A stretch of 64,000 nucleotides of DNA from Halanaerobiaceae bacterium ANBcel28. GTDB taxonomy: Bacteria > Bacillota > Halanaerobiia > Halanaerobiales > DTU029. Made by a program: the position numbers and the translations under genes. Positions within the stretch are counted from its first letter, which is position 1; the number at the start of each line of letters is the position of its first letter. Where the stretch lies: the NCBI GenBank assembly GCA_037623315.1, contig JBBJJH010000001.1:77019-141018 (forward strand), written 5' to 3'. Shown in pieces: positions 1 through 64,000 of this stretch. The notes beneath the pieces were generated by a model that made no database searches, was not told where the DNA came from, and was given only the letters and a program-made list of their open reading frames with translations.

Positions 1-166
1 TTTTTGATAAAAAAAGACTTTTACCAAACCGTCTAGGTCGGATAAAGAAAAGATATTTGCTATCCAATTCTTCTAGAGTTTGCAAATATAGAGTTTTATC
101 GATATATAAATATTTCTCTTGCCTTAATGAGCTAAAATCAGATATGCCATAAGGTATTTTAAGCAT
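1..166 (-). CDS. AAA-ATPase (PF09820-like) family protein, N-terminal fragment; 5' part only, gene continues beyond window start
   Basis: Minus-strand translation from ATG at 166..164 gives MLKIPYGISDFSSLRQEKYLYIDKTLYLQTLEELDSKYLFFIRPRRFGKSLFLSK, the characteristic N-terminus of the AAA-ATPase_like family (PIGIxxF..YVDKT..RPRRFGKS); AAGGAG SD 9 nt upstream. Confidence 0.5.
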   Translation of the reverse strand, partial: MLKIPYGISDFSSLRQEKYLYIDKTLYLQTLEELDSKYLFFIRPRRFGKSLFLSK

Positions 167-273
167 CTCCACTTACTCCTTACTATTATCTTAATTTCTT
201 TTTCAGTATTAACTCTATTATATTACACAATACTACTTATAGCAATTTAATTCCATTTTACATTCCTTTTATA

Positions 274-693
274 TCAAAATGTCTTTCTCATATCTCTATC
301 ATCCTGCATCTTTAGCTTTACCTGATACCATGCATTTTTTCCAAAATCTTTTTCCAGTCTCTTTTTTAGTAACTTCTCTTGTTTTTCTGTTAACTTAGGA
401 AGAAGACGAATATGAGTCACCTTATTATCATTTTCATTATAAAAATCTAACATATCATCAATTGTTACAGCTAAAGCCTTTTTTTCAATGGGAAGAAAAT
501 CCCATTTGCCTTCTTCATCAAAGAGAATATAATTAAGTCTTGCTGCTGAAACGTATAAACCCTCTTCTTCATTTTGATAATACAGAGTTAATAAAATTAG
601 TTTTTTACCTATCAGATCTGGAAAAGATCGTTCATGTGATTCTTTTCCAATCTTTTTTATTTTCTTATCCTCAATAAGATAATATCTAAACAA
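274..693 (-). CDS. hypothetical protein (139 aa)
   Basis: ORF only; no recognisable motif. Confidence 0.35.
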   Translation of the reverse strand: MFRYYLIEDKKIKKIGKESHERSFPDLIGKKLILLTLYYQNEEEGLYVSAARLNYILFDEEGKWDFLPIEKKALAVTIDDMLDFYNENDNKVTHIRLLPKLTEKQEKLLKKRLEKDFGKNAWYQVKLKMQDDRDMRKTF

Positions 694-745
694 AAAATCA
701 CCTCTTAAGTTTCCATAATCGCTAGATATTTGCTATTTGTTTTTT

Positions 746-2101
746 TTAATAAAACGGATATTGGTCTGGAGATTCCCCTTTGCTTCCAATAATTTCAGGT
801 TCAAAAATATCTGTTTTTTTATCAAGAATTTTTTCAACAGATATATTTATCTTCCAATTATCTCCGAAATCGAATAAGTAGAGAAAATTTTTACCTACAT
901 ATAAATTCAATTCACCTATTTTTATTTCTTCGACATATGGTCCTCTATTACACATTTTAGAATTATAGAAAATATTTGAACCATATACTCCATCCATGTA
1001 GAAAGAATAGAGATGGTCATCGTCAAAATCATAGGCTTTTTGTATAATATTATGTAAATCCAACAAAGTGTGATTATCTGCAATTTTTATCTCTCGCCAC
1101 ACTCTATTATTGTATGAGCATTTAAAAATATAAATACCTTCCTTAAATTTTTCTTTCAGACTTGAAAGGGTCTTTGTTAGTACACCAGAAGGGAAAATAG
1201 GCCTAAAAGCATGATAGAAGATATCGACTTCTATTTTGTTTTTTATCTTTGTTTTATCATTTAATTTTGACTTGATTTTTGCTTTGAAATTTCTCTTTAG
1301 TTCAGCATGTTGCTGATCTGTTAAAATTTTGCTTTCTTTTACTTTGTCAAAAATAAAGTCTGTAAGTATCCCATTATAGTTGTTTTCTCGTTCAAAACTG
1401 TTTTGATATGGACGATTCCAATTTGTAATTTTCCTTTTATTATAAAGAACATCTGCTAATAATATCCCCAATTTATTTGCTATTATTTTACCAGCTTCAT
1501 ATTCTTGTGTACTTAATGATTCACATTCAATGACATCCCAAAAACCAAAATAATAGAAGTTTCTTAGAAAGGCATTCCTCTCAGAAAAATACACTTGATA
1601 ATATCCTCCATGTATTTTTACTTCTTCTCCTGCTTTTAAGGCACATAAAATCTCTAAAACACTATCAACAGTAGCCAGAGATAAGTTATCATGATTATGA
1701 ATCCCTATACTCTCCCAATCAATATCAACCCAAAATGTTTCCAATAAAAAGATATACTTCTCATAAAAATTCAATTTTTTATAAGTATTATAGCTATCAG
1801 AAACCATCAATTTAGGTTGACGATTTCTACTATCTACTAAACACAACTGACTTTTTGTACTTAAATGAAATAGCAAGTTCAAAAAGGGATAGGAAAACTG
1901 ATTACTTTTCTCAGTAACACCCTCTTCTTTATTAGTCATTAATGCATTCATCGCATAAAGATCTTTTTGTTTCAAATTCTTTTTTTTCAAAGTAAGAATC
2001 AAATCATTAGCACTTATATACTCCATAAATAGGTCAAAATCCTCGACTATTGATGGACAAAAACTTTCTTCTTTTGAAAGTACTTTTTTGTCTCTAGACA
2101 T
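746..2101 (-). CDS. pRiA4b ORF-3-like domain protein (C-terminal), unknown N-terminal domain
   Basis: C-terminal segment IYIFKCSYNNRVWREIKIADNHTLLDLHNIIQKAYDFDDDHLYSFYMDG matches the plasmid pRiA4b ORF-3 family signature (WRrI.v..TL.dLH.viq.amgW.d.HLheF). Confidence 0.55.
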   Translation of the reverse strand: MSRDKKVLSKEESFCPSIVEDFDLFMEYISANDLILTLKKKNLKQKDLYAMNALMTNKEEGVTEKSNQFSYPFLNLLFHLSTKSQLCLVDSRNRQPKLMVSDSYNTYKKLNFYEKYIFLLETFWVDIDWESIGIHNHDNLSLATVDSVLEILCALKAGEEVKIHGGYYQVYFSERNAFLRNFYYFGFWDVIECESLSTQEYEAGKIIANKLGILLADVLYNKRKITNWNRPYQNSFERENNYNGILTDFIFDKVKESKILTDQQHAELKRNFKAKIKSKLNDKTKIKNKIEVDIFYHAFRPIFPSGVLTKTLSSLKEKFKEGIYIFKCSYNNRVWREIKIADNHTLLDLHNIIQKAYDFDDDHLYSFYMDGVYGSNIFYNSKMCNRGPYVEEIKIGELNLYVGKNFLYLFDFGDNWKINISVEKILDKKTDIFEPEIIGSKGESPDQYPFY

Positions 2102-2176
2102 TTAATTTACCCCTTTATTTACTTTTATTAATGTATATCAACTGCAATTAATCTCTACTTAAAAAGGTGGATTAAC

Positions 2177-3745
2177 TTACATTCCCCAGATTACAATCTT
2201 CTTATCATTATATTCCTTCTCTTTTCTGAAAATTTTCTCCTCCCAGCCCTTATCTTCACTTTTATCAAAAATAAGCAAATGACCAGTATTTGTTCCCGTT
2301 CTATCCATATATTCTGCAGTTTGTTCAAGACCAAGGGCTATTGTTTTTTCTAGACTCTTATGTAAGATTTTAAGTTCAAGTACATATTTACTACTATCCT
2401 TCCACTCAATAAGTATATCAGTCCGCATTTTCCCAAGACCATATTCTCTATAAATTCTACCACCACCATTAACTACCCTCTGTAAAAAGGCCTGCAATAA
2501 AAGCTGGGGACCAGCTTCTTTATAAGCAAAGCGTTCAATCCAGGTTTCTGAGTTTTCACGAAAAAATTCCTGGAAATTTTCAATAAGTTTACTGACATTT
2601 AAGCTGCCATCTTCATTTACATACCACTCTGGTTCATATAAAGAACCTAAACTCATTTGACTTATATAATTCAATTCTCTAGGAATAACTTCTTTATAGA
2701 TTGGGTTTGAAATTTCTATTTTTCCGTTAATGTTGCTAACTAAACCTAAATCTATAAGATATTGTAAATCATCCTGTGGAATTTCTTTAATTGCCAGTCC
2801 TTCTAAAATCGGCTCGATTATATTTTTAACTCTTTCTTCTTTTAATTTATCCACCAGTTGATCAAGATGAGTGACTCTACTTAGAATTAATTTATCTTTA
2901 GCTTGATTAATTAAGTCTACAGTTATGGGATTGTTTCTATCTTTTCCTTCTGGCATTTCGAAACATGCTTCATAAGCTAAAGCATTTACTAGCCAGGGTT
3001 GCCCCTTTGTCAAATTATAAGCCAGTTTTATTGCATCTTCACTAAATTCCTGTCCAGTTGATTCTGTATGTTGTAAATATAAGAATTTTACATCATTTTC
3101 TCTAAAATTTCCCAATCTTATTGATTTTGCTTTGACATTAAAACAACTGCCACCTGTAATAATTTCATTATGCTCACTGGAATGAATTCTATAGTCTCTC
3201 ACATCTCTTACACCACATAATATTATGCTTTGAGGGAATGCATTAGGTCTGGTGTCATACCTACTTCTTAACTGACGTAGAACAGAAATAAGAGAATCTC
3301 CTACTAATGAATCTATTTCATCAATAAGAAGAACTGTTGGTAAATCATTTTCTTGAGTCCATTTTGTTAAAATATTTGCTAATGCAGTGTGAGAACTTTT
3401 AAGAATATTTTTAACATGCTTGCTCATTTTATTTTCATTTAAATATATTGTTTCCCTATTTTCAAGCTCACTTAAAATAGATTCCATCGCTATTTCTACA
3501 TTCTCTCTAGCCGCTTGAGCACTTTCAACATTTATATACAAGCACTTATATTTTCCACTTTTATTCAAAAGATCCATAAGGGTTAAAAGACTGCTTGTTT
3601 TACCACTCTGTCTGGGTGCATGTAGTACAAAATATTTTTTCTGATCAATTAAAGAAAATATCTCTTCTTTATTTATTCTCGCAGTTATTGGTACATGATA
3701 ATGATCTTTAGCCACTACCGGCCCAGCTGTATTGAAAAACTTCAC
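2177..3745 (-). CDS. AAA-like domain ATPase (FNTAGP-type), unknown function
   Basis: N-terminus MKFFNTAGPVVAKDHYHVPITARINKEE...VLHAPRQSGKTSSLL is the hallmark of the AAA-like domain family (FNTAGPV..HY...R + Walker A PRQSGKT). Confidence 0.6.
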   Translation of the reverse strand: MKFFNTAGPVVAKDHYHVPITARINKEEIFSLIDQKKYFVLHAPRQSGKTSSLLTLMDLLNKSGKYKCLYINVESAQAARENVEIAMESILSELENRETIYLNENKMSKHVKNILKSSHTALANILTKWTQENDLPTVLLIDEIDSLVGDSLISVLRQLRSRYDTRPNAFPQSIILCGVRDVRDYRIHSSEHNEIITGGSCFNVKAKSIRLGNFRENDVKFLYLQHTESTGQEFSEDAIKLAYNLTKGQPWLVNALAYEACFEMPEGKDRNNPITVDLINQAKDKLILSRVTHLDQLVDKLKEERVKNIIEPILEGLAIKEIPQDDLQYLIDLGLVSNINGKIEISNPIYKEVIPRELNYISQMSLGSLYEPEWYVNEDGSLNVSKLIENFQEFFRENSETWIERFAYKEAGPQLLLQAFLQRVVNGGGRIYREYGLGKMRTDILIEWKDSSKYVLELKILHKSLEKTIALGLEQTAEYMDRTGTNTGHLLIFDKSEDKGWEEKIFRKEKEYNDKKIVIWGM

Positions 3746-3952
3746 AAAATCATCTCCCTTTTATATTTCTATTTAATATTATAAGCTAATTTTTCCTTTT
3801 TTACAACTAAAGATAATACTCAATTAAACCATATCTCTTTGCCCTTTCACTTTCTCCCTCGACTATCTTTTCCACACTTTGCATAAAATACTAAGCAGCC
3901 AGATTTACAGGAATTCAATCTATATCTTCCCTATAAACTGTAAATATCTTTA

Positions 3953-3998
3953 TTTGAAAAAAAGCCAGCCATTTATCCCTGTAAATGACTGGCTGAGT
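3953..3998 (-). terminator. rho-independent terminator ending the Wadjet/phd transcription unit
   Basis: Minus strand: CAGCCAGTCATTTA-caggga-TAAATGGCTGGCT followed by TTTTTTTCAAATA. Confidence 0.75.
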
Positions 3999-4079
3999 AG
4001 ATTGATTTGTATTATTCTTACATCTATAATATTTAAATAAGATTACTTTATCTGTACGTATAATTTCATACTTCATAAT

Positions 4080-4349
4080 TTACTTCCTTGAGGAAAGAGA
4101 CTGGCGTATTCCGTCAAAAGTATCCTTTATAGGTGCCACACGGCCTTGAGATAAATCTTCCTCTGATTCAGCCAGCATTCTTAGTAATTTTAGTTCTGAC
4201 TTCATTTGTTCATATTCTGCTAATCCAAGAATTACTGTATCTCTCCTACCATTGACTGTTATATATACTGGTTTTCTAGTTTCATGACAAACTTTTGATA
4301 TTTCACTATATTTATTCCTTAAATCAGCGAATGGTCTAATCATATCCAT
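4080..4349 (-). CDS. Phd/YefM family type II antitoxin (no cognate toxin ORF detected)
   Basis: 89 aa; ...RKPVYITVNGRRDTVILGLAEYEQMKSELKLL... typical Phd/YefM fold signature. Confidence 0.7.
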   Translation of the reverse strand: MDMIRPFADLRNKYSEISKVCHETRKPVYITVNGRRDTVILGLAEYEQMKSELKLLRMLAESEEDLSQGRVAPIKDTFDGIRQSLSSRK

Positions 4350-4447
4350 AGAAAAACCCCCTCATATTCTTGATAATCAAATAATATCATCATTTGACTA
4401 TATCTTCAATATTTCTGCTATTTTAATCTTGATAAAGATATCTTATC

Positions 4448-5749
4448 TTAGATCAATTCCCTCTTTATATCACTGATAAGCTCATCAATAAGCATTTCCT
4501 GATATCCTGCCATAGTATTTTTCTTAAGATAAGCAGCAAGATCTTTCAGTTTTTCATTCTTCAAATTCGCCAGTTTACTCAAACTTTTCGCACTTATTCT
4601 TTCTTTAGAAAGGGTTTTTTCGTAATCAGGCAGACTATATCTCCACAGTACTAATTTATCCCTATACCTACTTTTCAACCTATCTGCTATGCCTAAACCT
4701 TCTGGATCAAAATCTCCTGAGTAATAAATAATCGTATCTTCTTTAACCAGCATATCCAGTAGCAAAAGTGATGCTAGCTTTAACTGACCACTAGTACAGA
4801 CTAGGGACAAGTTATCATTACCCAAACTATCTATGATACTTGAAAAAACAGCAGGGTTTTCAAGTACAAAAACTTTGTCAAGAGGGCTTACTATTCTCTC
4901 AATAGAGCTTAGATTTTTAAGAGAGAGCAGCAGCGGTTCTTTCCTTTTACTAAAACCCTTCCATCCCTGATGAATCTCTCCATTACTTTCTGCCTCCAGT
5001 CCATAACAGAGGGTGTAATTGGCTACTTCATTGATTAAGATACCAGCATTATAGAATAGCTCTGCCCTTTCTTCAGCATTATTGGGTTTCTCACTGTTAA
5101 ATTGATATACTAAAGCATATTGAAGTAGGATATCAAGGTCTGTACCATGGTCAAAGGCATGTGGATTTTTTGTAATCTGAGAAGCAAAAACTGCCAGACG
5201 TGTCTTTTTTCCCCCATGGATAGGCAAGTTGTTTAAGGCACGAGCAGTCTGATAAATATCTATCTTAAGTTTTTCTGAATCAATATTATATCTTTTTAAG
5301 AGAAGACTATAGGCATTGTTTTTATTAGAGTAAAGATCCATAAGCCACTTAGCTGCTGGTCTGCCTTCCACCTGATTTATAATTTTTCCAAAAAATTTTT
5401 TTCTCTCAGACAAGTAAATATATCGTTCTTGCTTATATGAAATGATCTCTTCTTCTAAAAAATATTCTTTCAATATATCTTCTAACAATATACCGTCAAA
5501 CCTTGTTCCCTGTAGGGCTTCCTCAAATTTTTCAAGTCTTATTGTGGCCTGTTTCTGCCTGCTATAATCCTTTCTAAAATAGCCTGTTAAAGCCTCTTTT
5601 TCCTGCTGGCTTAGATTGCTAAGAACTATTTTACCACCAATTTTTCCTAGTGATTTATATTTCTTTTTCATCTTCAAAAAAACCCTGGAAAAGCCAGGAT
5701 TTTTTTTAAAGTATTCAACACAGTCTTCTAGCAACTTATTATTATTCAT
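4448..5749 (-). CDS. jetD: Wadjet JetD (DUF2399/TIGR02679, Toprim-containing)
   Basis: Toprim-like motif IIYYSGDFDPEGLGIADRL near C-terminus; last gene of the jetABCD arrangement. Start taken at ATG 5749 (AGAGG SD 9 nt upstream); track start 5758 is TTG. Confidence 0.75.
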   Translation of the reverse strand: MNNNKLLEDCVEYFKKNPGFSRVFLKMKKKYKSLGKIGGKIVLSNLSQQEKEALTGYFRKDYSRQKQATIRLEKFEEALQGTRFDGILLEDILKEYFLEEEIISYKQERYIYLSERKKFFGKIINQVEGRPAAKWLMDLYSNKNNAYSLLLKRYNIDSEKLKIDIYQTARALNNLPIHGGKKTRLAVFASQITKNPHAFDHGTDLDILLQYALVYQFNSEKPNNAEERAELFYNAGILINEVANYTLCYGLEAESNGEIHQGWKGFSKRKEPLLLSLKNLSSIERIVSPLDKVFVLENPAVFSSIIDSLGNDNLSLVCTSGQLKLASLLLLDMLVKEDTIIYYSGDFDPEGLGIADRLKSRYRDKLVLWRYSLPDYEKTLSKERISAKSLSKLANLKNEKLKDLAAYLKKNTMAGYQEMLIDELISDIKRELI

Positions 5750-5804
5750 AACCATCAACCTCTGATATATTATATATAAGAAAAGTTAGGATCAATTTTG
5801 CAGT

Positions 5805-6209
5805 TTAGCCAATAGAAGCGACTGCTAAATCTAATGTATTAGCAGCTTTTATTAATCTTTTGTCTAAAGTTACTAAAGTAGAATTCTTTCTTCTGCAAGT
5901 AACTAAGTACATCGCATCATAAGCAGGATGATCAATTTTACATGATAGCGATATAGCTTCTTCATAAACATCTTCAGCTTTGATGAATTGATCTACTATT
6001 TCTGTCATTTGCCTTGTTTTAGTAAGCAAATCATCTAAAGGATAGTTTTGAATAGAATGATATTTCCACATTACATTAGATGCTTCATAAATATATAAAG
6101 AAGGAGCTATAATCCAATCAGCATCTTTTAGAATATCAATTAGTATTTTTTGTTTGGGTCTTCCCATGACTATTTCAACGGCAGCACTAACATCAATAGT
6201 AAAAATCAT
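5805..6209 (-). CDS. vapC: PIN-domain toxin VapC
   Basis: 134 aa; MIFTIDVSAAVEIV...EASNV...DAMYLV...TLDKRL: PIN acidic residues at canonical positions; 4-bp ATGA overlap with upstream antitoxin. Confidence 0.8.
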   Translation of the reverse strand: MIFTIDVSAAVEIVMGRPKQKILIDILKDADWIIAPSLYIYEASNVMWKYHSIQNYPLDDLLTKTRQMTEIVDQFIKAEDVYEEAISLSCKIDHPAYDAMYLVTCRRKNSTLVTLDKRLIKAANTLDLAVASIG

Positions 6210-6454
6210 CGTTCTCTATCCTCTCTGATAAGAGGAACAGGATCAAGAATATCTTGGGCTTTTTTATTACCAGTTTCATCTATAATACTGTTAAAGAAAA
6301 TTTTTCTTCGTTCTTTATTATGTTTTTCAATTTCTAAGGCTTTTTCAAGTAAAACAATAGTTTCTTGAGTTATACTTCTTCTTTCAGTTTCAGCAAGTTG
6401 AACAATTTTTTGATAGATATGTTCGGGTAAGTCTCTAACTTGTAAAGAAGGCAT
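6206..6454 (-). CDS. vapB: ribbon-helix-helix antitoxin VapB
   Basis: MPSLQVRDLPEHIYQKIVQLAETERRSITQETIVLLEKAL = RHH (CopG/Arc) motif; AAAGGTGG SD 7 nt upstream of this ATG (track start 6472 lies in the SD). Confidence 0.75.
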   Translation of the reverse strand: MPSLQVRDLPEHIYQKIVQLAETERRSITQETIVLLEKALEIEKHNKERRKIFFNSIIDETGNKKAQDILDPVPLIREDRER

Positions 6455-6536
6455 ATTGATTCCACCTTTCATATTTGTCTAGATATATTATAACATATTG
6501 CAAAGCTTCATGCAATGTGCATGAATAACAACACAG

Positions 6537-9500
6537 TTAGCTTACAAGTGTTCTCACATTACCATCCCATTGATAACGAATAACTGATACAACATCAGCA
6601 TTATTAGGCCTTACTAATTCACAGATAGAAAGTGATGGTACTGTATCATAATCACCCCATAATACCTGAGAGTTTATCACAAAACTAAGATCTAACTCCT
6701 CTAATAGTCTAAACATATCCCTGATATTATTGCTGTCAACACCAGCAAAAGCCTCATCAAGTGATATAATTCTCGGGCAATCCTTACGACCATTTTCATA
6801 GCGGGCATATACAGCAGAGAACAAAGGAACATACATGGCCATTGCCTTTTCTCCCCCACTAAATCTATTAAAGGCATTGTTTGTAAGTTCTCTTTTGGGT
6901 TCATTTGTTTTCTGATAATAGAGACGAAATTCAAACCATTTGCGGTAATCAAGGATATCTTTCATGATAGCATGGAAGGTCTGGTTTGATCCACTATCTT
7001 CCATCACCTTTCTGACTTCACTTATCTTTGATCTAAAGTGTGCAGATAGTTTTTTAAAATCCTCTTCTTTCAGAAGACTGGCTTCTGATTTCAATATCTC
7101 TACTAATTCCCGAGTATCCATCTGCTCCTCAGTTTCTGCTACTCTACTTTTCCAGCGCAGGCTAAATGACAAGCCACTTGAGGTGTCCATACTTTCCATT
7201 AACTTATTCATTTTCTTAACCCACTGTTCTGCATGATAGATCCTGGCTCTGATTTTTTTGCTAATAGTGTTTGCCAGAATATCTTCAAACAATTGACGAT
7301 CACTTTCTTTTAGTAATTGTTCATTTTCAACAATAGATTCTTCTATAAAATCAACAAGTGTATAAAAATTAACATCTTTACCTTTAATACGAGCAGTAAA
7401 TTCTAACCTTTTAAAGTCTTCTATCATTTGATTAATATCTAAATCATCTATTTGCTTTATTTCTTCTTGCCAATCATCTTTAGTAAATAGATGTTCAGCC
7501 ATTAAATTATACTCAGTCAGATATTGTCTGTTCTGATAATATTTATCTGTCAAACTAGTAATGTAATCTATTTTTGATCTTTTCTCATCATCTGATCTTA
7601 AGCTCTTATATACTCCCCTGGCAGATGCAAACAAATCCTCTTCGTCTTCTCGACTATAGACATATGCTAAATTAATTTCCTTTTCAAAGGACAATTTAGA
7701 GATAGTATCAATCTCTTTTGCTCTTAGAATCCTCTTTTCTAAGCCAGCTAAATTATTAGCTATCCTCTGATATTTTTCCTGAGAAACAGCAGATCTTTTT
7801 GACTCTTTTTGCAGCTCTTCAGGTATTTCTTTTAAGACATTTATACATTGGTCAATTTCCCTTTCAATTTCTTGATAATCTGTTTTCTCCAGGATCTCTC
7901 GATAGCTGGCTATTATCTCGCTATTTTCTTTCAACTCCCGCTCAAGCCTATTGAGATCATAGAAGAGGTTGTCTATATCCTGCAGAACATCTTCAATCTG
8001 CTCCTGGCCATTACTTAGCTGATACCTTTTATTGACAAGCAAGGTATGTTTGCTACTTAACTCACTTAAGTGATCCTTATAATCTTCAGCTGCCTCAAGT
8101 GCTTCCTGATAGGCATTCAGATTAAGTGGAAGATAAATTTTTGCCGTAATTTCCTGTACCTGTTCAGATACTTCTTTTAGCTTTTTATATATTTTTTCAG
8201 CTTCTTCTTCCTTGCGTTTGGTTTCCTTTTGATGGTTTTCTAAGCTCAAACTAGCATTTTGAAGCATTTTTAGTCCAGTTTCCAGGTCATCTTTTCCAGG
8301 AAATCTTCTAAACTCTTCCTGAATAAGAGCTAATAACTCCTGTAGTTTTTTAATTTTAATTATCTCTTCCTCTATGTGACTATTTAGATCTCTAATTTCT
8401 GCTTCTAATCCCTCAATAACTTGCTGGCGATATTCTTCGCGGGCTTGAACACCAATATACTTAGCCTCAAAAGAAGCACTGGCCTTTCCCCTTAAAATAC
8501 CAATGCTAAATTCACCCTTTTCATTAAGAAATGTTAGTGAATCCCCCTTATTTAAGACAATACTCTTTAGCGCCTGATCAATAATAGCAGGGGTAATCTG
8601 ACTATCTTCTACTTTTTCTGCCTTTAAGAACAATGAAAGTTCATGGGTCATATATTGTGGATTGGAAAATATATATTTATCAGCCATACCTCTATCCATA
8701 TTAAGGACATCTTCTTCGCGGTACTCCTCGGGAACAATTAAGGCATCCAGTAGTCCCATGTCTATTAAGGCCTCTTCTAAAACTCCCCTGGCTTCTTGAG
8801 AAAGATCATCGCGAAAATCAACTGCTTTATAGAAGGGTAGGAAAGGAATTCCTTCCTCAGCCAGTCTTTCACGATTGCGAAGAACCTTTTCTTCTCTAGG
8901 GGGTTCTGGATCCTTTTTCTTTTTCCATTCCTCCAATTCTTTTTCCTTCTCTTGAAGCTCTTCTTGATAGCTATCTATAGTTGCTTCTATACTGGAATTC
9001 TCTCTATTAATATTACTTTCCAGCAAAGATGTTTTCTTTCTAAGCTCTACAAGAATATCATCAAAACTAGACCCTTCACCATAGCTCCTTACTATTCTTG
9101 AAAGATTTTGCATTTCCTCTTCAGATAATTTCAGCAGTAAATTATTTTTTTCCCAGCGATAGACCTTTTCTAAATATTCATCACGGGTCTCATCAAATAG
9201 GGATTGTACTCGTTCAAGCTCTCTACTGGCATCATCTTTTTCTTTTTTTGCCTGATCAAGAATCTGTAAAGCACGATCATATTCTACTTTTTGCTTTTTT
9301 TCCTCTGCTAGCTTTTTTAGCCCCTCTGCTATCCTCTCTCTATATCTAAGCAACTCATTTTTTAAATAAGTAAAGTCATATTCCCGTGGAGGCTTTTGAG
9401 CTATTTCTTCACTGGCAAAAGAATGTTCATCAAACTTAAACTCTTCTGCAAATTCAGCCATCTCTTTTAGGATAGTATTAATCTCTTTATCTAAATACTG

Positions 9501-10640
9501 ATATTCTTCTTCAAGATTTTTGTATTGACTTTGTAATTTCTTTTCTCTTTCTTGCTTTTCCTCCAGGTTTGTCTTCTTAGCCTTGTGCCGTTTTTGCAAT
9601 TCCTTTTCTTTTTCTTCCCTTTTATCAATTTCAATTTTGGCCTGATAGCTATCATGTTTTTCCAATTTCTGTTTTTTGTGTTCATATAATGTCTGCCTAG
9701 AATTAAGTTCATCAATTTTCTCTTCAGCTTCTTTATAAGCTGAATGAAATTCTTCCATAGCATTTTGCTGTTTTTCCAATTCTTCCTTGCTATCTTTTAA
9801 CTCCTTTTGAGCATTCAGATAAGTTTTTGCTTTTTCTAATAAAAGAAATCTATTATAGCGGTCATATTCACTTTTCAATTTATCTGCAGCTGCTTTACTT
9901 TCTTTTAAAGCCTCTAGCTGGGTTTTAATATTATCCATATTCTCAATGGCTTCTGACATTGGCCGCAAATCTTCATCAGATAGTGGCTGGATGGCATTAT
10001 TCATAATGTCATATATAACAGTTGGCTTAAAATCCTTGGATAGTTTAGGTGTGCGCAATTGCACAAGTAGTTTAACCAATTCATCATATTCCTCTATATT
10101 TTCAAAACCAAAGAGAAGCTTATTGACCATTTCCATATAATTTCCCTGACTATCGTAAAATTCACCACCATTGGCAACTCGATTTCTCAACTCAATCTTA
10201 CTTAAAGGTACTTTGTCCCCCATTTCCTTATAAAGAAAGAAATCTTTTCCGATTCTTCTGCCATCAGTAAGAGAAAACCCCCAGGAATTTAAAGGTTTTC
10301 CCCGTCTAGCTTGAAATCCCATGCCAATAGTTAGATATCTACCTGAATCCTTTTTCGCAAATTCCATATATAGATAGCCAGTACGCTCATCCTGTCCATT
10401 TTCATCTTCTCCAAGTAGGTAATTGTCCATCTTTCGAGCTCTAGAGCCAAAAGGATCCAATCTTTCTGGACTCCTATTACCATCAAGCAAAAGTGGTATA
10501 AAACTCTGCATGGTTACAGACTTACCTGATCCGTTTGACCCTCTTAGTAATAATCTACCATTTGAAAAATGAAACTCTTCTTCATCATAATACCAAAAAT
10601 TAAGCAAGCCCACTTTGTTTATTATCCATTTATCCTGCAT
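6537..10640 (-). CDS. jetC: Wadjet JetC, SMC-like ATPase (TIGR02680)
   Basis: 1367 aa; Walker A RGSNGSGKSVTMQ at N-terminus; long coiled coil; C-terminal RFSGGEKAMAMYVPLF (signature-like) and ISLDEAFAGVD Walker B; 1-bp overlap with jetB. Confidence 0.85.
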   Translation of the reverse strand: MQDKWIINKVGLLNFWYYDEEEFHFSNGRLLLRGSNGSGKSVTMQSFIPLLLDGNRSPERLDPFGSRARKMDNYLLGEDENGQDERTGYLYMEFAKKDSGRYLTIGMGFQARRGKPLNSWGFSLTDGRRIGKDFFLYKEMGDKVPLSKIELRNRVANGGEFYDSQGNYMEMVNKLLFGFENIEEYDELVKLLVQLRTPKLSKDFKPTVIYDIMNNAIQPLSDEDLRPMSEAIENMDNIKTQLEALKESKAAADKLKSEYDRYNRFLLLEKAKTYLNAQKELKDSKEELEKQQNAMEEFHSAYKEAEEKIDELNSRQTLYEHKKQKLEKHDSYQAKIEIDKREEKEKELQKRHKAKKTNLEEKQEREKKLQSQYKNLEEEYQYLDKEINTILKEMAEFAEEFKFDEHSFASEEIAQKPPREYDFTYLKNELLRYRERIAEGLKKLAEEKKQKVEYDRALQILDQAKKEKDDASRELERVQSLFDETRDEYLEKVYRWEKNNLLLKLSEEEMQNLSRIVRSYGEGSSFDDILVELRKKTSLLESNINRENSSIEATIDSYQEELQEKEKELEEWKKKKDPEPPREEKVLRNRERLAEEGIPFLPFYKAVDFRDDLSQEARGVLEEALIDMGLLDALIVPEEYREEDVLNMDRGMADKYIFSNPQYMTHELSLFLKAEKVEDSQITPAIIDQALKSIVLNKGDSLTFLNEKGEFSIGILRGKASASFEAKYIGVQAREEYRQQVIEGLEAEIRDLNSHIEEEIIKIKKLQELLALIQEEFRRFPGKDDLETGLKMLQNASLSLENHQKETKRKEEEAEKIYKKLKEVSEQVQEITAKIYLPLNLNAYQEALEAAEDYKDHLSELSSKHTLLVNKRYQLSNGQEQIEDVLQDIDNLFYDLNRLERELKENSEIIASYREILEKTDYQEIEREIDQCINVLKEIPEELQKESKRSAVSQEKYQRIANNLAGLEKRILRAKEIDTISKLSFEKEINLAYVYSREDEEDLFASARGVYKSLRSDDEKRSKIDYITSLTDKYYQNRQYLTEYNLMAEHLFTKDDWQEEIKQIDDLDINQMIEDFKRLEFTARIKGKDVNFYTLVDFIEESIVENEQLLKESDRQLFEDILANTISKKIRARIYHAEQWVKKMNKLMESMDTSSGLSFSLRWKSRVAETEEQMDTRELVEILKSEASLLKEEDFKKLSAHFRSKISEVRKVMEDSGSNQTFHAIMKDILDYRKWFEFRLYYQKTNEPKRELTNNAFNRFSGGEKAMAMYVPLFSAVYARYENGRKDCPRIISLDEAFAGVDSNNIRDMFRLLEELDLSFVINSQVLWGDYDTVPSLSICELVRPNNADVVSVIRYQWDGNVRTLVS

Positions 10641-11794
10641 TATTCTCCACCTTCTATCTTAAAATCATCTGGATATTTACCTATAATCTTACCCACTAAA
10701 GGAAGTATCCTTATTTCTTTCCTACTATTATCTGCTTCTAACATACTAAAACTTTTCATATATACTATAAGCTCTTCTACTAGCTTTTCTATACTCATCT
10801 CTCTATAGCCTTTGCTCCAGCCTGAATGATAGCGCTGATGACAAAGAACTACTATATTCGCAAATTTGACCTCTGAGATAGTTATGGTATCATCTTCTTT
10901 TTTGCTAAGATCCCCTTCTTCCAGCATTTCTCTGATAATAGCATTCATCTGTAATACAATATCTGATATACTCTTATTATCAGGAAAAACATCTTTAAAA
11001 TATTTGCTTTCATCAAGAGAAATAAAGGCACCATTTTTATGAACATGGAGTTCACTTTCTAGCAGATCCTCTACATCTTTTTTTAGCATATTGCGATAGT
11101 TTTTTATATAAAGGTAATCAGCATCATCAACACCCTCATTATAGACTACAGGAGACATAAAAAGACGGCGGTATACCCTGTTGCGCCTGACCCTTCCCCT
11201 ATCTCGATCCAGATCCAACCATTCGCCTTTTTCGATATCTTTGTATGAGGAATAATTGCTTATATTTCCGGCAAAATTCAGCATAAAGTATTTAGAAAGA
11301 CCAGTGTTTTCATATAGTACCTCTTCTTCAGCTGAACTAATAAAATTAGAGTCACTACCATCATTTGTTTTTATAAGGAAAATATCTTCTGCAAAGCGAA
11401 GCACTTTTACAAGATGTCTGCGATGATTGTATAGTGTCCAATCAAGCTCTATATCTCTATCTTGTGGAAAAATAGCTTCAATAAAATCTGTCAGCTGTGA
11501 GAGTATAAACTGTTCTTCTGCTCCTTTATCCTCAAGAAAGGTCAACAACAAGGTTAAAAAGGCATATTCTAATTTGTCAGTGAATTCTTCAATACCCATC
11601 CAGGATTCTGGTTTACCAGGTAACTTCTCTAATTTTATAAGATAGGGATTGATTATAAGTCGATATCCCAGCCTGTCCTGTAAAAAAGTTTTTAATTTAG
11701 GATAGGCATCTTTTATTCGATAGTAAAGTTCTTTGTCTTCTTCCTTACTAATCCAGTATCTTTCCAGTAATATCTCCAGTTCTTTCATAAGCAA
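10640..11794 (-). CDS. jetB: Wadjet JetB (DUF2398/TIGR02678, MksE-like)
   Basis: 384 aa acidic protein sandwiched between kleisin-like jetA and SMC-like jetC in the canonical order. Confidence 0.7.
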   Translation of the reverse strand: MLMKELEILLERYWISKEEDKELYYRIKDAYPKLKTFLQDRLGYRLIINPYLIKLEKLPGKPESWMGIEEFTDKLEYAFLTLLLTFLEDKGAEEQFILSQLTDFIEAIFPQDRDIELDWTLYNHRRHLVKVLRFAEDIFLIKTNDGSDSNFISSAEEEVLYENTGLSKYFMLNFAGNISNYSSYKDIEKGEWLDLDRDRGRVRRNRVYRRLFMSPVVYNEGVDDADYLYIKNYRNMLKKDVEDLLESELHVHKNGAFISLDESKYFKDVFPDNKSISDIVLQMNAIIREMLEEGDLSKKEDDTITISEVKFANIVVLCHQRYHSGWSKGYREMSIEKLVEELIVYMKSFSMLEADNSRKEIRILPLVGKIIGKYPDDFKIEGGE

Positions 11795-11804
11795 TCCTTT
11801 CTCT

Positions 11805-13325
11805 TTAAACTACACTTTGTTCAATTTCTACTTCCTGTTGAATATTTTCGACCAAAAACATAATCTTATAAGCAGGCATGGTTAGATTCCCATCTTCACA
11901 TCTAAGGATACAATCTTGCTCATTTACTGGCTTAATTAATTTGAATTCTCGTCCATCTTCTGTCTTTGCTAAATTGTTATGAGATGCGGTAGCTTTCCCT
12001 ATCCATTTTAATAATGTTATTCGGACATGTGATGGAATGAGGGGTAATTCTGAAAAATCAATTATATTCTCCTGAATATAGCTATCAATTACCTCCTGCT
12101 CCTGCTTCCTTTCTCGAATATATATTTTAAGTAATTTTTTCTTTTTTTTGGACTTGTCCTCTATAGGAATTCTTTTTCTCTTTTCCCGATAACGTCTAAC
12201 TCGTGGTTTGATTTTTAATTCCACTGCTGCCTCATCATAGATACCACTATTAATACTTTCGGTTTCTCTATTGATATTTGCTTTGATGTGACGGCTTCGA
12301 AAAATACCAAAACTAAGAGATGATAATTTGTTTGCTTCGTCCATATCCTGACAGTCTAAAAACAACTCACAAAGTTTCCGATACTCCTCTTTCCGATTGG
12401 CAGCACTATTACGATTTTCAATAATCTGGGAAGCAAAGCGTGTAATTTTCCTGATAATTTCGTTAGTAATTTCGAATAATTTTACTGCCTCACTCTCAGC
12501 CTCTCCACTCCCTAGAAACCAATCGCGAAAGTTTTTCCATCTGCCGGCTATATTTTCTTCTAAATCTTGATCTGTGACTTCATTTTCCAGTCTAGGTATT
12601 GACTTCTCAAATTGCCATGCCTTCTTCAATACCTTTTCCACCTGAGAGTCACTAAGTTTTTTAATTGTTTCTTCTATAATATAAAGATTTTTCTGTAGCT
12701 CTTTAACAAACTCTCTTAAGTAATCTATGACAGCATCTTTATAAGCAATAAATTCCCGAGTTCTCATCATTTCTTCTGCTTTTATACTATAAAAGCTACG
12801 AATATAATCCTGATAGTTTTGATTCAAGCGTTTAAAGTCTGTATTTAAATCCCTCCACCAGAGACCTACAACTTTTAGATCCTCTTCTGCCATAGAGGAG
12901 AATTTCTGAACCTCATCTTTAATCCGCTCAAGCAAGGTGGGTTCCAGAGAAGCCCCTTCCACAAAAATATTCTCTAACTTAATAGTCATTCGCTCTATTT
13001 CCACAGAGTATTCGGAGAGTTGATATCTAAATTGCTTATTCCTGAATTCTTCTATAGTTGCCGATTTAGAGGTATCCTGCATAGCCACTAAATTACCCCA
13101 ATCCAACAAGACGTCAAGATCCTGCTTACACTGTTCCATAGTATAATCTTTAAAAATCTCATGTTTTTTTAATTCCTGAAAGACCTCTTCTTTATACATC
13201 CAGTATTTGATTTTTTCATATTGCTCATAGAAATACCTTAGTATAGGACGATAACGCCATGAGTTATCTGTATTAAGATATTTCACTTCTACAAGCGGCT
13301 TTGTCAGCTTGGAATTAATATTCAT
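11805..13325 (-). CDS. jetA: Wadjet JetA (DUF2397/TIGR02677, MksF-like kleisin)
   Basis: 506 aa, first gene of the jetABCD arrangement. Confidence 0.7.
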   Translation of the reverse strand: MNINSKLTKPLVEVKYLNTDNSWRYRPILRYFYEQYEKIKYWMYKEEVFQELKKHEIFKDYTMEQCKQDLDVLLDWGNLVAMQDTSKSATIEEFRNKQFRYQLSEYSVEIERMTIKLENIFVEGASLEPTLLERIKDEVQKFSSMAEEDLKVVGLWWRDLNTDFKRLNQNYQDYIRSFYSIKAEEMMRTREFIAYKDAVIDYLREFVKELQKNLYIIEETIKKLSDSQVEKVLKKAWQFEKSIPRLENEVTDQDLEENIAGRWKNFRDWFLGSGEAESEAVKLFEITNEIIRKITRFASQIIENRNSAANRKEEYRKLCELFLDCQDMDEANKLSSLSFGIFRSRHIKANINRETESINSGIYDEAAVELKIKPRVRRYREKRKRIPIEDKSKKKKKLLKIYIRERKQEQEVIDSYIQENIIDFSELPLIPSHVRITLLKWIGKATASHNNLAKTEDGREFKLIKPVNEQDCILRCEDGNLTMPAYKIMFLVENIQQEVEIEQSVV

Positions 13326-13379
13326 AATCTACTCCTTATTCATGAATTATATGTATAATTTTGTTAGTATTATATACTT

Positions 13380-13409
13380 TTCAATAATAATTATAAGTAA
13401 TAATAGTAT
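13380..13409 (-). promoter_or_regulatory. consensus sigma-A promoter of jetA (TTGACA-18-TATAAT)
   Basis: Minus strand: TTGACA (13409..13404), 18-bp spacer, TATAAT (13385..13380); about 55 nt upstream of the jetA ATG. Confidence 0.7.
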
Positions 13410-13532
13410 CTTGTGTCAAGGAAGTATAGAAGAAGCTCAGTGCAAAACAGCCATATTCGCTGTACTTATCAAGTTTAAAATTCTTTTACTTAAGTATTTA
13501 CATTTCATTTCAATTCTTACAAAAGGTTTAGA

Positions 13533-14090
13533 CTACCAGTTACTAATAATTCCCAGCTGTATAAATGCAACTGAAAGTAAGCTCAATAACCTATATTTAG
13601 AATTTCTTAAGTAATAATGCTCCTGCCTATTAAATATATCCATATTAGCTCTTGCAAAATTATCGACATCAAAGTCTATTTTTTCTCTTTCTAGATATCT
13701 TTTTAATTCATTTACAGCTTCCTTAATTGTCCCATCATTTATATTATTTATTTGCATATGATTATTTGCAACAAGAAATGCCTTTGTTTCTGTACCAAGT
13801 GAAAAAGCAAGATCACAGGAATTAATATAGAAGTTAGATATGCAATAGCTTTCTATTGATGGATAGCTTAATAATAAAACACCACCCCGCATATCATCGT
13901 TATCATATGGATCTCTTAATTTTTGAATTAATTCTTTAATAAATTCAATATCTTCATTTGATTCTGGATCTCTATCAAATAAATAATATATCGCTGTATT
14001 ATCAACAGGGAAACTGTATTTAGTTATTAATTCCTCATATAAATTATCTAAGTAACTATTTTGGTCTTTAATATAAGAAATTATTAAGTT
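13533..14090 (-). pseudogene. Toprim-like C-terminal half of an OLD-family nuclease, in a frame shifted relative to the upstream ATPase ORF; no in-frame ATG/GTG/TTG before residue 67
   Basis: I translated the minus strand by hand. The frame is open from 14090 (just after an in-frame TAA at 14093..14091) down to the stop at 13533, 186 codons. The only canonical start is the ATG at 13892. The 66 start-less codons contain IYYLFDRDPES (a DxD Toprim-like motif), and SYPSIESY lies downstream. Confidence 0.45.
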
Positions 14091-15238
14091 TTATCATAGT
14101 TTGGAAGCCCCTCAAAAATACCGCTCAAATACATTTTTTCTAAATTCTGAGCTAGTCTAGGTTGTTCATCAGAAAATCTCTTAACCCAACTACCTTCTGA
14201 TCCATTAAAATTAACAGAATAAACCTGATCAGGTCTTAGAATTGAAGTGCTTAATAAATTAGTAGAATGGGAGACAAAGAAAATTTGAGAAGAGATTGAT
14301 GATTTCATAAAGTGTTTAATCAATAATTCTTCTAGTTCATTATGAAATCCACTTGAAAATTCATCTACTAAAAGCATACCTTTCTTATTTATAATATTTA
14401 AAAAAGAAGGTAATATATTTAGCAGAGTTTGATTTCCTAATGATTCTTCCTCATAGGGAATAACTGTAGCTATATCTTTTCTTCTAAAAAAAACAGTTTT
14501 ATTATTATCTATAGTTCTTAAATTTACCTTTCCATCAGAAAATTCCTTAGAATATTCTATTACCTGGTCAAACTTATGCTTCTCAAAAAAACTATTAATA
14601 CTTGCAGTACCCTGGTTTTTTAAAAACTCATCTAATAATAATTCTTCTTTACCATAATGAATTACATCACTATCAAAAGCATTAATATATATCGAATTCT
14701 GTAAATATTCAAACCAAGTCTTTAATATTTCATTACCTGCAAATCTTGTATTGAAATATAATGTTCTTAAAAATAATGTTTTATTATCCAGATCATCCTC
14801 ATCGTAAATAGTTTCTTTTTCGTCAACTATATAAGACCGTGCATTAAGGCCCATTCTATCTAGTAATAACTTATCTTCTATATGCAATTTCTCAAAAATA
14901 ATATTCTTTAGTGGATTGTTTATCACTGAATATCTAATTTCTTTATCCTTTATCTTAAAATAATAATCAATAGAAAATTCTTCTTCATCAGAGAATAAAC
15001 ATTTATAAATTCTTGATTTAGTATTTTTTTCTCTAAATAGCATATCTAATAAAAATTTTATTGCAATAAGAATATTAGATTTTCCAGAAGCATTTGCACC
15101 AACAAACATTATACCTTTTAGTATACCATTATCAGCAACATTACTATCTTCTAAAAATCTATAATTAGTTCGAGAAAAATCAATTTCAGTCTTCTCTTTA
15201 AAAGATTTAAAATTTTTGATTTCAACTTTTGATAACAT
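14084..15238 (-). CDS. OLD-family / AAA_21-type ABC ATPase (N-terminal half of an Old/GajA-like nuclease)
   Basis: MLSKVEIKNFKSFKEKTEIDF...FVGANASGKSNILIAIKFL (Walker A), LLVDEFSSGFH (Walker B); ends ...LSGIFEGLPNYDKT*, where FEG resembles the first Toprim glutamate motif. Confidence 0.7.
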   Translation of the reverse strand: MLSKVEIKNFKSFKEKTEIDFSRTNYRFLEDSNVADNGILKGIMFVGANASGKSNILIAIKFLLDMLFREKNTKSRIYKCLFSDEEEFSIDYYFKIKDKEIRYSVINNPLKNIIFEKLHIEDKLLLDRMGLNARSYIVDEKETIYDEDDLDNKTLFLRTLYFNTRFAGNEILKTWFEYLQNSIYINAFDSDVIHYGKEELLLDEFLKNQGTASINSFFEKHKFDQVIEYSKEFSDGKVNLRTIDNNKTVFFRRKDIATVIPYEEESLGNQTLLNILPSFLNIINKKGMLLVDEFSSGFHNELEELLIKHFMKSSISSQIFFVSHSTNLLSTSILRPDQVYSVNFNGSEGSWVKRFSDEQPRLAQNLEKMYLSGIFEGLPNYDKT

Positions 15239-15365
15239 TGCTTCTCACCCCTCTTTTTTTCAATTATATCATACATTTCTTATTATGTGTAATTTTTTTA
15301 CGATCAATACATGTTATAATGTATTTTTTTTACTACTCATTAGGTGCTAGTCGTATTTTAATATA

Positions 15366-15412
15366 CTATGCAAAACAGCCAGCCATTTATCACATAAACG
15401 GCTGACTGTTTC
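15366..15412 (-). terminator. rho-independent terminator downstream of ywbE
   Basis: Minus strand: AACAGTCAGCCGTTTATGTGATAAATGGCTGGCTGTT followed by TTTGCAT. Confidence 0.6.
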
Positions 15413-15448
15413 TCCTGATCTAGCAAACGCAAACTATAAGATCTTTTT

Positions 15449-15649
15449 CTATTTAATTTCTTTAACCCTACCAACAATTCCATCCTCCAGCATTACTTTA
15501 ATTCCATGTGGATGACTGGAAGAATTAGTGAGTATCTTTTTAACCACTCCTTCAGTAAGATTACCACTTCTTTGATCCTGCTTTTTTACAATCTTTACTG
15601 TATCACCTATTTTAATGTCACTTCTATTTCTACCATCCATTTGCTTCAC
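15449..15649 (-). CDS. ywbE: YwbE family small protein (DUF2196)
   Basis: 66 aa; ...GDTVKIVKKQDQRSGNLTEGVVKKILT...GIKVMLEDGIVGRVKEI matches the YwbE signature. Confidence 0.65.
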   Translation of the reverse strand: MKQMDGRNRSDIKIGDTVKIVKKQDQRSGNLTEGVVKKILTNSSSHPHGIKVMLEDGIVGRVKEIK

Positions 15650-15706
15650 CCTTTTCTCTCTCTTCCATTATTCTATTGGAATTAATTTAAATCTAATATA
15701 CACTTT

Positions 15707-15736
15707 TTCTATAATAATTATAAGTAATAATAAGAT
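15707..15736 (-). promoter_or_regulatory. consensus sigma-A promoter of ywbE, near-identical copy of the jetA promoter module
   Basis: Minus strand: TTGACA (15736..15731), 18-bp spacer, TATAAT (15712..15707). Confidence 0.7.
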
Positions 15737-15838
15737 ATCGTGTCAAGGAAAGACAGAAAGCCCCAGTAAGTATTATTCCTTATTACTGGGGAACTTATTT
15801 TAAATAGACCACACATATACTTTAGTAATAATAAATTT

Positions 15839-16663
15839 TCATCCCAGTAATAGAAAATATCCAAGAACTATTAAACCCAAGACTATACGATACCAGCCAA
15901 AGGCCTTAAAGTCATTGTTCTTAATATAGACCAATAAGAAGCGGATAGCTAATATAGAAACAGCAAAGGCTACAAACATACCAAGTAATAAAAAGGCCAA
16001 TTCCATGCCAGTAAAATTAAAGCCAAACTTAAGAAGTTTTAAGGCACTGGCACCAAACATCACTGGTATAGAGAGAAAAAATGAATACTCAGCAGCTATA
16101 TGACGTGATGTACCAAAGATAATCGCGCCTATAATAGTTGCTCCTGAACGAGAAGTTCCTGGTATTAAAGCTAAGACCTGAAAAAGACCAATACAGAAAG
16201 CTGTTCTATAGGATAATTCTGCAAATTTGTTTACTCTGCTAATCATATATTTATTACGATTTTCTATAAGGATAAAAAGTATCCCATAAACAATCAACAA
16301 GATTGCAACAGTCTGATAATTATATAAATGCTCATTTAAAATATCATCAAATAAAAGACCAATAACTGCTGCTGGAATAACCCCTACTATTACCTTATAC
16401 CATATTTGTATTGTTTCCACTTTTTCCTCTTTAGTTTTTTTAGAAGTGAAGGGATTTAATTTATGAAAAAAAAGAAAAACCACTGCCATAATAGCACCTA
16501 ATTGAATAAGTACTAAAAACATCTCTTTAAATTCTGCAGATGCATTTAAGTGGATAAATTCATCGACTAATATCATATGACCAGTACTACTGACAGGAAG
16601 CCATTCTGTAATCCCTTCTACAATTCCTATAATAACAACTTTTAATAATTCCAATAAAACCAT
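15839..16663 (-). CDS. uppP: undecaprenyl-diphosphatase
   Basis: [21 protein letters not shown] signature; start moved to the MVLLELL ATG (AGGGGGT SD 8 nt upstream). Confidence 0.85.
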
Positions 16664-16788
16664 AGTATTTTTACCCCCTGATAGAGTTAATTTATACATC
16701 TTTCTATAATATATATGAAAGTGACTTATGTAATATCTATTCTAAGAAAGGATAATGAAGTATATTGAAATTATTAAATAATATCTTT

Positions 16789-16857
16789 TTACAATGAAAA
16801 ACAGCCAGCCATTATCCCTATATAATGACTAGCTGTTAAGAATTTTTATTGCTTTAT
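16789..16857. terminator. bidirectional rho-independent terminator
   Basis: AACAGCCAGCCATTAT-ccct-ATAATGACTAGCTGTT flanked by T-runs on both strands. Confidence 0.65.
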
Positions 16858-18306
16858 ATCAAAGTAGCCTAAGGTACCTTCAAATTCAAGAATTATATCG
16901 TCTCCATCTCTTGGCAAATATCCTAATTCCCATTCAATCTCATCCAATATGGGTTGCAAACTTTCATGAACATTAGTAACTCGTACTTTAAACTCATTTA
17001 TTGGAGAATACTCAGGAAAATGTTCATTAAAATCTAAATCAAATTCAAGTCCTATATTTAATAAAGAACTATCTAAGTCAGTATCATAGATCAGCATTTG
17101 CCCATCATTATGTTTGAAATTAAAATACAAATTATTAATACTTAATTCAGGGACTTCAGCATCCCACATACCTACTCCTATATCTAGACCCATATCAAAT
17201 AACAGCATATATGCTAACATTACTTCCGCTTCTCCAGTAAAGATAGTATTAAGTCCTTCTAGTGCAAGATTAATTTCTCCTTCAGGAAAAACAAAACTAT
17301 AAGGATCATCATCATATACTCCTGATAAATCAAATTCTAATAATAATTTATCAATACTATATTCTCCAGTACTACTGGCTTCTCCGAAAGATAGATCTTC
17401 GAATAGTAATTTTGAATTACCTTCCATTTCATAATTAATAAATTCTAAGTTATTAAAGCTATTACCACTGTAGTTTACAATTACAGAGTAGTTTGTATCT
17501 AAAAAAGTATTTGTAAAATTCATTCCATCAAAAATAATTTGCTTATTATTACTATCATGTCTAATATCAACACTCATTTTATCTATAGTGCTTAATTCAG
17601 CTAGCTGAGGAAAAGCAAATTCAGCTAATTCTTCTAATTCAGCATAATACATATCCATTCCCATAATTTTTATAGATAATTGCTGATCTTCATCTAGTAT
17701 AAGATCAGGATTCAACTCCATATCTTTATGTATATAACCATCAAATTCTAAATCAATCTCTTCAATACTAAATTCCGGTTCTTCTCTATATGAAGAAACT
17801 CTTACTCCTTTCATATTAAGAAAGAATTTATCTATTTCATCAATATCTCCTTCTGTTTCTAATATCTCTTTAAGCTTAGCATATGTACTGGAAAGAGTGA
17901 CTTTGTCTATGTCTAAACGATCCCACCTATCTTCAAACACAAGATCACTAATGACAATTTCACCAAAAGCAGCGTTAACTGTCAAATCTGAATAATCAAC
18001 ACTCATATCTAAAGTTCTTTCTATATCTTTAATATTAGTAGATAATATTTCTTCAACTTGATCTACTAAATTATTACTAATTATGATGTTAATTATAAAA
18101 AAAGCAGTAAAAACAAGAAGTAGTGCAACGCCTGTTTTAACAAGCTTCCTTTTCTTCCCTTTTTTCTTCAAACTCTCTTCCTCTTTTGAACTTTGCTCCA
18201 ATTGATTTCCACAATCTCTACAAAAATTATCATTAGTTTTAACTTCATTTCCACAATATGAACAATACGGCATTTTAATATTCCCCCTCCTAGTGTTATC
18301 ATACAT
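16846..18306 (-). CDS. zinc-ribbon domain membrane-anchored protein, unknown function
   Basis: N-terminal CSYCGNEV...CRDCGN zinc ribbon, a lysine-rich linker, one transmembrane helix, then a long acidic extracytoplasmic domain. Confidence 0.5.
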   Translation of the reverse strand: MYDNTRRGNIKMPYCSYCGNEVKTNDNFCRDCGNQLEQSSKEEESLKKKGKKRKLVKTGVALLLVFTAFFIINIIISNNLVDQVEEILSTNIKDIERTLDMSVDYSDLTVNAAFGEIVISDLVFEDRWDRLDIDKVTLSSTYAKLKEILETEGDIDEIDKFFLNMKGVRVSSYREEPEFSIEEIDLEFDGYIHKDMELNPDLILDEDQQLSIKIMGMDMYYAELEELAEFAFPQLAELSTIDKMSVDIRHDSNNKQIIFDGMNFTNTFLDTNYSVIVNYSGNSFNNLEFINYEMEGNSKLLFEDLSFGEASSTGEYSIDKLLLEFDLSGVYDDDPYSFVFPEGEINLALEGLNTIFTGEAEVMLAYMLLFDMGLDIGVGMWDAEVPELSINNLYFNFKHNDGQMLIYDTDLDSSLLNIGLEFDLDFNEHFPEYSPINEFKVRVTNVHESLQPILDEIEWELGYLPRDGDDIILEFEGTLGYFDIKQ

Positions 18307-18367
18307 GTTCTCTACATATCTTATATTCTATAAGTTGATTAAAAGTACCTGCAGTAAATTCTTTTTT

Positions 18368-18412
18368 TTCTCATAAAAAAACAGCCAGCCTATTCAAAAT
18401 GGCTAGCTGTCT
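18368..18412 (-). terminator. rho-independent terminator
   Basis: Minus strand: ACAGCTAGCC-attttgaata-GGCTGGCTGT followed by TTTTTTTATGAG. Confidence 0.7.
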
Positions 18413-18421
18413 ACTTAATCC

Positions 18422-19738
18422 TTAGATTGTAATACTATTTTTCCAACGATTAAACTTTATCTCATCTATACCGTCAACATACATAATCTCTTCAATAGTA
18501 TCAAAGGAACCTTTTCTATTTCTATATTCAATCACTCTTTCTGCAATCACAGGCCCTACTCCCCATAAAGATTGCAATTGATGACTTGAAGCAGTATTTA
18601 TATTTAAGTTCTTAGAAAGATCTTCACTTGTTTTAACATTACTACTTTTCGAAACAGTAATATCATCCTTGATATTACTAAAAGTTCCTTCTCCAATTCC
18701 ATTTACATTCATTATATCTTCGATAGTCTCAAATAGCCCTATCTCTTCTCTATATCTAACTATACGCTCAGACAAAGCAGGCCCAATACCATTAAGTTCT
18801 TGCAACTCACGAGCAGAAGCAGTATTTATATTTATCTTATCTGAAGCACTTTCCTCTATTACAGGAGCTGCTTTAGTATCCATATCTTTGCTTGTTTGTA
18901 TTGAATATTCACTACCATCAGTAATTAGAACAATATCACCATGAAGATCATTCCTATAGACTTCTATCCCTCGGTCAAGAAGAGATTGAAGTACTTCAGC
19001 TGCTGGATGATCAAATCTATTGTCTTCTCCCACCTGAATTATTGCTACTTCTGGCATAACTCTATCTATAAACTCTTCATGACTTGAAGTACTACTGCCA
19101 TGATGGGCTACCTTTAATATATCTGATCTAATATTTAAGCCAGCTTCTAAAATCTTCTCTTCTGCCTTTAATTCAATATCTCCAGTAAAAAGGAATGATA
19201 CATCTCCATATTCTAAATGCAAAACTATAGAGGCATCATTTAAACTATATGCTTCAAGATTCTCCTCATCTGGATGTATAACAGAAAAGCTAAGCTCTCC
19301 TAGATTTATTTCATCACCTGCCCTGGGTGTATAAAAAGGTATATCCTTTTCATATATTAATAACAAGTATTCTTCATAAGTTGTACTTGTATGGACACGA
19401 CCACTGTCATAAATCTTTCCTACTTCAAAATTATTTATAATTGCTGGTATTCCTCCAATGTGGTCTGCATGTGGATGCGTGCCTACAATAATATCAATTT
19501 TTTCGATACCTAGTTCCTCTAAATATGATACCATTTTTTTAGCAACTGACGAATATCTATCACCGGCATCAATGAGCATATTTTTATTATCTGCTGTTTG
19601 TATTAAAATTGCATCGCCCTGTCCAACATCAATATAATGAACTTGTAGTTCAGCCATAACTGGTAGTGTAATAATCACGAGAAGTAATAATAATAAAGAC
19701 AATTTGATATTTTTCTTTGCTATTTTCACAAGATTCAT
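18422..19738 (-). CDS. secreted MBL-fold metallo-hydrolase fused to two ComEA-like helix-hairpin-helix DNA-binding domains
   Basis: Signal/TM LSLLLLLLVIITLPVMA; HYIDVGQGDAILI...GTHPHADHIGG (ComEC-type lactamase_B motif); two copies of INTAS..LQ.L.G(I/V)GP..(A/S)ERI(V/I).YR...G.F..IE.IM.V.GI (ComEA HhH). Confidence 0.7.
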   Translation of the reverse strand: MNLVKIAKKNIKLSLLLLLLVIITLPVMAELQVHYIDVGQGDAILIQTADNKNMLIDAGDRYSSVAKKMVSYLEELGIEKIDIIVGTHPHADHIGGIPAIINNFEVGKIYDSGRVHTSTTYEEYLLLIYEKDIPFYTPRAGDEINLGELSFSVIHPDEENLEAYSLNDASIVLHLEYGDVSFLFTGDIELKAEEKILEAGLNIRSDILKVAHHGSSTSSHEEFIDRVMPEVAIIQVGEDNRFDHPAAEVLQSLLDRGIEVYRNDLHGDIVLITDGSEYSIQTSKDMDTKAAPVIEESASDKININTASARELQELNGIGPALSERIVRYREEIGLFETIEDIMNVNGIGEGTFSNIKDDITVSKSSNVKTSEDLSKNLNINTASSHQLQSLWGVGPVIAERVIEYRNRKGSFDTIEEIMYVDGIDEIKFNRWKNSITI

Positions 19739-19999
19739 CCTTTCTATAACTCATATTTTATGTCCTACCCTATTATAAGTGTCTTGAATAATGTATATTA
19801 TTAAGCCGAACATTTATTGTAATATATTATTGAAGATGTATCAAGTGAATTTCAATAAGAGAATGATTTAACATTTTATTTAAAATGAAATGCTTTTCTA
19901 TACTAAATAAGATTTTTTTGCAGGATATTTCAATCCACATAGATAATATAATAATATATTCTTAATTAAATTTTTACTTAATTTGAAAGGAGAATTTAT

Positions 20000-20218
20000 A
20001 TGAAAGTTACTATTGATAGGTTTGAAAATGGCCAAGCAGTTCTATTGATAAGGGAAGATGAAAAAGAAGAGATTATATTAAATAAAAAACATCTCCCTGC
20101 AGAAGTTAAAGAAGGAGATATCTTAGATGTCAATTTTAAAATTAGTAAATCAGAAACTAAAGAAGCGGAAAAAAGAGTTGCTAATCTACTTGATAAATTA
20201 AAAAACAAGCAAAAGTAA
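20000..20218 (+). CDS. DUF3006 family small protein
   Basis: MKVTIDRFENGQAVLLIREDEKEEIILNKKHLPAEVKEGDILDV pattern; AAAGGAGAA SD. Confidence 0.55.
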   Translation: MKVTIDRFENGQAVLLIREDEKEEIILNKKHLPAEVKEGDILDVNFKISKSETKEAEKRVANLLDKLKNKQK

Positions 20219-20226
20219 TTCTCAGA

Positions 20227-20757
20227 CTAAGCTTTCAAAATCTTATACATTACATAGGCATCTACAAAGCCCAGATCAGGATGGTTGAAAGCTTCAGGTA
20301 ATCTTCCCACAATCTTGTATCCTAATTTCAGCCAGAGACTAACTGCCTTCAAATTAGTAGAAGCAACAAAATTAAATTGCATAGCTCGGAACCCAAGTTT
20401 TATTGCTTCCTTTTGGGAATGCTCACATAAGACAGTACCAAGCCCTTTCCCCCTTGCCTTTGAAGAAACCATATATCCACAGTTGCATACATGACTTCCC
20501 TGTCCACTATGGTTTGTTTTTATATAATATGTAGCTAAAACTTCGCCATCTATTTCTGCCAGATATACCTGCTTTGTTTTTTCTACCCAGACATGATAGG
20601 CCTCTTCTTTGCTCATATCAACAGGGTATTCATATGTCTTTCCTTCTCTTACTATTTCTTCGATTATAGGCCAAATTTGATCAAAGTCTTTCTTTTCTGC
20701 CGTTCTGATAATTAATTTTTTCTCATCTACTTCAATATCTATAAGAATTATTACCAC
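20227..20757 (-). CDS. GNAT family N-acetyltransferase
   Basis: ...VSSKARGKGLGTVLCEHSQKEAIKLGFRAMQFNFV acetyl-CoA binding motif. Confidence 0.7.
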   Translation of the reverse strand: MVIILIDIEVDEKKLIIRTAEKKDFDQIWPIIEEIVREGKTYEYPVDMSKEEAYHVWVEKTKQVYLAEIDGEVLATYYIKTNHSGQGSHVCNCGYMVSSKARGKGLGTVLCEHSQKEAIKLGFRAMQFNFVASTNLKAVSLWLKLGYKIVGRLPEAFNHPDLGFVDAYVMYKILKA

Positions 20758-20797
20758 CTCTAGTTTTTAAATAATTTTATAAGTACTCTATACTCTG

Positions 20798-21034
20798 CTA
20801 ATTTCTAATTTTTGTTCCAGTATAGGTAAAGGCATCACTATTCATCTTAACATATCCTTCTTCCAATTCACCTATTATATTGTCACAATTTCCACATACT
20901 AAATTCTCATCCTTAACTTCTCCATCATATACTCGCTTAATTCTGCTTTTCCAGCACTTAAGAACCTTTCCCATACCAATCTTCTTATATTTCATAATCT
21001 TGGCTTTGCATTTTGCACATTTGATAGTTAACAT
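20798..21034 (-). CDS. small zinc-ribbon protein
   Basis: CAKCKAK...C..CGNCDN cysteine pairs. Confidence 0.4.
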   Translation of the reverse strand: MLTIKCAKCKAKIMKYKKIGMGKVLKCWKSRIKRVYDGEVKDENLVCGNCDNIIGELEEGYVKMNSDAFTYTGTKIRN

Positions 21035-21070
21035 TAAATATCACTCCAATAGAATGTTCACCATTAGCCC

Positions 21071-21640
21071 TTACCCCTCAAACAATCTTTCTATAACTCT
21101 TTTGAACTCATTATACATCTTCAAACCCTCAAGTTCTTCCAAGCTTTCGATAAGACTTTCATAATACCATTTCTGCCGCTCTTTCCCTGCACTAAATCTA
21201 TTCCAAAAGTCCTCTTCCTTTTCATAATTTACTATGTCTCTCAGCATACTCCTGGCATTACTTAGCTTATCAGCACAGCCAATACACTTTACTGCAAATG
21301 GAGCCTTATCACGTAGAAAACTAATTGTATGTTCTTTTCTATCTTGCCATGGTCTATTATCTCTATCTTCTAATTCTTCAGATGCGCCTAAAACTAAATC
21401 CAATATGTATTTACCAAACTCTTCTCTCAATTCTTCTGGAGATACTGACGTATCTTCCAGGACGTCATGTAATAAGCCAGCAGCAATTACCTGAGCATTC
21501 ATACCATTATCCTGCAATATCATTGCAACTTCAAAGGGATGAACAATATAAGGTGTTTCAGACCCTTTTCTAGTACCATCTTTATGGGCAATAGTAGCTA
21601 CTTTCATAGCCTTAGCTACAAGGACATTATTCTCATTCAT
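21071..21640 (-). CDS. HD-domain protein, RelA/SpoT-type (p)ppGpp hydrolase-like (small alarmone hydrolase)
   Basis: ATIAHKDGTRKGSETPYIVHPFEVA...AAGLLHDVLEDT: SpoT/Mesh1 HD motif. Confidence 0.65.
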   Translation of the reverse strand: MNENNVLVAKAMKVATIAHKDGTRKGSETPYIVHPFEVAMILQDNGMNAQVIAAGLLHDVLEDTSVSPEELREEFGKYILDLVLGASEELEDRDNRPWQDRKEHTISFLRDKAPFAVKCIGCADKLSNARSMLRDIVNYEKEEDFWNRFSAGKERQKWYYESLIESLEELEGLKMYNEFKRVIERLFEG

Positions 21641-21660
21641 CTAATCTGATCTCCTCCTAA

Positions 21661-22473
21661 TCACTCTACATTATCCCTTGGTGTATAATGTCTTTTTAAC
21701 CATTTACACAAACCATCTAAACCAGGAAAGAGTACTCTTTCTGTAATATTTGCCTGATCAAGTTTGTCCCTTATTTCCCACTTTAATTCTTTGGGAACTA
21801 GTATCTTCTTATATAAACCAGGATGCTTTTCTAACCACTCGTCTAATACTAGCTTGGGATCTGATAATACAGAAAAGAGAGCATACTGGTTGATTATTCT
21901 GCCACTTGAAGAAGGTGGCTCAAAAAAGAATAGAACTGGATCTTCAGAAACATTATTTAGTTCTATAAAATTATCAATCTCTTTATTTAACATCTCTGCT
22001 GTAAAACTATCTGCTGCTTCATTGTTTAATATGTTCAAAAGTCTTGCTGGTAATAATTTTTTTACTTCAACAAAATTAATACACCAGATAACACCATCTC
22101 TATCAAATTGATCTATATCTTTTGTTGCAAAATGCAATGCTACATAGGGCGAATACGTCCAATCTAGTAATCTTGTGGGCAAACCGTGATGTTGTGCTAT
22201 AGATAGATAATTCCAGAAACCCATTTCTCCTGTAAAAGAAGAACTTGAATATTTTATAAAGTTCCTCATTAAACTTTTTTCTAGAAATTCATACTCATCA
22301 CAAATAAGTTTTAGACTTGTTTTTAATTCATGTTTCTTATCAGACATTCCCCTATATACAAACTTAGAACGATACCTAGATATTTCCTCATTCCAACTAT
22401 CACTAAATAATTGTTCCTGGAGATCTCCCCAACTCTTAACCTCAATAACTTTGTCCATCAAATCCCCTTTCAT
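21661..22473 (-). CDS. FRG domain protein
   Basis: FVYRGMSD...AQHHGLPTRLLDWTYSPYVALHFA matches the FRG domain signature. Confidence 0.6.
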   Translation of the reverse strand: MKGDLMDKVIEVKSWGDLQEQLFSDSWNEEISRYRSKFVYRGMSDKKHELKTSLKLICDEYEFLEKSLMRNFIKYSSSSFTGEMGFWNYLSIAQHHGLPTRLLDWTYSPYVALHFATKDIDQFDRDGVIWCINFVEVKKLLPARLLNILNNEAADSFTAEMLNKEIDNFIELNNVSEDPVLFFFEPPSSSGRIINQYALFSVLSDPKLVLDEWLEKHPGLYKKILVPKELKWEIRDKLDQANITERVLFPGLDGLCKWLKRHYTPRDNVE

Positions 22474-22769
22474 TTTAACTGAACTTTCTTTAATTAAATT
22501 TCAATATATCTACCCTTTGATACTTCCTCTAAAACAACTTCGTATTTAGGATTTAATTTCGTATCACTTTCACTTTTTTCTACTAAGCTTTAACTATATC
22601 TTTACCAAAAGGCATTAAAGACAAATAAGCAAGTTTTATTCAATATACTTTTTAAATAATTTCTGCAAATATTGCAAAATACCTTTTTTTGAAAATTATA
22701 CAATACTAGCATTCCCACACTAGATAATATCCACATACAATATACTAATATTATTAAGGTGGTGAACTT

Positions 22770-23351
22770 ATGAATGATTATAGAAAAGCCAGACTTATGC
22801 AAGAATCTGCCACTTACCCGCGTATAATACGCCCTGATAATCTTGCATTAGAACAAAGAATAAATAGTTTAATAAGAAGGACTGTAGAAGAAACATTACC
22901 TGCCGGAAGATATCGAGGTATGAACATTATTTCTGCAGCTAGTCAATATGATACAAAAGTCAATCAAAATGAAGTATTAAGCCTTAGATTTGAAAACTAT
23001 TATTACCCGGAAAGAATGGCAAGTGGTATTACTGAAGTTAGAGCTTTAACAGTGAATCTAATTACAGGGAAAAGATATAAACTTGGCGACCTCTTTACAG
23101 CAAATTACCAGTCTTATCTATCAAATATAATAGAAAGGCAGATAAAAGAACAGGATATTACACTAATAAATGAATTCCCTGGAATTACAGGAAGAGAGGT
23201 TTTTTATCTAACAGAAGAAAGTCTTGTCATTGTGTATCAACGCTATGAATTAACCCCGGGATATTATGGTGTTCTAGAATTTAATATCCCCTATACTGAA
23301 TTAAGCCCTGTAGTTAGAAAAGATGGAGCAATTGATATGATTATTAATTAA
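22770..23351 (+). CDS. DUF3298/DUF4163-like (RsiV/PdaC-like fold) protein
   Basis: AAGGTGG SD; low-certainty motif resemblance. Confidence 0.4.
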   Translation: MNDYRKARLMQESATYPRIIRPDNLALEQRINSLIRRTVEETLPAGRYRGMNIISAASQYDTKVNQNEVLSLRFENYYYPERMASGITEVRALTVNLITGKRYKLGDLFTANYQSYLSNIIERQIKEQDITLINEFPGITGREVFYLTEESLVIVYQRYELTPGYYGVLEFNIPYTELSPVVRKDGAIDMIIN

Positions 23352-23354
23352 TAT

Positions 23355-23936
23355 TTACAAGTCAAATTCACTCTGCAAATCATTAATCCTTGATTCTAAA
23401 CTATCTAAGTGAAAGCTATAGATTTTCCATTCACTATCGTGTAAACTCAATATTACCTCTTCTTGATGAGAAACTTTTTCAGCTTTTTCTAACTGTTCTA
23501 CCAAAATTTCTTCAATTCTTTTATCAATAATTTCTTGACTAGCTCCACCAAACTCTAAGCTCAAAACTATTCCTAGTGCTTCTTCTAAAAATCCTGTAAA
23601 TACTTGCTGAAAATTAGGTTTAAATAGATTAATATTAACTGTCGCAATACCATATTCATTATCTATTTCAGTTCCCTGAGTTTCAAGATCTATGTATTCT
23701 ATAAGTGTCCTTACGAATTCATCCTCTATTTCTGTAATATCAGGATCAAAAGCCCCTATATCACCTTCACGTTCTGGATGAATTCGTTTTCTAACTTCTT
23801 CAATATTTCCTTCTTTAAAATACTCCCAATATTCGTTTACAACCTGATCCGGAGCTATCGTGGGTGCGGAACATCCTCCTAAAATAATCAATACTAAGAA
23901 AAATATAATTATAGAATACATCCTTTTGTTTTTCAT
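23355..23936 (-). CDS. lipoprotein, unknown function
   Basis: Signal peptide with lipobox LILGGC. Confidence 0.55.
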   Translation of the reverse strand: MKNKRMYSIIIFFLVLIILGGCSAPTIAPDQVVNEYWEYFKEGNIEEVRKRIHPEREGDIGAFDPDITEIEDEFVRTLIEYIDLETQGTEIDNEYGIATVNINLFKPNFQQVFTGFLEEALGIVLSLEFGGASQEIIDKRIEEILVEQLEKAEKVSHQEEVILSLHDSEWKIYSFHLDSLESRINDLQSEFDL

Positions 23937-24242
23937 AGCTAATTCTCCTTTTTAATTAATTCTTTAAAACTTTAAAACTATATTTATTATATACTTTTAT
24001 CAATCATATAATTCATGAAACTTTCTATATTTTTGAATGTCTATGTCCCATCGAAATAGCTATTAAAAATATTAATTTTTCTCGTATTTTTGCAGGGAAT
24101 TTTATCTTGCATATCCAATATTATTAATAAGTAATTAAATAAACATGATATAAATTCTAATCATTCTAAAAAAAGATGAAAGGAGGATTCATATAACGTT
24201 ATTAGAAAGATTAAAAAACTTAATGTAAAGGAGTTAATATTT

Positions 24243-24872
24243 ATGAATAAAAAATTATCTTTTTTAGTTTTATTTTTTCTAATTTTATTAGCTTTCAATG
24301 GAAGAATATTTGCTTGTGAAGATCATTCTACATGTACTCATATTAGTACAAGTGTTACTAGAGTAGAACCTGATGTAATAGAAGAATGTGGACAAGTACT
24401 CATTCTTGAAGATCCTGAGATTAGCATTTATCTCCCAGCTAATTGGCAATATAATATTACTACTGGAACTACAAGAAGAATAAATGATATCTTCATAGAA
24501 CAAATTTTTTACGCCACTGGAGAAATGGAAGGGGAACATTATATAGTTGGTATTGCAAAAGACCGTGGCAATAAACTTCTAGAGCTAGCTTCTTATGGTT
24601 TCCCTCCTACAAAAACTGGTAGGATAGTCAAAAATGATGAAGTAAAAGGAAAAATCAATATCTATTCTTATGAAATAGATGAGTCATTATCTTATACAAT
24701 CAATACTTATTATCTACATAAAAATCATATACTGGAAATTATATTAAGCACTAGCGAAGAAGAAAGAATTGATCTTTTAAAAGAAATAATTAGCCAAACA
24801 ATTAAAAACTATAATTCAGAATTTGAAATTATAATGGATGATTTAGAAATTATAATGGAAGATCTAGATTAA
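24243..24872 (+). CDS. secreted hypothetical protein
   Basis: N-terminal signal peptide; AAAGGAG SD. Confidence 0.5.
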   Translation: MNKKLSFLVLFFLILLAFNGRIFACEDHSTCTHISTSVTRVEPDVIEECGQVLILEDPEISIYLPANWQYNITTGTTRRINDIFIEQIFYATGEMEGEHYIVGIAKDRGNKLLELASYGFPPTKTGRIVKNDEVKGKINIYSYEIDESLSYTINTYYLHKNHILEIILSTSEEERIDLLKEIISQTIKNYNSEFEIIMDDLEIIMEDLD

Positions 24873-24887
24873 AATAACATAGTGAAA

Positions 24888-24927
24888 AATGTAGCTATAT
24901 CATAAATAGCTACATTTTTTTACTTCT
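24888..24927. terminator. bidirectional terminator
   Basis: AAAAATGTAGCTAT-atcataa-ATAGCTACATTTTTTT. Confidence 0.7.
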
Positions 24928-24944
24928 ATGTACTTTTTCATAAC

Positions 24945-25895
24945 TTATTCTAAGCCAACTACATCCTGATAAGCCTGCTCTATTTTCTTCAATTCTTCTT
25001 TTGACAAATCCCAATCGGCTGCAGCAGCATTTTCTTTAGCCTGTCCAACTGTTTTTGCTCCTACCAATGCTGATGTAATTCCTTCTTGCTGCCTTACCCA
25101 ATTTAAAGCTACATGAGAAACAGGTGAATTATGATTTTCGGCAATTCTTTTTAATACTTCTACCAATTTCAATGCCTTTGAACGATATGGAGCCTTAAAA
25201 TACCGGTAAAACTTACTTCTCTTATCTCCTTCTTTCAGTTGAGATTCTTCTGTATATTTACCTGTTAAAATACCTCCAGCAAGAGAGCCATATGATAAGA
25301 TTTCAATCTGCTTTTCTCTACAAAAATCTAATATATCACCTTCTATATCACGGTCTAATATTGAATAACGAGGTTGAATGCAATCAATTTCAGCTATATT
25401 GCTTGCTTTTTTTAATAATTCAAGATCAAAATTAGATACACCTATATAGCGTATTTTTCCTGCTTCTTTAAAGCTGTTTAACTCCCCAAGAGTTTCTTCA
25501 AGTGGAGTATCAGGGTCAGGCCAATGAATAAAGTAGATATCAATCATATCTGTTCCTAGACGAGTAAAAGAATTCTCTATTTCTTTTCTTAAAGATTCTG
25601 CTTTTAGATTGCGCAGAGTTTTAGCATCTTCATTTGCCCAGGTCAAACCACATTTTGTAGAGATGATTACTTTATCTCTTTTACCCTTTATTGCTTTTCC
25701 AACAATACTTTCAGAATGTCCCCTTCCATAAGCTGGAGCAGTATCAATAAGATTTATGCCACTATCTATTGCTGCTTCAATAGTTCTAATGGACTGGGAA
25801 TCATCCGTTGCACCAAAATAATTGCCTCCCATCGCCCAAGTTCCCAATGCGATAGCTGATACTTCTAGATCATTGCCAATTTTCTTATATTTCAT
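24945..25895 (-). CDS. aldo/keto reductase
   Basis: LGTWAMGG...IDTAPAYGRGHSE AKR motifs. Confidence 0.85.
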   Translation of the reverse strand: MKYKKIGNDLEVSAIALGTWAMGGNYFGATDDSQSIRTIEAAIDSGINLIDTAPAYGRGHSESIVGKAIKGKRDKVIISTKCGLTWANEDAKTLRNLKAESLRKEIENSFTRLGTDMIDIYFIHWPDPDTPLEETLGELNSFKEAGKIRYIGVSNFDLELLKKASNIAEIDCIQPRYSILDRDIEGDILDFCREKQIEILSYGSLAGGILTGKYTEESQLKEGDKRSKFYRYFKAPYRSKALKLVEVLKRIAENHNSPVSHVALNWVRQQEGITSALVGAKTVGQAKENAAAADWDLSKEELKKIEQAYQDVVGLE

Positions 25896-26122
25896 AGTTA
25901 CTCATCCTCTCTTATGTAAGTATATTAATGCCTATTTATTATTTCTAGATTGTTTTTATTATCTCCTGCAATTTTTCATATAATTAGCTTAATTCATTTT
26001 TTACTATTTATATTAGCAAGTAAAAATTAGCTTAAATACAAAATCACCTCCTGAAATAATCATTTACAATTATCACAGAAGGTGATTAGAGATATCATTG
26101 TACTAAGTAGAGTTATTCTGTA

Positions 26123-29100
26123 TTAAGTAGAGATATTCTGCAAGTTTTGCTTATTAGCAATCAAGTTTAGATTTTCCCCTATAGTATTTAATTCTTTAAT
26201 TACTTCTTTTACCCTTTGACCGTCTTTTTCTGATTTTTTATCAAGGTAAATTTTCTTGATTTCATTCCATCTTTTTTCTTGTTCTGCTGACATTCTACTG
26301 CTAATTTCATAGAATTTTAGCAAACTAGCTTCTGCATGTGTTGCTAATGTCTGAGCATCATTGATATAGCTATTTTCTACTAATGCATCTATTTCCCCAT
26401 CATTCATAATAGAAACTACTTTTTCTACGATTTTATTCATATTTCTATAAGATCCTTGTAACTTAAATGGAGGTTCTGTTCTATATTCATCATTCTGAGA
26501 TGAAGAATATATATACTCCATATTTACCCGTAATATTTCATCCCTTATTTTAAGACAACTTCGTAAAACACTTAAAGCTTCTTCTATCTCTTCCTCAGTA
26601 TAAGTTCCACTTAAGTTAATCTCATCTCTATTTCCTGTGTTTACAATTTGAATTAGTTTATAGATATCCTCTGGCTCCTTCATATAAATAGCATTTAGAT
26701 GCTTATTTGAAGTAATTGAATTCTCTATATAACTTAACTTAAATGCTTCTTCATTTTCCCTCAACATATCTCCTAAATTATAAACATCTGCTCTGTTAGC
26801 TAGCATATCAGGAATCTTGAATTTATCTCCACTCTCAGTGTAAGGGTTACCGGCCATCACTACACAGACCTTTTTTCCTCTAAACTGATAGCTTTTACTA
26901 AGTCCCTTGTAAACACCTTCTATCTTTCTCTGCCCATCACATAAAGAGATAAACTTCTGTAAGAATTCTGGATTTGAATGCTGGATGTCATCTAAATAAA
27001 TCATCACATTATTCCCTATTTCAAAAGCTAAGTTTAGCTTTTTAATTTCCTCTCTAGCACTAGCATTCTCGGCCTCTGTAGGATCAAGAGAGCAAACTCC
27101 ATGACCAATAGTGGGGCAATTTATTTTAACTAGGAGCATATTCAATCTATTAGCAACATACTCTACAAGGGTTGTTTTCCCATAGCCTGGTGGAGAAATC
27201 ATCAAGAGCATTCCCATATTGTCCGTTCTCTTACTCTTTCCTGCTGTACCTATCTGTTTGGCTAAATTATCACCAATTAAGGGCAAATATACTTTATCAA
27301 TCAACTTACTACGAACAAATGATGTTAAAACTTTTGGTTTTAAATCTTCAAAATTAAGTTCCTTTTTAATAGTTCTAATCTTTTCAAACTTAAGTTTCTG
27401 AAACTCTTTATATAGAGGTATTATCTCATTTGTGAAATTATCCATTTTATCAAAATAGTCTACTAGATTTATTTTGTATTTACTATTATCAATTACTTTA
27501 TGGTTTCCAAACAACTTATTTATACTTATTTCTGATTTTTTATTAACAATTCTTCTTTTCGAATAATCCCCGAAGATCAAGATAGCCAATACTTCGTATA
27601 TATAATCACTAGAAGATATTTCTTTCTCATATAAATAAGATTGTAACCATTCATATATCAATATATATTTTCCCTCTATATCTTCATCTAATTTTTCTAT
27701 AGATTCTTTAAAATCCTTCTTCCCATTATTTGAAATCAGAAAGTTATTAAATTCTTCATATAATTTAGCTGCCTCTGCACTTAAAACAAAACTTTCATTC
27801 TGACTAATTTCTTCAGCCAGATATTTTGCTACTTTTTCACATGAACTACATTCTATCCACTTATTTTTTTCCAAAAAAGATCTTATTTCCTGACTTAATG
27901 CCGGGATAAACCCTAGAAGCAAATCCCTTTTGGAATGTTTAGAGATCAGATTTGCAGCCTTCAATCTTTTAGCCAGTTTTTCTTTTACTTCTTTTTCCAG
28001 GCCAATTTCCCAAAAAATATTAGCTATAGCTCTGATTTTAGGATTATATGAAGCCAGTTCTAATTCAAGGTAAGTGTCTACTATAGCACTTAGTATCTTT
28101 TGGCCATCATGGTCATGAACTCCTTTTGTATAGTATTCATTGGAGTGATTTTGAATATATTCTTTTACGATTTTCTCTAATTTCTGCTGACCCTCTTTAT
28201 ACAAGTCTTTTAAAGACTTATCTTCCTGATATCTTTTAAAAATATTGTATGCTAGAAATTCTCCACGATAGACATTGTCATTTTCAGATATAAGTTCTTG
28301 TTCCCAAACAGCTTGATAGTTAATAAAGTCTCCTCCATCTACCTTTTCCCAAAAATCTGTACCTGAAATATGAAAATAGAATCCATCTTCCTTTTTCAAT
28401 AAACTAAGTTCAGCCTTTTGATTGTTAACAAGAAATTGATTATTGCCAAATTTAATTGTATTTTCATCCAAAAATAGTTCATTTTTATCTTTAAGCTGTT
28501 TTACAGAAGATTCTTTTAGAGATTTTAACTTGTTTTCGATATCATCGGCTTTAGTACTATCCCCAAGTTCAATTAACTGTTCTATAATATCTCTTATTTT
28601 TTCTACCATAGGACTAGTAGAGAATAACTCAGTAATTGCACTTACTTCTTCCAAAGATTGTATTCTATTTTCTAAATTCTTCAATATTCTATCTGCTGCA
28701 TTACCTAAAGAAGCAATTTTTCTATTTTTCTTTTCAATTAACTGCTGTTTTTTCCCTTCAAATGTTGATATGATATCTTCCCTTTTTTCCGTTAACATTA
28801 CCAGGAAGTCATCAAAATCAGAAAACTCACTTTCTAATTCATCTATCTGAATTATTATTTTTGACATATATTCTTCAGTTTTTGCCACAGTATTAGATAA
28901 ATCTAAATGGTTAGAGACAGCATGAGTTAAAAGATTTAGTTTAGAATAAAATTCTGCTTCTTTTTCTTTAGAATTCAAATTATCTATTATATTTTTTAAT
29001 TTAGCCTTACTCTGATTTAAGTTTGAAAAAAGCACAGAAATCTTATCAATAATCTCAGCCGTTTTTGTTGAATCTTCGATTTTTAAATTATTCACTATAT

Positions 29101-31021
29101 CAATTAACATTTCTAATTCTTCTGATGCACTAATTATTTTTTCATTTAATGACTTTCCATCAACAACCTTTTCAACTTCATCTAATTCATTCTCTATTGT
29201 CTTTACCTTTTCAATATAAGGTTTTAGGCTTTCATCTTTTAATAAGAAATCTACACATTCTTTTGCTAACTTATCATTTTTTTCTTTAAGCATATTTGCT
29301 AAGTTTTCTACTTTATCTATATCAACAAATTGTAAGTCTCTTAAACCGGCTATTTCTCCTCTTAATTTTCTTACCTCTATCAAGTATTTTACAAAATCAT
29401 TAATGCTTTCAAAAGAAGTGTAGCCTATTGATTTACTAATATCTTCTACTTTTTCTTTAACTTGATTGTATTGTTCTGCTGTAATATTTTTTATCTTGTT
29501 AACCTTATCAAACTCTTTTATAGCGACTGCCCCTGCTTCTTTAATCTTTAACAGAGATTCTTTGATATTTAAAGCTTCCTCATTGTCAATCCAAAAATAA
29601 TTGTCTATAATTTTTTCTGCATCTTTAACTATGTCAATATATAAACCATAATAGCTATCATCTTTTTGTAATAAGTTATATAAGGAATAACAATCAGCCA
29701 TAAACCTAACTATCTCTTTATTGCCAATATTATATAAAAAATCATTCTTTTTTTCTTCTTTTTTTACTAATATCTTATCAGCAAAACTAGTCTGCCAGAT
29801 TTGTATGGTATGATTCCTTTTCGCTTCCTGTTCTGCTTTAAATACAAGCATCTCTCCATTATCAAAATGAGAATAACCATTACATATTAAAGGTGTCTCA
29901 ATATCCTGATGAATTATATTGTAATTATGAATATAGTATTCTCCTGTTTTTAAATCATAAAAAAAGTATTGATAATCTTCACCATTTATAGAAGCTTTTT
30001 TGTTTTGAAATACTACATTCTCATAATTTACTTCAAATTTTTTAAAACCTCCTGATTGTAGATAAATACCATCTGGGAAGATTATACCATGATCTTCTGG
30101 TAATGATACTACTGACTTTCCTATAGAATCAATTCTCTGTACTTCTTTAGTTTTTTCGTTAAAAACAAGATATCTATACTCATTTTCCTGATAAGGTTTT
30201 ATTTTTAGTAAAATAAGGTTTCCTACTATAGAGTAAAATATATTGGCATCATTAAGATTTTGATCTTTCTGTTCTACCTCTTCTTCATAAATTCCTTCTC
30301 CTGAATTTGTGTTATTTTCAATTTTTAAGGTTAATGTCCCAGCTATTGTTTCTACAAAGAGACGATCTTCAATGGATATATGAGGATGAGAACCAGCTAC
30401 CTGATCATCTCTTGTAGTCTCGATCCATTCGAGTTCTTGTTGACTAGGATAAGATATTTCATGACTATATCTATTTCCAAGGTATTCTATTGTATCGTCT
30501 TCTTTTAATACCCATTTGAAACTTTTTATATCATCTACTTTATCACCATTTTGAAAGACCATATAAATAAAATTATTTTTTTCATGGAATTTTGCAAAAA
30601 AGCTATCCTTATAGTAATTGTATAATTCTTTAAAATCACTTTTGAATTTTTCATTATCTATTAAAGAATAATCTTCCTTTACAAACCTATCTCCATTATA
30701 GCTATATATTGTAAAGACATCACTGAGTTCAAGTTCTGATTTTAAGCCTACATGCACATTGTATCCCAGAATAACTTTATTTCCTACTGGAACAATATCT
30801 CTAGTAATACAACTATTTTCTGTAACTATGGCCTCACTTTTCTTTAAACTATTTTTTATTTGACCATATATATCTACTCTTTTTTGATCTAATTCTTCTA
30901 ATTTATCTTTTAGAAGACTTGAGCCTTCATTTAATCGATTTCTAATGACATTATAGGAGCCAAAGCTTTCCTGCTTTTTCTCTTTGTTTAATTCTTTATC
31001 CATAACAATCCCCTTACTCAA
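26123..31021 (-). CDS. giant coiled-coil protein with C-terminal AAA_5 (MoxR/McrB/dynein-like) ATPase domain; function unknown
   Basis: Walker A LLMISPPGYGKTTLVEYVANRL; Walker B/sensor VMIYLDDIQHSNPEFLQ...KKVCVVMAGNPYTE. TTG at 31021 overlaps the flotillin gene by 8 bp; alternative ATG at 31003 has AAGGGGA SD. Confidence 0.6.
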   Translation of the reverse strand: MSKGIVMDKELNKEKKQESFGSYNVIRNRLNEGSSLLKDKLEELDQKRVDIYGQIKNSLKKSEAIVTENSCITRDIVPVGNKVILGYNVHVGLKSELELSDVFTIYSYNGDRFVKEDYSLIDNEKFKSDFKELYNYYKDSFFAKFHEKNNFIYMVFQNGDKVDDIKSFKWVLKEDDTIEYLGNRYSHEISYPSQQELEWIETTRDDQVAGSHPHISIEDRLFVETIAGTLTLKIENNTNSGEGIYEEEVEQKDQNLNDANIFYSIVGNLILLKIKPYQENEYRYLVFNEKTKEVQRIDSIGKSVVSLPEDHGIIFPDGIYLQSGGFKKFEVNYENVVFQNKKASINGEDYQYFFYDLKTGEYYIHNYNIIHQDIETPLICNGYSHFDNGEMLVFKAEQEAKRNHTIQIWQTSFADKILVKKEEKKNDFLYNIGNKEIVRFMADCYSLYNLLQKDDSYYGLYIDIVKDAEKIIDNYFWIDNEEALNIKESLLKIKEAGAVAIKEFDKVNKIKNITAEQYNQVKEKVEDISKSIGYTSFESINDFVKYLIEVRKLRGEIAGLRDLQFVDIDKVENLANMLKEKNDKLAKECVDFLLKDESLKPYIEKVKTIENELDEVEKVVDGKSLNEKIISASEELEMLIDIVNNLKIEDSTKTAEIIDKISVLFSNLNQSKAKLKNIIDNLNSKEKEAEFYSKLNLLTHAVSNHLDLSNTVAKTEEYMSKIIIQIDELESEFSDFDDFLVMLTEKREDIISTFEGKKQQLIEKKNRKIASLGNAADRILKNLENRIQSLEEVSAITELFSTSPMVEKIRDIIEQLIELGDSTKADDIENKLKSLKESSVKQLKDKNELFLDENTIKFGNNQFLVNNQKAELSLLKKEDGFYFHISGTDFWEKVDGGDFINYQAVWEQELISENDNVYRGEFLAYNIFKRYQEDKSLKDLYKEGQQKLEKIVKEYIQNHSNEYYTKGVHDHDGQKILSAIVDTYLELELASYNPKIRAIANIFWEIGLEKEVKEKLAKRLKAANLISKHSKRDLLLGFIPALSQEIRSFLEKNKWIECSSCEKVAKYLAEEISQNESFVLSAEAAKLYEEFNNFLISNNGKKDFKESIEKLDEDIEGKYILIYEWLQSYLYEKEISSSDYIYEVLAILIFGDYSKRRIVNKKSEISINKLFGNHKVIDNSKYKINLVDYFDKMDNFTNEIIPLYKEFQKLKFEKIRTIKKELNFEDLKPKVLTSFVRSKLIDKVYLPLIGDNLAKQIGTAGKSKRTDNMGMLLMISPPGYGKTTLVEYVANRLNMLLVKINCPTIGHGVCSLDPTEAENASAREEIKKLNLAFEIGNNVMIYLDDIQHSNPEFLQKFISLCDGQRKIEGVYKGLSKSYQFRGKKVCVVMAGNPYTESGDKFKIPDMLANRADVYNLGDMLRENEEAFKLSYIENSITSNKHLNAIYMKEPEDIYKLIQIVNTGNRDEINLSGTYTEEEIEEALSVLRSCLKIRDEILRVNMEYIYSSSQNDEYRTEPPFKLQGSYRNMNKIVEKVVSIMNDGEIDALVENSYINDAQTLATHAEASLLKFYEISSRMSAEQEKRWNEIKKIYLDKKSEKDGQRVKEVIKELNTIGENLNLIANKQNLQNIST

Positions 31022-32987
31022 TTATTGATGTTATTGGTTCATTTTCTATCCCCAATTTTTGAGCTTTATCCAATATTGATCTTCTAAGTGGATTTGGGCT
31101 ACCATTAGAATCATTCATGTATTTCATTATAGCACCTGAAATTGTCAGATCCCTAATTGTTTTGGAATCAAGATTCATATTACCCATTAGAGTTTTAAGT
31201 TGTTTTTTAAAATCTTCTAAACCCCCATTAAAAAATGTATCTTTTACATCTCCTATAACAGCAGAGTTGTTTACTAATCTATCAACTTGCTTTCCTCTAG
31301 TGATTGAATTTACAAGTTTATCAAAGAAGATTGAGTCTCCACCTACAATATCAACATTAGCATTTGATAGACCGTCTTTAATTATTTGCGCTTGTGCTTT
31401 TGCTATCTCTGCTTCAATATTTATTCTAGCTAATTCTACTTCTTTATCTTTATTTAGTTTTAGTTTGAACTCTTCATGTTCTTTTCCTACAGAATCTAAG
31501 TTTTTCATAGCTTCTGCTTTTTTATTAATTCCTTCAGCTTCTGCTTCTGCTTGCATGGTTTCAACCTTAGCTCTAGAAGCACCTTCTGCTTCAATGGCCT
31601 CAGCTTTTGCTTGCATAACTCTTGCTTCAGAAATTCCTTGAACTGCTGCATCCTCGATATTAGCTTCTGCCATTATTTTTATGGATTCTGCTTTTTGACG
31701 TGAAGTTTTTAATTCAGTCTCAGCAAGTATAAGTTCTTTTTCTGCTAACTCTTGAGCACTTCTCCTATCTGCTTCTGCCAGTTTTACTTTATCAATAGAT
31801 CTAGCTTCTGCTTCTCCTTCTGCTTTAGTAATACTGACTGTCTTTTCTCTGTTAGCTGCAGCAATATCTTTTGTATCTTTTACTTTTTCTTCTTCTTCAG
31901 CTACTGATTTTTCTACTATTACTCTCTCGCGTATTACTTCTTGCATACCTTTTTTCTCTTTTTCTATTTCTTTTTCTTTTTCAATTTCAGCAAGGGATAC
32001 TACTCTTTCTCTTTCTGTTACTTCTAGTTCTGTTTGCTTTCTTGCTCTTTCTGCTTCTACACCTTCGGTTCCTTCTTTAGCTATTCTTGCAATTAATATC
32101 TGTCTATCTTTATTTTCCTCAGCTATTGAAACTTCTTCATCTGTTTTTATTCTTACTCTTTCTGATTTTAGTCGCTCTTCCTCATCTACTATTATTATTT
32201 GTGAATTTTCCCTTGATTTTAGATTAGCTATTTCTCTCTTTTGTTTTTCTTCTGCTTCAGCTTGTTGTCGCTCAAGTTCCAGGATAGCTTCTTTAGCACT
32301 TACATCCTGTTTTACTATAGTTTTTTCTTTATTTCTTCTAACTTCATTTGCTCTAATGGCTTGTTCTGCAGTTAATTCGATAATTTTCTTTATACCTTCT
32401 GAATCAAGAACATTGTCTTCATCTAGGTTCTCCACTTTTGTTTGTTCTAAATAGTCAATAGCAGCATCATCCAAAACATAACCATTAAGATCAGTTCCTA
32501 TAACCTGTAAAATCTCTTCTTTAAAAGTATCTCTTTCAGTATATAGTTGAGTAAATTCGAATTTCTTACCTACTGTTTTTAGGGCTTCAGAAAATTTAGC
32601 ATCAAAGAAGCGCATTAAAGTATCAGTATCTGAAGCTTTTTTTGTTCCTAAAGACTTAGCTACTCTTAGTACGTCCTTTTCTGTATGATTTACCCTAACA
32701 AAAAAGGCTACCTTAATATCAGCTCTTAAATTATCTTTACAAATCAAACCATCTTTACCGCTTCTCTCGATTTCTACTCTTTTTATAGAGACATCCATCT
32801 TCTCCCAGTGATGCAAGATAGGTACAATCCAGGTTCCCGTAAAGGATACTTTTGAACCTCCTATTCCGTTTTTTACAATAGCAGTTCCTTGTTCTACCTT
32901 CTTGTAGAATAAAAGCAATAACAATGGAAAGGCTACAAAAAGTAGTAAAACAACCCCTATTACAACATAGATTATCATTTCTAACAT
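31014..32987 (-). CDS. flotillin family SPFH/band-7 protein
   Basis: N-terminal TM, SPFH core (...KDNLRADIKVAFFVRV...), then a long EA-rich coiled coil; AAGGGGGA SD. Confidence 0.8.
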   Translation of the reverse strand: MLEMIIYVVIGVVLLLFVAFPLLLLLFYKKVEQGTAIVKNGIGGSKVSFTGTWIVPILHHWEKMDVSIKRVEIERSGKDGLICKDNLRADIKVAFFVRVNHTEKDVLRVAKSLGTKKASDTDTLMRFFDAKFSEALKTVGKKFEFTQLYTERDTFKEEILQVIGTDLNGYVLDDAAIDYLEQTKVENLDEDNVLDSEGIKKIIELTAEQAIRANEVRRNKEKTIVKQDVSAKEAILELERQQAEAEEKQKREIANLKSRENSQIIIVDEEERLKSERVRIKTDEEVSIAEENKDRQILIARIAKEGTEGVEAERARKQTELEVTERERVVSLAEIEKEKEIEKEKKGMQEVIRERVIVEKSVAEEEEKVKDTKDIAAANREKTVSITKAEGEAEARSIDKVKLAEADRRSAQELAEKELILAETELKTSRQKAESIKIMAEANIEDAAVQGISEARVMQAKAEAIEAEGASRAKVETMQAEAEAEGINKKAEAMKNLDSVGKEHEEFKLKLNKDKEVELARINIEAEIAKAQAQIIKDGLSNANVDIVGGDSIFFDKLVNSITRGKQVDRLVNNSAVIGDVKDTFFNGGLEDFKKQLKTLMGNMNLDSKTIRDLTISGAIMKYMNDSNGSPNPLRRSILDKAQKLGIENEPITSIIE

Positions 32988-33038
32988 TCAACTTCCCCCT
33001 TATGTTATATTAAAAAACATGTTAAGAAGAATTCTTTT

Positions 33039-33758
33039 CTATATTTTCTCCTTAACAATATATAAATCTTTATCTTTTTCTTTAGATACCACAATTGTTT
33101 GGCTGCCTTTTAAAATCATTTCTCCTAAAGATTTTACATTTATTACAATAGGATACCCATCAAGATCAATTTCGCCTTGAGCAATATTATCTGAATTCAA
33201 ATTAGACTTTAAAACACAGCTTTTGCCGATAATTCTTACATTACTCCTATCTTCCATAGAAGCAAAAAAGTTTTTAAATGGTTCTGTAATTCCTTTTGCT
33301 ATAAAAAGAGAAATTATTAAGTTTTGCATAAAAATTAAAACTCCAAGAATAGAATTTGGTGAAATATTTATGTAGTAAGTTAACATACTTAAAACCCACA
33401 ATACAAGAATTAAGATAGTAGAGTATATCATTAAAGGAACAGCACCTATATTAAGAAAGTTTAATATTTTATACAGGTAATACTTTATTGAGACATTCTT
33501 TTTCTTTTGCTGTTTCGATTCTACACCCCCATCAAAGTACTTATCAGATGAGTAGTCTAGATCTGCGTCTAGATCTAAGTCACAATCTAAATCTAAGTCA
33601 CAATCTAGTTCAAGATCTAGATCTAAACCTAGATCTAAATCAAATAGATCAAAAGAAAAGAATCCAAGGATTATTAAGAGCCAATAAGATATTAGAAGAG
33701 ATAAAAAAACTGAAGGAATTAAATTGATACCTGTAAAAGCATATTGAAAATACTCCAT
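33039..33758 (-). CDS. NfeD-like membrane protein (YuaF/YqeZ-type, C-terminal OB fold) carrying a (DL)n repeat
   Basis: Membrane helices plus C-terminal VRIIGKSCVLK...GEIDLDGYPIVINVKSLGEMILKGSQTIVV OB-fold; conserved NfeD-flotillin gene order. Confidence 0.6.
   Translation of the reverse strand: MEYFQYAFTGINLIPSVFLSLLISYWLLIILGFFSFDLFDLDLGLDLDLELDCDLDLDCDLDLDADLDYSSDKYFDGGVESKQQKKKNVSIKYYLYKILNFLNIGAVPLMIYSTILILVLWVLSMLTYYINISPNSILGVLIFMQNLIISLFIAKGITEPFKNFFASMEDRSNVRIIGKSCVLKSNLNSDNIAQGEIDLDGYPIVINVKSLGEMILKGSQTIVVSKEKDKDLYIVKEKI
33556..33650 (-). repeat. hexanucleotide tandem repeats encoding DLDLGLDLDLELDCDLDLDCDLDLDADLD
   Basis: Direct reading: agatct/aagtca/caatct... units repeated about 15 times. 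Confidence 0.7.
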
Positions 33759-33876
33759 GATTGATTTCTCCTTTCTATGGATAATCAGATACTAATAAAC
33801 TTTACTCTTTAAGCCGCTTTCATAATTAAAAGTTCAGCGAAAGTACACTCTGTAAGAAGAAAATACATTTTTATCT

Positions 33877-34674
33877 TCAAGCTGAATAGTCATTTATTCT
33901 TTTAGCCATCGTCCTTAACTCAGCAAGACTTCTTTCAAATTCTCTTTTGCTTTGATTTGAAGATGTTTTTAAGCTTCCTAATTTTATTTTCATATTATCA
34001 ATATCTGTAATTGCTTTTTCATTAATAGAGATATATTTGTCTACAGAATTTAACTCATTGATGAGCATATCTTTTTTATTTCTTAAAGAGAGTAACTCCT
34101 CTGTCATCTCTTTACTTAAATCACTTTTTTTCTCCAAAGTATCTATTCTAGAATCTATATATTTTACATTAATATCATCTATAGATTGATAAACGTTTTT
34201 AACTCTCTCTAAATTTTCTAATATATTATAATAAACATCTTCAGTTACACTCATAAATTTATTATAGCTTAATTCTTCTTGATCAAATTTTACATCCAGT
34301 ATATTTTTAAATGTTTCAAACTTCTCTACTACTCTAAGTAATTGATTTAATGCCAGACGAGCACTTTCACGATAATATTTAGAATCTGTAAAATTAGTAA
34401 TTTGTGATTTTAATTCTTCAATAAATACTACTATGTCATTATTATAAGTTATCATATCTTTTGAAAGCTTTATCTCTTGAAAATCTTTTACTTCTAGACT
34501 TTCTTCTTTATTATCCATAGAATTTAAACTCAATTGTTTAAAATTTATGATTTCAACTAATAAAGCCCCTATTATTATTCCAAAGCCAAGTTGCTGAAAA
34601 GAACTTGTAAAATAAATTATCTCTATGGCTATTATAAAAGGAATTGCTTTTTTTATAATCTTTTTGATATCCAT
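33877..34674 (-). CDS. membrane-anchored coiled-coil protein, possibly first gene of the NfeD-flotillin operon
   Basis: Two N-terminal TM helices then coiled coil; 118 bp upstream of nfeD on the same strand. Confidence 0.4.
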   Translation of the reverse strand: MDIKKIIKKAIPFIIAIEIIYFTSSFQQLGFGIIIGALLVEIINFKQLSLNSMDNKEESLEVKDFQEIKLSKDMITYNNDIVVFIEELKSQITNFTDSKYYRESARLALNQLLRVVEKFETFKNILDVKFDQEELSYNKFMSVTEDVYYNILENLERVKNVYQSIDDINVKYIDSRIDTLEKKSDLSKEMTEELLSLRNKKDMLINELNSVDKYISINEKAITDIDNMKIKLGSLKTSSNQSKREFERSLAELRTMAKRINDYSA

Positions 34675-34862
34675 TATATTCTCCTAACTTATATAAGTCT
34701 TTTAAATAATTTTTCTCTTTATTTATCTTTAAATTTCTCTTAGAAATACCTCTTATAATAAGACTTTAAATACAATGAATCCCAGATAGGCTATATATAA
34801 TATATTCCACATATATAAAACAATGAATGTTTTTGCTTTAAAATTCCTTTTTTATAATTTAA

Positions 34863-34901
34863 CATGTAAAAATATAACTGTCAAGTATATTTTTACATGT
34901 A
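34863..34901. promoter_or_regulatory. perfect 15-bp inverted repeat (candidate operator)
   Basis: ACATGTAAAAATATA-actgtcaag-TATATTTTTACATGT. Confidence 0.45.
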
Positions 34902-34974
34902 GTTTGGCATTTTTAGTCTTGCGTAGAATAACTACTCAATTATCTAATGATTTTTTTATCTAAGCGTAGAAAAA

Positions 34975-35015
34975 ACTAGCTACCTTTTATTCTAAAAAGA
35001 TAGCTAGTTTTTATT
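34975..35015. terminator. bidirectional terminator-like hairpin
   Basis: AAAAACTAGCTA-ccttttattctaaaaaga-TAGCTAGTTTTTATTT. Confidence 0.55.
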
Positions 35016-35108
35016 TGAAAAGAATCCCTTTAATATTATAGAATTAAGATTCTAAAATATGTTAATAATAGATATAAGAAATTAAGATATCAAAAGGTGG
35101 TATATTTA

Positions 35109-35564
35109 ATGAAAAAAGATAGAGTTTATAATGGATTTATAGCAGGTTTTTTTGCCAGTATCGTTCCCACAGTGATTAATAATGGGGCTATAGCTCTTGA
35201 CCTTAGTACATTTCTTTGGTCAGATTATATGGGGTTGTTTATAATGGGACAAGAACCAGATGGATTTATTCAAACACTTTTCTTTTTTGCAGCAATGTAT
35301 GTATTCATGGGTCTTTTAGGAGCTATTTTTTCTTTTATTCTCCCCTATATTTCCAGTCAACACATTTTCTTCAAAGGAGTACTATTCGGGATTACTACCT
35401 GGTATATTTTACTTTCTATACCTTATATTTTACAAATATCAGGTATAGATCATGCTCCTTTTAAGACAGTCGTAACTCATATGCTTAGTGTATCTTTATG
35501 GAGTATTGCTATGGTTTTAATACTTAAAAAGATAGATAAAAAGATTGAAGATATCAATGTTTAA
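35109..35564 (+). CDS. membrane protein, unknown function
   Basis: Start at ATG 35109 with AAAGGTGG SD (track start is a GTG inside the SD). Confidence 0.5.
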   Translation: MKKDRVYNGFIAGFFASIVPTVINNGAIALDLSTFLWSDYMGLFIMGQEPDGFIQTLFFFAAMYVFMGLLGAIFSFILPYISSQHIFFKGVLFGITTWYILLSIPYILQISGIDHAPFKTVVTHMLSVSLWSIAMVLILKKIDKKIEDINV

Positions 35565-35697
35565 TTATATAAAAGATAGGTCCAGTATAAAGATATTCCA
35601 TTTTTCTCCACTAGTCACTTGGTTACTTAATTCAATTGCTCTATTATGACCTATATCAGGATCTTACTTACTTCTTAATGAAAAGTATAATAAACAT

Positions 35698-35730
35698 TTC
35701 GGGAAGATAATATTTCTTCCCGAAATGTTA
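35698..35730. terminator. bidirectional terminator
   Basis: TTTCGGGAAGA-taatattt-CTTCCCGAAA. Confidence 0.65.
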
Positions 35731-35767
35731 TAAATCAAAAAGTAAAATTATAAGTCTACAAGAAGTT

Positions 35768-37087
35768 TTATAAGCTAACTCCCTGTTTCCTTAACTCCTC
35801 CTGAAGATCTTGAACATCTACATCTCTAGCAGTAGTATTACTTTTTATAGCTACTCCTGCTGCTGTACCTGCAGCCTGACCTGTAGCCATACATGCAGAT
35901 ATAGCACGTACAGAGCTCTCTGCCATATGATCTGTACTAATACATCTTCCCGCTAACAGTAACTGTTCAATATTTACTGGCAATAATGATCGATAGGGGA
36001 TGCCATATTCCTTATCTAAGTCAACTACATAAACATGATCATCCCAGGTTCCTGTTGGAGATAGAATATCATAGACTCTAGGATAAAGGGCAATATTATC
36101 TTCAAACATTTTTTGACTATCTATATCTTCTTCTGTCAAACGATAGTCCCCTTTAATTCTTCTGCTATCCCGATAACCTATTGAAGGTGCAATGGAGGCG
36201 AGTTCAGCTTTTTCAAATCCAGGTAGATAGTCTCTCATAAAGTTAAATAATTTCATAACTCGTTCACGAGCCAGCACTTCTCCTTTTGTTATGTCATCTG
36301 CGTTAGTAGGATCTAACTTATAAGCATTACAAAAGTTGATATAAGTAATCTGCCCGCCTTCTGTTAATCTTCCCATAGGAAAACCCATTCTTTTATATCC
36401 CATATCAATGACACCCTCTGCAACTTTCTCATGGTATATATCATAATAATATTGGATCCCTTTTTCGTCTAATATTTCCTTAACTTTTTTGCTATTAACT
36501 CCAGCAAGTCTAAAATTAACTGTCCCTGGTTGTACCAGACCATCATTATCACGACCTTGTTCATAAGGAACACCTGCTCTTGCTGCAATATCTCCGTCTC
36601 CAGTACAATCAATAACTACATCGGACATTAAAGCTTCAAAGCCTGACTTGCTTGAACTTATTACTCCTTTAATAATATTATCTTCCACAATAACATCAGA
36701 TACCCTTGTGTGTAAACGAAGCCATACCCCCTCTTCTTCCATCTTCTTATCTAAAAAGACTTTCAGATATTCACTGGAAAAACGATGTGGGTCCATATCT
36801 GTTCTGATATCATCTGAGCGATCATACTCTTTTCTGTACTCATCTTCTATTTCTTTATAAATACCAGTCACCTGATAGGGATGCTTCCATAAGAAATGAT
36901 TACAGGTTTCTACATAAGAAGCAGTTATATTACCGCCTAAAAAGCCATTGTTTTCTATTAATGCCACCTTTATTCCCTGTCTGGCAGCCGCAATAGCTGC
37001 ACCAATTCCAGCTGGACCACCACCACAAACAATTAGATCAAATTTTTTCTTTATTGGTATTTCTCTGTTCATTGATAACTTTTGCAT
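35768..37087 (-). CDS. FAD-dependent oxidoreductase
   Basis: DLIVCGGGPAGIGAAIAAARQG dinucleotide-binding motif. Confidence 0.75.
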   Translation of the reverse strand: MQKLSMNREIPIKKKFDLIVCGGGPAGIGAAIAAARQGIKVALIENNGFLGGNITASYVETCNHFLWKHPYQVTGIYKEIEDEYRKEYDRSDDIRTDMDPHRFSSEYLKVFLDKKMEEEGVWLRLHTRVSDVIVEDNIIKGVISSSKSGFEALMSDVVIDCTGDGDIAARAGVPYEQGRDNDGLVQPGTVNFRLAGVNSKKVKEILDEKGIQYYYDIYHEKVAEGVIDMGYKRMGFPMGRLTEGGQITYINFCNAYKLDPTNADDITKGEVLARERVMKLFNFMRDYLPGFEKAELASIAPSIGYRDSRRIKGDYRLTEEDIDSQKMFEDNIALYPRVYDILSPTGTWDDHVYVVDLDKEYGIPYRSLLPVNIEQLLLAGRCISTDHMAESSVRAISACMATGQAAGTAAGVAIKSNTTARDVDVQDLQEELRKQGVSL

Positions 37088-37171
37088 TGTTTATCATCCC
37101 CTGAGAAAACAATATTTTATATATTTAATTTTTATATGTTTAACTGAATCTAATAGTAGAAATCTTTATTT

Positions 37172-38134
37172 TTAATTCATTACATTCTGTGGATCTCCTG
37201 CTAAATACTTATCAATATTTTCAAAGACAATGACTGCTCTTTTTATAAATGACTCATCTGTAGCAAAGGCCACATGTGGTGCTAGCACTACATTTTTTGC
37301 ATTTAAAAGTGGATGATCTCCTGGTATTGGCGGTTCCATTTCAAATACATCTATACCTGCTCCTGCAATTTCCTCATTATTTAAAGCATTAGCCAAAGCC
37401 TGACTATCTACTACAGGGCCTCTGGCTGCATTAATCAAAATACCATTTGATTTCATTAAAGCCAATTTCTCTTTATCAATCAAATTCCTTGTAGATTCTA
37501 ATAAGGGTACATGAAGACTGACAATATCACTTTTTTCCATTAATTCTTCTAAGCTTACATATTCAGCACCTAGCTTGATAACTTCTTCTCTTTGGCTAGT
37601 ACCATAAGCTAATAATTTACAACCAAATGCTTTAGCTATTTCAGCAACCTTCTGTCCAATCGATCCAGGTCCTACAATTCCAAATGTTTTGCCAGATATC
37701 TCGTTTCCAACTAAGCCAGTCCTAGTTTTACCATCACGAGTGGCTTTATCACATGGTATAATATTTCTCATAATAGAAATAGCAAGACCAAATACCAGTT
37801 CTGCAACTGCTTGATTTGCATATCCAGAAGAATTAGAAACTGTAATATTATTTTCCTTACATGCGTCCATATCAATATGATCAATACCAGTAAAAGCTAC
37901 TGAAATCATTTTCAAATTAGGACATGAGTTTATTACATTTGCTGAAAGTGGCAAATTGGTGATTATAAGAATATCAGCTTCTTTTGCTCTTTCTATCAAG
38001 ACATCGTCATCTTCAACCCTATCTTGATATGCTATTAGCTCATGACCTGCCTTTTCAAGATCTTCACGATATTTCTCTAGTTCTTTTTCTGTAATACTTA
38101 TTGATTCTAACATTACTATTTTCACTATTAACAC
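37172..38134 (-). CDS. D-isomer-specific 2-hydroxyacid dehydrogenase family protein
   Basis: GKTFGIVGPGSIGQKVAEIAKAFGCKL NAD-binding motif; catalytic H in VLAPHVA. Confidence 0.8.
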   Translation of the reverse strand: MLIVKIVMLESISITEKELEKYREDLEKAGHELIAYQDRVEDDDVLIERAKEADILIITNLPLSANVINSCPNLKMISVAFTGIDHIDMDACKENNITVSNSSGYANQAVAELVFGLAISIMRNIIPCDKATRDGKTRTGLVGNEISGKTFGIVGPGSIGQKVAEIAKAFGCKLLAYGTSQREEVIKLGAEYVSLEELMEKSDIVSLHVPLLESTRNLIDKEKLALMKSNGILINAARGPVVDSQALANALNNEEIAGAGIDVFEMEPPIPGDHPLLNAKNVVLAPHVAFATDESFIKRAVIVFENIDKYLAGDPQNVMN

Positions 38135-38382
38135 ACCTTTCGTCTGAAAATTTTACAATTACAGTAAATATTATTTTTACTATCATATAAATTATTCTAC
38201 ATTTTTTGCTTCATTCCTTGTTTTATCACAAAAACCTCAAAAATACTAGAATTTGATTTCGAATGCTAAGTCTCATAGAGGAAACGTAAAGTTAATGTAT
38301 ATATTTCGTTAAAAAACATATCATAAATTTAAATAAAAAGTATTTGTTGATTTAATTTCACTCAGTAAGGAGTCTATCATTT

Positions 38383-38838
38383 ATGGAAACTTTTTGGATA
38401 TACCCTATTTATACATCTGTTCTTGGCATAATCTTAATAATTCTTGTTCCGCGAGTAGAAATTAAAAAGCTGGCCATACCTGCTATTCTTTTAGGTGGAG
38501 TTGGAGATATTATTCTCCTATTATTATTAAAAATCATTGGTATTGATTTTTATGTTAACTATTTACCCTTTGGATTTAGATTACCTTTATTCCCACCTAT
38601 AGCATGGTCAATATGGTTTATCATGTTTTTTTACCTCTTACCAGAAGATAAAATAATTAAATACATTTACATAGTTACTGCTGGGGCTTATAGTACCTTA
38701 TTTGCTAATTTTTTGGGAAATGTACATATTATCCAATGGGAGTATGAGCGACTTTTTATCCCCTTGATTATATACAGTAGCTGGTTTTTAATAGCATGCT
38801 GGCTAAAAGAAAAAATAGATGACCAAATGAATGTTTAA
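38383..38838 (+). CDS. membrane protein, unknown function
   Basis: ORF plus hydrophobic segments. Confidence 0.45.
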   Translation: METFWIYPIYTSVLGIILIILVPRVEIKKLAIPAILLGGVGDIILLLLLKIIGIDFYVNYLPFGFRLPLFPPIAWSIWFIMFFYLLPEDKIIKYIYIVTAGAYSTLFANFLGNVHIIQWEYERLFIPLIIYSSWFLIACWLKEKIDDQMNV

Positions 38839-38933
38839 ATTCATAGTCAGCAAATCCGAGGCAATAGATTGCCAAGTGGGATGTTTATAATTCTTGTCTT
38901 TCTCCACTTAAATCAAAGATTTAAGTGGAGTTT

Positions 38934-40892
38934 TTAATGCTTTTTTGTTAAATGACTTACCTCAGTAATACTAGTAAGCACTAATTGTCTTTTATTATTA
39001 AATTCAGATACTTTCAACTTGCGTAATTCATACCATCTATTTTCTTCGAGCAGTGGAGCATTAGCATTTTCCCAGGATAGAAACTTGACAACTTTCCCTG
39101 CCTTGGTTTTTAATAATCCTACTTGTTTTATCTTTGAACTATGTTCTTTCCAAAGAGTTTCAACTTTAGCTTTTATATCTATATATTCAGCAGTCTCTGT
39201 TGAATTACTGACTATTTTCTTTACTTTTATATAAGGTCGTATTTCTTTTATAAACGGTGATATATTATTTTCTTGACTTAGAATATGAAGATTTTTAGCT
39301 GTACGTGTCATAGCTACATAGAAGAGTCTTCTTTCTTCCTCAAGATGGTCCACTTTATTTATTTTGACTGTATCTAATAATTCGTTTTCCCTCGCTGCTT
39401 CTGGAAAGCTATGAGGACCTTTAGCAACTGCATGAACTAAGATTACATTATCTGCCTCACATCCCTTAGATTGATGAATAGAAAATACTGAAACAGCGTT
39501 TTTAGGTTTTCTTGATTGGTCTTTAGGATTATAATAATCATTAGATTTTCCTTGATAGGGTATTTTTTCTTTTCTTAAATAATTTTTTACTTTATCAAGA
39601 TAAGGAACAGCTTCATCATACCGACATAGAATCATAATATCCGATGGCTTAGAACCTTGTTTTAATAAATTTTTTAGCAAAATTAAAGTATATCTAGCAA
39701 GAAAATCTTTGTAGTTCAATTTCTTTTCTAAGATATGTAAAACGGGCCTTGAATCATTTTTATTATTAGCCCTTACTTTTTTCTTAATTTGATTTTTATT
39801 ATTTGAAATTAATGAATTTCCTGCATCCAGTATTGTAGCTGGACACCTATAGTTATCAGTTAAATATGTTTTTGCTGCCTGTCCAAAATAATTTTCAAAC
39901 TTGATAAAATATTTTGGTTCTGAACCCTGAAAAGAATAAATACTTTGCCAATCATCACCTACACAGAATAAGTTCATATTTGAACCTTTTGTAAAAAAAT
40001 TTTTAATAAACTTAATATGAGCTAGGGATACATCTTGAAACTCATCAACTAGCATATGATCGTATTCTTTATAATACTTTTCTGGCTTCTTTTTTAATAT
40101 ATCAATAGACTTATAAATCATATCATTGAAATCAAGCTTTTGATTTTTTAATAAATATAAGTGATATTTCTCATATAGTATTTTTGCGCTTAATCCAAAG
40201 TAATATTGACTTTCATTATTTTTATTTAAAAGTTTCTCTATTTCTTCTACCTTAATATTATTCTTTTTAGCAAGATCTATAAACATTATGAAATTATCCA
40301 GCAAAGTAAAATTATTAATTGTCATCTTAGTAATTAACTCTGTATCGTCTTCAAAAATTGAATTATTCAATTCTTCATTATGATAATATCTGAAAAACTT
40401 AAAGTAATAATTTTGAAAATCAGCATCGTTATTAATTAAATGATTAATTTCATTTCTTATAAATTTTTTCATTTCATATGCTGTTACAATTGATTGGGGT
40501 TCCTTATATTCTTTTCTAATTATCTTGTAAGCAAAAGAATGAATAGTCCTTACTTCAACCTTATTTATACTAAATTGTCTTTTTAAGCGTATCTCCATTT
40601 CCTTAGCTGCTTTTTTTGAATATGTAATAGCTAATATCCTTTTAGGATCTATTCCTTCTTCAATAAGATATTTTATTCTATATGCTAGAACAGTGGTTTT
40701 ACCTGTCCCAGCTGCTGCAATAACTTGATTATATTTTTTATTTTTAATGACAGCCTCACATTGCTTAGGATTTAATGGATATTTGCCAGTCTTATAAAAA
40801 AGATCATGATACTCTCTAATCTTTCTGTCAATATATTCTTGTTCTTCATCTATAAATAAATTAAAAAAGCTTTTGATTATTCTTAATAACAT
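38934..40892 (-). CDS. UvrD/Rep-family helicase domain protein
   Basis: Walker A AAAGTGKTTVLAYRIKYL; DEFQD motif (LVDEFQDVSLAH). Confidence 0.75.
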   Translation of the reverse strand: MLLRIIKSFFNLFIDEEQEYIDRKIREYHDLFYKTGKYPLNPKQCEAVIKNKKYNQVIAAAGTGKTTVLAYRIKYLIEEGIDPKRILAITYSKKAAKEMEIRLKRQFSINKVEVRTIHSFAYKIIRKEYKEPQSIVTAYEMKKFIRNEINHLINNDADFQNYYFKFFRYYHNEELNNSIFEDDTELITKMTINNFTLLDNFIMFIDLAKKNNIKVEEIEKLLNKNNESQYYFGLSAKILYEKYHLYLLKNQKLDFNDMIYKSIDILKKKPEKYYKEYDHMLVDEFQDVSLAHIKFIKNFFTKGSNMNLFCVGDDWQSIYSFQGSEPKYFIKFENYFGQAAKTYLTDNYRCPATILDAGNSLISNNKNQIKKKVRANNKNDSRPVLHILEKKLNYKDFLARYTLILLKNLLKQGSKPSDIMILCRYDEAVPYLDKVKNYLRKEKIPYQGKSNDYYNPKDQSRKPKNAVSVFSIHQSKGCEADNVILVHAVAKGPHSFPEAARENELLDTVKINKVDHLEEERRLFYVAMTRTAKNLHILSQENNISPFIKEIRPYIKVKKIVSNSTETAEYIDIKAKVETLWKEHSSKIKQVGLLKTKAGKVVKFLSWENANAPLLEENRWYELRKLKVSEFNNKRQLVLTSITEVSHLTKKH

Positions 40893-41146
40893 ATTTTACT
40901 CAACCCCTTTTAAAAAAGTACAAAATGAAAATATCAAAGCTATGCTTATAATACTTACAAACTACTCTAAGACTATTTTTTATATTCTTCATAGCTTTTG
41001 ATAAACCTTCATATATTAGTTTTTTAATCATATCAAGCATTGCTGGTGTATAATTTACCATAAAATAATCAGAGAAAACTATTGCAGATAATTCAGATAG
41101 GAATTATAATTATTTTATACATATAAAATACATAGGAGTTGACTAA

Positions 41147-41896
41147 ATGAATAAATTAAGCATTAAAATAGGATTAATACTAGCAATCTTAACAATAAGT
41201 ACTTTTTCTTTACAGACAGTTCAGGCCCAAAACTCAATAGAATTCTACCTAAACTTATTCAATATTACTCAGAATCAATATGATTATATTGCTGAATTAA
41301 ATCTATCCAATAAAGACCTTAGTTTTGTTTTATATCTATATTCAAATTCTGATAGATCTATAAACGAAGATGATCTGGAGTTTATAAAAAATCATAGAAA
41401 TAACTTAAGCCAGCTTTCTCTTTATTTTGGAATGCCACCTATTATTTTTGAAGATGGATTAATAGAACTACATAATCAAAATCCAGGTCGTAGAAGGCTT
41501 CTCCCTACAAGTAATAGAAGAAATTTCGAAGAAAAACATACAGGAAGATATGAAGAAGAAATAATAAGGAGACGAGGTAACACATACACATATACTTATA
41601 AAAATAGTCGATATAATATTACGGAGAAAATAGAAAGTAAAAACAACAAATATGAGTACTATTACTCAGATTCTAATGTTACAGAAAAGTTAAAGGTTAT
41701 ATTTGCTAATAATAAATACGAATACTACTTTAAAAATCACCGCAGTGGTGAAGTTATTAGAAAAGAAGGTCGTGGTCAGAGATTGGACCCTAAGACTTTC
41801 TATAAAGAATTAGAACAAAAACAAATAAAAGAAGAACAAGAAAAAGAAAGTGGATTTAACTTTAATTTTGGTTTCGATTTTAAGTTTAATTTTTAA
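41147..41896 (+). CDS. secreted hypothetical protein
   Basis: Signal peptide; terminator hairpin ATCCCTTCTG..CAGGAGGGATTTTTTTG follows at 41925-41960. Confidence 0.5.
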   Translation: MNKLSIKIGLILAILTISTFSLQTVQAQNSIEFYLNLFNITQNQYDYIAELNLSNKDLSFVLYLYSNSDRSINEDDLEFIKNHRNNLSQLSLYFGMPPIIFEDGLIELHNQNPGRRRLLPTSNRRNFEEKHTGRYEEEIIRRRGNTYTYTYKNSRYNITEKIESKNNKYEYYYSDSNVTEKLKVIFANNKYEYYFKNHRSGEVIRKEGRGQRLDPKTFYKELEQKQIKEEQEKESGFNFNFGFDFKFNF

Positions 41897-42045
41897 AATT
41901 TTAATTAAGAATAAAAAATATCCCTTCTGCTAAACACGTCAGGAGGGATTTTTTTGATATTATTTTGTCCTATTTTGCAAAATATTAACTATTTTTAGAT
42001 AAGAGAATATAATATAGTAGAATTACTTCGAAAGGAGAGTTTAAT

Positions 42046-42567
42046 ATGCTTTCTCAATGCCCTCCTAATACCTTTGCTTATACTATTAGAGCAGGTGATA
42101 CTTTTTACAGTATAGCCAGACGTTACAATACTACTGTATCTGCTCTAATATCTGCAAACCCTAATGTGGACTATGATAGATTGCAAGTCGGAAGAAGAAT
42201 ATGTGTCCCAAGACAAAGGCATTATTCACCATGTCCTGAAGGAAATTATTATACAATTAGAGCTGGTGATACCTTCTTCTCCATTGCAAGGCGATTTAAT
42301 ATTTCTGTCGATGATCTCAGGCAAGCAAATCCTTATTTTGATCCGGATTTTTTAAGGGTTGGAGAAGTAATATGTATTCCGGTAGCTACACCACCACCAA
42401 GATGTCCAGCTGGTTCAAGAAGATATACAATTAGACGTGGAGACACTTATTATTCAATCGCACAAAGACTAAACACCAGTGTCCAGGAACTGAAGAGGCT
42501 TAACCCAGGTATAAATCCAGAATACCTCTTAATAGGTCAAGAAATTTGTGTACCTGCTAGAAGATAA
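42046..42567 (+). CDS. triple LysM domain protein
   Basis: Three repeats of YTI(R)AGDT(F/Y)(F/Y)SIA(R/Q)R(Y/F/L)N(T/I)(T/S)V..L...NP. Confidence 0.8.
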   Translation: MLSQCPPNTFAYTIRAGDTFYSIARRYNTTVSALISANPNVDYDRLQVGRRICVPRQRHYSPCPEGNYYTIRAGDTFFSIARRFNISVDDLRQANPYFDPDFLRVGEVICIPVATPPPRCPAGSRRYTIRRGDTYYSIAQRLNTSVQELKRLNPGINPEYLLIGQEICVPARR

Positions 42568-42610
42568 AACGTTAAACCCCCTTTTCGGGGGTTTAACTTA
42601 TGCTATTTAC

Positions 42611-43402
42611 TTAATTTCTCATGCGTATTATCTTAATTATACCTGCTGCTATTGCAATCATAGCTATTATCAAAACTATCACAACAGATATTTCAACAGG
42701 CTCTGTAGTCAACCTCCTATACACAATTCCAAAAAAAGCCCATAATCCAACAAGTCCATATATCCAATCCTTATTTTTTAGCATAAACCTAAGAATAATA
42801 TATGTAGCAATAATTGTAAGAATAATCATCCAGAAAGAATCAGGAAGCCCGAAGCCCTGCCAGCCTATAGATACTAGATATACTGTCACATTGGCTACAG
42901 TTGCTATAGTTATCCATCCCACATAGATGCTAAAAGCTATTCTTGATATTATGAGCCCTGGTTCTTCTCGAGAAGCTGCATGTATTCTATAATAAAGAGT
43001 AATTAAATTAATAAGTAATAAAATCATAATTAGCAGAGAAAGGCCAATCATTAGATAATGCCAGGCAAAAATCCAGACAATATTTAGCAAAGAAGAACTT
43101 AGAAACAGATAAGATACGCGCCTGACGAAGTTTAGTTCTCTTCCTTTTATCAGATACACTAATTGGTAAGCTACAAAGACAGCCAGTAGAAAATAAATCA
43201 AACCCCATATAGCAAAGGTAAATCCAGCTGGTGTAAAAAGATTTGGATATAGTTCTGATACTTCTCCCGTAGTAATATCATTAATAGGCAAAGCATTTGC
43301 TAGATAATTAACCACTACCATAGCTATAAAGGCAAGAATATTTAAAATTACTAAAAGCTTATAATTCAAAGAAGATTTTTCATTCACCACCAACACCTCC
43401 AT
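42611..43402 (-). CDS. membrane protein with TspO/MBR-like N-terminal region
   Basis: LFTPAGFTFAIWGLIYFLL resembles the TspO motif; low certainty. Confidence 0.4.
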   Translation of the reverse strand: MEVLVVNEKSSLNYKLLVILNILAFIAMVVVNYLANALPINDITTGEVSELYPNLFTPAGFTFAIWGLIYFLLAVFVAYQLVYLIKGRELNFVRRVSYLFLSSSLLNIVWIFAWHYLMIGLSLLIMILLLINLITLYYRIHAASREEPGLIISRIAFSIYVGWITIATVANVTVYLVSIGWQGFGLPDSFWMIILTIIATYIILRFMLKNKDWIYGLVGLWAFFGIVYRRLTTEPVEISVVIVLIIAMIAIAAGIIKIIRMRN

Positions 43403-43490
43403 AATTATATATTACTATTAATATATTCATAAATTATATAAAAATTAGGATTTAAATGAAAAAATCTAAATTTTATAACTTGCTCTTCTA

Positions 43491-43934
43491 TTAATTTCTT
43501 TTTGGAGATAATGCTTTTAATATCAAACCTGCCCCAGCTGCTGTCATACCATACATTAAAACACCTTGATATAAGGAAACCGGTCTAAAAATTATCCTTA
43601 AGCCCATTAAAATACCTAATAAAATTGTTACGATTCCAAATATAAGTAAAACCCATCCCAATATAGATTTACTATTATAAAATAAAACTCCAATTCCAAA
43701 AAGCAAAGGCAGTAAGACTAAGCCAAAAGGAGGAGTAAATCCTAATATATCCATAAGGGAAAAATTAGTCACTAAAGTTGTATTCTGCATAATTAAAAAA
43801 ATTCCAATCCCAGATAGAGCCAAACCGATAATAAGATTAGTAAAAGCATTGTCACTTGAATTTGTATAATGCTCATTTAATTCGTTTTTACTCATAAAAG
43901 CATAACCCCCTATAATATCATTTAAATAGGTCAA
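43491..43934 (-). CDS. membrane protein, unknown function
   Basis: ORF with four predicted TM helices. Confidence 0.45.
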   Translation of the reverse strand: MTYLNDIIGGYAFMSKNELNEHYTNSSDNAFTNLIIGLALSGIGIFLIMQNTTLVTNFSLMDILGFTPPFGLVLLPLLFGIGVLFYNSKSILGWVLLIFGIVTILLGILMGLRIIFRPVSLYQGVLMYGMTAAGAGLILKALSPKRN

Positions 43935-44010
43935 TCTAATTTATTAATTCCCTATAGTTTTCAAATTTCCTTCTTTAAAAAAAGAAAAATTTGTAATATG
44001 AATTTTTCAC

Positions 44011-44220
44011 TTAATTGTTCTCTTCTTTATTTGTGCTTATGCCAAGCTTCTTATATATTGGACAGTATCTTGCCATTCCAGTAAAGAAAGGAATTGCCCC
44101 AGCTATTATAAGTAAGAACCTATTATCTCCTTCTACAACAAATATGAACGAAAAAAATATTAAACCCAGTATAATTCTAATTGTACGATCTATCTTTCCT
44201 ACATTTTGCATCTTAATCAC
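44011..44220 (-). CDS. DUF2892 (YgaP-like TM domain) protein
   Basis: DRTIRIILGLIFF...GAIPFFTGMARYCPIYKKLGIST. Confidence 0.6.
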   Translation of the reverse strand: MIKMQNVGKIDRTIRIILGLIFFSFIFVVEGDNRFLLIIAGAIPFFTGMARYCPIYKKLGISTNKEENN

Positions 44221-44430
44221 CTTCTTTTATTGTAAGGAAAAACCTATTTATTGAATAAACAATTCTATAATATATTATTCTACAGAGGCTTATTTAATCC
44301 TCTTTCAGATTTCCTTAATCCTAGTCAAATGAGTGTTATTAGTTATACTTACTTTTTTTATAATGAAATTTTGACAATATAAGAAAAAATGCTTATATCG
44401 ATTTGATATAAGCATTTTTTCCTTTTCCAT

Positions 44431-45021
44431 CTATTGAGGATTATACATCCCATTATTTTGCATGTAATTGAAAATACCTTCTCCATGTTGTTGTTCTTCT
44501 TTTTGTATATGATTTAAAGCGCTACGAATATTGGAATCAGTACATTCAAAAATAGCAGTATCATAAGTTCCAGATACGTATTTTTCTGTCATTAGTAGAT
44601 CAGTACATAATTTAGCATCTTTTTGATTAGTCATTCCAGCTTGATTACCTTGATTTTGAGACTGATTTTGTGATTGCTGCATATTTTGCTTAGAAGCTTG
44701 ATTTGAATTTTGATTTTGCATAGATTGTTGCATATTCTGATTTGATCCTTGTTGATTTCCTTGTGAGTTGCCACCTGTTTGAGGTACAGAACCACTAAGA
44801 ATTTGATTGATAGTATTTAGGTGTTGTCTTTCTTGATCTGCATAGCTATTAAACAAGTTTTTTAATTCAGGGTCTTGAGCTTGTTGAGCATAATTTGTGT
44901 ACTTTTCAATACATATTTCTTCATGACTTTTTTGATCTTTTAAAAGCGTTTTTTCTTTTTGTGTTAGATTCACATTGATCACCTCATATATATTTTGTGT
45001 TTTTTCATTTTTAATATACAT
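44431..45021 (-). CDS. spore coat protein F (CotF)-like with Q/N-rich linker
   Basis: Coat_F-like halves (LTQKEKTLLKD..., LLMTEKYVSGTYDTAIFECTD...) separated by low-complexity QN-rich segment. Confidence 0.6.
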   Translation of the reverse strand: MYIKNEKTQNIYEVINVNLTQKEKTLLKDQKSHEEICIEKYTNYAQQAQDPELKNLFNSYADQERQHLNTINQILSGSVPQTGGNSQGNQQGSNQNMQQSMQNQNSNQASKQNMQQSQNQSQNQGNQAGMTNQKDAKLCTDLLMTEKYVSGTYDTAIFECTDSNIRSALNHIQKEEQQHGEGIFNYMQNNGMYNPQ

Positions 45022-45050
45022 GATTTAGGAAAAATATGAGTTATCATGCT

Positions 45051-45884
45051 TCAAAATATCTTTTGCAAATACTGATAATCTATCATCTGATTTTTTACTT
45101 CTTCAAAAGAACCTTCTTCTCTCACCCTATCGAGAATACTTTTCATATTCTTCATAACTCCCGAAATTAAAAGTGTTGGCAAACTTACTCTAGCTATACC
45201 TAATTCAATACAGTCATTAATAGAAAATTCATCTATATTATAAGGTAGACCTGCCGCTATACTAATAGGCCCATCAATTTCTCTTGCCAGTATCTCTATC
45301 TCACTTTTTGTTTTAACATATGCAATAAAGCATATATCTGCACCTAAATCTAAATATGTATTTGCCCTTTCAATAGCTAATCCTAGTGCTTTTTCTCTAT
45401 TATCAAGACTTCTTAAAGCATCTGTTCGGGCATTCAAAACAAAGTTTTCAATACCCATCTCTTTTTTGATTTTTATGACTTCGTCTACTTTATCAGTCAT
45501 TTTGTCCATTGATACAATCTTTTCAGAACAATATGGATCCCATAGAATTTGATCTTCTATATTAATACCTGCTATACCTGTTTCAATAAATTTTATTATG
45601 TTTTGTCTAAAAATATTTTTATTGCCATAACCATCTTCACCATCAGCTATCACAGGAACATCCACAGCTGCTACTATTTCTTTTGTTCGTTTAAGATTAT
45701 CTTCAAGAGTCAATAATGTTTCATCCTTCAACATTTTTGAAATAGACATGCTATATCCCGAACATTGCACAGCTTTAAATCCACAAAGCTCTATCATCTT
45801 GGCTGACAATCCATCATAAGCATCAGGAACTACAAGGGTTTCACTATCATTAATCAAGGTTTTAAGTAAGTTATATTTATTCAC
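45051..45884 (-). CDS. PEP mutase / isocitrate lyase family protein (methylisocitrate lyase / carboxyvinyl-carboxyphosphonate phosphorylmutase-like)
   Basis: VVPDAYDGLSAKMIELCGFKAV...SGY...VPVIADGEDGYGN family signature; GTG start. Confidence 0.75.
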   Translation of the reverse strand: MNKYNLLKTLINDSETLVVPDAYDGLSAKMIELCGFKAVQCSGYSMSISKMLKDETLLTLEDNLKRTKEIVAAVDVPVIADGEDGYGNKNIFRQNIIKFIETGIAGINIEDQILWDPYCSEKIVSMDKMTDKVDEVIKIKKEMGIENFVLNARTDALRSLDNREKALGLAIERANTYLDLGADICFIAYVKTKSEIEILAREIDGPISIAAGLPYNIDEFSINDCIELGIARVSLPTLLISGVMKNMKSILDRVREEGSFEEVKNQMIDYQYLQKIF

Positions 45885-46096
45885 TTAATCACTCCCCCAC
45901 TATATGTACTCAAATAATCATTAAAAAACTTTCATACTTGTTTGCAAAATAAGTTTTATCCGAGAGCTAACTGCCACTAAAACTCCCACTTCTATAAGTG
46001 GGAAATAAGTGGCACTAACCTCCTGGATTCGTTTTACTAAGTTTCAGTGGGAGATAAAAAACTCCCTCTGAAACTAAGAACTCACTTTATTAAGCT

Positions 46097-46537
46097 TCAA
46101 CAGCAATCAATTTGGTCAACTGCTTTTAGCAATAGTTCCAGGCTTTCCAGAACCTGATCTTTTTTGTTCTCAGGTAAAGAATTAAATATTATCTCAAAAT
46201 ATCGGTCCATGTCACTTTCTATCGTAGTGAATAATTTTTCACCGTCTTTTGATAGAGAAATTTTTATGTATCTTCGATCTTCAGGGTCAGTCCTCCGTTC
46301 TACATATCCATTTTCCACAAGACTATTTACTGTTCTACTTACTGTGCTCTTTTCTAAGTTTAGTAGTTCTGCTAATTGTTTTAATGAAATAGATTTAGCT
46401 CTACCTATCTCTACTAGTGCCTGACATTGTGCAAGCGTGATTCCACAACAACTCATTTCTTCATCTAATAGTCCAAGCTTTCTTTCAAATGATCTAATTA
46501 GCTCTCTTAGTTCAGTATGATTTTTTTTATTATTCAT
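46097..46537 (-). CDS. MarR family transcriptional regulator
   Basis: wHTH SLKQLAELLNLEKSTVSRTVNSLVENGYVERRTDPEDRR; start set to MNNKKNH. Confidence 0.8.
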   Translation of the reverse strand: MNNKKNHTELRELIRSFERKLGLLDEEMSCCGITLAQCQALVEIGRAKSISLKQLAELLNLEKSTVSRTVNSLVENGYVERRTDPEDRRYIKISLSKDGEKLFTTIESDMDRYFEIIFNSLPENKKDQVLESLELLLKAVDQIDCC

Positions 46538-46584
46538 AATTGAATTCCTCCTAATTTCCATACTAATATAGTTCTGAATAAATT

Positions 46585-46625
46585 GTAACACACAATAGTT
46601 GTATGTGTCAACTATTGTGTGTTAC
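46585..46625. promoter_or_regulatory. perfect 17-bp inverted repeat in the marR / ABC-transporter divergent promoter region (candidate MarR operator)
   Basis: GTAACACACAATAGTTG-tatgtgt-CAACTATTGTGTGTTAC. Confidence 0.6.
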
Positions 46626-46885
46626 TTGTTAATCATATCATCTTTACTTCCAGAGATACTATATAATCTTACTTAGGCCTCATGGATGACCTAAAGGACA
46701 GGCCCAGGCAGTTTACCCTGGGATAAATTTGCCATTTTTTTATTGTCCATCTCATTCACAAATGTTATAATAATACTGAAAGCATCGGTCAGAAGCTTAA
46801 AGTGATTAAATTATAGAAAAGTAAGTTATAGACTTTATCAAATTTATTAAAGATGAGTATTGAGATCAAAAAAAGGAGGGCGAAA

Positions 46886-47776
46886 ATGGCGGTAATTAAA
46901 GCCAGTAATTTAAAGAAAAATTTTGGAAAAGCAAAAGCTCTGGATGGTGTTGATTTAGAGGTAAACAAGGGTGAAATTTACGGATTTATCGGTCCTAATG
47001 GAGCTGGTAAGACTACAACTATTCGCATCTTACTGGGAATTATAAAAGCTGATGAAGGTTATGCAAGTATTTTTGGCAAAGATGCCTGGAATGACGCTGT
47101 GGAAATACACAAAAGAGTAGCCTATGTACCTGGTGATGTGAATCTCTGGTCAAACTTAACTGGTGGTGAGGTTATTGATCTATTTGTTAAACTTCGAGGC
47201 TCAAATAATAAGAATCGTCGGGAAGAACTTATAGAAAAATTTGATCTGGATCCTTCTAAAAAATGCCGTAGTTATTCCAAAGGTAACAGACAAAAGGTTG
47301 CCCTAGTTGCTGCTTTCGCAGCCGAAGCTGACCTCTATATCTTAGACGAGCCTACTTCTGGTCTAGATCCTTTAATGGAAAGGGTTTTCCAGCAATGTGT
47401 CATGGATATAAAAAGACAGGGTAAAAGTATATTGCTCTCCAGTCACATTCTTTCTGAGGTAGAAAAACTATGTGATAAAGTAAGCATCATACGTGAAGGG
47501 AAGATTATTGAAGCAGGTTCTTTGGATGAATTACGACATCTAACACGAACAAGTATGTCTATTAAAACCAGAGAAGAAATACCTTCTCTTGATGAAGTCA
47601 AAGGAATTCATGATATTCAAGAAAAAGATGATCTTCTGACTTTTCAAGTAGATACTGAAGAATTAAGTGATATTATTAAATATATAAGCAAATATGATCT
47701 TGTAAAACTAGAAAGTACAGGACCCAAACTAGAAGATTTATTCATGCGTCACTATGAAGGAGACGGAGGTGTGTGA
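46886..47776 (+). CDS. ABC transporter ATP-binding protein
   Basis: GPNGAGKTTTIRIL Walker A, LSGGE-like and ILDEPTSGLD; AGGAGGG SD before MAVIKASNL. Confidence 0.85.
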   Translation: MAVIKASNLKKNFGKAKALDGVDLEVNKGEIYGFIGPNGAGKTTTIRILLGIIKADEGYASIFGKDAWNDAVEIHKRVAYVPGDVNLWSNLTGGEVIDLFVKLRGSNNKNRREELIEKFDLDPSKKCRSYSKGNRQKVALVAAFAAEADLYILDEPTSGLDPLMERVFQQCVMDIKRQGKSILLSSHILSEVEKLCDKVSIIREGKIIEAGSLDELRHLTRTSMSIKTREEIPSLDEVKGIHDIQEKDDLLTFQVDTEELSDIIKYISKYDLVKLESTGPKLEDLFMRHYEGDGGV

Positions 47777-49383
47777 TAATGTCTAAAAATCAATTTCAAA
47801 ACACAGGACAACTAGCAAAATTTATTTTACATAGAGATAGAGTCAGAATTCCTATCTGGATAATTGCAATTACTTTACTTACAATAATTATTGCACCGGC
47901 CTTCACTGAACTATTTCCCACAGATCAAGATATTCATGCAATAGCTGAAACAATGAGAAACCCGGCCATGACAGCAATGGTAGGTCCTGGCTACGGACTT
48001 GATAATTATACATACGGTGCCATGATGTCACATATGATGCTTCTTTTTACTGCTTTTGCAGTTGCTATTATGAGCATCTTTATCGTAATACGTCATACCA
48101 GAGGCGATGAAGAAAGTGGTCGCATTGAAGTAATTTGTTCTCTACCTGTAGGACGCTTATCTAATCTGGCTTCTACTATAATCGTATCTATTGGCGTGAA
48201 TATACTACTAGGTTTAGTAGTAGCTATAGGATTAGCTGTACTTGGCATTGAAAGCATAGATTTACAAGGCTCAATTTTATATGGGGCTGTTTTAACTGCA
48301 ACTGGCATATTCTTCACTGCTATTACAGCTCTATTTGCTCAACTCACAGAAAATACTAGAGGAGCTATTGGCTATTCATTTACTTTTTTAGGCCTGAGTT
48401 ATTTATTACGTTCAATTGGTGATGTTAGTAGTGAAGTACTTTCCTTAATATCACCACTTGGTCTAATCTTACGAGCCGAAGTTTATGTAAATAATTACTG
48501 GTGGCCTGTTATAATTACTGTTCTTGCTGCTATTCCTTTTCTGATACTAGCTTTCTACCTTAACGCTATTCGAGACCTTGAAGCAGGACTGATACCATCA
48601 AAAGGGGGAAGAATTAATGCTTCTAGATTCTTACAAAGTCCTTTGGGCCTGGCCTTAAGATTACAACGTACTACTATAATTTCCTGGTTGATAGGGGCCT
48701 TTGTGCTGGGGGCATCATATGGTTCAGTTGCTGGTGATTTAGATACATTTTTAGAGGCCAATGAAATGTATAGACAGATATTCGCAATTGAAGGTGGACT
48801 TCCTATATTAGAACAATTCATATCTATCTTAATGTCAGTGATAGCAATAATCTGTGCCGTTCCTGCTGTTTTGCTTTTTTTAAAACTCAAGAAGGAAGAA
48901 ATGAAAAATCGAACAGAGCATCTTTATGCAAGAGCAGTCTCTCGCAACAAGGTAATGGGAAGTTTTTTAGCTATCTCTCTTGCCGTTGGCTTTTCGACTC
49001 TTTTCCTGGCTGCTTTTGGTTTATGGGCTACTGCAGCTACAGTAATGGAAGACCCTATTTCTTTTAGCACTATCTTTAATTCTGCTATGATTTATTTACC
49101 ATCAACATTTGTGATTATTGGTATTTCTGGGTTTTTAATAGGCTTTTTTCCAAAGCGAACAATTATAAGCTGGGTATACCTAATCTATTCATTTTTTGTG
49201 GTATATTTAGGTGGAATACTACAATTTCCAGATTGGATGGAAAGTCTAAGCCCTTATGGTATTGTTCCTCAATTGCCTATTGATGAGATGAATTGGGCTA
49301 TAGTTATAGGAGTTATTCTCATTGCACTATTCTTTACTGTAGCCGGCTTTTTTGGCTATAACAGAAGGGACTTAGCGGGTTAG
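47773..49383 (+). CDS. ABC-2 family transporter permease
   Basis: 536-aa polytopic membrane protein; overlapping start with the ATPase gene; terminator hairpin at 49400-49445. Confidence 0.7.
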   Translation: MIMSKNQFQNTGQLAKFILHRDRVRIPIWIIAITLLTIIIAPAFTELFPTDQDIHAIAETMRNPAMTAMVGPGYGLDNYTYGAMMSHMMLLFTAFAVAIMSIFIVIRHTRGDEESGRIEVICSLPVGRLSNLASTIIVSIGVNILLGLVVAIGLAVLGIESIDLQGSILYGAVLTATGIFFTAITALFAQLTENTRGAIGYSFTFLGLSYLLRSIGDVSSEVLSLISPLGLILRAEVYVNNYWWPVIITVLAAIPFLILAFYLNAIRDLEAGLIPSKGGRINASRFLQSPLGLALRLQRTTIISWLIGAFVLGASYGSVAGDLDTFLEANEMYRQIFAIEGGLPILEQFISILMSVIAIICAVPAVLLFLKLKKEEMKNRTEHLYARAVSRNKVMGSFLAISLAVGFSTLFLAAFGLWATAATVMEDPISFSTIFNSAMIYLPSTFVIIGISGFLIGFFPKRTIISWVYLIYSFFVVYLGGILQFPDWMESLSPYGIVPQLPIDEMNWAIVIGVILIALFFTVAGFFGYNRRDLAG

Positions 49384-49455
49384 GGATTGGATGATAAAAA
49401 TCAAAAAGACAGATTGCTAATTTGACATTCTGTCTTTTTGATTAATTACTTAAAT

Positions 49456-50865
49456 CTATTTTAATAGCTCCTTTAAAACATCAATAAGGTATTGTCTTTT
49501 TTGGCATTTTTCAAAACTAAAGGCTTCTCTATGCATTTCTTTTATTTCATCAACAGTCATGTCAAGAAATTGGTCTGCATATAAAGGGGCAATAGTATTA
49601 GCAATAGAACTAGTTATAGCCTGTCTACCTAATTTAAAGTATCCTCTGCCATTATAATCTAGGCTATAATCCTTCATATGTTCTGCTGTAAGATCAGCAA
49701 CTTTTCTTACAATATTTAATGCTTCACTACGGACAAGTCCACGATCTCTAGAAGTCCAGACATCTAAGCCAAGTTTCTCTTTTATTTTATTAATTGGACC
49801 CATCCTTCTAATGTATTCACAATCTCCTTTAGGCACGACTAATCCCTGTACCCCTATATCTTTATATGTCCATATTGTCCAGTGTTGTTCATATTTGTTG
49901 AAAATATCAATTTGATCTTTCAAAGCATTTAATCTTGCAAGATCAAAGCTACTTAGATTGCTTTCTGAACCATCATATAATGCTCCAAACTCACCAATCC
50001 ATGATGGTCGTTTGTGATCTAAAATCCAATTGTTTCTCTCTAAAAAAGCTTCTTCTAGCCATTTTTTATCAATATAAGTACCATTAACATATCCTGGATA
50101 TTTACGAGCCACATGAGTAGCAGGATTATAGTTATGAGAACTATATGCTAAATTTTCATCAAAAGGCTCTTCAAGTCCCTCAAATTCCGTTCCTTTACTA
50201 TTTCCCTCTAAAAAAATAATATGTTTTTTATCAACAGCTCTTATTGCATCTACAATTTCGTGATATACCATATTAAGGGAATCTATATCAGGGGCTTCTG
50301 GCTCATTTAAAAGATCATATCCTGCAATATAATCTTTATCTTTATACCTTTTAGCAATATGTATCCACAGATTTTTAACCCTCTCTATATAATCTCTATT
50401 CTTCCAGAGTAATGCAATATTGTGAGGATTATCTGAGTGCCACCCCTCATTTTGCCAGCCTTGAGCTGCATGTAAATCAAGAATTATATATATATTGTAT
50501 TTCTCTCCCCAGCTAATCACCTTATCTAGATATTTAAATACAGTATCATCATATTCGCCAGGTCGCAGGTCATCCTCAAAATGCCTATAATTAAAAGGTA
50601 CTCGTACAGCTGTAACACCAATCTCTGAGAGAAATTTAAAGTCACTTTCTTTTATAAACGAGTCAAGTAAGCTTTCAAAGAAAGCTATATATCGTTCTTC
50701 TCCTAATTCTTCTTTGATAGCCCTTCTCACTATACTTTCAGATCCAATATATCCTGTAATAAAATTCTCCATATTCAACCAACCACCAAAGCTAACACCT
50801 CTTAAAAAAACTTTTTCTCCTTTTGCGTTTATAATATCTTTTCCTTTGACTTTTAAAAAACTCAT
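49456..50865 (-). CDS. glycoside hydrolase family 5 protein
   Basis: VTAVRVPFNY...ILDLHAAQGWQN...DLLNEPE (acid/base NEP motif). Confidence 0.7.
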   Translation of the reverse strand: MSFLKVKGKDIINAKGEKVFLRGVSFGGWLNMENFITGYIGSESIVRRAIKEELGEERYIAFFESLLDSFIKESDFKFLSEIGVTAVRVPFNYRHFEDDLRPGEYDDTVFKYLDKVISWGEKYNIYIILDLHAAQGWQNEGWHSDNPHNIALLWKNRDYIERVKNLWIHIAKRYKDKDYIAGYDLLNEPEAPDIDSLNMVYHEIVDAIRAVDKKHIIFLEGNSKGTEFEGLEEPFDENLAYSSHNYNPATHVARKYPGYVNGTYIDKKWLEEAFLERNNWILDHKRPSWIGEFGALYDGSESNLSSFDLARLNALKDQIDIFNKYEQHWTIWTYKDIGVQGLVVPKGDCEYIRRMGPINKIKEKLGLDVWTSRDRGLVRSEALNIVRKVADLTAEHMKDYSLDYNGRGYFKLGRQAITSSIANTIAPLYADQFLDMTVDEIKEMHREAFSFEKCQKRQYLIDVLKELLK

Positions 50866-51142
50866 TGAATTATCTCCTTTGCTATTTCAAAATATAATTT
50901 CCACAAAACCTTTTTATTATATATCGTCTAAATTTAAAATTCTGTTCTCAAAAAAGTATTTCCATATTATATATTCTTTAACTCCATTTTTAATCCTTTT
51001 TCTAAAGCTGAATAGACCTTGTTTTCTTTTTTGACTTTTTAATCTAATTTAAAGGATAAATACAAGTTCTGCTGAATATAATTACTAGAATTTCATTATT
51101 AAATAAAAAGTGATATAAGCTTAAGATAAAGATGAACGGGAG

Positions 51143-53113
51143 ATGGTAAAAATTAATAAAAACTGTTGTTTATTTAAAAAGATTAGCTGCTTAAAACTGA
51201 ATTTAATTTCTTTTATATGTTGTGTAATTTTACTTGTTTTTATTGCTAACTTTTCAAGTGCAGCAACAATTGAAGCAAGTGATCTAGAGGCTTTTCTGGA
51301 TGGAGTAATATACAGCCAGTTGGATGAACACAATATACCAGGAGCTACACTTTCAGTAGTCAAAGATGGGGAATTACTTCTTTCTAAAGGATATGGTTTT
51401 GCGAATCTGGAAAATCGCGTGCCTGTTGACCCAGATCGCAGCCTCTTCCGTCCAGGCTCTGTTTCCAAACTATTTACCTGGACAGCTGTAATGCAAGTTG
51501 TAGAACAGGGTGAAATTGATTTAAATGATGATATTAATAAATATCTAGATTTTAAGATTCCAGAGTTTGTTAGTAAGAGTTCTAATTCTGAAACAAAGCC
51601 TATTACTATGAAACATCTTATGACACATAGACCTGGATTTGAAGAGCTTATGGAAAACTTATTTGTTCTTTCCGAGGATAAAATGCTTTCCCTGGAAGAA
51701 TATCTACGTGAAAATATACCAGAAAGAGTTTTTCCTCCAGGAGAAATTATGGCCTATTCTAATTATGGATCAGCACTAGCAGGATATATTGTAGAAGAAA
51801 TTTCTGGACAATCTTTTGAGGACTATGTTGAAGAGCATATACTATATCCTCTCGAAATGTATAATAGCACCTTCCGTCAGCCGCTACCAGAAAATCTGGC
51901 TGCTGATATGACTGGCGCCTATAAATTTCTAGGAGGAGAATATCACAAGGCTGCTTTTGAATATATACCCGCTGCACCTGCAGGAGCTATGAGCACTACT
52001 GCATCAGATATGGCTAAGTTTATGATAGCCCATTTACAAAATGGCAGATATCAAGATACGCAAATATTAGATGAAGAAACTGCTGAGATGATGCATCGTC
52101 AGCAGTTTACTCACCATCCAGAAATTGATGGAATGGCTTTAGGTTTTATTAGAGAATCATTTAATGGTGAGCAGATTATAAGTCATAGTGGAGGAACTAC
52201 ACTGTTTTACAGCTGCCTTTATCTGATACCAGAACATAATATAGGTCTTTTCGTATCTTATAGTGGGGGTACGGGTATAGAGCATGTTAAACTATTCCAG
52301 GCTTTTATGGATCGATATTTTCCAAAAGAAGTCACTTATTCCCCTGTAAGTAATGAAAACACTCAAGAAAATGCTTTATCATTCAGAGGTGAGTATCACC
52401 CTAATCGTAGTAATTTTTCTAACTTAGAATATCTTTTAGGTATAGCTCAGCGAGTAAGAATAGATGTGAATGCTGACGGTTACCTGCTTGCAAACTTCAT
52501 GGGAAGTACAGATCAGTTTGTGGAAATTGAAGAAGGGCTTTTTCAGAATCGTAATACTGATGGTACTCAGTTAATAAATAAACTGGCTTTTACAAACGAC
52601 ACTGAAGGCAAAACTTTATTAGTATTTGGTGGTCCTTTAAGCTACACTATAGTCCCCTGGTATGGCTCCATGTCTGTACTTGGATTATTAACTCTCTTAG
52701 CAATTGTATTATTCATTATGACAGTGATTAGCTGGACAGTATCCTATATAAGAAGAAAGCTGAAAAAAGAAAAAACAAAGGCCTCTCCATGGGAAAAAGC
52801 TGCACGTGGACTTATAATAGCTTTTGCCTTAACGACTATTATCTTCTTTATAGGCTTTATTGCTATCTTTGCCAATATAAATCCAGCCTATGGGGTTCCT
52901 GATATCGTCTTTAATATCTATAATCCAGTTACATTTTATTTCGTACTTAGCTTACCTTATGTTTTGGCTATTCTTACTCTAGCTATCTTTCTCTTTACAA
53001 TATTAATATGGTGGAAGAATTACTGGAAACTAGGTGCACGTCTATACTATAGCCTACTTTCTTTAAGTGCTTTTGGATTGTTATGGGTTTTATTTTATAC
53101 CAATCTAATATAG
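51143..53113 (+). CDS. serine hydrolase (beta-lactamase/PBP-like) with C-terminal membrane anchor
   Basis: Signal peptide; SxxK motif FRPGSVSKLFT; C-terminal TM helices; terminator AAGGCTTATGTC..GACATAAGCCTTTTATTTT at 53128-53165. Confidence 0.75.
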   Translation: MVKINKNCCLFKKISCLKLNLISFICCVILLVFIANFSSAATIEASDLEAFLDGVIYSQLDEHNIPGATLSVVKDGELLLSKGYGFANLENRVPVDPDRSLFRPGSVSKLFTWTAVMQVVEQGEIDLNDDINKYLDFKIPEFVSKSSNSETKPITMKHLMTHRPGFEELMENLFVLSEDKMLSLEEYLRENIPERVFPPGEIMAYSNYGSALAGYIVEEISGQSFEDYVEEHILYPLEMYNSTFRQPLPENLAADMTGAYKFLGGEYHKAAFEYIPAAPAGAMSTTASDMAKFMIAHLQNGRYQDTQILDEETAEMMHRQQFTHHPEIDGMALGFIRESFNGEQIISHSGGTTLFYSCLYLIPEHNIGLFVSYSGGTGIEHVKLFQAFMDRYFPKEVTYSPVSNENTQENALSFRGEYHPNRSNFSNLEYLLGIAQRVRIDVNADGYLLANFMGSTDQFVEIEEGLFQNRNTDGTQLINKLAFTNDTEGKTLLVFGGPLSYTIVPWYGSMSVLGLLTLLAIVLFIMTVISWTVSYIRRKLKKEKTKASPWEKAARGLIIAFALTTIIFFIGFIAIFANINPAYGVPDIVFNIYNPVTFYFVLSLPYVLAILTLAIFLFTILIWWKNYWKLGARLYYSLLSLSAFGLLWVLFYTNLI

Positions 53114-53186
53114 TTAAGAAATTTCAAAAAGGCTTATGTCCGCGAAGACATAAGCCTTTTATTTTACTAATTTTTATATGATTTTA

Positions 53187-53702
53187 CTATTTTAAAAATC
53201 CAGCAATTTTCTTATATACAAGAATCGCAACTACACTGTTTAATCCACCTTTAATTAAATTAAATGGAACTATAAAAGTAAATAAGAATCCCCACTCAGC
53301 TGGCAAACCATACATTGGAAAGATTAAGTATTTATTCGATAACAATCCCAAAGTAGTCATGGCCAGTGTTCCAACAATTACACCTATTATAGCTGTTGTC
53401 TTACTCTTTTTATAGTGGTAAATCATACTTGCTGTCAATACAAAAGAACTACCCACAATAAAATTAGAAAGTTCTCCTACTCCTCCTGTACTGGTCTTTG
53501 TTAAAAAGTCCAGTATATTCCTCACTAGAATAATAGCTACACCCGGTATAGGGCCAAGAACAAAAGCTCCAATCAGAGCAGGGAGTTCTGCTATATCCAA
53601 TTTAAGATATTCAGGAAACAGAGGCAATGGTACTCTAATGAATGTTAAGAGATAAGACAATGCTACTAATAAAGAAACCTTTACCATTATATTTGTACTC
53701 AT
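53187..53702 (-). CDS. ribU: ECF transporter S component for riboflavin
   Basis: Polytopic ECF S-type protein directly downstream of an FMN riboswitch; start set at MSTNIMVKV (AAGGAAAG SD); the track's longer ORF runs into the riboswitch terminator. Confidence 0.7.
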   Translation of the reverse strand: MSTNIMVKVSLLVALSYLLTFIRVPLPLFPEYLKLDIAELPALIGAFVLGPIPGVAIILVRNILDFLTKTSTGGVGELSNFIVGSSFVLTASMIYHYKKSKTTAIIGVIVGTLAMTTLGLLSNKYLIFPMYGLPAEWGFLFTFIVPFNLIKGGLNSVVAILVYKKIAGFLK

Positions 53703-53774
53703 TTTTTCTTTCCTTATTACTTTAGAACTACTTGTTTGCATAATGTATTCCCCCATTAATTATTATAAGGAAAC

Positions 53775-53960
53775 TAAAAAGACCCCTGATATACATCAGG
53801 GATCTAAAAGTTCTAGATAATTGCACATAAAAACAAAAGCAATTTTATCTTCTTCCATCCAGACTATACTGTCGGCTCTGGAATTAAACCAGATCAGCTC
53901 TTAAAAAGAGTTCGCGGGCTGTACCGCCGGTCGGGTATTTAACCCTGCCCTGAAGATATA
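53775..53960 (-). ncRNA. FMN riboswitch (RFN element) with intrinsic terminator expression platform
   Basis: Minus strand: CTTCAGGGCAGGGTTAAATACCCGACCGGCGGTACAGCCCGCGA...GATCTGGTTTAATTCCAGAGCCGACAGTATAGTCTGGATGGAAGAAGAT, then terminator GATCCCTGATGTATATCAGGGGTCTTTTTAG. Confidence 0.85.
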
Positions 53961-54126
53961 TATCAGATATTTAATTTTCCTTTAAAAAATATTATATCAT
54001 AACTTAGTAAAAAATCAACATTGCAATTATATGATATAGTCCCTTGATCACTTATTATTTTCAAAAAACTATGCTTTTTCTAAGTTCTTCTGCTACTTCC
54101 TCCCCTTTTTAATACTTCTGCAATTT

Positions 54127-54888
54127 TTAATTCTTTTCTAAAAAACTTATCCTTCTCTTACCAATTGTACAATGTTTAATTCTATGATAATTCTTGTGTT
54201 CTATCTTATGTTTTTTATCACTTATTATCGTAATTATTGATCTCTCATTTAAAAAATTTAGCATATTATTAAGGAACAGTTCTATATTCTCTTTGTCATC
54301 AGTAGCACTTTTGTTCCATTCTACAATATTTCCATATGGTATATCAGTAATTACTAAATCTACTTTATCTATAATTTCTTTAGCTTCACATACCTTATCT
54401 ATTGTAGGTTTATCACCTAAGGCATTAGCTAAAAAACATTTTATTTCTGGATTGGAATCCATTCCATCTAAGGTTTCTTTTAAAGTAATAGCACTCTTAA
54501 GGGCCTTTTTATGAGACTCTTTATTAAACTTTTCTATATCTTCCTGCAGTTCATTAATGCGCTTATTAATACCTTCTAATTTTAATAACGATAAGTTTCT
54601 CCTGGCCAAATCTACCATCTCTTCTTCTATATCTGAAGCATATATTTTAGAGATAGAATTGCCGTGCAAAAAAAACAGTATTGATAGCATATATCCTCCA
54701 CCACAACAAGGATCATATATAGAAATAGGTTCTTTCACCTTTTTCTGCTCTAAGTAGGCCTTAGCCCTTAAGAATATCTCACTTGCTAATCTGACTGGGA
54801 AAGCAGTTGCTCCTTTTTGATTATAGAGGACTCTACCACTGGCCAGGTCTTGATAATTTTTTGCTTCTTTCTCATATTTATATTTCAA
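54127..54888 (-). CDS. class I SAM-dependent methyltransferase with DPPY-type motif IV (TDIPYG)
   Basis: Motif I IYDPCCGGGYML; motif IV LVITDIPYG; substrate (DNA vs RNA vs protein) not determinable by eye. Confidence 0.6.
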   Translation of the reverse strand: MKYKYEKEAKNYQDLASGRVLYNQKGATAFPVRLASEIFLRAKAYLEQKKVKEPISIYDPCCGGGYMLSILFFLHGNSISKIYASDIEEEMVDLARRNLSLLKLEGINKRINELQEDIEKFNKESHKKALKSAITLKETLDGMDSNPEIKCFLANALGDKPTIDKVCEAKEIIDKVDLVITDIPYGNIVEWNKSATDDKENIELFLNNMLNFLNERSIITIISDKKHKIEHKNYHRIKHCTIGKRRISFLEKN

Positions 54889-54971
54889 TTTCTTTCACCT
54901 TCTAAAAACAAAATTTAAGCTAAGTACATTTTTAAATAGCATAGCTTTATTTATATTAAAATAATTACAAA

Positions 54972-55742
54972 CTATAGGAGGTTTGTAAATAAATCATCAA
55001 CATCCAAAGATAAAGCAGAAAAAACCATTGATTCTGCAATTGCTTCTCTTTTATATATTTCATATTTTTCAATTTCACAATCCTTAAAAGTATATACCAT
55101 AATATTTTCCTGCCCGGGGTCAACAATCCAATATTCTTCAACTCCAGATAGCATATAAGTATTTAATTTATCTACCATATCTTTTTTCCGGGTACTATTA
55201 GATAAAATCTCAATTACAAGAGTAGGAGTGCCCATGTAACGATTTTTTTCTGTTACTATATTTTTCAGATCACAGATTACTAATAAATCTGGCTGCATTA
55301 CATCTGGCTCTTTAAGATCCTTCTTTTTAAAATGCACATCAAAAGGAGCTAAAAATACTCTACACTTCCTATCTTTAAAATATTCCGTAAAGCGCAGATA
55401 TAATCTTCCTAATATCTCTTGGTGAGCAATAGTAGGTGAAGATAATATATGAATTTCACCATTAATAAATTCCATCCTCAAAGTACTCTTTTCATATATC
55501 TCCATAAATTCATCATAGGATACTTTCTTACCACCATATTTATAATCCAGAGCATTTTCTCGTACTGTAAAATACTGTTCAATATCTGTTACATAAGGTG
55601 TTAACCGGGCTATTTTATTCCCGTTTTTACTTATCACTACATCATTATCCTCTTTTTCAACAAAAGCCAGATATTTGCCCAGATTCTGTTTCAACTCTGT
55701 TGCAGTTATGACAACTCCTTCTTTATAATTTGCCGATTCCAT
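54972..55742 (-). CDS. Phd/YefM-like N-terminal domain fused to Uma2-family (PD-(D/E)xK) endonuclease
   Basis: N-terminus GVVITATELKQNLGKYLAFVEKEDNDVVISKNGNKIARLTPY (Phd/YefM pattern); C-terminal domain HQEILGRLY...PDLLVICD...PTLVIEILSNSTRKKD...GVEEYWIVDP (Uma2 pattern). Confidence 0.6.
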   Translation of the reverse strand: MESANYKEGVVITATELKQNLGKYLAFVEKEDNDVVISKNGNKIARLTPYVTDIEQYFTVRENALDYKYGGKKVSYDEFMEIYEKSTLRMEFINGEIHILSSPTIAHQEILGRLYLRFTEYFKDRKCRVFLAPFDVHFKKKDLKEPDVMQPDLLVICDLKNIVTEKNRYMGTPTLVIEILSNSTRKKDMVDKLNTYMLSGVEEYWIVDPGQENIMVYTFKDCEIEKYEIYKREAIAESMVFSALSLDVDDLFTNLL

Positions 55743-55814
55743 CCAATCACCTCCAGTAATATTATACCATATTATGCGTTTTGAAGCAATTTTTTTGTTC
55801 GATTGTTAATTATA

Positions 55815-55849
55815 TTTTGTACGGTATGATACATTATTTTGTACGGTGA
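55815..55849. promoter_or_regulatory. two direct repeats TATTTTGTACGGT spaced 22 bp apart upstream of the Phd-Uma2 gene
   Basis: Exact 13-bp repeat at 55815-55827 and 55837-55849. Confidence 0.4.
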
Positions 55850-56042
55850 TTAATCATCCTACTTTTTATTTGGGAGTAGGTTTGCCTGTAAAATTCAGCA
55901 ATTTGAGCATTGATGGTGAGAGAATTGAAGAGGACTATATAAAGAGAGGACAAAAAGTGGAGTCTTTATTATAAGAAAAAAACACAGGAACTTCATTTGG
56001 AAGTATCATATCACTTCTGGAATTATCGCTTTTACTTATATC

Positions 56043-56915
56043 TCAAAACAATCTCATTTGTGTATAATCATTTTTACTTTCATATTTATGTAGGTATTCA
56101 AAGACTTTTCCTGTTCCTATGAGCACGTTATTTTTAATACAAACATCCTTAACAATTTTCATTAAGTATTTATTATTAGGACTTAGAATTTCATAGTTAT
56201 TACCATAATTGCTGATATATTTTTCCTTGATACCTGGAAATAATTGATCTAGCTTCTGATAATAATATTCACGATTTCCTTTTCTTAGTGTCAAACCCAT
56301 ATTAAAACAAAGAATAGCCTTCACCTCTGCCTCAATACAATAATCCAGTATACCTCTTATGTTTTCTTCTGTGTCATTTATAAAAGGCAAAATTGGGTCA
56401 AGCCAGACAACAGTTGGTATTCCATGATCCCTCATTATTTTCAGCACTTCAAATCGTTCTTTCGTTGTACTGACATAAGGCTCTATTTTTTTGCATAAAT
56501 CTTCATCATAGGTAGTTAAAGTTATCTGAACTACACACTTAGATTTTTCATTGATACTTTTCAATAAATCCAGATCCCTGAGTATCAAATTAGACTTAGT
56601 CTGAATAGCAAGACCAAAAGCGTATTTATCGATTATCTCAAGACATCTTCTTGTGTTTTCTAATTTCTTTTCTAAAGCTATGTAAGGATCAGACATAGAG
56701 CCTGTGCCAATCATGCATTTCTTTCTTTTTTTTCTAAGGGATTCTTCCAACAGTTGTGGTGCATTAGCTTTTACTTCTACATCCTCAAAATCATGTCTCA
56801 TTTGATAGCATTCACTTCTTGAATCACAATATATACAGCCATGGGTACAACCTCTGTAAATATTCATTGCATTTTTAGATGACAAAATCCCTTTTGCTAA
56901 TACCTCATGCATCAT
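56043..56915 (-). CDS. radical SAM protein, spore-photoproduct-lyase-like (SPL/COG1533 family)
   Basis: CTHGCIYCD CxxxCxxC cluster near N-terminus. Confidence 0.65.
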   Translation of the reverse strand: MMHEVLAKGILSSKNAMNIYRGCTHGCIYCDSRSECYQMRHDFEDVEVKANAPQLLEESLRKKRKKCMIGTGSMSDPYIALEKKLENTRRCLEIIDKYAFGLAIQTKSNLILRDLDLLKSINEKSKCVVQITLTTYDEDLCKKIEPYVSTTKERFEVLKIMRDHGIPTVVWLDPILPFINDTEENIRGILDYCIEAEVKAILCFNMGLTLRKGNREYYYQKLDQLFPGIKEKYISNYGNNYEILSPNNKYLMKIVKDVCIKNNVLIGTGKVFEYLHKYESKNDYTQMRLF

Positions 56916-57044
56916 TCATCCCTCAATTCGTTATACATTCCTAAATACAGTTTTAAAATCTATATTCAGTCCTTATATACACTTCTTGAATTATAAGGAT
57001 TTACCTGCATTTTTTTGTATCCAATATAAGAATAGCATAAGATT

Positions 57045-58520
57045 TTAGGTGCCGCAAAAAGTCCGATAAGGATAATGTGAAGATGGAGGAAGTGAGGCAT
57101 ATTCAGACTGTTCCTCAGAGTGGGCATATGGATTAGCAAGAGCATCAAGAAATCGCTTCATTACAGTATAGTCTCCTTCTTCCACAGCAGCTTCCAGTGC
57201 CTCTTCTACCCGGTGATTACGAGGAATCAGGGCAGGATTAGAATCTCGCATCAACTGATAGGAGAATTGCTTTAAACCATCCTGACTATCTAACCTTGCC
57301 TGCCATCTTTTATGCCATTGAGCAAATTCCTCACTTTCAAACAATTCCATATCAGATAGTTGATTAAAGGTCAATGCAATAAAGGTATTGCTAAAGTCGG
57401 CTTCATACTTTTCCATTAAATCAAGGAGATCCTCAATAAGGGCTTCATCCTCTGCTTTTTCGTTGCTTAATCCCAGCTTCGATCTCATTCCCTCCAGCCA
57501 ATTACAGTGATAGATATTTTTATACTCAGCAAGAACACCCTGTGCCAGATCTACAGCCTCTTCCTGCTCATCATCAATCAGTGGTAGCAGGGTTTCTGCA
57601 AATCGAGCCAGATTCCAGGCACCTATATCTGGCTGATTCCCATAGGCATAACGGCCATATCTATCAATGGAACTGAATACCGTCTCCGGGTCGTAGCTGT
57701 CCATAAATGCACAAGGACCATAATCAATGGTCTCTCCACTAAGAGCCATGTTATCCGTATTCATTACCCCATGAACAAACCCAAGCAACTGCCATTTAGC
57801 TATCAACTCAGCCTGGCGTTTGGCCACTCCTTTGAGTAAGGCAAGATAGCAATTTACTGTGTCTTTTGCCTCAGGATAATGTCTTTCTATTGTATAGTCA
57901 GCAATGGTCCGCAACTCATCAACAGTACCCCATTTTGCAATATATTCGAAGGTTCCTACCCGAAGATGACTGGCTGCCACACGAGTTAATATTGCACCAG
58001 TATTCTCAGATTCACGCCTTATCGTCTCGCCCGTTGTCACCACTGCCAGGCTGCGAGTAGTAGGAATTCCAAGGCCATACATGGCTTCACTGATAATGTA
58101 TTCCCGAAGCATGGGTCCCAGTACCGCTCTACCATCACCTTGCCTCGAATAAGGTGTTTTCCCTGAACCCTTAAGTTGGATGTCAAATCTATTACCCTTA
58201 GGAGTTATTTGCTCCCCCAGCAAAATAGCCCGACCATCGCCTAACTTAGTAAAGTGACCGAACTGATGCCCTGCATAAGCTTGAGCAAGGGGGTCACCAC
58301 CTTCAGGAATCTCATTGCCAGCAAATATATCCACAGCATATTCACTTTTCAGTGCATGGGGGTCAAAGCCTAGGGATTTTGCCAATTTATCATTAAATAT
58401 AATCAACTTCGGGTCTGGTACAGGGGTTGGTTTGACTCTAGTAAAAAATAATGTAGGCAGATGAGAATAACTATTGTCTAAGTTCCACCCTGTCTCAATA
58501 CTTTCTTTTATCTCTGTCAT
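57045..58520 (-). CDS. selO: protein adenylyltransferase SelO (YdiU/UPF0061)
   Basis: [11 protein letters not shown]...[33 protein letters not shown] signature; GC content visibly higher than neighbours. Confidence 0.85.
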
Positions 58521-58691
58521 AGTATCCTCTTTCTTTTCATAGTTTTTTTTAGTTTCTGCTTATCCCACTTTTTTCATGCAAAAAGAAGATATTAAAATCA
58601 TCATTTGTTCCTACTAAAATAACCAGCTCCCCATATGTGACTTCCGCCTTAGGAGCAAAAACCCCTTGTGCTCTACCTTTAGCCTGGCAAA

Positions 58692-58883
58692 TTATTCTTC
58701 ACTACAACAATCTTGAGAATCTTGAGAAGTTTCTCTCCTATCTACCATGATTACTTCTTCTAAAGGCACTCCATCTTTATAGTCAGTAGTCCAGCGAACC
58801 TGACTCGTCAGAAATAAAGCAAGTAATAAAGCAAGAGCTAAAATTATAAGCATAAACCTCTCTATAGTTCTGCTCATTTTCAT
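58692..58883 (-). CDS. small membrane protein, unknown (end of ccm operon)
   Basis: 63 aa; one TM helix then acidic tail with CC motif. Confidence 0.35.
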   Translation of the reverse strand: MKMSRTIERFMLIILALALLLALFLTSQVRWTTDYKDGVPLEEVIMVDRRETSQDSQDCCSEE

Positions 58884-58954
58884 CCCCCTTTTTAGCTTCT
58901 TAGATCTTTTAAAATTTATTTTTCTAATCTACTTATTTTGAAAGACTAATAATT

Positions 58955-59095
58955 CTATTTCTTTTCTAAAACCTTTCTTAAGAACTTAATCTCTTTTTCT
59001 ATCTTTTTTTGCTTACTTTCTATCTTAAGAGTATAGGCAAAAATAAGAGTCCAAATAAGTAGATAAGCTATTAACAAATAATTAAGATAATCCAT
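58955..59095 (-). CDS. ccmD: heme exporter protein CcmD (46 aa; below ORF-track cutoff)
   Basis: Hand translation: GGAGG SD then ATG: MDYLNYLLIAYLLIWTLIFAYTLKIESKQKKIEKEIKFLRKVLEKK*, immediately downstream of ccmC. Confidence 0.6.
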   Translation of the reverse strand: MDYLNYLLIAYLLIWTLIFAYTLKIESKQKKIEKEIKFLRKVLEKK

Positions 59096-59215
59096 TTTTT
59101 CCTCCTTTTTACTTCTTTACTTACAAAAGAATTTCATAATAAACTTAAATGAAAACAATCATGACGTTACCTCTTTATCTATAGTTTATCTATAGACACT
59201 TAATATACACGACGA

Positions 59216-59911
59216 TTAATTACGCTTCTTTTTCAAAGCTTCTTTAATCTCTCTCAATTCTTCAGACAAGATCTCTAATTTGATCCTTTTAACTAATATA
59301 TGCCAATATAAAAAACTGAAGGCCAGTACACTTACTATTAATGTATGTATCATTCTGATATCTAAACTGTTACTACCTCCCGAAACTACAGTTGGGTGTA
59401 TTGAACTCCACCATCTAACTGACATAAATACTATTGGAACATTAATAAATGCAATAATTCCAAAAACAGCTGCTAATACTCCTGTCTTTTCATTGTCTGC
59501 TGAAAGTCTAATTAGAATATATGCTAGATATATAAAGCAAAGAATCAAAGTTGTAGTTAAACGAGGATCCCAGGTCCACCATGCATTCCAAACTGGCTTT
59601 GCCCAAATAGGTCCTGTAATTAAAACAATTGTTGTAAAAACAAGTCCAATTTCAGCTGATGCTAAGGCAAGTACATTGGAAATATAGTCCCTCTTTTTTA
59701 AGTAATATATACTTGCTAAAAAAACTACAAAGAAAGCAAAAAAAGCAACCCAGGCTGATGCTACATGATAATAGAAAATACGCTGTATATCCCCCATGAT
59801 TAACTCTTGGGGTGCATAAATAAAAATCATGTAAAGACTTATACTTACAAGTAAAAAAGTAGGCCACTTAGAAAATTGAGATACTTTATTAATAAAATCC
59901 ACTTTATGCAT
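59216..59911 (-). CDS. ccmC: heme exporter protein CcmC
   Basis: WWD motif NAWWTWDPRLT. Confidence 0.85.
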   Translation of the reverse strand: MHKVDFINKVSQFSKWPTFLLVSISLYMIFIYAPQELIMGDIQRIFYYHVASAWVAFFAFFVVFLASIYYLKKRDYISNVLALASAEIGLVFTTIVLITGPIWAKPVWNAWWTWDPRLTTTLILCFIYLAYILIRLSADNEKTGVLAAVFGIIAFINVPIVFMSVRWWSSIHPTVVSGGSNSLDIRMIHTLIVSVLAFSFLYWHILVKRIKLEILSEELREIKEALKKKRN

Positions 59912-59915
59912 TTCA

Positions 59916-60605
59916 CTACACCTCCATTAAAAAATCAAATAGAACAAAGGGTACAACAATAAAGAGTATATTATAGACTATTAAGAGTCTTAGCCAAAAA
60001 GCCATTTCAATAATTTCTTTACCTTCTAGAACACCTGTTGTTAATTCTAGTGCTGCTATTAAAATAGGTAAGAACATCGGTAAAAAAATGACTGGAAATA
60101 ATACTTCACTTCCACTTAGATTTGAACTTAATGCTGCTAAAAAGGTCCCAATTGCTACAAAGGCAAAGGTCCCTAAACTGACGACAATGATTAAAGCAAG
60201 AAAAGATCCTGTCATTTCGTAATTAAATATTACTATTAAAAAAAATAAGGATAATCCTTCTATTATGAACATATATATTAGATTTGCCAATAACTTAGCG
60301 AAATATATAACGCTTTTATCAAGAGGACAGAGCATTAAACCATATATACTATTATTATTCTTTTCAAGATTGAAAGAGCGATTAAGTGCCATTATACCGG
60401 AAAAGATGAAAATCACCCATATAAGCCCTGGGAAAATATATTCTAAATTTATTGCTCTAGAATCAAAGACAAAGGCAAATACAAGCACCACCAGGAAAGC
60501 AAAAACTATTACAGAAGCTATCATGTCTTTTTTTCTAAACTCAATTTTTAAATCTTTCAAAACAATTATTTTTATTTGCTTTAAATATAGCAATATATCT
60601 TTCAT
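59916..60605 (-). CDS. ccmB: heme exporter permease CcmB
   Basis: Polytopic membrane protein between ccmA and ccmC; overlapping stop/start with ccmA. Confidence 0.75.
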   Translation of the reverse strand: MKDILLYLKQIKIIVLKDLKIEFRKKDMIASVIVFAFLVVLVFAFVFDSRAINLEYIFPGLIWVIFIFSGIMALNRSFNLEKNNNSIYGLMLCPLDKSVIYFAKLLANLIYMFIIEGLSLFFLIVIFNYEMTGSFLALIIVVSLGTFAFVAIGTFLAALSSNLSGSEVLFPVIFLPMFLPILIAALELTTGVLEGKEIIEMAFWLRLLIVYNILFIVVPFVLFDFLMEV

Positions 60606-61333
60606 TCATTCTCACCTATTAGTTCACTATACCTGTCATATAATTCTTTCAAAGTATAATTAGAAGTTCTAGCAGAATATTTTATACTACCATTTAATAA
60701 TATTATGAACTTATCAGATATTTTGAAGCCTTGCTCTAAATTATGAGTAACAATTACTGTAGATCTTCCCTTTTTGTTCAAGTCCTTAATAATCTTATTT
60801 AAAATTACAATAGCATGCTGATCAAGTCCAGTATATGGTTCATCTAATAGCAATAATTCGGGATAATGTATAATCGCTCTAGCTATAGCAAGTCGCTGCT
60901 TCATTCCTCTAGAAAAGCTATCCACCAAATCATAAAGACAATAATCCAAACCTACTTCTCTAATTACTGTCAGAATCCTATCTTCATAATTAGACAAACT
61001 ATACATTTGAGCATAAAACTCAAGATTTTCATATGCGGTTAAGCTGTCATATAAAAAGGTCTTATGGGAAACCAGTCCTACTTTTCTTTTAATCTTAGCT
61101 GATGTTTTACGAATATCTTCCCCCATTAGAATAATTTTTCCCTTTGCAGGAGTGCTTAGAGTAGATAGTAGGTTTAATAAAGTTGTTTTTCCAGCACCAT
61201 TTGGGCCAAAAATAGATAGTATCTCTCCCTCTTGCAGATTCAAACTGATACCTTTTAAAACCTCTTTACCAGCCAGTCTCTTTTTTAGATTCTCTACTAC
61301 TAATGTTGACTTAACTGCCTCCACAGTAAACAC
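60602..61333 (-). CDS. ccmA: heme exporter ATP-binding protein CcmA
   Basis: GPNGAGKTTLLNLL Walker A; LLDEPYTGLD. Confidence 0.8.
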   Translation of the reverse strand: MFTVEAVKSTLVVENLKKRLAGKEVLKGISLNLQEGEILSIFGPNGAGKTTLLNLLSTLSTPAKGKIILMGEDIRKTSAKIKRKVGLVSHKTFLYDSLTAYENLEFYAQMYSLSNYEDRILTVIREVGLDYCLYDLVDSFSRGMKQRLAIARAIIHYPELLLLDEPYTGLDQHAIVILNKIIKDLNKKGRSTVIVTHNLEQGFKISDKFIILLNGSIKYSARTSNYTLKELYDRYSELIGENE

Positions 61334-61405
61334 TCCCCATATAACTTTATGTGCTTCAGATAAAATTTCATAATTATATTAAGATTTTAAGCTTTTTCTT
61401 TAGCT

Positions 61406-61651
61406 CTAAAATTTGCTTATAATATTCTTAATTTCTTTTTTAAAATGTCTATACTTCTCTTCTGATATGTTATTTAATAAATAATCAAACTCAAGCTGAT
61501 CATATAGACGTAATACTTTCTTTAAACTTGATTTTTCTACCTTTAAAGAACTTATTTCTTTCGAGTAATTAACGACTTCTTTTTCGAAAAAAGGATATGC
61601 AATTAGATAAAAAATTAAAATTGCAAAGATGAAACTTATGACTACTTCCAT
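61406..61651 (-). CDS. small membrane protein between ccmF and ccmA
   Basis: 81 aa; N-terminal TM helix. Confidence 0.4.
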   Translation of the reverse strand: MEVVISFIFAILIFYLIAYPFFEKEVVNYSKEISSLKVEKSSLKKVLRLYDQLEFDYLLNNISEEKYRHFKKEIKNIISKF

Positions 61652-61743
61652 TTTAATTCACCTCAAATTACTTGTCATCTTCATTTTTATAGGAACTTAT
61701 AGTATTAATAGCAAGAAAGAGACCTGTAGTAAAATACTTTTCT

Positions 61744-63726
61744 TTATATAGGATCCTTTGATAGCCTTTTATAATATTCTCTGTCATCAGGCCAAAGAGC
61801 AATTATTGCACCAATAACAAGAACTCTCATTCCCCAGAATAAGAAGGCAATTAGCGGATTACTCACAATCCAGAAAGTGGCTTCTGCTCCGGCAAAATCC
61901 CAGCCAGCTAATACCATATATAAATCTCTAGCTGGCTTTCTTTGAAAATCAACTCTTGCACTTGAATTATTAGCCTGAGGTGTGCCGAAATATTCCTGCG
62001 CCGGACGTAAGATAGCATAATCAAGGCCATCTTTCCTTACATCAACTTCCGCAAAAACTGTAGTTTTGTGGTCTGATTCAGTATGTTTTAAACCATTATA
62101 AGCCAGTTCATAATCTAAAAATTGAATACTTTCTCCTGCTGCAAGACTTACCTCTATTTCATCTTGATAAGTACTAGAAGCTGCTATTCCAAGCACCATC
62201 ATAATAATCGCAATATGTACTATATATCCTCCATATCTTCTTCTATTATCAGCAAACAGTTTAAAAATAGCAGTAAAAATTCCTTTCCCCTGCCCTTTTA
62301 TACTAATTCTTATATCACGCATAAAACGATATACTGTGACTTCTAATACGAAAAATGAAGCTGTAATTGCAAATAATGCTGGTAGATTTCTTATTTCCAA
62401 AAAGAAATATAATACAGTTGCGAAAAGAAAAGCAAAAATAAAAGGCATAATAAATAGCTTTTTTATTCTATTTGATGATAAGTGACCCCAGGGCATAAGT
62501 GTAGAAAAACCCATTAGTACAAGCATAACTATCCATAATGGAATAGTAATCATATTAAAAAACTCTTCTCCCAAGTACACCTGTGTACCTATTAGCCAAT
62601 CTGTAAGTAATGGGTAGATTGTACCAAATAGAACAGCAAGAACAGTAAGAACCTGAATAACATTATTAGCTAAAAAGCTATTTTCTTTGGATAATAGTGC
62701 TATCTCCCTCTTTTTACTTTTTAAACCTTGATGACGCCAAATAAATAACGTAAGACTAGCAGTGATAATTACTAAGATGAAAATCAAAAAGTAAATTCCA
62801 GTATCTCTTTCAGCAAAGGCATGGACAGAAGCCAATATTCCGCTCCTAGTTATAAATGTTCCAAAGATTGTCAGAATAAAACTGGACATTACTAAGACAA
62901 CATTCCATATCTTAAAACTGCCTTTCTTCTCTTGTATAATAAGTGAATGTAAGAAAGCTGTTATTGTTAACCATGGAAAAAGAGAAGCATTTTCAACAGG
63001 ATCCCAGGCCCAATAACCCCCCCAACCTAGTTCCACATAGGCCCATTCTGCCCCAGATACCATACCAAGTGTCAAAAAGAGCCAGGTAAACAAGGTCCAC
63101 CTTCTAACTACTTTTATCCAGGCCTCCCCTTTCAAACCTAATAGTAAGTCCGCTATTAGATAAGCAAAAGGTATTGCTACCCCAACATAGCCTAAATATT
63201 GTGTTAAGGGATGAATAAGCATACCTATATTTTGCAACATAGGATTCATACCGGCCCCATCTTGTACAATAAAATTCACTCTGTTAAAGGGGTTACTATC
63301 GAAATTTAGTAATATTAAAAAGAAAGAAGCAATAAGCAAAACTACCATACTTGCATATGGTTTTAATCTTGACTTTAAAGGATCTTTTGAGAAAGTAAGA
63401 ATTACTCCATATATAGATAAAATCCATACCCATAATAGTAATGAACCACTATTTCCAGCCCAGAATGCTGATAACTTATACATCATAGGCAGATCTCTAT
63501 TTGTATAATGTGCAACATATTCAAGTGAAAAATCACTTATACCTAATAAATAAAGCAAAATTATTGATGCAGATGTGAGTAAAATTGCATTAGCTAGTAC
63601 ACCATTTTGAGCACTTCTAATTACTTTCTTATTATTAAATTTTACCCCTATTATAAAAGAAAATATTGAATAAATTACTACTACTAAAGCCATCCATAAC
63701 AAAGCTGATGCAATTTCTGCCATCAA
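61744..63726 (-). CDS. ccmF: cytochrome c-type biogenesis protein CcmF
   Basis: WWD motif GWGGYWAWDPVENASL; about 15 TM helices. Confidence 0.85.
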   Translation of the reverse strand: MMAEIASALLWMALVVVIYSIFSFIIGVKFNNKKVIRSAQNGVLANAILLTSASIILLYLLGISDFSLEYVAHYTNRDLPMMYKLSAFWAGNSGSLLLWVWILSIYGVILTFSKDPLKSRLKPYASMVVLLIASFFLILLNFDSNPFNRVNFIVQDGAGMNPMLQNIGMLIHPLTQYLGYVGVAIPFAYLIADLLLGLKGEAWIKVVRRWTLFTWLFLTLGMVSGAEWAYVELGWGGYWAWDPVENASLFPWLTITAFLHSLIIQEKKGSFKIWNVVLVMSSFILTIFGTFITRSGILASVHAFAERDTGIYFLIFILVIITASLTLFIWRHQGLKSKKREIALLSKENSFLANNVIQVLTVLAVLFGTIYPLLTDWLIGTQVYLGEEFFNMITIPLWIVMLVLMGFSTLMPWGHLSSNRIKKLFIMPFIFAFLFATVLYFFLEIRNLPALFAITASFFVLEVTVYRFMRDIRISIKGQGKGIFTAIFKLFADNRRRYGGYIVHIAIIMMVLGIAASSTYQDEIEVSLAAGESIQFLDYELAYNGLKHTESDHKTTVFAEVDVRKDGLDYAILRPAQEYFGTPQANNSSARVDFQRKPARDLYMVLAGWDFAGAEATFWIVSNPLIAFLFWGMRVLVIGAIIALWPDDREYYKRLSKDPI

Positions 63727-63831
63727 ATCCCCCCTGAATCGAACTATTCTTAATAAAAGTCATTATTACCTTCTATATATAAATCTACCCGCGAGTTAAG
63801 TACTACTAAAACTATCTCCTAAACGAATATC

Positions 63832-64000
63832 TCACTCTATTTCATCAGGATGTTCTTGAAAATCTGATGCTTCATATCTAGAAGGACACTGCATTAGCAA
63901 TTCATGAGCATCTATATATTCTCCATTGATAAATTTACCTTTTACAATAGCTACTTGTCCATCTTGAAAATTATTTGGTTTAATACCCTGATATACTACA
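63832..64000 (-). CDS. ccmE: cytochrome c maturation protein CcmE, C-terminal fragment (gene continues beyond window end)
   Basis: Hand translation: ...VYQGIKPNNFQDGQVAIVKGKFINGEYIDAHELLMQCPSRYEASDFQEHPDEIE*; the QCPSRY tail resembles the CcmE KCPSKY C-terminal motif. Confidence 0.55.
   Translation of the reverse strand, partial: VVYQGIKPNNFQDGQVAIVKGKFINGEYIDAHELLMQCPSRYEASDFQEHPDEIE

Follow-up and report, generated by a model that had tools for sequence, protein, structure and literature searches.

Results

Four co-oriented genes at the locus

We analyzed a 64,000-nucleotide stretch of the genome of Halanaerobiaceae bacterium ANBcel28, referred to below as the window. Four co-oriented open reading frames lie on its minus strand and follow each other, in the order of transcription, as geneA, an NfeD-like gene, a flotillin gene and the gene of a giant ATPase (Table 1). 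The gaps are 118 nt between geneA and the NfeD-like gene and 51 nt between the NfeD-like gene and the flotillin gene. The giant reading frame overlaps that of flotillin by 8 nt if it starts at TTG 31021 (1632 aa), or follows it after 10 nt if it starts at ATG 31003 (1626 aa). These coordinates and gaps, and the giant start that overlaps or abuts the flotillin stop, agree with an earlier note on this DNA. Residues of the giant protein are numbered throughout from the TTG. ATG 31003 is the better start, because a Shine-Dalgarno-like AAGGGGA, found by direct reading of the sequence, ends 5 nt upstream of it and because NCBI gives the identical protein a length of 1626 aa. Since the TAA stop codon of flotillin falls inside this AAGGGGA, translation of the giant protein is likely coupled to that of flotillin.

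Table 1. Features of the locus, with positions in the 64,000-nucleotide window
Feature	Position	Strand	Basis or content
Giant soluble AAA+ ATPase	26123..31003 (TTG start: ..31021)	-	ORF; Pfam DUF3686, DUF7902 and AAA
AAA+ module with lid, single (residues ~1231-1590)	26252..27331	-	AF2 model, motifs
Middle region (residues ~849-1230)	27332..28477	-	Small beta domain and helical domain; no family match
Spectrin-repeat-like helical rod (residues ~477-848)	28478..29593	-	AF2 model
DUF7902 (residues 598-677), part of the helical rod	28991-29230	-	
DUF3686 domain (residues 37-476)	29594..30913	-	PF12458, E 2.4e-165; N-terminal helix, then beta-propeller-like domain
Flotillin-giant junction	31004..31020	-	TAA stop 31014-31016 within Shine-Dalgarno-like AAGGGGA
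YqiK-type flotillin (SPFH2), 657 aa	31014..32987	-	Band_7, YqiK homology, TM
SPFH/Band_7 domain (flotillin residues 31-171)	32475-32897	-	Band_7
YqiJ/YuaF-type (NfeD2-like) membrane protein, 239 aa	33039..33758	-	TM segments, family HMM
geneA, 265 aa	33877..34674	-	N-terminal hydrophobic segment(s) and coiled coil

The giant gene had been described as the lowest in GC content of the window, at about 20-25%. We measured 28.8%, which makes it the eighth-lowest open reading frame, and the lowest value belongs to geneA (24.4%). A promoter scan of the AT-rich locus was uninformative (54 sites against 54.7 expected), and no terminator-like site was found on the minus strand inside or past the operon.

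The NfeD-like protein and the flotillin

The NfeD-like protein has three hydrophobic segments and a soluble C-terminal domain. As a single sequence it reached 21.3 bits with the Pfam family YqiJ_N, just under the cut-off of 23, and a direct BLASTP comparison with E. coli YqiJ was not significant (E = 0.14). The relationship was seen by the family HMM only, which aligned with E. coli YqiJ over nearly its full length at 31.5 bits; 12 of 41 family members matched YqiJ_N themselves, with a best E of 3.6e-8. When the profile was compared with the PDB, B. subtilis YuaF (2k14) was the sole match, and a weak one (E = 0.69). The NfeD-like assignment made earlier therefore holds at the level of YqiJ/YuaF.

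The next protein was correctly read as a flotillin. An N-terminal TM segment (residues 8-26) and the SPFH/Band_7 domain are followed by a long coiled coil rich in E and A and by a C-terminal region. The Band_7/SPFH match (42.3 bits, E = 1.1e-10) was obtained by scanning the N-terminal 228 aa; the full-length protein had no match in Pfam or NCBIfam and none by phmmer against the PDB. Because the N-terminal fragment alone recovers Band_7, we take the full-length result to be an artefact of composition filtering caused by the coiled coil. The protein is 28% identical to E. coli YqiK (E = 9e-38) in an alignment that extends through residue 442. Similarly, the HMM of the flotillins linked to giant ATPases, which share 55% mean identity, aligned to YqiK at positions 9-446 of 691 only. 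The giant-linked flotillins thus differ from YqiK in a C-terminal region that has no match there. Its SPFH domain, N-terminal anchor and long coiled coil, and the NfeD2 partner encoded upstream, place the protein in the SPFH2/flotillin group. E. coli yqiJ-yqiK and B. subtilis yuaF-floT are NfeD2-SPFH2 pairs (Hinderhofer et al. 2009, PMC2636767). The present locus shares with them an NfeD-like gene directly upstream of the flotillin gene, but the E. coli pair has no giant ATPase gene downstream.

Domains of the giant ATPase

The giant protein has no TM segment (maximum Kyte-Doolittle value 1.14). Its closest match was a protein from Natronospora cellulosivora (100% identical, 1626 aa), and its database name is 'DNA repair ATPase'. 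Nothing was returned by searches of the literature for DUF3686 or for this name together with flotillin, which leaves the name without support from a paper. The earlier note had recognized no motif in the roughly 1100 residues that precede the ATPase, but Pfam families do exist there: PF12458 (DUF3686) matched with E = 2.4e-165 and PF25472 (DUF7902) with E = 3e-22, in addition to one AAA+ module.

AF2 models show a propeller-like N-terminus, a spectrin-like rod and a C-terminal AAA+ module. The model of DUF3686 (pLDDT 84.5) has about 26 strands, at residues 58-410. Foldseek, which the note had proposed, matched it to beta-propeller proteins (IFT-A, Elp1, clathrin terminal domain, Kelch, WD40) with probabilities of 0.96-1.0 and low TM-scores. 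In the model of the middle region (model 2), model residues 11-54 contain the strands and 61-383 the helices, with pLDDT mostly above 85; residues invariant in this region among homologues include G859, F863, Y918, R919, H969 and D970.

The motifs SPPGYGKTT and VMAGNPYTE, on which an ATPase had been predicted, represent Walker A (G1279-T1284) and sensor-1 (N1392). Together with Walker B (YLDD, D1344-D1345), a candidate Arg finger (R1410) and a candidate sensor-2 (R1526), they are invariant in homologues. Walker B is DD, not DE, and could point to slow or regulatory hydrolysis. The top structural neighbours of the module were the MoxR ATPases CbbQ and NorQ, followed by midasin and dynein, and there is an insertion before sensor-1, where a beta-hairpin is predicted at residues 1366-1379, ahead of the sensor-1 strand. 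By its model, the AAA+ fold is closest to the MoxR/midasin/dynein group. The earlier reading of an AAA_5-type, MoxR/dynein-like ATPase thus stands for the fold, but not for the Pfam family: PF07728 (AAA_5) scored 20.2 bits, under the Pfam cut-off of 22, whereas PF00004 scored 28.7 bits against a cut-off of 21.2. Sequence searches of the giant protein against the PDB gave P-loop-level matches only.

geneA is a lineage-specific neighbour

The first gene had been counted as a member of the system. Only 11 homologues of geneA were found, the named one from Orenia marismortui, and none has a Pfam domain. It is missing beside the module in Orenia metallireducens and at every other locus examined. 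geneA is a neighbour confined to the Halanaerobiales that stands outside the conserved module. In O. marismortui and one MAG, geneA lies 11 nt after TelA; in the window, a tblastn search of the 1.1-kb gap upstream of geneA found no TelA gene or pseudogene. We rejected a divergent PspA as the identity of geneA, because hhalign gave a probability of 1.6%. An XpaC-like partner of TelA may be considered as a guess from the TelA adjacency, which no Pfam family supports.

The NfeD-like protein, flotillin and giant ATPase form a conserved unit

Homologues of the giant protein were found in at least 593 of 185,579 species, and DUF3686 has members in archaea and eukaryotes as well. For the neighbourhoods we used the best-scoring 80 of these at least 593 loci, a sample that is biased towards close relatives for this reason. 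Flotillin was encoded directly upstream of the giant protein, on the same strand, in 65 of the 67 sampled loci with enough upstream sequence. An arrangement so regular is far beyond chance, and it answers the concern raised earlier that giant homologues might mostly occur without flotillin or NfeD. A member of the NfeD-like cluster was present at 57 of the same 80 best-scoring loci. The loci come from at least 8 phyla, including Bacillota, Bacteroidota, Planctomycetota, Verrucomicrobiota, Kiritimatiellota, Omnitrophota and Desulfobacterota, and the trio also occurs, at 31-37% identity, on plasmids of Pseudomonas (pQBR103), Streptomyces and Deinococcus.

Pairwise identities of the giant protein correlate with those of flotillin (r = 0.75) and of the NfeD-like protein (r = 0.74). 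Across phyla, conservation of the giant protein is unusually high (mean identity 49%, over about 1600 aa), and the family makes up only 610 clusters at 50% identity in 1.84 billion representatives. The NfeD-like protein, flotillin and giant ATPase are thus a genuine, tightly linked and strongly conserved unit.

Link of the trio to PspA

The only families that recurred at the 80 loci were the trio itself, PspA, CesT, HTH and DUF4178/DUF350. Genes for DUF4178 and DUF350 lie downstream in 4 loci. In 23 Bacteroidota loci, the trio comes immediately after an HTH gene on the opposite strand, CesT_Tir_1 (PF22550, E = 3e-58) and PspA (PF04012, E = 6e-41). The upstream region in Bacteroidota includes a gene for an XRE/S24-type repressor. 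Plasmid pQBR103 has the order YjfI-PspA-...-DUF350-DUF1190-NfeD-like-SPFH-giant. TelA, found upstream in Orenia, was also counted toward the link with PspA. The connection to membrane repair that the earlier note had mentioned is supported by these loci, since the module is repeatedly fused to PspA operons, which in Bacteroidota also carry a CesT/Tir-like gene. The link is indirect at the present locus, because family HMMs for PspA and CesT found nothing in any frame of the 64-kb window.

Discussion

A member of a published operon class

The note knew of no described pairing of flotillin and NfeD with a giant AAA ATPase, but one has been published. In their comparative genomics of the phage-shock (PspA) membrane-stress system, Ravi et al. 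2024 (mSystems, PMC11237479; preprint 2020) described, in the text and in Table S3, operons of YqiJ/YuaF, a band-7/flotillin protein and a beta-propeller/coiled-coil/AAA+ ATPase, with and without PspA. The form without PspA was called "abbreviated", and Dokdonia donghaensis ANH61663.1 was given as an example neighbourhood (PMC11237479). Since this architecture, including the abbreviated form, was already known, the locus is a new example of a known system and not a new pairing.

We assign the locus with high confidence to the PspA-less, abbreviated members of this class. It has the same trio: a 3-TM protein of the YqiJ/YuaF type adjoining a flotillin with a Band_7 domain, one N-terminal TM and homology to YqiK, and downstream an AAA+ ATPase with an N-terminal propeller-type domain and a spectrin-like rod. 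The Bacteroidota loci reproduce the full form and the published Dokdonia layout. In contrast to the full form, the window has neither the CesT/Tir-PspA dyad, which the abbreviated form may lack, nor the HTH regulator, and the lineage-specific geneA lies upstream. The published work contains no structural classification of the AAA+ module. What we add to its description of the neighbourhood is the assignment of this module, by modeling, to the MoxR/midasin/dynein group, the predicted spectrin-like rod, the frequency of the linkage (65 of 67 loci, among the best 80 of at least 593), evidence against a role in defence, and tractable hosts such as P. fluorescens SBW25 with pQBR103 and Proteus mirabilis.

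Proposed function

Most likely, we infer, the giant protein uses ATP to remodel flotillin/PspA assemblies of the membrane, or serves as their chaperone, when the envelope is under stress. In the mechanism that we propose, flotillin, anchored by its N-terminus, and the NfeD-like protein with its three TM segments would together form an SPFH scaffold at the cytoplasmic side of the membrane. The overlap of its ribosome-binding site with the stop codon of flotillin would keep synthesis of the giant protein in step with that of flotillin, and the giant protein would dock onto the scaffold by means of the beta-propeller and the spectrin-like rod. The one AAA+ module, which is MoxR/midasin-like and presumably forms a ring oligomer, would spend ATP on assembling, opening or disassembling the flotillin scaffold. 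Where PspA is present, the giant protein may also act on PspA polymers, or load and release client proteins. The outcome would be that a membrane under stress is maintained or repaired. For this scaffold-remodelling mechanism we consider the chances to be evenly balanced.

HflK/C is an SPFH cage that encloses an AAA+ machine, FtsH. Vps4 is an AAA+ protein that disassembles polymers of the PspA superfamily (ESCRT-III), and an analogy to it was drawn for the PspA-linked ATPases (PMC11237479). The likeness of the present system to HflK/C-FtsH and Vps4-ESCRT-III is a functional analogy only, in that an SPFH scaffold or a PspA-family polymer is genetically coupled to an AAA+ protein. The giant protein has no protease domain, TM anchor or MIT domain, and its AAA+ module is by structure not of the classical clade. 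By this analogy we tentatively suggest that the giant protein may be a dedicated, non-proteolytic, ATP-driven machine for assembly and disassembly of flotillin cages, a narrower proposal that we regard as possible rather than probable. If it is true, the flotillin microdomains of these lineages undergo active turnover by a specific motor, and this turnover is coupled to PspA-dependent repair.

Alternatively, the MoxR-like module might mature, insert or extract a specific client within the flotillin microdomain, with flotillin and the NfeD-like protein as a platform only. The two top structural neighbours, CbbQ and NorQ, are MoxR chaperones, the synteny with flotillin is equally compatible with such a role, and a chaperone-like function in assembling membrane-linked complexes was proposed by Ravi et al. 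(PMC11237479). However, the 80 neighbourhoods contain neither a conserved client gene nor a VWA/MIDAS partner, the usual companion of MoxR. MoxR proteins (CbbQ, NorQ, RavA) are stand-alone, of about 300 aa, and have a VWA partner, whereas the giant protein, at 1626 aa about five times that size, has one AAA+ module, preceded by an extension of 1230 residues, with no VWA protein among the recurrent neighbours or the four window proteins. The DD Walker B and the PF07728 score below cut-off are further differences from MoxR/AAA_5. We consider a client-directed chaperone unlikely.

The locus had also been compared to defence or abortive systems, in which case the flotillin scaffold would sense perturbation of the membrane by phage and the giant protein would be the effector or switch. 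A large ATPase beside a membrane protein loosely resembles some defence systems, the distribution is patchy (at least 593 of 185,579 species), copies are carried on megaplasmids, and a few flanking genes match PADLOC models. Nevertheless, none of the four proteins matched PADLOC 2.0 (E < 0.01), and the proposed check for enrichment in defence islands was negative, since no defence family recurred among 133 flanking genes (maximum 3). No copy was found in 50,697 phage records, and the genes around the locus in the window mostly encode metabolic enzymes, and also a UvrD-like helicase and a protein with an FRG domain. The partner that recurs, PspA, is a stress protein, and the identity across phyla and the few clusters described above indicate slow evolution, which is untypical of defence genes. 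Taken together, these data make anti-phage defence improbable. A role in DNA repair, as implied by the Pfam ('ATPase involved in DNA repair') and NCBI names and by a weak similarity to RuvB near the P-loop (NCBIfam 19.8 bits, PDB E ~1e-3), is highly improbable, because that similarity spans about 45 residues around Walker A and its score compares with a cut-off of 282, no DNA-binding or nuclease domain was found by Pfam, the conserved partners are membrane proteins, and RuvB is not among the structural neighbours, which are MoxR, midasin and dynein.

Remodelling of flotillin/PspA assemblies remains our preferred reading. Because the module is co-inherited in hundreds of species of many phyla and is often fused to PspA operons, the trio offers a concrete handle on the assembly, opening and recycling of bacterial flotillin scaffolds, and on the function of YqiK-type flotillins. 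The predicted combination of a beta-propeller and an alpha-helical rod in the giant protein is reminiscent of eukaryotic membrane-coat proteins. In Pfam and NCBI, the label "DNA repair ATPase" is misleading and conceals the membrane context of the protein from readers of annotations.

Linkage of the NfeD-like, flotillin and giant ATPase genes

We found 1808 homologues of the giant ATPase, with 45-50% identity across phyla; at least 593 species of a GTDB-representative genome set carry the gene. Full-length members are nearly all of 1600-2000 aa, and 1.84 billion representatives include no more than 610 clusters of the family at 50% identity; the family is large and slowly evolving. The best 80 of the at least 593 loci were fetched, their ORFs called, clustered and mapped. 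These loci, biased towards close relatives, span Bacillota, Bacteroidota, Planctomycetota, Verrucomicrobiota, Kiritimatiellota, Omnitrophota and Desulfobacterota. Where 2.3 kb or more of upstream sequence was available (67 loci), a flotillin gene lay upstream of the giant gene on the same strand in 65, and an NfeD-like gene preceded the flotillin gene in 57 of the 80. The same trio, at 31-37% identity, occurs on Pseudomonas fluorescens pQBR103, a Streptomyces plasmid and a Deinococcus plasmid, and the pairwise identities of the three proteins correlate (r 0.70-0.75). Because of this same-strand arrangement, the trio shared by distant plasmids and the correlated identities, we concluded that the linkage is real; giant homologues usually lacking flotillin or NfeD neighbours were not what we observed. 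The two informative loci without the upstream flotillin were L036 and L064. No intact giant ORF was called in L036, which may reflect a frameshift or a pseudogene.

The earlier note knew of no described pairing of a flotillin with such an ATPase. The pairing is in fact already published as a comparative-genomics prediction, since the text and Table S3 of Ravi et al. 2024 (mSystems, PMC11237479; preprint 2020) describe the same architecture. According to that paper, CesT/Tir-PspA operons encode three more proteins, one being a 3-TM YqiJ/YuaF protein, and abbreviated operons of flotillin and YqiJ/YuaF protein, sometimes with the ATPase, are distributed more widely, perhaps acting together with a PspA whose gene lies elsewhere. 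The Dokdonia donghaensis layout in Table S3 matches our Bacteroidota loci: in 23 loci, all from that phylum, an HTH gene in divergent orientation, then CesT_Tir_1 (PF22550, E 3e-58) and PspA (PF04012, E 6e-41) genes stand ahead of the trio. Four Bacteroidota loci (L011, L021, L053 and L073) carry, 3' of the giant gene, genes for DUF4178, for a predicted lipoprotein rich in Ser, Arg and Tyr, and for a membrane protein of the DUF350 family; Ravi et al. (PMC11237479) list the same families in PspA/polyamine operons. On pQBR103 of P. fluorescens SBW25, the trio ends a ten-gene single-strand run: YjfI, PspA, rhomboid, DUF2491, DUF350, DUF1190, GspS-like (glutathionylspermidine synthase-like), NfeD-like, SPFH and giant ATPase. 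No PspA or CesT gene was detected in the 64-kb window. Our literature search returned no experimental study of the module, for which pQBR103, a well-studied 425-kb megaplasmid, offers a convenient system.

Gene arrangement in the window

The four co-oriented ORFs with small gaps reported earlier are borne out: they are consecutive, and 118 nt separate geneA, the ORF upstream of the trio, from the NfeD-like gene and 51 nt the latter from the flotillin gene. The flotillin-giant junction, read directly, is ...GAG TAA GGGGATTGTT ATG. We took ATG 31003 as the giant start, leaving a 10-nt gap after flotillin, because a Shine-Dalgarno-like AAGGGGA, which contains the flotillin stop, ends 5 nt 5' of it and because a 100% identical NCBI protein (Natronospora cellulosivora) is annotated as 1626 aa. 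With this arrangement, flotillin and the giant protein are likely translationally coupled. The giant gene had been described as the lowest in GC, at about 20-25%; its value is 28.8%, against 31.6% for the whole window, and the lowest ORF is geneA (24.4%).

Coordinates of features in the window and in fetched loci
Feature	Sequence	Coordinates	Strand	Remark
FRG-domain protein	window	21661-22473	-	within 13 kb of operon
Giant ATPase gene	window	26123-31021	-	ORF, 1632 aa from TTG
Walker B D1344-D1345	window	26987-26992	-	
Flotillin gene	window	31014-32987	-	ORF, 657 aa
NfeD-like gene	window	33039-33758	-	ORF, 239 aa
geneA	window	33877-34674	-	ORF, 265 aa
GTG ORF	window	35097-35564	+	155 aa; no Pfam match
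Terminator-like hairpin	window	35693-35729	-	15-bp stem, 6 GC pairs, T-rich tail; strong
FAD-dependent oxidoreductase gene	window	35768-37087		
UvrD-like helicase	window	38934-40892	-	within 13 kb of operon
Flotillin homologue	L001	7942-10008		
Flotillin homologue	L009	7698-9881		
Genes 3' of giant	L011	14980-17391		Bacteroidota
geneA with TelA	L082; L084	8814-10807; 8811-10798		O. marismortui and one MAG
Ten-gene run	L086 (pQBR103)	980-14184		

Properties of the three proteins

In the giant protein (numbered from TTG 31021), Pfam recognized PF12458 (DUF3686, 'ATPase involved in DNA repair'; residues 37-476, E 2e-165), PF25472 (DUF7902; 598-677) and PF00004 (AAA; 1272-1392, 28.7 bits). The protein is soluble, with no hydrophobic segment detected, and a sequence comparison with the PDB gave no relative beyond the P-loop level. 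Two AF2 models, built from 43-sequence alignments (pLDDT 84.5 and 84.2), predict a helix at residues 18-52, about 26 strands at 58-410 that fall roughly into seven sets of four, an unassigned region at about 849-1230 with a small beta domain and a helical one, and a hairpin at 1366-1379 directly before the sensor-1 strand. The Foldseek matches of the N-terminal part were proteins in which a helical region comes after a beta-propeller (IFT-A, Elp1, clathrin terminal domain and linker, Kelch, WD40) at probabilities of 0.96-1.0, yet with low TM-scores. The modelled N-terminal domain thus looks propeller-like, of no specific family, in accord with Ravi et al. The MoxR/dynein-type assignment made earlier finds support in the predicted structure but falls short of the Pfam thresholds, AAA_5 scoring 20.2 bits, just below the cut-off of 22. 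The Walker A PPGYGKTT, sensor-1 N1392, R1410 and R1526 are invariant among homologues, R1410 being a candidate Arg finger and R1526 a candidate sensor-2. In the Walker B YLDD(IQH), an Asp-Asp takes the place of the usual Asp-Glu and is invariant in 15 diverse homologues.

Full-length flotillin had no Pfam match, and neither had its homologues in L009 and L001; the N-terminal 228 residues alone matched Band_7 (42.3 bits). The E/A-rich coiled coil apparently sets off the HMMER composition filter, and automated annotation can miss flotillins of this kind. The protein has a single, N-terminal TM segment and shares 28% identity with E. coli YqiK across 452 residues (E 9e-38). The NfeD-like protein has three hydrophobic segments, its family HMM aligns nearly end to end with E. 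coli YqiJ (31.5 bits), Pfam YqiJ_N is matched by 12 of 41 family members, and B. subtilis YuaF was the sole, weak PDB match of the profile. It is therefore a partner of the YqiJ/YuaF type, called NfeD2 by Hinderhofer et al. 2009 (PMC2636767).

Proposed mechanism and alternatives

Our analysis shows that the genes are linked, what the domains are, that the giant protein is soluble and that its motifs are conserved; contacts, oligomer, substrate and trigger are inferred in the mechanism that we propose. In it, the NfeD-like protein and flotillin would make up an SPFH scaffold anchored in the membrane; the giant protein, soluble and made in step with flotillin, would dock via its propeller-like domain and rod; and its MoxR/midasin-like AAA+ module would, under envelope stress, act on client proteins or remodel either the scaffold or polymers of PspA.

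The giant protein could instead be a client-directed MoxR-like chaperone, which is the less likely reading; the neighbourhoods of the 80 loci showed no conserved client or VWA partner. The likeness to defence or abortive systems raised earlier did not hold up, and an anti-phage role is quite improbable: PADLOC matched none of the four proteins, no defence family recurred among 133 flanking genes, a search for copies of the giant gene in 50,697 phage records found none, its family evolves slowly, and metabolic enzymes predominate among the operon's neighbours in the window, which also include a UvrD-like helicase and an FRG-domain protein. The adjacency of these last two to the operon is not conserved elsewhere. 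DNA repair, suggested by the database name, is scarcely credible, as the name seems to derive from a P-loop similarity to RuvB that spans about 45 residues and scores 19.8 bits, where the cut-off is 282.

The earlier note was essentially correct in its observation, apart from GC and the inclusion of geneA; its interpretation is partly right, in that the conserved module, the AAA_5-like ATPase and the membrane-repair theme stand, but neither the novelty of the pairing nor the likeness to defence systems can be upheld.

geneA and the upstream region

Our searches recovered just 11 homologues of geneA, all devoid of Pfam domains; the named one is from Orenia marismortui. In O. marismortui and one MAG, geneA lies 11 nt downstream of TelA (PF05816) and upstream of the trio; no geneA accompanies the module in Orenia metallireducens or at any other locus examined. 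We treated geneA as a lineage-specific neighbour outside the conserved module. It may be a TelA partner or another envelope-stress gene; a PspA-like identity was rejected by profile comparison. The window has no TelA, and tblastn found no remnant in 34675-35767. This stretch of about 1.1 kb upstream of geneA (26% GC) has no minus-strand ORF, the GTG ORF being its sole one. The hairpin in it, directly downstream of the FAD-dependent oxidoreductase gene, probably delimits, on the upstream side, the transcription unit of geneA and the trio.
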